27,162 nucleotides of DNA from an uncultured delta proteobacterium (GTDB lineage Bacteria > Myxococcota_A > Polyangia > Polyangiales > Polyangiaceae), in NCBI GenBank assembly GCA_963716725.1, contig CAVQUB010000031.1, positions 1 through 27,162 on the forward strand, given 5' to 3'. A program made the position numbers and the translations under genes. The notes below the pieces were generated by a model. The model was not told the origin of the DNA. It did no database searches and saw only the letters and a list, made by a program, of their open reading frames with translations. Shown here piece by piece: positions 1 to 27,162 of the stretch (within the stretch, counting starts at the first letter, position 1; every line of letters begins with the position of its first letter).

Positions 1-1
1 A

Positions 2-469
2 GTGCCAACTCGAGCCAGGACGCTGAACGCGACCGAGTTCCTGACTCTCGAGCACATCGAGCCGTTCGCAATGGGCGGACCGACGACGGAGGACAACTGC
101 TGTTTGCTCTGTTCAGCTCACAACTCCTACCGCGCGCGACAGGTCTTCGGCACCGAGCACATCCGGAAGAAGGTCGCGGAGGCGGGGACGCTTCGGAACG
201 AGGCGCGAGCGCGTCGGGCTGAGGCGCGAGCGCGTCGGAACGCTGGCAACGCGCCTCAGCCCGAAACGGCTGCGGTTTCTGAAGCGCCGGCGTTCCCGGC
301 CACGCGCGATTGCTTCGAGAAGGTCGTCGCCGGACTCACGGGTCTCGGGTTTGCGCGATTGGAGGCGCGGCGAGCCGTCGAAGAAGTGCGACAGCGCGGA
401 GTCGAGCCGCTACCCGAGCCGGTGCTGCGCGCGGCGCTCTGCGTGCTCACACCCGACCGACCGGGCTGA
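2..469 (+). CDS. HNH endonuclease domain protein, 3' part (5' end outside the window), with C-terminal RuvA domain III-like helical bundle
   Basis: EHIEPFAMGGPTTEDNCCLLCSAHN fits the HNH motif; FEKVVAGLTGLGFARLEARRAV...VLRAAL resembles RuvA C-terminal domain; frame is open to the window edge. Confidence 0.75.
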   Translation: MPTRARTLNATEFLTLEHIEPFAMGGPTTEDNCCLLCSAHNSYRARQVFGTEHIRKKVAEAGTLRNEARARRAEARARRNAGNAPQPETAAVSEAPAFPATRDCFEKVVAGLTGLGFARLEARRAVEEVRQRGVEPLPEPVLRAALCVLTPDRPG

Positions 470-904
470 GTCCGTACATCGAAGGCCTCCGGGCCCGCCG
501 CGAGGCCGAGCGCTGCGCCGCTGAGGAACGCGCCGCGACGGATGCGGATCGACAGCCTCGAGCAGGCGTCACCTGGACGGCGCCGTGTTGGGCTTGGCTG
601 CACTGGGCTGAGCGAAGGTGTCCACGGCGCACGTCCGCACGATAGCCAGCCCTGCCCAAGGCCTGGCACACCAGCATTCGAGGGGTCCGCTCGGGTTGTT
701 GCTGCCGCATGCCACGTGGTCCTTGGTGGCTGACTTGATAGCGCCCACGCAGGTTCCGTTCTGCCCCCATTGGTAGAGCACCGTGCTCTCCGGACGGTGG
801 CGGAAGCGCGGGCTCTCGGGCTTGAGCGATTGTGCGCGCGCGGGGCGACCCACGCCTCGCCAGCATCAGCGAACCGCGTGGCTGCTCCGGCCCGCGCGGC
901 GGAA

Positions 905-925
905 CACGCTTCAAGGGGAAGCGTG
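905..925. other. Perfect 8-bp stem / 5-nt loop hairpin 21 bp downstream of the FGE lipoprotein stop
   Basis: CACGCTTC-AAGGG-GAAGCGTG; no U-tract, so not a typical intrinsic terminator. Confidence 0.6.
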
Positions 926-946
926 ACGAGCTGACCAATCGTACCT

Positions 947-2800
947 TCAGGGTGTCCTGGCGCAACGCAGCCCGACGTCGTTGACGCGATCCGACGGCGA
1001 GATGTTGCTGCGGCTCGACGTGAGCAGGTACGACGCACTGTCGTTGAACGAGCCGCCCCGCCTCACGCGGTAGGAAGCGGCACCTAGCTGGGAACAATTA
1101 TTGCATGGGTTGACGTATGAGCTCGAGTGCCAATCCAGGTTCCACTCCCACATGTTCCCCCCGAGGTCCGCCTGGCCCCACTTGCCGTTGCCCGCGGCGA
1201 CCGAGCCGACCGGCGCGATGTTCGTGAACCCATTGCAAGAGCCCGTCCCGTTGTAGTAGCAGCCGTACACTGCGAGGTTCGCGTTCGCTCCCGGTGCCGT
1301 GGCCCCCCACGGATACGCCCGCTGCTCACTTCCCCCCGCCGCCGCGTAGTTCCACTCCGCCTCGCTCGGCAGAAACCCCCCGTCCCAGGTGCAGAACGCT
1401 GCTGACTGAAACCAGTTCACGCAGTTGATGGGACGCGTCTCGTTCGATCCTGCACTCGGCGTCCACGTCGAGTACACCGCGCTGCAATTCAGCGAACTCG
1501 CGCCATCCCAGGTCGCCTGGCTCGTGTGCAGCTCCGTGTTCCACGTCGTGTCCCACCCCGGCTCGTTGCCGCCTCCCGTCGCCGCAAGCCCGCTGCCTCC
1601 GTTCAGGTGCGTGTGCTTGCCCGAGCCCGCTGCCGGCTTCCAACCCCCCACCGCCGCCGCCACGAACTTCCGGAACCGGCCCACCGTCACCTCGTGCTTG
1701 TCCAGGCGGAAGTTGCTCACCGTCGCGGGGTAGCTCGCGTCGTTGCTCCGGTTGAACGTCCCGCCCGCCACCACTGGGCTCGTGCAGCAGCTCTCGTTTC
1801 CCGACGGCCCGCAGTTCGATGTCAAGCCCTGGCAACTCGGCGGCGTTGCCGTGCACGCTACCGGGTAGCAGAAGGGCGTGGCGCCGCTGCACGCGGCGGC
1901 CGTGCCCCACTGGCCGCTCGACGAGCACGTCTGCACGCCATTGCCAGAGCACTGCGTCGCGTTGGGCGCGCACACGCCCGTGCACGCTCCGCCCACGCAC
2001 ACCTGGTTCGTGCACGCCGCCGCCGTTCCCCACTGCCCGCTCGACGAGCACGTCTGCACGCCATTGCCAGAGCACTGCGTCGCGCCGGGCGTGCACACGC
2101 CCGCACACGCTCCGCTGCTGCACACGAATGGACAGGCTGCGACCGTTCCCCACTGGCCGCTCGACGAGCACGTCTGCACGCCATTGCCAGAGCACTGCGT
2201 CGCGTTGGGCGCGCACACGCCCGTACACGCTCCGTTGATGCATGCGTAGGAACAGACCGAACCGCTCACCCAGTTCCCGTTCGTGTCGCAGGTCTCTGGC
2301 ACAAGCCCGGCACACTTCTTCGCACTCGGCGTGCACACGCCCGTGCACGAGCCCGAGACGCAGACGTACGCGCAGGGCGCACCGTTCTGCCACTGGCCGC
2401 TGCCGTCGCACGTCTGCACGACCAGGCCGCTGCACTGCTTGCTTGCCGGCGTGCACACGCCCGCGCCGCCAGTCCCTCCCGTCGCGCCGCCAGTCCCTCC
2501 CGTCGCGCCGCCAGTCCCTCCCGTCGCGCCGCCAGTCCCTCCCGTCGCGCCGCCAGTCCCTCCCGTCGCGCCGCCAGTCCCTCCCGTCGCGCCGCCAGTC
2601 CCTCCCGTCGCGCCGCCAGTCCCTCCCGTCGCGCCGCCAGTCCCTCCCGTCGCGCCGCCAGTCCCTCCGCTGCCGGCGCCAGCGTCCGGGTCGGCCACCT
2701 CCACCTGTTGATCCTCGGAGCCGCAGCCGCCGAGAAGCAACGCCAACACAGTGAGCTTGCCCCAAGAGATCGTCGTGCGTCTTGCCATCTTGCCGTTCAT
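947..2800 (-). CDS. Lipoprotein with Gly/Thr linker, Cys-rich repeats and C-terminal FGE-sulfatase (SUMF1/CLec-fold) domain
   Basis: ATG 2800 preceded by AGGGAG; signal peptide ending in lipobox LGGC; motifs FRLDKHEVTVGRF, PINCVNW, LPSEAEW, DLGGNMWEW, RGGSF, GLRCAR. Confidence 0.9.
   Translation of the reverse strand: MNGKMARRTTISWGKLTVLALLLGGCGSEDQQVEVADPDAGAGSGGTGGATGGTGGATGGTGGATGGTGGATGGTGGATGGTGGATGGTGGATGGTGGATGGTGGATGGTGGAGVCTPASKQCSGLVVQTCDGSGQWQNGAPCAYVCVSGSCTGVCTPSAKKCAGLVPETCDTNGNWVSGSVCSYACINGACTGVCAPNATQCSGNGVQTCSSSGQWGTVAACPFVCSSGACAGVCTPGATQCSGNGVQTCSSSGQWGTAAACTNQVCVGGACTGVCAPNATQCSGNGVQTCSSSGQWGTAAACSGATPFCYPVACTATPPSCQGLTSNCGPSGNESCCTSPVVAGGTFNRSNDASYPATVSNFRLDKHEVTVGRFRKFVAAAVGGWKPAAGSGKHTHLNGGSGLAATGGGNEPGWDTTWNTELHTSQATWDGASSLNCSAVYSTWTPSAGSNETRPINCVNWFQSAAFCTWDGGFLPSEAEWNYAAAGGSEQRAYPWGATAPGANANLAVYGCYYNGTGSCNGFTNIAPVGSVAAGNGKWGQADLGGNMWEWNLDWHSSSYVNPCNNCSQLGAASYRVRRGGSFNDSASYLLTSSRSNISPSDRVNDVGLRCARTP
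1901..2234. repeat. Three near-identical ~120-bp intragenic repeats (Cys-rich modules)
   Basis: CACTG(G/C)CCGCTCGACGAGCACGTCTGCACGCCATTGCCAGAGCACTGCGTCGCG recurs at 1908, 2031, 2151; encodes ATQCSGNGVQTCSSSGQWG. Confidence 0.92.
2462..2668. repeat. Perfect 21-bp tandem repeat, ~10 copies, encoding (GGTGGAT)n
   Basis: Unit CGCGCCGCCAGTCCCTCCCGT x9 plus an 18-bp partial copy, no spacers. Confidence 0.97.
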
Positions 2801-3011
2801 GTTTGCCAGCTCCCTACCGCCGCAATGCCGAGCGTCCCCCGCGCGACGCTGGGACCCACCATCATCCACCGTGCGCCCGAGGGCGGCGCGTTGGACGGCG
2901 CGGGCACGACGCCGCCCGCGAGCAACGCGCCTCCGCCAATGAACGAAACGCCCTCGAGACCAGCCGCCCGCGACACGTCATCGCCCAGCGCGATGGTCGA
3001 TGTGGCGCAGT

Positions 3012-4484
3012 TCATGTTCGACCACCCAAGCCAACGGCGCTCGGCGGAGTGGCCGGCGCAACACTGGGTTTCTCTGTCGGCTTCGTGGGAGGCGTCCCTG
3101 GCTTTTCGGCGGGGGCAGGCTTGCCAACCGCAACGGGCTTCACGCCAGTCGGCTTCGACGTGGGACGACCGGCCTTGTCGATCGTTGCAGCGGAGGCAGA
3201 CGGCGCGGCCAAGACGGGTTCGATCACCGGAGCCGCGACGGGATCGGCCGGGACCACGGGGACCTCAGCGCTCGGTTCCCCCGACGCTGCGGACGCTGCC
3301 GACTCAGCCGGCGCACCGGCGTTTCCCAGCGCACTTCGCGCCACGAACACCAATCCGACGACTCCGACTAGCGCGGCAACCGCTCCGCCCGCGATGAGGA
3401 ATGGAAGTGCGGAGCGCTTTGGGATCTGCGGCGCCGTCTCGCTCCAGGCCGCAGCCGTCGCGGCGCCCGAGCCGCTCAGCGCGGTCGCCCCCGTGGTTGT
3501 GTTGCGCGCTTGCTGCAGGCCCTCCACGGCGTCCTGCGACGAAGGCGGCATCGCCAGCGCGCTCGCAGACAACCCCGCAGTGCTGATGATCCCCGAGATG
3601 CGCCTGACCGAAGCGCGCGCGTGCTTGGGCGCGAGCTCCGCGAGGGCCACCGCGAACTCGGCGACGTTGGCGTAGCGCTCTGCCGGCGCCTTTCGCAGGC
3701 AGCGCGCGATGACCGCATCGACCGCGGGCGGCAGATCCGGGCGGCGCATGCGCAGCGCTTCGTGCTCCTGCTGCAGCACCATCGCGCAGAGTTGCGGCAT
3801 CGTTTCCGCGTTGAAGGGCGGCACGCCGGAGACGATTTCGTACAAGATCGTCCCGAGCGCCCAGATGTCGGTGCGCGTGTCCACGTCCCGCGCGGACGAC
3901 ATTTGCTCGGGCGACATGTAGAGCGGCGAGCCCATCATCGCGGTGGTCTTGGTGAGGCCGAGATCTGGCCCCGAGCCCGCTGTGCCGGTGAGCTTCGAGA
4001 TCCCGAAGTCGAGCACCTTGACCAGCGGCGTGCCGTCCATGCGCTTGGTCAGAAACAGGTTCGATGGCTTCAGATCGCGGTGGATGATGCCCAGCGCGTG
4101 GGCTTCCGCGAGGGCTTCGCAAGCCTGGAGCAGGTACTCCGCCGCGACGTCTGTCGCGAGAGGTCCGGCCTCGCGGATGACGGCCGACAGGTCTCGACCC
4201 TCGAGATACTCCATGACCATGTACGGCGCGCCGGTGTCGAACGTCCCGACATCGATGATCCGAACCACGTGCTCGTTCTTGATCTTGGTCGCCGCGCGGG
4301 CTTCGCGCGCAAACCGCGCCACCGCCTCGGGCACCACCAGCGCCTCGGGCAGCAGGAACTTGATCGCGACCCGCTCGTCGAGCTGCAGATGGTGTGCGGC
4401 GACGACCGCGCCCATGCCGCCCATGCCGAGCAGCTTCTCGACGCGGTACTTACCCGCGAGAACGTCCCCTTCGTTGACGGTCAT
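3012..4484 (-). CDS. Membrane-anchored Hanks-type Ser/Thr protein kinase
   Basis: LGMGGMGAV, VAIK, HRDLKPSN, DFG, YMSPE, DIWALG; TM helix FLIAGGAVAALVGVVGLVFVA; Pro/Ala-rich tail. Confidence 0.95.
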   Translation of the reverse strand: MTVNEGDVLAGKYRVEKLLGMGGMGAVVAAHHLQLDERVAIKFLLPEALVVPEAVARFAREARAATKIKNEHVVRIIDVGTFDTGAPYMVMEYLEGRDLSAVIREAGPLATDVAAEYLLQACEALAEAHALGIIHRDLKPSNLFLTKRMDGTPLVKVLDFGISKLTGTAGSGPDLGLTKTTAMMGSPLYMSPEQMSSARDVDTRTDIWALGTILYEIVSGVPPFNAETMPQLCAMVLQQEHEALRMRRPDLPPAVDAVIARCLRKAPAERYANVAEFAVALAELAPKHARASVRRISGIISTAGLSASALAMPPSSQDAVEGLQQARNTTTGATALSGSGAATAAAWSETAPQIPKRSALPFLIAGGAVAALVGVVGLVFVARSALGNAGAPAESAASAASGEPSAEVPVVPADPVAAPVIEPVLAAPSASAATIDKAGRPTSKPTGVKPVAVGKPAPAEKPGTPPTKPTEKPSVAPATPPSAVGLGGRT

Positions 4485-4673
4485 GGATCCCTGGCCAACC
4501 CGCTGCGGCTCGAGAGTCGACCTCGCGCTGCGCTTGTTGTTACCGCTAGACCGGAACGTCGTCCATGGTCATTTGTTCGAGGCGCGCCCGTGCCGCGCGT
4601 CCTGCGTTGGAAACAAATGACTATGGGCAGCGCTCCGCGGCGCCCGGACCTCCTGCCTAAATCGGCCATCGAC

Positions 4674-5289
4674 TCACGGCGACCGCGCACACCGAAACCC
4701 CGCGTATTCGGTTCGGTCGGAGCGCGCGCCGTAGAGACGCAGCGCCGCGCGCATGGCTTCGCTCTCGTTCGTGAACACCCCGCCCCGTCCCACTCGAACC
4801 GCGACGTCGCGGGTGTCGGCGTAGTCCACGGACGCCGACACCGGGTAGAGATCAAATGCGTCAAACACCACCTCGGAGAGATTACCCGCCAGGTGGAGGT
4901 GTCCCCAGCGCCCTGCGCCCTGCGGCAAGCTCCACACCGGCGCGATGTCGTCGCTCCAACACGGGTAGGTCGCAGGGCCGCAAAAGACCGCCAGGTTCGG
5001 GTCGGGCGCGTTCATGCCCCACGGGTATCTTCGGTTCTCGTCCCCGCCCGCGGCGGCGTACTCCCACTCCGCTTCTGTGGGGAGGCGGCCACCATCCCAC
5101 GCGCAAAACGCGAACGCTTCGTACCAATCGACGCAGTTGATCGGGAGGGCGTCGGCCGGACCGCTCGTCGGCGACCAGGTCTCACCCTGGATGCAGCTCA
5201 GCAGCCGGAGCTCCCACTCGTCTGGGCTCTTGGGCAAGCGCGACGCTCCCGACGAAGCGCCCGACCCGCAGCGCCTTCCCGACGGTCAT
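4674..5289 (-). pseudogene. FGE-fold paralog with internal deletion (signal-peptide start joined out of frame to C-terminal half)
   Basis: ATG 5289 overlaps upstream TGA and reads MTVGKALRVGRFVGSVALA; another frame from ~5237 reads LPKSPDEWE..PINCVDWYEAFAFCAWDGGRLPTEAEWEY..GFRCARSP; the Cys-rich region and first half of the domain present in the paralogs are missing. Confidence 0.75.
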
Positions 5290-6555
5290 CGTGCGCAGCG
5301 GAAGCCCTCCATGGCGGTGCGCGCCGCAGCTGCAGAGGCTCCTCGATCCGCGCTTCGCAGGAACTGGAGGCCGACGGCCCACGCTCCCCCCCGGATGCTC
5401 CGCAGCGGGACGTCGTCGGTCTGCGCATAGTCCTGGCCAGCGTCCGCCGGGTACTCGTCGAATACGTCGAGCACCCATTCGAACATGCTTCCGGCGAGAT
5501 TCGAGATGTCCCCAACGGCCGGCTCCGGCTGGAGCGCTCCCGACCGAGGGAACGTCCGCGAGGCCACAGCCTGGGTAGGGTGCCCCGTCCCACGCGCATC
5601 CGTAGATCGCGCGGTCGTTGGTCGGGAGGGCCGCGCCCCACGGGAACCTCCTGTTCTCGTCTCCGCCGGCAGACGCATACTCCCACTCCGCTTCGGTGGG
5701 CAGGCGCCCGCCGTCCCAGGCGCAAAAAACGAAGGCGTCGTACCAAGTGACACAGCTGATCGGCTGATCGGCCTCAAACGAGTCGAGCGGGGCTCCGAAG
5801 CACGTTGATTCCAGCCGGGACTCCAGCTGTGCACGCCCTGCCGGCAACATCGCGTTCCAGCTCGAGCGCCAGCCGGAGTTCGGGATTTTCGGGTGCGCCC
5901 CCGCGCCCGCTGGAAGCGGCTGGTAGTCCCAGTGCTGAACGAAGCGGCGGAATCGCCCCACCGTGACTTCGAAGCGATCCAACTCGAAGTCCGACACCGT
6001 CACAGGCCGCTCGGGCTTCTCGTCCGAAGCGGCGATGGGGTCGGCCGCCGGTGAACCCTGCTTGAAGGTGCCGCCGGGCACTGCGATCTGATCACAACAG
6101 CTGATCCCCCCACATCCGAGCCCGCCTGCGCACGACTGCCCCGACACACCGTAGGTCGCGGCACAGATGCCGCGCTCGGCATCCACGCAGGTCGCCCCGG
6201 CCTCGCAGCACGAGTCCGCCCCGCAGAGCGTCTCGGTGGAGAGGCACTTCGTACAGCGTTCGACCCCCGTGAAGTCGGTGGCGCACCGCAGGGTGCCTTC
6301 ACAACAAGTGGGTCCGCACTCGGTCGTTCCGTTCGAGCAGTCGGGCACGCAGACTTCGGCCGCGGCGTACCACCTGAGCCCGTACTGACAAACGCCGCAG
6401 GTCGCTCCGGTGCAGTGATCGACGGCGGCGTAGTCGCTCGCGCCGGTAACCTGGCTGCAAGCAGCGATGACGCCTGCGAACACCGCCGGCGAAGCCAGCC
6501 TTCGCCGCCACTGCACCCGATGAAGATCCCGCGATCGCCGCATGTTGTCGTTCAC
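5286..6555 (-). CDS. Cys-rich FGE-sulfatase-fold lipoprotein, one frameshift at ~5500
   Basis: GTG 6555 overlaps upstream stop (ATG 6543 alternative); lipobox IAAC; removing one base at ~5500 restores GHLDLAGSMFEW...GFRCAR*. Confidence 0.85.
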
Positions 6556-7799
6556 TCGTTGCGCGCGCAGCGCAGGCCCTGCCAATCGTATGCCTCGCCG
6601 ACTGACGCCGCGGCTTCCCGGTGCGCAGACCGTAAAGTGATCGTCGCGAACGGCCACGCCCCCCCCCGAAACACCCGAGCCGGGCTGTCGGCTGCGAGCG
6701 CGTAGTCGCTCGTTGCTGTCACAGGGTACTGGCCGTACGCGTCGAGCACCCATTCGGTCATGCTCCCTCCCAAGTCGAGGTGTCCCCAGCGTCCGGCGCC
6801 GAGCGGTCTGCTGCCCACCGGAGGCATGTCTTCTTTCGTGCAGAGCCCTGGGTTGCCTCCGAAGGTGCAGCCCCACACTGCCAAATTCAGGTTCGGCTCC
6901 AGCGAGCCCCACGGGAACTCTCTGTCCTGTTCCCCGCCCGCTGCCGCGTACTCCCACTCGGACTCCGTGGGCAACCGCCCCCCATCCCAGGCGCAGAACG
7001 CGAATGCCAGATGCCAACCCACGCAGTTGATGGGCTTCGTCTCGTCACCGTGGTTCCAGGTCGAACCGAAAAGCCAGCTGATGCTCGCCTCCAGCTCGGG
7101 CCGGGAGACCGGCAACTTCGAGTTCCATTGAGTTCTCCAGCCCGAGTCGGGGATCTTCGGATGTGCCCCCGCCCCTGCGGGTGGCGGTACGTAATCCCAC
7201 TTTTCGACGAAGCTCCGAAACCGCCCGACAGTCACCTCGAGCCTGTCCAAGGAGAAGCCGGAGACCGCCGCAGAGCGTTCCGGTTTCTCGTCGTCGCTCG
7301 CGGCAATCGCGGCCTCGGGCGAGCCTTGAAGCAAGGTGCCGCCAGGCACCTCGATGCTCGCGCAGCAACTCACGCCGCCACAATCTGCGCCACCCGCACA
7401 CGACTGCTTGGGCACGCCATACGCGGACCAACACACGCCCCGGGCCGGGTCGACGCAAGTGGCGCCAGCCTCGCAGCAAGTGTTTGCCCCACAGGCGGCT
7501 GCGCTCGACTCGCACCTGCTGCAACGGGACTCACCCGACCCATCGGTGATGCAACTCAGTTCGCGCTCGCAGCACGTGGGGCCGCACACCTTGGTGCCCT
7601 CGGCGCACGCCGGCAAGCAAGTCGCAGCAGGGGCGTGCCAGCGCTGTCCTGCTGGACACACGCTGCAGAGCGGCCCGGTGCACCGCTGGGAGTCGGTGTA
7701 TTCGTCGGCGCCGGTCACGGTGTTGCACGCGGCGAGGCAGGTCGCCGACACGGCGAGGGTTCGAAGCCGCACGTTCAGGAATGGGCCGCCGAACCGCAC
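6552..7799 (-). CDS. Cys-rich FGE-sulfatase-fold lipoprotein
   Basis: Lipobox LAAC; FSLDRLEVTVGRF, PINCVGW, RLPTESEWEY, DLGGSMTEW, RGGAW, GLRCAR; collinear with the downstream paralog. Start may be slightly downstream. Confidence 0.9.
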   Translation of the reverse strand: MRFGGPFLNVRLRTLAVSATCLAACNTVTGADEYTDSQRCTGPLCSVCPAGQRWHAPAATCLPACAEGTKVCGPTCCERELSCITDGSGESRCSRCESSAAACGANTCCEAGATCVDPARGVCWSAYGVPKQSCAGGADCGGVSCCASIEVPGGTLLQGSPEAAIAASDDEKPERSAAVSGFSLDRLEVTVGRFRSFVEKWDYVPPPAGAGAHPKIPDSGWRTQWNSKLPVSRPELEASISWLFGSTWNHGDETKPINCVGWHLAFAFCAWDGGRLPTESEWEYAAAGGEQDREFPWGSLEPNLNLAVWGCTFGGNPGLCTKEDMPPVGSRPLGAGRWGHLDLGGSMTEWVLDAYGQYPVTATSDYALAADSPARVFRGGAWPFATITLRSAHREAAASVGEAYDWQGLRCARNE

Positions 7800-7802
7800 G
7801 GC

Positions 7803-8927
7803 TCAGAAGCCTCCACGAACCCCAGCGCCGCCGGGGATCATCACGACCTCGACCCTTGGGGGCAACCCTCTCCGCGGCGCCGTCGTGAGCAGACCGTACA
7901 CGCCGAGCCCGAGGCCCGCCGCGCCGACGCCGAACGCCACGGTGGAAACCGTGCCCCAGGTCTTGGATGACTGCAGATCCGCCTGCGCGGCCGGGCCACA
8001 CTCTTTCGCCGTCTGGTCACACTGCTCTTTGGCTTTGTCGAAGCGCGAGAGAGCAAGGATGCCGCTCACCGTGCCGGCGGCGACGCCGGTCGCACCCACG
8101 CCAAACCCCAGGTAGACGAGAGTTCGGTCGGGCGTGGGCTCGAGCGCCACGGACAGCTCCACGCGCTTCGCCGGCTCCACAGTCACAGTGCTCCGCTGCG
8201 ACTCGTGCCCCGCGGCTCGGACCTCCACCACGTGGGTGCCCTGCTTCACTCGCACTCGCGTTGGTGCAACGCCCGCAGCGACACCGTCGACAAACACGCG
8301 CGCGCCGGCAACGTTGGCGGCGACCGCAATGGCGCCGGAGAAGTCGACCCGCTGCAACACCACTCGCAGCTCGCGGGATTTCGCGCCAGGGAGCTCGATG
8401 TTTGCTTCGAACGGCTTGTAGCCCTCCGCGACCACTTCGACCTTGGCCGCGCCCGCGTTGAGAACCACCGGCGCGATCAGCGGTGTCTTGCCCACCACCC
8501 TGCCGCGCACGAGGACCCGAGCGCCGTCGACCGAGCAGTGGAGCTGAAGTCGGGCAATCTTGTCCTTCAGAGCTTCGACCAGAGTGAAGAGCTCTGACTG
8601 CTGTGATTCGTTGAGCGTTCCCGCCTGAGCCTCCGCGATGAACGCCTGATACGACGCGAGGGCCTCGGGAAATCGCTCGAGCGCCGCAAACGCTTGGGCG
8701 ACGTTGTAGTGCAAGCGCGCGTCGCGATGTTTTGCGAGGGAGGCCTGGTAGGCGCCGAGGGCGTCGGCGTACCGGCGCCCATCAAAGGCCTCGTCCGCCT
8801 TCGACTTCAGTGCCGCGGCTTCTTCTGGGTTGCCCGCCGCGACACGGGGCGCGACCGCGAGCACCGCCGCGAACCAGCACGCCGCTGGCAGAGCGCGGCT
8901 GCTCCTGGGACGTCCACCGGCAATCAC
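7803..8927 (-). CDS. Secreted TPR + tandem PEGA domain protein with hydrophobic C-terminal region
   Basis: Signal peptide; TPR-like YADALGAYQASL..LHYNVAQ; PEGA repeats GARVLVRG..GKTPL and GARVFVDG..GTHVVEVRAAGH. Confidence 0.88.
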   Translation of the reverse strand: MIAGGRPRSSRALPAACWFAAVLAVAPRVAAGNPEEAAALKSKADEAFDGRRYADALGAYQASLAKHRDARLHYNVAQAFAALERFPEALASYQAFIAEAQAGTLNESQQSELFTLVEALKDKIARLQLHCSVDGARVLVRGRVVGKTPLIAPVVLNAGAAKVEVVAEGYKPFEANIELPGAKSRELRVVLQRVDFSGAIAVAANVAGARVFVDGVAAGVAPTRVRVKQGTHVVEVRAAGHESQRSTVTVEPAKRVELSVALEPTPDRTLVYLGFGVGATGVAAGTVSGILALSRFDKAKEQCDQTAKECGPAAQADLQSSKTWGTVSTVAFGVGAAGLGLGVYGLLTTAPRRGLPPRVEVVMIPGGAGVRGGF

Positions 8928-9038
8928 GCGCGCGAGATGCTAACAGAATCCCACCGAACCCCGTAGCGGAACTGCCGGTTGCCTTCCCGCGCGCCGCGAG
9001 TCCGTGATAACGAGCGCCGGGTTCAGATGGGAGCCGCC

Positions 9039-10052
9039 ATGAGAAAAAACTACCTATGCTCGTTCGCTCTCGCGGTCGCAGCCGCGCTGGGAAGCGCATG
9101 CGGCACCAGCAACGACCCATCCGGAGGAGGCGGCGGCGGCACCGCCGGCGCCGGCGGATCGCCTGTGGGTGGCGCGGCCGGCGCGGGGGGCGTGTCTGGC
9201 GCAGCCGGTACGGGGGGCGGCGATCTCAACCCACTGGGGAGGCGGTGCACGGCCGACGCGGATTGCGGCGACCTCGGCCTCTTCTGCCTGACCGCGAACT
9301 CCACCGACCTCGACGGTGAAGGGCCCGCGAAGGGTTACTGCACCATCGAGTGCTCGGACGGCGAGTCCTGTTCGCTGGTCGGCGAGTCCGCGCGTTGTCG
9401 CGAGCTCCAGAACGGCAAGCAGTTCTGCTTCGAGGGGTGCTCCTTCGGGCCACTGGGAACGACGACGCTGGAAGACACCAAGTGCCACGGGAGGCCCGAG
9501 GTTGCGTGCACTCCGTTGTACGTCGGTCAGAACAATGTGTTCGACGCCCCGGTCTGTGTCCCGCGCTGCAACTCGGACGCCGACTGCGGCGGGTCGCTCC
9601 GGTGCAGTCCGCGCACGGGAACCTGCACCACTGCCGACCCTTCGGGAGGCGCCGTGGGCGACCCCTGCACACCGGATGAATTCGGGGGCAACTGCAGAGG
9701 CTGGTGTTCCCCGGTGGTTCTCCCCGGAACCAGCACGATCTACACCCACATGTGCACGGAGGGTTGCACATCCGGGGCGTGGCCGTCGTGCGGCGGCGAC
9801 ACGGGCAACGGCGGGGCGGCCAGCGCCGCGTGTGCGGGTGAGAACACGACGGTTGGCAAGAACGGCGGCACGGGCGCCGGCGATCTCGCCGTCTGTGTTC
9901 CCACCTGCAACTGCAACGCCGAGTGCAAGAACCCCGACTTCGCCTGTTACGCGTCCAAGGACCCCAGCTTCGAGAAGAAGTACGGGAAGCCCGGCCGGTG
10001 CTATGGCCCAAAGACGAGTGCGAACCCGGGCATCGAGGTGTGTCCGGGGTGA
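9039..10052 (+). CDS. Cys-rich lipoprotein of unknown function
   Basis: ATG 9039 after GGGAG; signal ending GSAC; Gly-rich linker; many Cys (CTADADC, CNSDADC); GC3-rich codons. Confidence 0.85.
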   Translation: MRKNYLCSFALAVAAALGSACGTSNDPSGGGGGGTAGAGGSPVGGAAGAGGVSGAAGTGGGDLNPLGRRCTADADCGDLGLFCLTANSTDLDGEGPAKGYCTIECSDGESCSLVGESARCRELQNGKQFCFEGCSFGPLGTTTLEDTKCHGRPEVACTPLYVGQNNVFDAPVCVPRCNSDADCGGSLRCSPRTGTCTTADPSGGAVGDPCTPDEFGGNCRGWCSPVVLPGTSTIYTHMCTEGCTSGAWPSCGGDTGNGGAASAACAGENTTVGKNGGTGAGDLAVCVPTCNCNAECKNPDFACYASKDPSFEKKYGKPGRCYGPKTSANPGIEVCPG

Positions 10053-10068
10053 TCGGCGGCGCGGGTCT

Positions 10069-11412
10069 TCAGAATCGAGGAGGCAACCCGACGGTTGCCG
10101 TCGGCAGGGCCGGCGCGGGCTCCGGCGGGCCCGGCTTCGGGACGGCGGCCTTCGGCCGCGGCTTCGGTGTGGCTCCCGCGTCACGCGAGTTGAGTGAGGA
10201 CGCGCTGGCGGCCGGAGCACTCGCGCGCTCGCTGGTCGCAGTCGCGGGCGTGGCCGGCAACTGGGCGGCCTCCTCGGATGCCGGTTCGGCAGAGAAAGCC
10301 GGCGGCTGCGCATGCGGCGCCCGCGCCCGCGCCAACACCCCGCCCAGCGCCGCGAGCGCGACGACCGCGATCACCACCGCGGCCGGACGAGGCCACGAGG
10401 GAGCGGAGGCCTGCGCCGCCAGTGCTCTGACCAAGTCATCGCAGTTGGCGAAACGATCCTCTGGGCGCTTTGCAAGGCAACGCTCGACGATGCGTTCGAG
10501 CGCCCGGGGCACCGCGGGATTCACGCTCGAGAGCCGCTTGGGGCGATCCCGGTCGATGGCGATCAGCAGCGCGACCGCGCCAGTGGCCACGAATGGCTTC
10601 CGCCCTCCGAGCATCTCGTAGAGCACGACGCCGAACGAGAAGATGTCGCTCCGCTGGTCCACGGGATCGCCTTTGGCCTGCTCCGGAGACATGTAGCTCG
10701 GCGTGCCGAGCACTCGCCCTTCCACGGTAACGATGTCGCTGTGGTCGGTCGTGTCGCTGTCCAGTGGGACCTCGCGGGTGCCGATGGGCTTCGCCAAACC
10801 GAAATCGAGCAGCTTCACCGAACCGGTCGGCGTGACCATCACATTGTCGGGCTTCAGATCTCGGTGCACGATCCCCGATTCGTGTGCCTTCGCGAGTCCG
10901 AGCAATATTTCTCGACCAATGCCCACCGCCTCGGCGACCGGGAGCGCCCCATCGCGGAGTCGGGAGCGGAGCGTGTGCCCTTCGACCAGCTCCATGGCGA
11001 TGTACACGCTCGAGTCGGCGATCTCGTCCACCTCGAACACGGTGGCCACGTTCGGGTGCGTGATCGTCGAGGTCGCCCGAGCCTCGCGGAGGAAGCGCTG
11101 CCTTCGATCCGCATCTGCCGCGAACCTGTCGGGCAACACCTTGAGCGCCACACGCCTGCGAAGCTTCTTGTCCTCCGCCGCGTAGACGATCCCCATGCCC
11201 CCGCGCCCGATTTCGGCGATGATGCGGTACCTCCCGAACTGAGTGCCCACGCGGTTCGTCTCTGGCTGCGGGGGGGCGACCTCGGGGGAAGCAGCGGCTG
11301 CTCGCAGGAACGACTCCTCTGCGCTGTTCCAGCCCTCCTCCGAAGCGGAATCGAGTTCCGACGAGTGCTCGGGGACTTCTGGCGGAGTCTTGGCGGTACT
11401 CGAATCGCTCAT
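10069..11412 (-). CDS. Membrane-anchored Hanks-type Ser/Thr protein kinase
   Basis: IGRGGMGIV, VALK, HRDLKPDN, DFG, GTPSYMSPE, DIFSFG; TM AAVVIAVVALAALGGVLA; start ATG 11412 preferred over TTG 11478. Confidence 0.93.
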   Translation of the reverse strand: MSDSSTAKTPPEVPEHSSELDSASEEGWNSAEESFLRAAAASPEVAPPQPETNRVGTQFGRYRIIAEIGRGGMGIVYAAEDKKLRRRVALKVLPDRFAADADRRQRFLREARATSTITHPNVATVFEVDEIADSSVYIAMELVEGHTLRSRLRDGALPVAEAVGIGREILLGLAKAHESGIVHRDLKPDNVMVTPTGSVKLLDFGLAKPIGTREVPLDSDTTDHSDIVTVEGRVLGTPSYMSPEQAKGDPVDQRSDIFSFGVVLYEMLGGRKPFVATGAVALLIAIDRDRPKRLSSVNPAVPRALERIVERCLAKRPEDRFANCDDLVRALAAQASAPSWPRPAAVVIAVVALAALGGVLARARAPHAQPPAFSAEPASEEAAQLPATPATATSERASAPAASASSLNSRDAGATPKPRPKAAVPKPGPPEPAPALPTATVGLPPRF

Positions 11413-11533
11413 CGACCGTCCGGCCCGCCTGCGTTCTTTGGGGAACTGCCCATCACCCGCTCGAGAGCAGGATAACACGCCGCTCCACCGCAGCGCGGAG
11501 CGGTGCTAGCGTCGGGACACCGGCGGACGTGGC

Positions 11534-12166
11534 ATGGACAGCGAAGGACCGAACGAGCTCGAGCAAGAGATTCGGCGGCGCTTCGATTCCGGCGACATGT
11601 CGGGAGCGGCCACGGCGGCGATGCGTGGATACGGGCCAGAGCTCTTCGGCTTCCTGATGACCTTCCATCGGGACGAGACCATGGCGTCCGAGGCGTTTTC
11701 AGAGGCCGGAGAGCGCATCTGGCGAGGCCTCCCCAGCTTCGCCTGGGACTCTTCGTTCAGGACCTGGGCCTACGCGGTGACGCGACGGGTCGCGCTCACC
11801 TACCAGCGCGACACGCGGCGCCGCTGGCGCCGCCAGCAGGTCCTGCCGGAATCGGCCGAGCTTTCCGGCATCGCCGAGCAAGTGCGCAGCGCTACCCTGA
11901 CGTACCTCAGGTCCGAGACCAAGACACGCGCGGCCCAGCTCCGCGAGACGCTCTCCCGAGAAGACCAGGAACTCCTCGTGTTGCGCATCGACAAGGGGCT
12001 GGCATGGAACGACCTGGCCCTCGTCCTTCATGAGGGAGAAGCTCCGCTCGAAGCAGTGGAGCTTCGACGCGAGGCCGCCCGACTGCGCAAGCGCTTTCAA
12101 CTGGCAAAGCAGAGGCTGCTGGAGCTCGCAAAGAACGAAGGCCTCGTCGGGGCCGGGCGTGAGTGA
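11534..12166 (+). CDS. ECF-type RNA polymerase sigma-70 factor
   Basis: Region 2: YGPELFGFL..WRGLPSFAWDSSFRTWAYAV; region 4: LSREDQELLVLRIDKGLAWNDLA; 210 aa. Confidence 0.88.
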   Translation: MDSEGPNELEQEIRRRFDSGDMSGAATAAMRGYGPELFGFLMTFHRDETMASEAFSEAGERIWRGLPSFAWDSSFRTWAYAVTRRVALTYQRDTRRRWRRQQVLPESAELSGIAEQVRSATLTYLRSETKTRAAQLRETLSREDQELLVLRIDKGLAWNDLALVLHEGEAPLEAVELRREAARLRKRFQLAKQRLLELAKNEGLVGAGRE

Positions 12167-12652
12167 CTACTCGCAGAGCCACCACTCGTTGTTGGGACAA
12201 CCCTCCTCGAACTCGGCGCGCTGCGAGCACGCCTGCGTGGGGTCAACGGCCAACAGGTAGCTGCCCGCGAACTCTCGACAGTCTCGGGATAAATCGGCCG
12301 CGAGCATCCATTCGCCGCTCGCGGTGGCCCGATACTCGATCACGCAGTTCGCGCAAAGCGACACCGGTCCGAGCTCGTTGTCCGGCAGCTCCGTGCAACG
12401 ATGCTCGTCCATCGACTCGACTTGGCCCTCGGCTCCCAGTCCGATGCACACTCGGGATCGCGCGGCCGGGTTGAACGAGCTCCGCAGTTGCCCGACGAAA
12501 GACTCCGGGCGTGGGGGCTGTTCCGGTTGGCCCGCGCCGCTCGGCACAGCTGAATTTGACTCGGAAGGAAGCTCCTGCTCCGCGGTTTCCGGGGCAACCG
12601 CGCAGGCGGCGCTGAGGGTGCCGAGCAGGGCAATGATGACAATTTTCGGCAT
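12167..12652 (-). CDS. Hypothetical lipoprotein
   Basis: ATG 12652 after GGAG; MPKIVIIALLGTLSAAC signal/lipobox; several Cys. Confidence 0.7.
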   Translation of the reverse strand: MPKIVIIALLGTLSAACAVAPETAEQELPSESNSAVPSGAGQPEQPPRPESFVGQLRSSFNPAARSRVCIGLGAEGQVESMDEHRCTELPDNELGPVSLCANCVIEYRATASGEWMLAADLSRDCREFAGSYLLAVDPTQACSQRAEFEEGCPNNEWWLCE

Positions 12653-12741
12653 TTTTGCGTCTCCGCCGAGACAGACGCCACCACCGACCGATGTGAAGTC
12701 CTGCGGCGCGAAAAATTGACCATTCTCCAGCAAGGCATCGG

Positions 12742-13059
12742 GTGGCATCAATTCGCGTCATGTGCGACGAGATCCCGGCCCCCGACGGCGTGTCCAGCGT
12801 GATCGTCGAGGGCGACGACGGCGAACTGATGCTCATCGGGTTCTCCATACCGGAGCCGGTGATCCCCGATGGACTCTCGCCCTCTGAGGTGGAGGTGGCC
12901 AAGTTGCTTCTGGCCGACATGAAGCCAGAGGCCATCGCGGTCGCGAGAGACTCGTCCGTCAATACCGTGCGAAACCAGATCCGAAGCATCCACGCCAAGC
13001 TCGGCGTCGCCAATACTGCCGAGTTCGCCCGGCTGTGCTCCGCGAAGCCCTCTCGCTGA
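12742..13059 (+). CDS. Small LuxR/GerE-type HTH regulator
   Basis: LSPSEVEVAKLLLADMKPEAIAVARDSSVNTVRNQIRSIHAKLGV; no receiver domain. Confidence 0.85.
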   Translation: MASIRVMCDEIPAPDGVSSVIVEGDDGELMLIGFSIPEPVIPDGLSPSEVEVAKLLLADMKPEAIAVARDSSVNTVRNQIRSIHAKLGVANTAEFARLCSAKPSR

Positions 13060-13111
13060 ACAGAGACGTTTCACATCCGGATCCGTCGGCTTCTGCCTCG
13101 ACGGAGAACGG

Positions 13112-13696
13112 ATGGCGAAGAATCAAACTTCGGTTGCGAGCGTGCTTGCACCGCGGGTGTCGCGGACCGACCCATGCCCCGACACGGCGATCGAGTGCGC
13201 GCCCGCAGCACACTCCATCGTACGTCCGCTAGCCATCTGCACCGCAAACGCCGCGTCGCTCTCGCCGGGCGACAACGCTGTCTCGCGCGACACCGCCCGA
13301 GGCGAGGGTGAGCCAGCCGAACTGGGCTCTCTGGTCGACGCGACGCGGGCGGCCGTTCGCTCGCCGAATTGCCGAGTTGTCCAGATCGGCGACGGCTGGG
13401 GAGCCTTGCTTTCTGGCGACTGGTCGCTGGTCGACCACGCCGATCGCGACGGCAAACGCTGGCTGGTAGCCCGTCGAACCACGTCGAAGACGACGGGGCT
13501 CAAGGCTGTCGAGCGGCGGGTTCTCGCGCTCGCGACCCAGGGAAACGGACACAAGCAGACCGCCTTCGCCCTCGGCATTTCCGTCTCGGCGGCCTGCGAG
13601 CACTTGCACCGCGGACTCCGAAAACTCGGCCTTCGAAGTCGAACCGAGCTCGTCGCCCATTGTTCCAAACCAGAAATCGAAAGCAACCCCACATGA
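13112..13696 (+). CDS. LuxR-type C-terminal HTH regulator
   Basis: LKAVERRVLALATQGNGHKQTAFALGISVSAACEHLHRGLRKLGL; stop overlaps next ATG; start uncertain. Confidence 0.75.
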   Translation: MAKNQTSVASVLAPRVSRTDPCPDTAIECAPAAHSIVRPLAICTANAASLSPGDNAVSRDTARGEGEPAELGSLVDATRAAVRSPNCRVVQIGDGWGALLSGDWSLVDHADRDGKRWLVARRTTSKTTGLKAVERRVLALATQGNGHKQTAFALGISVSAACEHLHRGLRKLGLRSRTELVAHCSKPEIESNPT

Positions 13697-14829
13697 CCCA
13701 AAGTTCCGACGTATTTGAGCCCACCCGGCCCACGCCCACGACTGCTCGCCGCCCTTCGCCATCCCCCGCCGACACTTCCCCGCTGCTTCGGGCACACACA
13801 GCCAGAGTCGTCCGAGATCTGGAGCGCTACCTCGCACACTTCGATCGCATCGACGCCGAAGCCGCGTCGCTCGAGCCCGACCAGGGTGAACGGATGCGAG
13901 CTCTGTCCATGGAGCAACACGGCCCTGAGATGTTGGCTACGATTGACCTCCATCTGGCCGCCCTCGAGACCGTCGATGGACGACTGGCACCCGAGTCGCG
14001 AGTCGCGGCTCGCAGCTACTTTCGCGAGCGGGTATGGAAGTATTTGCAAAGGTCCGAGTTCCACGCACGGACGGTCTTGAAGCCGCGCGGCTACGCCGGC
14101 GACTCGGTGCTCATGCAGTGGATCTACGACGCCGAGCGCGTTGGCGATTCCACGTTCGGGATGCTGCTCCACGGGCATGTCGTCGGGGTGGAAGCCGCGC
14201 AGGCGGTACGCAACCGTCGTCGCAAGATCGCGGCTGAAGTGCGAAGCTCGAGCGCCGCGCTGACGGGCCGAATGAGCCGGCCCTTCGAGATCCTTTCGGT
14301 TGCTTGTGGACCCGCGTGGGAGCTTCGCGACCTATTTCAGCAGCGCGAGGACGCCGCGCGCTACTCGTTGACCTTGCTCGACCAGGATCCCCAGGCGCTC
14401 AGCGAAGCTCGAAGCGCCGTAGAAGGTGCGGCGCGAGCCATCGATGGCGAGATCCACGCTCGCTACTTGTGCGAATCGGTGAAGACCAAGCGCACCGCCG
14501 CGGAGCTCGCAGAGGTCTGGGGGCGCTTCGACTTCATCTATTCGATGGGCCTGTTCGACTACCTGACCGAGAAGACGGCCAAGGGCCTACTCTCGACGCT
14601 GTACGGCCAACTCCAGCCCGGTGGGCGCATGATCATCGGGAACTACCACGTTGGTTGCGCGACCCGGCTGTACCTGGACTACTGGATGGATTGGCCGCTC
14701 GTCTATCGCACGGAGAGCCAGCTCTTCGCGTTGGCCGGCGGGCTCCCCTCAGCGCGTACCAACATCTCGTTCGAGACGACGCGCAGCCAGATGTACCTCG
14801 AAATCAGCAAGCCGGTCGAAGCCACCTGA
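13693..14829 (+). CDS. Class I SAM-dependent methyltransferase, PhcB-like
   Basis: ATGA coupling at 13693; KPRGYAGD, AQAVRNRR, motif I ILSVACGP, LLDQD, FDFIYSMGLFDYL, PGG..IIGN, WPLVYRT. Confidence 0.85.
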   Translation: MTQSSDVFEPTRPTPTTARRPSPSPADTSPLLRAHTARVVRDLERYLAHFDRIDAEAASLEPDQGERMRALSMEQHGPEMLATIDLHLAALETVDGRLAPESRVAARSYFRERVWKYLQRSEFHARTVLKPRGYAGDSVLMQWIYDAERVGDSTFGMLLHGHVVGVEAAQAVRNRRRKIAAEVRSSSAALTGRMSRPFEILSVACGPAWELRDLFQQREDAARYSLTLLDQDPQALSEARSAVEGAARAIDGEIHARYLCESVKTKRTAAELAEVWGRFDFIYSMGLFDYLTEKTAKGLLSTLYGQLQPGGRMIIGNYHVGCATRLYLDYWMDWPLVYRTESQLFALAGGLPSARTNISFETTRSQMYLEISKPVEAT

Positions 14830-14831
14830 TC

Positions 14832-15177
14832 CGTCTCGAAAGAGGGCCAGATCACCGGGCACACCATCGGCATGAGCACGCGCGTGGGGATGGGTGCGCG
14901 GCTGGGGTGTGCGCGGTGAGGGTGGCCCCTTCGACCGGAAAGACCTTCTCCGCCACGTCTGGGCCGTAGAGCCGGTCCGCCAGTCGGTTTCGCACAGCGC
15001 GGTCGGCGAGCGCAGGGGCGTCGGCCCTGATCGCAGCCTCGGCAAGCGTTCTCACCATGGAAATTGCGCGTCTCGGCGGCGGGCGACGTGTCGTGCAAGG
15101 CCCCTCCAGAATAGGGCGGGCGCACCAGCGCTCGCAAGCAGCGGTGCATGGGCACGCGCGTCGGCATGAACATGCGG
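14832..15177 (+). repeat. Direct repeat copy 1 (346 bp; lacks 59 bp present in copy 2)
   Basis: Aligns by eye to 22303..22707 with scattered substitutions; 22532..22590 is absent after 15060. Confidence 0.95.
14852..15098 (-). pseudogene. Deleted copy of the small ORF at 22323..22628
   Basis: LHDTSPAAETR then 59-bp frameshifting deletion, then MVRTLAEAAIRADAPALADRAVRNRLADRLYGP. Confidence 0.7.
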
Positions 15178-15249
15178 GCCTCCGTTTCGACCGGCCGCCT
15201 GACGGGCGTCAGTTGCGCGGCGTAGCGCGTGGACGTAGGTCGGGGCCCC

Positions 15250-16302
15250 ATGATCACACGCACTCGCACTTTCGCCTTGATCGCCATCGGGTTGAGCTCC
15301 GTCGCCTGCAGCGGCAGCGACGAATCAGAAACCAAGAAGTACCAGAGCACCGAGGACTTGGTGTTCGTCGCGGACGAGGACAGCGGGACCGTCTCGGTGA
15401 TCGAGGAGGGCAAGAACCGGGTACTCGAGACGATTGCGATCCCGAACATGCGCATGCCCCACAACGTGCAGGTCTCCCCCGACGGCAACAGCGTCTGGGT
15501 GGCCGCCGCGGCCATGATGCACGGTCAGCAGGACCAGGCCATCGTCATCGATCCGAATACGATGAAGGTCGTGGCCACCGTCGACCTCGGGGAGGAGCTT
15601 CATGTCGCCCACGTGGTGCTCGACGCCACGTCGAAGCGCGCCTACGTGACGGCCAACGAAGGAAACTCGGTGTTCGAGATCGACGCGGAGACCAAAGCGA
15701 TCACCCGCACCATCGATCTTGGCGCCGATCGCGGCCCGCACGGGGCGCGCTTCTGCGGCGACAGCTTGTACGTCGCCGGCATGAAGTCGAAGACCTTGAT
15801 CATCATCGACCCCGTCAGCGGCTCCACCAGCGAGGTCGACTTGGGTGGCGTCGCGGTGCAGACGGCCTGCACCCCAGACGGAACGTACGTATTCGCCACG
15901 CTCTACGACACCAAGGAGGTGGTCCGCTACGAGATCGCCACCAAGAAGCTGGATCGTGTCGCGTTGCCCGGCGACGCTCAGGGGCCGGTGCAGCTCTATC
16001 CTTCGCCCGATTCAGCCACGCTCTGGGTTTGCGACCAAGGGCTGCTCGAAGGCCGGCCCGCGTCCAACAAACTGTTCAGGGTGGACGCGGCCAAGCTCCA
16101 GATTTCCGGCGCCGTCGAGGTCGGGAGTGGTGCGCATGGCGTCGTCGTCAGCGACGACGGTGCGCTCGCCTACGTCACGAACTTGGCGGACAACACTGTC
16201 TCGGTGGTGGATACCGCCGGGATGAAGGCGATAGCGACCGTGCCGGTGGGGACGAAACCCAACGGCATCTCCCACTGGCACCGCAGTGGCGGAATGCCCT
16301 AG
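15250..16302 (+). CDS. YVTN/YncE-family beta-propeller lipoprotein
   Basis: Lipobox SVAC; blade repeats incl. AYVTANEGNSV and AYVTNLADNTVSVVD..VPVGTKPNGI. Confidence 0.9.
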   Translation: MITRTRTFALIAIGLSSVACSGSDESETKKYQSTEDLVFVADEDSGTVSVIEEGKNRVLETIAIPNMRMPHNVQVSPDGNSVWVAAAAMMHGQQDQAIVIDPNTMKVVATVDLGEELHVAHVVLDATSKRAYVTANEGNSVFEIDAETKAITRTIDLGADRGPHGARFCGDSLYVAGMKSKTLIIIDPVSGSTSEVDLGGVAVQTACTPDGTYVFATLYDTKEVVRYEIATKKLDRVALPGDAQGPVQLYPSPDSATLWVCDQGLLEGRPASNKLFRVDAAKLQISGAVEVGSGAHGVVVSDDGALAYVTNLADNTVSVVDTAGMKAIATVPVGTKPNGISHWHRSGGMP

Positions 16303-16319
16303 AGCGCACTAGGTCCCGC

Positions 16320-18683
<2,364 letters not shown>

Positions 18684-18728
18684 GGTTGTTCGGACCGCGG
18701 CGCTCGGCGCCGACGCTCCGCCTCGGGG

Positions 18729-18953
18729 TCAGTCCTTCTTCGGGACGAGTTTCATCCCGCACTTCGGGCACTGACTGGGTTTGTCGTCCGTGACCTCGGG
18801 GTGCATCGGGCAGACGTACCGGGTCGCCTCCGCCGTCGGCTGCGCCTGGGACGGCTCTGCCGCGGGCTTGCTGTCGCAGGCCGCGGAGAGCGCAGCGGTC
18901 GCCAGCGCGACGGCCAATCCGGAGAACACTTTCTTGGAGTAGCGGGTCATCAT
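18729..18953 (-). CDS. Small lipoprotein with heavy-metal-binding domain
   Basis: Signal ending [21 protein letters not shown]. Confidence 0.88.
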
Positions 18954-18965
18954 GCGGGGGCTCGT

Positions 18966-18981
18966 CGCAAGCTTCGCGCCA
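18966..18981 (-). promoter_or_regulatory. Sigma54 (-24/-12) promoter for the lipoprotein-copA genes
   Basis: TGGCGCGAAGCTTGCG on minus strand, exact GG-N10-GC spacing, 12 bp upstream of ATG 18953; bEBP encoded next door. Confidence 0.8.
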
Positions 18982-19053
18982 CCCGACCCGCCCGGGGATC
19001 GAGCGAGCAATTCCAGAATTCGCCGGCGAGCTCGGGGCCTCGCCCTGGGCAGC

Positions 19054-19091
19054 TGTGACCCGATGGGATCCGGTGTGACCGAGCGGGTCAC
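19054..19091. promoter_or_regulatory. Candidate tandem enhancer (UAS) sites for the sigma54 activator
   Basis: GTGACC-N5-GGTCAC (19075-19091) and imperfect GTGACC-N5-GGATCC (19055-19071), 20 bp apart, 74-110 bp upstream of the -24 element. Confidence 0.6.
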
Positions 19092-19170
19092 CGGGGCGCG
19101 CTCCTCGCTCAGCCGCCGCAGTTGGCGCTGTCGTTGCCCCGGCTGCGGCAGCCGCGTGCCGCATGCCGCC

Positions 19171-20551
19171 TCAGCCGCTGTCCGCTCGCACGCCGTAACG
19201 TCGCAAGAGTCGGTAGAAGCTCTCGCGCTCGATGCCCGCGTGCGCCGCCGCATCTGCCACGCGCCCACCGAAGCGATCCATCACCGCCGTGAGGTAGAGC
19301 TGCGCCGCGTCGTCACGCGCGCGGTCGAGGGCCGCCTGCCAGCTCGAAATCGGCTAGGTCACCACCGTCGCCCGGCGCGGGGCGTCGGAGCACTTCGTCC
19401 GGCAGGTCGCTGACGTCGATGGTGTCTCCCGGCGCCAGCAAACACGCGCGCTCGACCGCGGATCGGAGCTGCCGCACGTTGCCGGGCCACTCGTAGGCGC
19501 TGAGTTTGGAGAGCGCCTCGTCGCTGAAACCCAGGATCCGACGTTCCGAAATGGTCGCGGCGCGCTCGCGCAAGAAGTGTCGCGAGAGCAGCGGCACGTC
19601 CTCCTTGCGCTCGCGGAGCGGCGGAACGCGGACGAGCGCCACGTTCAGGCGGTACCAGAGATCCTCACGGAACGATCCGGCCCCCACCATCGCTTCCAGA
19701 TCACGATGGGTCGCGGCGACCAGACGCACGTCGACCGCGCGCTCGCGGGACTCGCCCAAGCGGCGCACGGCCTTCTCTTCGATGGCGCGGGTGAGCTTGG
19801 CCTGAAGTGACAGCCGGAGCTCCCCGATCTCGTCCAAGAACAGCGTGCCCTGGTGGGCCTCTTCGAACAGGCCTCCGCGGTCGCGCCCGGCGCCGGTGAA
19901 CGCACCGCGCGCGTATCCAAACAGCTCACTCTCCAGCAGCTCGGCCGGAATCGCGGCGCAGTTGACCGCCACGAATCGCTGGGAGGCCCGGGCGCCCAGC
20001 CCGTGAATGGCGCGGGCGATGCGCTCCTTGCCGGTGCCGGTCTCCCCAATCACCAGCGCGGTGGCGTCGCTGGTGGCGTAGCGCTGGACCAGCGACGCGA
20101 GCTGTTGCATCGGCTGGGAGCGCCCGACCAAGCCCGGCAACAACTCCTTGGGCAGCGCAGGGTCGTCAGCCGGGTCTCCAGTCGGAGCCGAGCGCCCCAC
20201 GGCGCTGAGGACGACTCCACGCAACACCTCGGGCTCGAAGGGTTTGGTGATGTAGTCGTAGGCGCCGAGCCGCAGCGCCTCGACGGCGGTGGCCACCGAA
20301 GCATGGGCCGTCATCAGGATGAACTCGGTGTTCGGCCGCAGACGCTTGCACTCGCGGAGAACTTCGATGCCCTCCATGTCTGGCATGCGCAGATCACACA
20401 CGACGACGGACACGGGCTTGGTCTTCAGGAACTCGATCGCCTCGCGCCCTCCGGACGCCGTCCAAACGCGCACGTCCTTGCCGAGCACCTTCTTGACCAG
20501 GCTCAGCATGTTGGCTCGGTCGTCGACCACGAGCACGCTGTGTTCAGTCAC
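19171..20551 (-). CDS. Sigma54-dependent NtrC-family response regulator (CorR-like), one frameshift at ~19346
   Basis: [54 protein letters not shown]; shifted frame gives Fis [26 protein letters not shown], stop at 19171. Confidence 0.92.
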
Positions 20552-22070
20552 TCTTCGCCTGCGCTTTCTCCGGGCGCTCCCGCAGCGTCACGACCACGCG
20601 CGTCCCGCCGCCCGCGCGGTCCAACAGCTCGATGCTGCCATCGTGCGCCTCGACGATGCCCTTTGATACCGCCAGACCCAAACCCGAGCCACCCCGGCGG
20701 CCCGAGAAGAAGGGCTCGAAGGCGCGGATGCGCAACGAGTCCGGCACGCCCGGCCCGCAATCGGCAACGGTGATCCGGTAGCCCCCGGGAGCGCCTCACC
20801 GGTCACCTCGACCACCGCGCTCGAGTCCGTGGCCTGGATGGCGTTCCGCAGGAGATTCTGGACCACCTGCCGCACCCGGACCACGTCCACCGCGCGTTCG
20901 GCCGGCTCGACTTCGGTCGCGATGGTCCGTCCCTTGGCGTCGGCGCTCGCCCCAAACCGATCGGCGGCCTGGCGGACCACCTCGTCCATCGGAGCACGCT
21001 CGACGACCAGCTCGCCGGATTTTGCGTAGCTCAAGAGATCCTCGGCGATGCGCTGGCAGGCGACGGCCTCTTCGTCGAGGATGGCGAGCTCCCCGGCCAG
21101 ATCGTCGTCCGCTTCCTTGCGCATGGTGGCGACGTAGCCCCGAATCACGGCGATGGGATTGTTGATCTCGTGGGCCACCCCCGCGGCGAGCTGCCCGATG
21201 GCGGCCATCCGCTCATTCGCCACCAGCTGCTTCTGATGAAGTCTGAGCTGCTCGGCCATCCTATCGAAGGCGTGGGCCAAGAGCCCCAACTCACCCTGGC
21301 CGACCTCGCCGACGCGGGTGTCCAGATCACCCGTCCCCAAGCGCTGCGCTGCCGCGGTCAGGGTGGCGAGGGGTCGCAACACCACCCGGCGCAAGCTGAG
21401 CGCGAGCGCCGCTGCGACCGCGGCCAAGAGCGCGATGCCGGCGATGCTCGACCACCATGCCATGCGCGCGGCGGAGATGGCGTGCATGTGGGCCCCAGCC
21501 ATCAGGTCCTCCACGCCCCGCGCCACGAGATCAGCTTCCGCCGCCGCAGCCATCGACAGCTCCTCGATGCGGGCGTGGGGGCCGCGGATCGCCGCCAGAT
21601 CACGCTGCCCGAGGGCCGGCACGATTTCGCCGCGGAAATACCCGATCCACCTTGCGACTCGCGTCGCCGATGGAGTCGACGCGGCGGCGCTCCGACGCGG
21701 GAACGGCGCCGCGGAGCGTGCTCGCCGCGACGCTGACCTTCGCAGCCCAGTGCTCGTAGTGCGGCAAGTGGTCCAGGTTGCCGTGCACGATGCAGTGGGC
21801 CACGTGGATGTACTGCTCGCGAATCGCGGCCGCGAGGCCCAAGCTGTCCCGGATCGCCATCTCGTCGGCACGCATCTGTTCCAAGTTGGCGTTCACCCCC
21901 CGCAGCAGCGTGAGGTGCACGACGCTGAGCCCCGCCGCGATGATCCAGACGATCAAGAATGCGGCGGAGAGTTGGCGGCCGATGCGGCGAGGCGGCTCCG
22001 CATGGGGCGCCCTGCGGCCGCTCAGGGCTGTTGGCGCGGCGAGGCCTTCGGCGGCAGAGTCGGCGGTCAT
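20544..22070 (-). CDS. HAMP sensor histidine kinase with His-rich periplasmic domain (CorS-like), frameshifts near 21650 and 20780
   Basis: Two TM segments; REQYIHVAHCIVHGNLDHLPHYEHW; HAMP; H-box AHEINNP; NLLRNA; DCGPG; FEPFFS; GSGLGL. Confidence 0.9.
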
Positions 22071-22240
22071 TTCGTCCCGAAAGGTACCAGAACCCCTGCA
22101 CATGCACGCCTGTCGACCGCAGGCAGCCGGAAAACGAGACGCACGCCGCGGCGCGCGCGCGAGGAACACTCGCGTCGGGGGGAAGGTCACGTGCCTCCGC
22201 TTCCCGGCTGCGCGCTGAAGACGCGTGCAATCGCCACTGA

Positions 22241-22390
22241 ATGCCGTTCGACGCCTCCGTCGTGCGCAGCTATCGGGTCGGCGCCTTCCCGACCAACTAC
22301 TTCGTCTCGAAAGAGGGCCAGATCACCGGCCACACCGTGGGCATGAGCACGCGCGTCGGCATGGGTGCGCGGCTGGGGTGTGCGCGGTGA
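22241..22390 (+). pseudogene. C-terminal fragment of a TlpA/redoxin-like gene
   Basis: DASVVRSYRVGAFPTNYFVSKEGQITGHTVGMSTRVGMGARLGCAR* resembles the thioredoxin-fold cis-Pro region; differences from copy 1 are synonymous or conservative in this frame; no CxxC N-terminus. Confidence 0.65.
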
Positions 22391-22628
22391 GGGTGGCCCC
22401 TTCGACCGGAAAGACCTTCTCCGCCACTTCTGGGCCGTAGAGCCGGTCCGCCAGTCTGTTCCGCACAGCGCGGTCGGCGAGCGCAGGGGCGTCGGCCCTG
22501 ATCGCAGCCTCGGCAAGCGTTCTCACCATGGTGCTCAACCGAAGCGCAATCGCCAGGCGCTCAACGGGCGACCTCTCCGCGAGCAGTTCGAAATAGCGCG
22601 TCTCGGCGGCGGGCGACGTGTCGTGCAA
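22323..22628 (-). CDS. Small helical hypothetical protein (~101 aa)
   Basis: TTG after GGAGG; HDTSPAAETRYFELLAERSPVERLAIALRLSTMVRTLAEAAIR..LYGP; substitutions between copies include synonymous Arg codons and D/E. Confidence 0.7.
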   Translation of the reverse strand: MHDTSPAAETRYFELLAERSPVERLAIALRLSTMVRTLAEAAIRADAPALADRAVRNRLADRLYGPEVAEKVFPVEGATLTAHTPAAHPCRRACSCPRCGR

Positions 22629-22637
22629 GGTCCCTCC

Positions 22638-22667
22638 AGTATAGGGCGGGCGCACCAGCGCTCGCAA
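22638..22667 (-). promoter_or_regulatory. Candidate sigma70 promoter of the small ORF
   Basis: TTGCGA-N18-TATACT; copy 1 has TTGCGA-N18-TATTCT. Confidence 0.5.
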
Positions 22668-22937
22668 CCAGCGGTGCAGGTGCACGCGCGTGGGCATGAA
22701 CACGCGGCTCGGGTGTGCGCGGAGAGGCTGCCAGAGGCGTCCGCCGGAGCCGTTCTGGCCGTAGCGCTTGCGACCGTGCTGGCAGCGGAGGGCAGATCGC
22801 GGTGAACCTGCGCCGCTCGTAGAAGGCCCCGTCGGTCCGGCTTGGCACCCATGTGGCCGGTCCGGTTTGTCAGCTGTGTGGCCGGCTTGATTTGTTACCT
22901 CTTTAGCCGGTCTGGACCGGCGAATTGTGTTGAGATC

Positions 22938-22950
22938 TAACCGGCCAATC
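22938..22950 (+). repeat. Left inverted repeat
   Basis: TAACCGGCCAATC. Confidence 0.75.
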
Positions 22951-23156
22951 TCGGGTCGCCGATATGGGCGATTCGTTCTGTTCCCTCTGCCCCGAGTTGG
23001 CCCGTGCCGTGTCGAATCAGCCATGATCACGGCGGAAGAAAGTGAGAGGGCCCGGATGGTCACTTCCGAGCCCTCAGGTCGTCGCGGTGGTCGCGGTCGA
23101 CGGCGCTACCCTCGCATGCCACCCCGTGCTGCGGCCAGCTTTCTGCATTCGCAGCG

Positions 23157-23801
23157 GTGGTCGTTTTTCAGCAGGCGAAGTGTTCTCGCGTTGGATGCCA
23201 CAACGTGCTCGACGTTTGCCCGGCGTGCAACTACGGCAGGCTGTTCTGCGACCCGGAGTGCCGACGCTTGTCGCGCGAAGCGTCCGTGCGCCGGTACCGC
23301 CGCAGCAAGCTGGGGCACACGACGACGGCGGCGCGAGTGGCTCGCTGGCGTGAGCAGCAGAAAAATGTAACGCACAGCACAGCCGAAAAACTTGGCCATC
23401 GTGAGATGGTCGTCCCGTTCGTAGCCGAGGCCGTCGTTGGGGCGGCATCGAGCTCGGAGCGGGAGTCGACCCATGAGCTCGATTTGGATGGGCGTTGCAC
23501 CTGGGCCCCAGGAGATGCGCGTGCTCGCAATGGCCGGCCCGAGCGAGACGATTCTAAAGGCCCGGTTGCTGCGCCCGCCGACGCACCCTCGGGCGTTGCC
23601 GCTTCTGCTCGAGGCGCTGGCGCTGTGGCAGGGGCAACCGGTCCGCGTTGCGCTCGCTGCGGAAGAGCGGGGCGTCGAAGCGGACTTGTCAGCCTACGAT
23701 GGGATCCCAATCGACAACGGGGCGCCGCTGTACACCGTGGACTGGGTACCACCGCCCGCTCGCGTTCGTCGCCGTCATCGCGACCTCGTGGGCGTCGGTG
23801 A
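23157..23801 (+). CDS. Cys-rich putative Zn-binding basic protein
   Basis: CSRVGC, CPAC, FCDPEC, Arg-rich helix, KNVTH, distal CARCGR; start uncertain (out-of-frame ATG at 23116). Confidence 0.6.
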   Translation: MVVFQQAKCSRVGCHNVLDVCPACNYGRLFCDPECRRLSREASVRRYRRSKLGHTTTAARVARWREQQKNVTHSTAEKLGHREMVVPFVAEAVVGAASSSERESTHELDLDGRCTWAPGDARARNGRPERDDSKGPVAAPADAPSGVAASARGAGAVAGATGPRCARCGRAGRRSGLVSLRWDPNRQRGAAVHRGLGTTARSRSSPSSRPRGRR

Positions 23802-23847
23802 ATTCTGCGATTTGAGGCAGATGCTGCTCTTCGGAGTGCCTCGATGA
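23473..23847 (+). CDS. Hypothetical protein (124 aa), overlapping the upstream ORF
   Basis: GGGAG RBS before ATG 23473; globular-looking composition; stop overlaps next ATG (ATGA). Confidence 0.8.
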   Translation: MSSIWMGVAPGPQEMRVLAMAGPSETILKARLLRPPTHPRALPLLLEALALWQGQPVRVALAAEERGVEADLSAYDGIPIDNGAPLYTVDWVPPPARVRRRHRDLVGVGEFCDLRQMLLFGVPR

Positions 23848-24144
23848 CCGCGCCCAGCCCCGACGGCGCGAGCAGCGCCACGGCCGTCCTCGCAGCGCTC
23901 GAGGTGCGCAATCTCACGCCCTTGCTCGAGGACGTCTGCCGTCGTCGTGGCGTGGTTCGGGAAGAGCTCTGCGGCCGAGCTCGGACCTCGAGCGTGTCAC
24001 GTGCACGCCAGGAAGCTCTGGTGGCTGATTCGTAATCAGTCCGATCGCCATTACAGCCTCCTGGAGATTGCATCGCTGTTCCGTCGCGATCACGCCACCG
24101 TGCACCACGGCATCCGAGCGCACCAGCGACGTGCAGTGCCATGA
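23844..24144 (+). CDS. Stand-alone DnaA C-terminal (domain IV)-like HTH protein, one frameshift at ~24013
   Basis: Removing one A gives LLEDVCRRRGVVREELCGRARTSSVSRARQELWWLIR..YSLLEIASLFRRDHATVHHGIR; ATGA overlaps at both ends. Confidence 0.8.
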
Positions 24145-25191
24145 GCAGCAGCCTGCAATGCGACCTCGGTACCGCCTTGCGCGTGGTCGCGCACTCGGAG
24201 ATTGGCCATTCGCTCGTGGATGCCAATGGCGTGGTCGCCGAGGTTCATGAGTTTCTCTCGGCACTCGGGGTCCGCGGATTATCCCGGCGTACGGTCCGGG
24301 CGTACGCATATGATCTGCTGCTGCTCTATCGATGGATGCGTGCTGAGGGGCGCTCGCTTCGGCAGCTCGAGGCACGCGACTTGTTGGGGTTCATCGCAGC
24401 GCAACGCAAGGCCGGCGCAGAGCCACGCTCAATCAATCGCCGGTTGACCACAGCCCGCCTTCTGTATCGCTTCTGGATGAATCGAGAGCTCGGCGTCGGC
24501 TCTCGCGTGAGCTTGCCCGCTGCGCACTACAAGGGGCCCGGTCGTGATCACGACCTCGGCATTCACCGGCTCCGACGACGCGGCGTGCTCAAGCTCCGTG
24601 TCCAAGAGCCGCGCAAGCTCGTCGAGCCGCTCACGCCCGAGCAGGTGCGAGCGTTCCTTCGCAGTCTCACCCGCTACAGGGATCTCGCCATCACCCATTT
24701 CATGCTCCTGTGCGGCCTTCGCTCGGCTGAAGTTCTCGGGCTCGAGCTTGCCGACGTCGTTTTCAGCGACGGCCGTGTTCGCGTCTGCGGCAAAGGGCAG
24801 CGCGACCGCGCACTGCCCTTGCCGCTCGTGCTCTCACGCACGTTGCGGCGGTACCTCGAGCTCGAGAGGCCCAGGCAGTGTAGCAAGCCGAGTCTGTTCG
24901 TCGTCTTACAGGGTAAGCGCCGCGGCCAGCCCATGACGCCGGCTGGACTGAGGAGCTTGTTCCGGCATCGTCGTCGCCGGCGCGTGCTCGCGATCGCCAA
25001 CCCCCACCGGTTTCGACACACGTTCGGGGCCGACATGGCGCGCGCTGGTGTGCGCTTGCCCGTTCTGCAACAGATGATGGGCCATGCCGATTCTGAAGAC
25101 AACACTGCAGTACGTACGGTTGTCCATGGCCGACGTGGCCGACGAGTTCCGGCGCGCGCTCAAGAAAATCGCCGCCCGCTATCGGCAATGA
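24141..25191 (+). CDS. Tyrosine recombinase 1, one frameshift at ~25093
   Basis: TVRAYAYDL core-binding motif; catalytic set GLRSAE, GKG, HRFRH, MGH and, after correction, TTLQY; stop 25189-25191. Confidence 0.9.
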
Positions 25192-25200
25192 GATTGCATC

Positions 25201-26581
25201 ATGGCGCGCCGCGACCCCCTCGCCCATCTGCCCCCTTTCGCGCTCGAATTCTTGCAGCGCGAGCCGAGAGCGCGCGGCGTTCTGAGCCAATTTCCACCTT
25301 TGGTTGAAGGCCAGCTGCCGGCCGATCCTGCAGCTCGAGAGCTCGGAAATCGATCGCTTCCTTCAGCAGCCATCCAAGGCGCCGGTGCCCGAGCATGTGC
25401 GCGCCCGCCAACGCCGCCTCGCCCTGATGTATTTCGAGTGGCTTCATGCACGTGGTCTCCTCGGCTTCGACCCGCGTTGCGCTTGGCCGCGTTCGAATTT
25501 CCCGCTGCCACCACATGCCAGCCGCTTCCTCGAATTGCTCAAACCCACGCACTCGCTGCAGACCGGTACGCGCCTATCAAACCCATCTCCGACAGTTTCA
25601 CATCTGGCTCAACGCCAACCATGTGTCTCTCGTCGGCCTGGAGCGTTCACACATCGAGTCCTGGCTCGCCTGGCTCCACGCTCGCCACCTCGCTGCCTGC
25701 ACCCGAGTTCACGCCATCCAGAACATCCGCGCGTACCTCGAGTCGCTCGAAGAGCAGCGCGTGCTCTCTGTGCCCGCCGACACATTGATCCGTGGCAGCG
25801 ACCTGCCGAAGCTCCCCAAGTACCTGCCTCGCCCGGTTCCTCCTGACACCGACCTCCTCCTTCAGCGCCGGTTCAAGAAGTCCGGGTGCATGTATCAGCT
25901 CGGTTTGCTCCTGATGCGACGCACCGGACTTCGCATCGGCGAGCTCATCGCATTACCGTACCACTGCATCCGCACCGACCACAGCGGCAACACCCTGCTC
26001 AAGGTCCCGCTCGGCAAGCTCGCCACCGAGCGGCTGGTCCCGCTCGATCCGGCGCACCGTCACGCTCGTTTCCAGATTGCGGCGGACAGGCCCGCGTAAG
26101 CGCACCCTGCTGCTCGCAACTGCCGCCGGTCGCAAGACCCTTTACGGGTCCTATAGAGAAGCACTTCGCGAGGCCTGCCGTGGCATTCAGTTCGCCGAAC
26201 CGATGACGACGCATCGCCTCCGTCACACCTACGCGACATCGCTCCTGGCCGCAGGAATGAGCCTTCCCTCGGTCATGCGATTGCTCGGCCACACCGCTAC
26301 CGCATGACCCTGCGATACGCGGGGATCACCGGCACCACCGTGTTCGCCGAATTCGCCGCGGCACTCGAGCGAATTGCCGAGCGCTACCCCGTGATCACTC
26401 CCACGGCTGCTACCGCCTCACCCCCCGCTCCGGAGCCCCTCAAGTTGCTGGCCGACCTCGCTAGATACGTGCAGAAGCGCACCCAAGACGATGGGCTGAT
26501 CGCTTCGCACGCATGCTCGTCCGACGTGTCCGCCGACTGCAAGCCGATCTCCGCAGACTGCTTCGCAAATCTCCGCGCTGA
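25201..26581 (+). CDS. Tyrosine recombinase 2 with N- and C-terminal extensions, ~5 frameshifts
   Basis: Across frames: PKLPKYLPRP, TGLRIGEL, VPLGKLATERLVP, HRLRHTYATSLL, LLGH, MTLRY; reconstructed end VRRLQADLRRLLRKSPR* at 26581. Confidence 0.85.
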
Positions 26582-26593
26582 GGAGCGCGGCAC

Positions 26594-26606
26594 GATTGGC
26601 CGGTTA
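26594..26606 (-). repeat. Right inverted repeat
   Basis: GATTGGCCGGTTA. Confidence 0.75.
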
Positions 26607-26789
26607 ATTGACCCACTTTCGGACGACTCGCGTTCGCGCTTCGTCGAGTGCGTGGAAGTCGGCCCTCGCACGCACGAGGTCGAGCGCTCGCGTCGTTTCG
26701 CATGCGCGACGACCTTCGACGCGTCCGAGTGCTGAGAACGCGTCCAGCGTGGCAGCGGCGAGGCCCAGGTTCGCGTGTTATGCGAAGAC

Positions 26790-26939
26790 ATGCACGCCTC
26801 GCCCTCGCCCTCGCCCTCGCCCTCGCCCTCGCCCTCGCCCTCGCTCGCTGCTCTCACCGATGCCGAGCTCATCGCGCGCTTGCCGGAGGTTCGTCGCGAC
26901 GAGCGCCGAGCCATCGCCGAGGTCATTGCCTGTCGCTGA
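26790..26939 (+). pseudogene. Truncated N-terminus resembling myxobacterial DUF222-like/HNH proteins
   Basis: MHA(SP)7SLAALTDAELIARLPEVRRDERRAIAEVIAC then stop; no continuation evident. Confidence 0.5.
26799..26843. repeat. Hexanucleotide microsatellite (TCGCCC)7+
   Basis: Seven perfect TCGCCC units plus TCG. Confidence 0.95.
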
Positions 26940-27162
26940 TCGCCGTGGAACAAAGCAGCGCTCAGAAACCGAGACACTGCGCCGAACGGCGCGCGATGAA
27001 ATCCGGGTCGCGGCACGTGCCATGGAAATCCAACGCGCGAGTGCGGGAGCATGACGGCAACTGGGTCAGCTTCACTGACGCCGGGCGGCGCTACTCAGCG
27101 GATCAACTTCATACCAGCCAGACCGAAGAACTAATTGCAGTTTCTCGAAACAGTCGCAAGAA

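Follow-up and report, generated by a model that had tools for sequence, protein, structure and literature searches.

The window, i.e. the whole stretch of 27,162 nucleotides that was analyzed, contains at positions 22938-26606 an element of 3,669 bp with five co-oriented genes (Table 1). These genes encode a zinc-finger (ZnF) protein, the small protein ORF2, an HTH protein of the DnaA-domain-IV type, and two tyrosine recombinases, IntA and IntB. As claimed in the preliminary description of this locus, the element is bounded by perfect 13-bp terminal inverted repeats. The repeat TAACCGGCCAATC has two matches with at most two mismatches in the whole window versus 0.23 expected, and two matches were obtained in 2 of 100 shuffles. 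The genes form the coupled operon described earlier: ATGA stop/start overlaps are found at 23844-23847 and 24141-24144, IntA and IntB are separated by 9 nt, and 12 nt lie between the IntB stop codon and the right inverted repeat. The absence of cargo was also confirmed, as no cargo genes were found between the repeats. A search of Rfam over 22300-27162 (E 0.1) and a tRNA scan of the window returned no matches and no genes, respectively, and the signal of GC3-based gene calling on the window was too weak for use.

Table 1. Features of the element and its immediate flanks (positions in the window)
Feature	Position	Strand	Description
Left copy of the flanking repeat TTGA	22930..22933	.	4 nt outside the left inverted repeat; identical to 26608-26611
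Element-side GATC	22934..22937	+	Between TTGA and the left inverted repeat
Left terminal inverted repeat	22938..22950	+	13 bp, TAACCGGCCAATC
ZnF gene	23023..23801	+	N-terminal Cys cluster, basic stretch, C-terminal CxxCG motif
ORF2, 124 aa	23473..23847	+	Overprints the 3' half of ZnF in another frame; predicted RNase H-like fold
DnaA-domain-IV-type HTH gene, about 100 aa	23844..24144	+	Pfam Bac_DnaA_C in two frame pieces
IntA, TnpA-like (small) tyrosine recombinase	24141..25191	+	Pfam Phage_integrase and SAM_1, E 2.8e-25
IntB, TnpB-like tyrosine recombinase, tandem core-binding domains	25201..26581	+	Pfam integrase pieces in three frames; tblastn
Right terminal inverted repeat	26594..26606	-	13 bp, exact reverse complement of TAACCGGCCAATC
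Right copy of the flanking repeat TTGA	26608..26611	.	One base (A, 26607) outside the right inverted repeat

Gene content and state of the copy

Of the domain assignments proposed for the accessory genes, the DnaA domain IV was confirmed by Pfam, which detects Bac_DnaA_C at 23844-24035 and 23947-24144. Cys columns are conserved in the ZnF alignment. The ZnF protein, the start of which is uncertain (23023 or 23056), matches the ZnF protein of locus L004 (36% over 217 aa, E 2.6e-34, window 23151-23786). Pfam and NCBIfam contain no family for ZnF or ORF2; look-alikes of ZnF are unnamed clusters only, and none of the 236 ORF2 homologues is named. The ORF2 model (pLDDT 76.5) has a beta-beta-beta-alpha-beta order, and the structure search gave only weak generic matches to the RNase H-like fold (Foldseek best E 3e-3, TM at most 0.53). 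That ORF2 is an active RuvC/IS110-type nuclease is no more than a lead: its atlas score to DEDD_Tnp_IS110 is 0.89, and there is no conserved acidic residue at the end of strand 1.

Comparison with related loci revealed that the five-gene order of the preliminary description is conserved in part. The ZnF and ORF2 genes are found together in the window and five loci, their frame relation is kept in 6/6 elements, and this pair marks one subfamily. IntA adjoins IntB directly in 14 loci and in the window. The HTH gene, on the other hand, had no tblastn match in any of 36 loci. Its homologues comprise ten protein clusters with 82-88% identity (nine of 91-103 aa and one 49-aa fragment; 2/2 rescanned were above the Pfam gathering score), and it is restricted to a narrow sub-lineage of close relatives of the window copy. 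In a sister subfamily, a DnaG-type primase fills the HTH position in 10/10 tested loci. The accessory trio is not constant in the family, and its role as the defining feature of these elements is not supported. Binding to DnaA boxes has no support from a box scan with a 9-mer consensus (at most two mismatches), which found 14 matches where 17.6 would be expected, all of them away from the ends of the element.

The window IntA corresponds, in two frames, to an intact 349-aa protein, P0001 (99.4% identity across 317 aa and 100% across 32 aa), and an intact homologue of IntB in L001 has 458 aa; the best 150 IntB relatives range from 217 to 695 aa. A domain duplication was detected in IntB (hhalign probability 99.7%), an extension of roughly 95 aa representing a second core-binding domain. 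The catalytic residues R, K, HxxR, H, and Y, previously assigned to both recombinases after frame correction, are invariant in 26 IntA and 33 IntB relatives; in the window they are readable after frame correction only, and this correction is heavier than was stated. No NCBIfam recombinase model reaches its cut-off, the best matches being Xer models (XerC, 145 bits vs a cut-off of 335; XerD, 126 vs 330).

About eight frameshifts were identified within 3.7 kb, affecting four of the five genes: a probable, weakly supported one near 23145-23150 in ZnF, one near 24010-24014 in HTH, one at 25092 in IntA, and about five in IntB (near 25292, 25565, 26070, 26300, and 26500). Because of the shift at 25092, the catalytic Tyr of IntA is out of frame. 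The window copy might therefore be a dead relic, that is, a pseudogenised fossil of a mobile family, functional copies of which exist elsewhere as shown by the near-identical intact IntA P0001. This reading is possible, but we lean against it. Genes flanking the element are likewise split between frames, namely, an FGE-sulfatase (profile positions 4-141 at 5182-7017 and 80-255 at 4674-5237) and a P-type ATPase broken over at least three ORFs, so sequence error may also account for the shifts in the element. In addition, two of these shifts consist of one extra base beside an identical base, which is what sequencing error would give (GAAG versus GAG in ten homologues, and GATTCTG where P0001 has Asp-Leu), and the protein identity of IntA to P0001 is 99-100%.

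Distribution and relationship to known tyrosine-recombinase elements

The earlier proposal that the 13-bp repeats delimit a mobile element with tyrosine recombinases was supported. IntA-IntB units with the same terminal core were found in contigs whose labels include Myxococcota, Acidobacteriota, Planctomycetota, and Gemmatimonadota; most of the related loci are short MAG contigs, the taxonomic bins of which are unreliable. The core ACCGGCCAA is kept at element ends in 18 of 36 loci, bounds IntA-IntB units at both ends in the window and seven loci, and occurs with at most two mismatches at the right ends of three further loci. The length from repeat to repeat in two-ended elements (n=11) is 3,261-4,012 nt. 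The 13-bp inverted repeat is thus not a product of chance. The contigs tend to stop where the element stops, a behaviour typical of multi-copy repeats: among 120 listed IntA relatives, the longest contig is at most 5 kb for 112 and 3.2-4.1 kb for 46. A single genome scan yielded no second copy from the genome of the window, and neither joined ends nor an unoccupied site were observed. As the preliminary description had suspected, the unit with its accessory trio matches no family described in the literature searched.

Only five recognised groups of prokaryotic transposons encode tyrosine recombinases, and Tn554-related elements have been reported from Staphylococcus and Enterococcus only (PMC10214605). 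Van Houdt et al. 2012 added Actinobacteria to these hosts, giving the name Tn554-like to pairs of a small and a large recombinase, some of them without TnpC (PMC3414803). In plasmid records, IntB has only 134 matches at E 1e-8; among the best 60 of these, the top ones are large recombinases of Actinobacteria, and the examined Enterococcus and Staphylococcus records are Tn554-family TnpB. The Proteus and Providencia matches were considered as possible SEs (strand-biased circularizing integrative elements) and rejected, as they are Tn554-family elements. IntB scores 134 bits with a mycobacterial large recombinase, 61-68 with Tn554-family TnpB, and 45 with solved XerD. IntA scores 77-79 bits with Firmicute TnpA and 75-86 with solved Xer proteins, so that under this one scoring scheme it is not closer to the former. 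In pairwise comparisons, IntA matches TnpA with E 1e-25 (26% identity) and TnpB with E 4e-6, and IntB matches TnpB with E 4e-20 to 1e-25 (25-26% identity) and TnpA with 1e-8 to 2e-9. In a tree built without an Xer outgroup, IntB, Tn554 TnpB, and the actinobacterial large recombinases form one side of a branch with support of 98/97, IntA falls into one clade with the small partners from Actinobacteria (98/99), and Tn554 TnpA has no resolved position.

These relationships bear on the earlier claim of a new class, i.e. a categorically new tyrosine-recombinase transposon defined by the ZnF/ORF2/HTH trio and unrelated to Tn554, RIT, and Xer. It is favoured by the lack of Pfam and NCBIfam families for ZnF and ORF2, by the failure of every NCBIfam recombinase model to reach its cut-off, by the absence of a paper on the family, and by a gene order, size, termini, and hosts unlike those of each of the five recognised groups (PMC10214605). 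We nevertheless consider it unlikely, as both recombinases group with Tn554-like partners in the same A-then-B order, and the trio is not conserved. The family is apparently a widespread and undescribed IS-like branch of the Tn554-like two-recombinase transposons, and it widens this kind of element to new phylum labels and to a minimal IS-like form.

The actinobacterial pairs (L037 and L038) likewise consist of two adjacent co-oriented recombinase genes, the small one first; the small partner is 35-37% identical to IntA, and the core of the large partner is 35-38% identical to IntB. They differ in a larger second protein (637-651 aa), hosts, and GC content, and the ACCGGCCAA core was not found at the ends of L037 or L038; in our family, the accessory genes (ZnF, ORF2, HTH or primase) are located upstream. 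Tn554 itself (L039, annotated 'Tn554 family transposase A/B') has the same A-then-B order on one strand. However, the TnpB proteins of Tn554-related elements are large (about 610-830 aa) and much extended at the N-terminus, while IntB has 458 instead of about 630 aa; a TnpC gene lies downstream of tnpB, and the transposon carries resistance cargo and is about 6.7 kb long. In our family, TnpC (DUF6262) was found neither in Pfam scans nor by blastp of ORF2 and ZnF versus TnpC. The terminal inverted repeats of Tn554 are short and imperfect, a short flank sequence acts as its footprint, and both Tn554 and SEs have two recombinases and retain 6 bp of flank when their ends are joined (PMC10214605), whereas the ends are conserved perfectly across our family and the shared core is 4 nt.

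SEs resemble our element in having imperfect terminal inverted repeats of 13-19 bp and, at one end, an operon with translational coupling that encodes two catalytic tyrosine recombinases along with small helpers (PMC10214605). However, their core operon is intA-tfp-intB-srap with helpers downstream, their median length with cargo is 15.7 kb, and their hosts are Gammaproteobacteria. The element in the window has upstream helpers, no tfp between the recombinases, and no third recombinase-fold gene. RIT elements are likewise compact and cargo-free, with only tyrosine recombinases inside terminal inverted repeats, and two core-binding domains, as in IntB, have been reported for RitA (PMC8138268). 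However, RITs comprise three adjacent overlapping recombinase genes, ritA-ritB-ritC, and have termini of 34 bp (PMC10214605), and IntB scores 28 bits or less with the trio proteins of L015 and L020. GInt elements (ginA-ginB-ginC-ginD, three recombinase-type genes and one other) do not match by gene content. BIM was rejected as the closest kin, since it consists of one recombinase and an SMC-like protein.

Flanking repeat and junction geometry

The preliminary description reported no target duplication. This was not confirmed, as the same four bases, TTGA, flank both ends of the element in the window. In the 11 two-ended elements, the left positions -8 to -5 and the right positions +2 to +5 are identical at 4/4 bases in nine cases and at 3/4 in two, and all off-diagonal registers score 0. 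The identity of the flanks reaches 7-8 nt in L010, L011, and L014. The four bases track the IntA clades: TTGA in the window and L001, GAC(A/G) in L002-L005, TCGG in L006-L009 and L020, and CCAG in L012, L013, and L018. The next four bases on the left are GATC in the window, L002, L003, and L005, TATC in L001, and GATG in L004, whereas the matching right-side positions vary between loci. Tn554-related elements insert site-selectively, copy a 6-bp flank as a footprint, and make no target duplication; in our family, the left 7-mer is conserved between loci (GACGGAT in L002, L003, and L005) and the right 7-mer is variable. The 3,399-nt contig of L001 includes 8 nt outside the left inverted repeat, starting with the four-base repeat, and 6 nt outside the right inverted repeat, so that it stops one base past the right copy.

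As proposed earlier, joining of the ends would produce a repeat-spacer-repeat structure: the predicted spacer has a constant length of 9 nt in 11/11 two-ended elements, or 7 nt if each arm is extended by one base to 14 nt. The corresponding spacer of the SE joined form is short and flank-derived (PMC10214605). With 13-bp ends that are very well conserved and a junction of fixed geometry, the site of recombination can readily be defined and tested. When the flanks were joined computationally to give a hypothetical empty site, the longest ORF across the junction had 258 aa (minus strand, GC3 0.74), and this frame does not tell whether a gene was interrupted.

The constancy of the four bases within lineages could also mean that the element integrates site-specifically at a single, fixed attachment site, similar to a mini-IME, and is not a transposon with many targets. 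Some left flanks are indeed alike past the core (TGTCCAG in L012, L013, and L018; CTTTCGG in L009 and L020), and Tn554 and SEs have been described as site-selective (PMC10214605). However, the flanks of the window element, L002, L003, L004, and L005 are unrelated from a distance of about 8-12 nt onwards, contig breaks fall at the element ends like those of multi-copy repeats, and the window contains no tRNA gene, which makes a fixed site quite improbable. Chromosomal dimer resolution by Xer proteins uses a single dif site, in contrast to the repeated unit bounded by inverted repeats observed here. Recombination between inverted sites inverts DNA and the best NCBIfam matches are Xer models, but that the repeats serve an invertible switch or a chromosomal Xer-type system in an immobile unit is hardly credible, as the Xer scores are far under the cut-off, the same unit is embedded in different flanks in contigs with many taxonomic labels, insertion is indicated by the flanking direct repeat, and no promoter-type cargo is found inside the unit.

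Proposed mechanism

The data show which genes the unit contains, that its termini are conserved, that the four-base repeat has a fixed register, and that the recombinases are homologous to known ones; we infer that the unit is probably one copy of a small cargo-free transposon, whose IntA and IntB are distantly homologous to Tn554-like TnpA and TnpB, and which moves via joined ends with crossover in a 4-nt core common to the target. According to this model, (i) IntA and IntB would bind the 13-14-bp terminal inverted repeats and synapse both ends, (ii) the ends would be joined into a circular form with arms 7-9 nt apart, the 4-nt core being present once between them and the GATC of the element coming next, and (iii) this joint would recombine with a target in which these four bases also occur. 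Crossover within these bases would place the core on both sides of the insert, and the core would be constant within a lineage because it travels with the element. The small upstream proteins may be site-binding or directionality helpers, namely, ZnF, ORF2 with its RNase H-like fold, and the HTH protein of this sub-lineage.

The copy-out route proposed for SEs needs new DNA synthesis (PMC10214605). The DnaG-type primase at the HTH position in the sister lineage suggests, by analogy with this model, that the intermediate of our transposon may have to be primed or replicated. The swap of a primase and a DnaA-type HTH at one gene position provides a handle on whether two-recombinase transposons use a replicated copy-out intermediate. 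A more far-reaching version is speculative and, in our opinion, rather unlikely: these elements would be the founding IS-sized cargo-free family of heteromeric tyrosine-recombinase transposons under several phylum labels, with SE-like strand-biased copy-out and copy-in, a DnaG primase or DnaA-domain-IV HTH acting on a single-stranded or nicked circle, a heritable 4-nt core as their own target selector, and an ORF2 born by overprinting of the ZnF gene.

For the transposon with a shared 4-nt core, the length of this core has to be considered. It is shorter than the usual overlap of tyrosine recombinases, 6-8 bp; thus, the true overlap may span 7 nt and tolerate heterology, or the target may be chosen by a protein and the four bases may reflect this choice. 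The Tn916 integrase resembles IntDOT of CTnDOT in strand exchange with partial identity. For IntDOT, the available part of the report describes a requirement for identity in part of the overlap only (PMC2817482), and strand exchange of this type would explain four identical and three variable bases. CTnDOT and Tn916 differ from our element in being large conjugative elements that encode Xis and a single integrase with an arm-binding domain, and no close sequence relation of such integrases to IntA or IntB was seen. The lineage-specific 4-nt core offers a simple testable model of target choice.

Layout and reading frames of the element

The 3,669-bp unit is bounded by perfect 13-bp inverted repeats that are exact reverse complements of each other, and five genes fill the space between them, with no cargo genes between the repeats in the window. 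At up to two mismatches, the 27-kb window contains two matches to the repeat against 0.23 expected, and both are the ends of the element; two matches were attained in 2 of 100 shuffles. ATGA stop/start overlaps occur at two gene boundaries, ORF2-HTH and HTH-IntA. Within the unit, GC amounts to 63-67%, compared with 68-70% upstream. On all three points, namely the terminal repeats, the cargo-free unit and the coupled operon, the preliminary description was accurate.

Features of the element and its immediate flanks (window coordinates)
Feature	Position	Strand or orientation	Remarks
TTGA flanking repeat	22930-22933 and 26608-26611		
Left terminal repeat, TAACCGGCCAATC	22938-22950	+	13 bp
Right terminal repeat, exact reverse complement of TAACCGGCCAATC	26594-26606	-	
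ZnF, cysteine-rich gene	about 23023/23056-23801	co-oriented	Pfam: nothing
ORF2, inside ZnF gene, other frame	23473-23847	co-oriented	Pfam: nothing
HTH gene	23844-24144	co-oriented	Pfam Bac_DnaA_C in two frame pieces
IntA	24141-25191	co-oriented	Pfam Phage_integrase and SAM_1, E 2.8e-25
IntB	25201-26581	co-oriented	Pfam integrase pieces in three frames
ZnF frameshift	near 23145-23150		weak evidence
HTH frameshift	near 24010-24014		
IntA frameshift	25092		
IntB frameshifts, five	near 25292, 25565, 26070, 26300, 26500		

The same description had credited two recombinases with complete catalytic residues after frame correction. This holds for both IntA and IntB, whose catalytic residues are invariant across relatives, but the correction is heavier than was implied, with about eight frame changes relative to intact relatives. 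Apart from its frame change, IntA of the window is 99.4% identical across 317 aa, and 100% identical across another 32 aa, to an intact 349-aa relative, P0001. Single extra bases stand beside an identical base in GAAG, where ten homologues imply GAG, and in GATTCTG, where P0001 has Asp-Leu. Outside the element, the parts of an FGE-sulfatase domain (4674-7017, minus strand) fall in two ORFs of different frames, 5182-7017 and 4674-5237, and a heavy-metal P-type ATPase (16320-19268, minus strand) is distributed across three or more ORFs. The frameshifts are thus window-wide, and sequence errors may be their source; because flanking genes are broken likewise and extra bases lie beside identical ones, decay and sequence error are indistinguishable as causes of the frameshifts in the element.

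Family, overlapping gene and accessory genes

A genome scan returned 36 loci, which were then compared by tblastn with the intact proteins encoded on contig L001 (3,399 nt): (i) L001-L014 (14 of 36) carry IntA directly followed by IntB, (ii) L015-L020 are broken, interrupted or cut copies, and (iii) L021-L036 gave unrelated or spurious matches only. Dozens of IntA relatives were found at 61-99% identity, and at E values no higher than 1e-30 the IntB-type proteins fall into 246 clusters (217-695 aa in the best 150); the IntA-IntB element family is real and large. Among the 120 IntA relatives listed, the longest contig is at most 5 kb in 112 and of element length (3.2-4.1 kb) in 46, which is the assembly pattern of multi-copy repeats. 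The taxon labels of the loci include Gemmatimonadaceae, "Deltaproteobacteria", Polyangiaceae, many Acidobacteriota, Planctomycetota, Chromatiaceae and Aestuariivirga. Wide taxonomic breadth is likely, a grade kept at that level because binning of 3-4-kb repeat contigs is unreliable.

ZnF and ORF2 are carried by the window and L001-L005, referred to as myxo-type elements. In all six, ZnF is read at +2 with respect to ORF2, and the two overlap by 290-335 nt. Across ORF2, stops number 1-2 in the ZnF frame and 3-7 in the remaining one. The C-terminal CxxC(G/A) motif of ZnF consistently coincides with residues 57-62 of ORF2, at its fourth beta-strand; the motif also occurs in L012 and L014, both of which lack ORF2. 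Between the window and its relatives, ZnF is conserved at 36% over 217 aa (E 2.6e-34) and ORF2 at 52-53% (E about 1e-30). ORF2 is a genuine overlapping reading frame. None of its 236 homologues is named; one of them comes from an isolate genome, that of Pendulispora albinea. The predicted model (pLDDT 76.5, pTM 0.74) has the beta-beta-beta-alpha-beta order of RNase H-like folds, and its similarity to solved structures is weak (best E 3e-3, TM at most 0.53) and confined to the generic RNase H-like fold. A language-model search gave the IS110 DEDD domain as a lead (score 0.89); the ORF2 alignment contains no conserved acidic residue at the position needed by a RuvC-type nuclease.

The HTH gene had no match in the 36 loci by tblastn, and L001, where the ORF2 stop overlaps the IntA start, lacks it. 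Ten HTH relatives were found at 82-88% identity, nine of them 91-103 aa long and all with PF08299; the two that were rescanned scored 50.8 and 51.0 bits, above the gathering score of 31.5. Their contigs are 1.3-4.6 kb, the exception being a 49-aa fragment on a contig of about 279 kb, and three of these contigs (3559, 3602 and 2996) match IntA clusters at 82-88% identity in length and source. Since the gene is missing from the 36 loci and its relatives are few and close, the five-gene form is a narrow sub-lineage. The accessory trio, previously taken as defining, does not characterize the family, in which a sister subfamily carries a primase. In this acido-type subfamily, a DnaG-type primase with Zn_ribbon_DnaG, DNAG_N and Toprim domains lies directly upstream of IntA in all ten loci tested (L006, L007, L009-L014, L017 and L020), although three of these have it in split or partial form. 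The gene preceding the primase encodes a DUF6431 protein in L006, L007, L009, L011, L013 and L020, and a ZnF protein in L010, L012, L014 and L017.

Relation of the recombinases to Tn554-like pairs

Among NCBIfam recombinase models, Xer models alone were matched, far below their cut-offs. Among plasmid proteins, IntA best matches small recombinases from Rhodococcus and Mycobacterium (32-37%), and in both records examined this small protein adjoins a recombinase of 637-651 aa. IntB was much more selective and matched 134 plasmid records at E 1e-8; among the matches listed, large actinobacterial recombinases rank best, followed by Staphylococcus and Enterococcus records. One IntB match is annotated "Tn554 family transposase A / B" and lies with ant(9)-Ia and erm(A) beside a UPF0758 gene; the Proteus match belongs to a Tn554-family element with a DUF6262 (TnpC) gene.

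Pairwise comparisons matched each recombinase with its Tn554 counterpart: E 1e-25 for IntA-TnpA versus 4e-6 for IntA-TnpB, and 4e-20 to 1e-25 for IntB-TnpB versus 1e-8 to 2e-9 for IntB-TnpA. With phmmer, IntB scored 134 bits against the mycobacterial large partner, 61-68 against TnpB and 45 against solved XerD; for IntA, the values were 177 bits for the small partner, 77-79 for TnpA and 75-86 for solved Xer proteins. A tree of 31 rows, built without a Xer outgroup, has a branch with 98/97 support that sets all 12 B-type proteins on one side; IntA groups with the actinobacterial small partners at 98/99, and Firmicute TnpA is not separated with support from the trio proteins. Such actinobacterial pairs, some without TnpC, are already named Tn554-like by Van Houdt et al. 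(PMC3414803). The element is real. It is a new, IS-like member of the Tn554-like transposons with two recombinases, and not a wholly new class. No description of the IntA-IntB family was found in the literature searched, with subscription journals mostly outside its scope.

IntB (L001 1994-3367) comprises two SAM-like core-binding domains and a C-terminal helical hairpin. Residues 8-98 and 99-192 align with each other at an hhalign probability of 99.7% (E 1.7e-25), versus 0.8% for a catalytic-domain control, and the predicted model (pLDDT 86) matches the folds of ordinary tyrosine recombinases. The tandem core-binding domain is a distinguishing feature of IntB; two such domains were earlier reported as peculiar to RitA (PMC8138268).

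In two loci, IntA is itself interrupted by a RIT-like three-recombinase element of about 3.4 kb (L020 6797-10200 and L015 1002-4431) with perfect terminal inverted repeats of roughly 26-29 nt. The two insertions occupy the same codon, where they split the catalytic HxxRH-TF box between its His and Thr, and they are oppositely oriented; a remnant of about 360 nt lies at the same spot in L017 (about 6793-7150). This looks like homing of a trio element into the catalytic-box codons of the recombinase gene of another element.

Termini, flanking tetranucleotide and proposed exchange

The 9-mer core ACCGGCCAA is present at both ends of the window element, L001, L004, L005, L009, L011, L013 and L014, at the left end of L002, L003 and L010 (one or two mismatches at the right), and at the one visible end of L006-L008, L012, L017, L018 and L020. 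The repeat-to-repeat length is 3,261-4,012 nt. The preliminary description reported no target duplication; however, positions -8 to -5 outside the left repeat and +2 to +5 outside the right one are identical at 4/4 bases in 9 of 11 two-ended elements and at 3/4 in the other two (L002, L005). Among the 81 register pairs scanned in these 11 elements, off-diagonal cells are all 0, and the nonzero cells besides the main register are its own shifts (5, 3, 3 and 2 inward; 1 one base outward). Identity extends to 7-8 nt in L010, L011 and L014.

The tetranucleotide tracks IntA clades: TTGA in the window and L001 (IntA 80% identical), GAC(A/G) in the clades L002/L003 and L004/L005, TCGG in L006-L009 (IntA 83-93% identical) and L020, and CCAG in L012, L013 and L018; L010, L011 and L014 have single values. 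Such clade-wise inheritance is unexpected of a random staggered-cut target duplication. We read the repeat as a crossover core, with one copy in the joined form and one in the target. The L001 contig starts with the tetranucleotide and stops one base past its second copy, which fits a tetranucleotide shared by every copy in the genome. In the window, L002, L003 and L005, GATC separates the left copy from the left repeat. These bases are conserved across different loci while their right-side counterparts vary, and they therefore belong to the element. Joined ends are predicted to have a constant 9-nt spacer between the 13-mers, which in the window would consist of A, the 4-nt core and GATC, or a dyad-centred 7-nt spacer with 14-nt arms.

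IntA and IntB would join both ends into a circle in which the arms flank this 7-9-nt spacer, and integration would proceed by crossover within the 4-nt core common to element and target. The three bases after the core are always the element's version at the left junction and a target-like version at the right. This asymmetry would fit either an exchange confined to about four bases or an ordered or strand-biased one. The latter is described for SEs (strand-biased circularizing integrative elements) and Tn554, in which the spacer goes to one junction and the bases of the target to the other (PMC10214605). The alternation of a primase and a DnaA-type HTH at the same gene position hints, speculatively, at a primed or replicated intermediate. 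A DnaA-box scan gave no support for binding at DnaA boxes, and scans for RNA families and tRNA genes found none.

Some flanks agree beyond the core. The reconstructed target of L009 is palindromic (CTTTCGG / GAAAG, about 690-705 and 4645-4660), the left flank of L020 (about 4175-4193) resembles its reverse complement, and TGT precedes CCAG in the left flanks of L012, L013 and L018. These agreements hint that the primase-type subfamily has a wider target preference.

Directly left of the window element (22833-22937), about four motifs with 25-nt spacing have GGCCGG cores like the end core, and two copies are 80% alike; no such motifs occur in the left flanks displayed for other loci. Possible explanations are remnants of old ends, additional binding sites or a chance resemblance in GC-rich sequence. 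Further upstream, a 55-nt direct repeat (22341-22395 and 22676-22730; 82% identical, 335 nt apart) is overlapped by a 21-nt inverted repeat. To the right, a small ORF (26775-26939) contains a Ser-Pro repeat encoded by a perfect run of the hexamer GCCCTC (26797-26844). Elsewhere in the window, two Ser/Thr protein kinase genes, FGE-sulfatase-domain genes at three loci and a PEGA/TPR protein gene are clustered at 947-11478, gene sets of this kind being typical of Myxococcota, and the region 19313-21871 encodes a sigma-54 activator paired with a histidine kinase.
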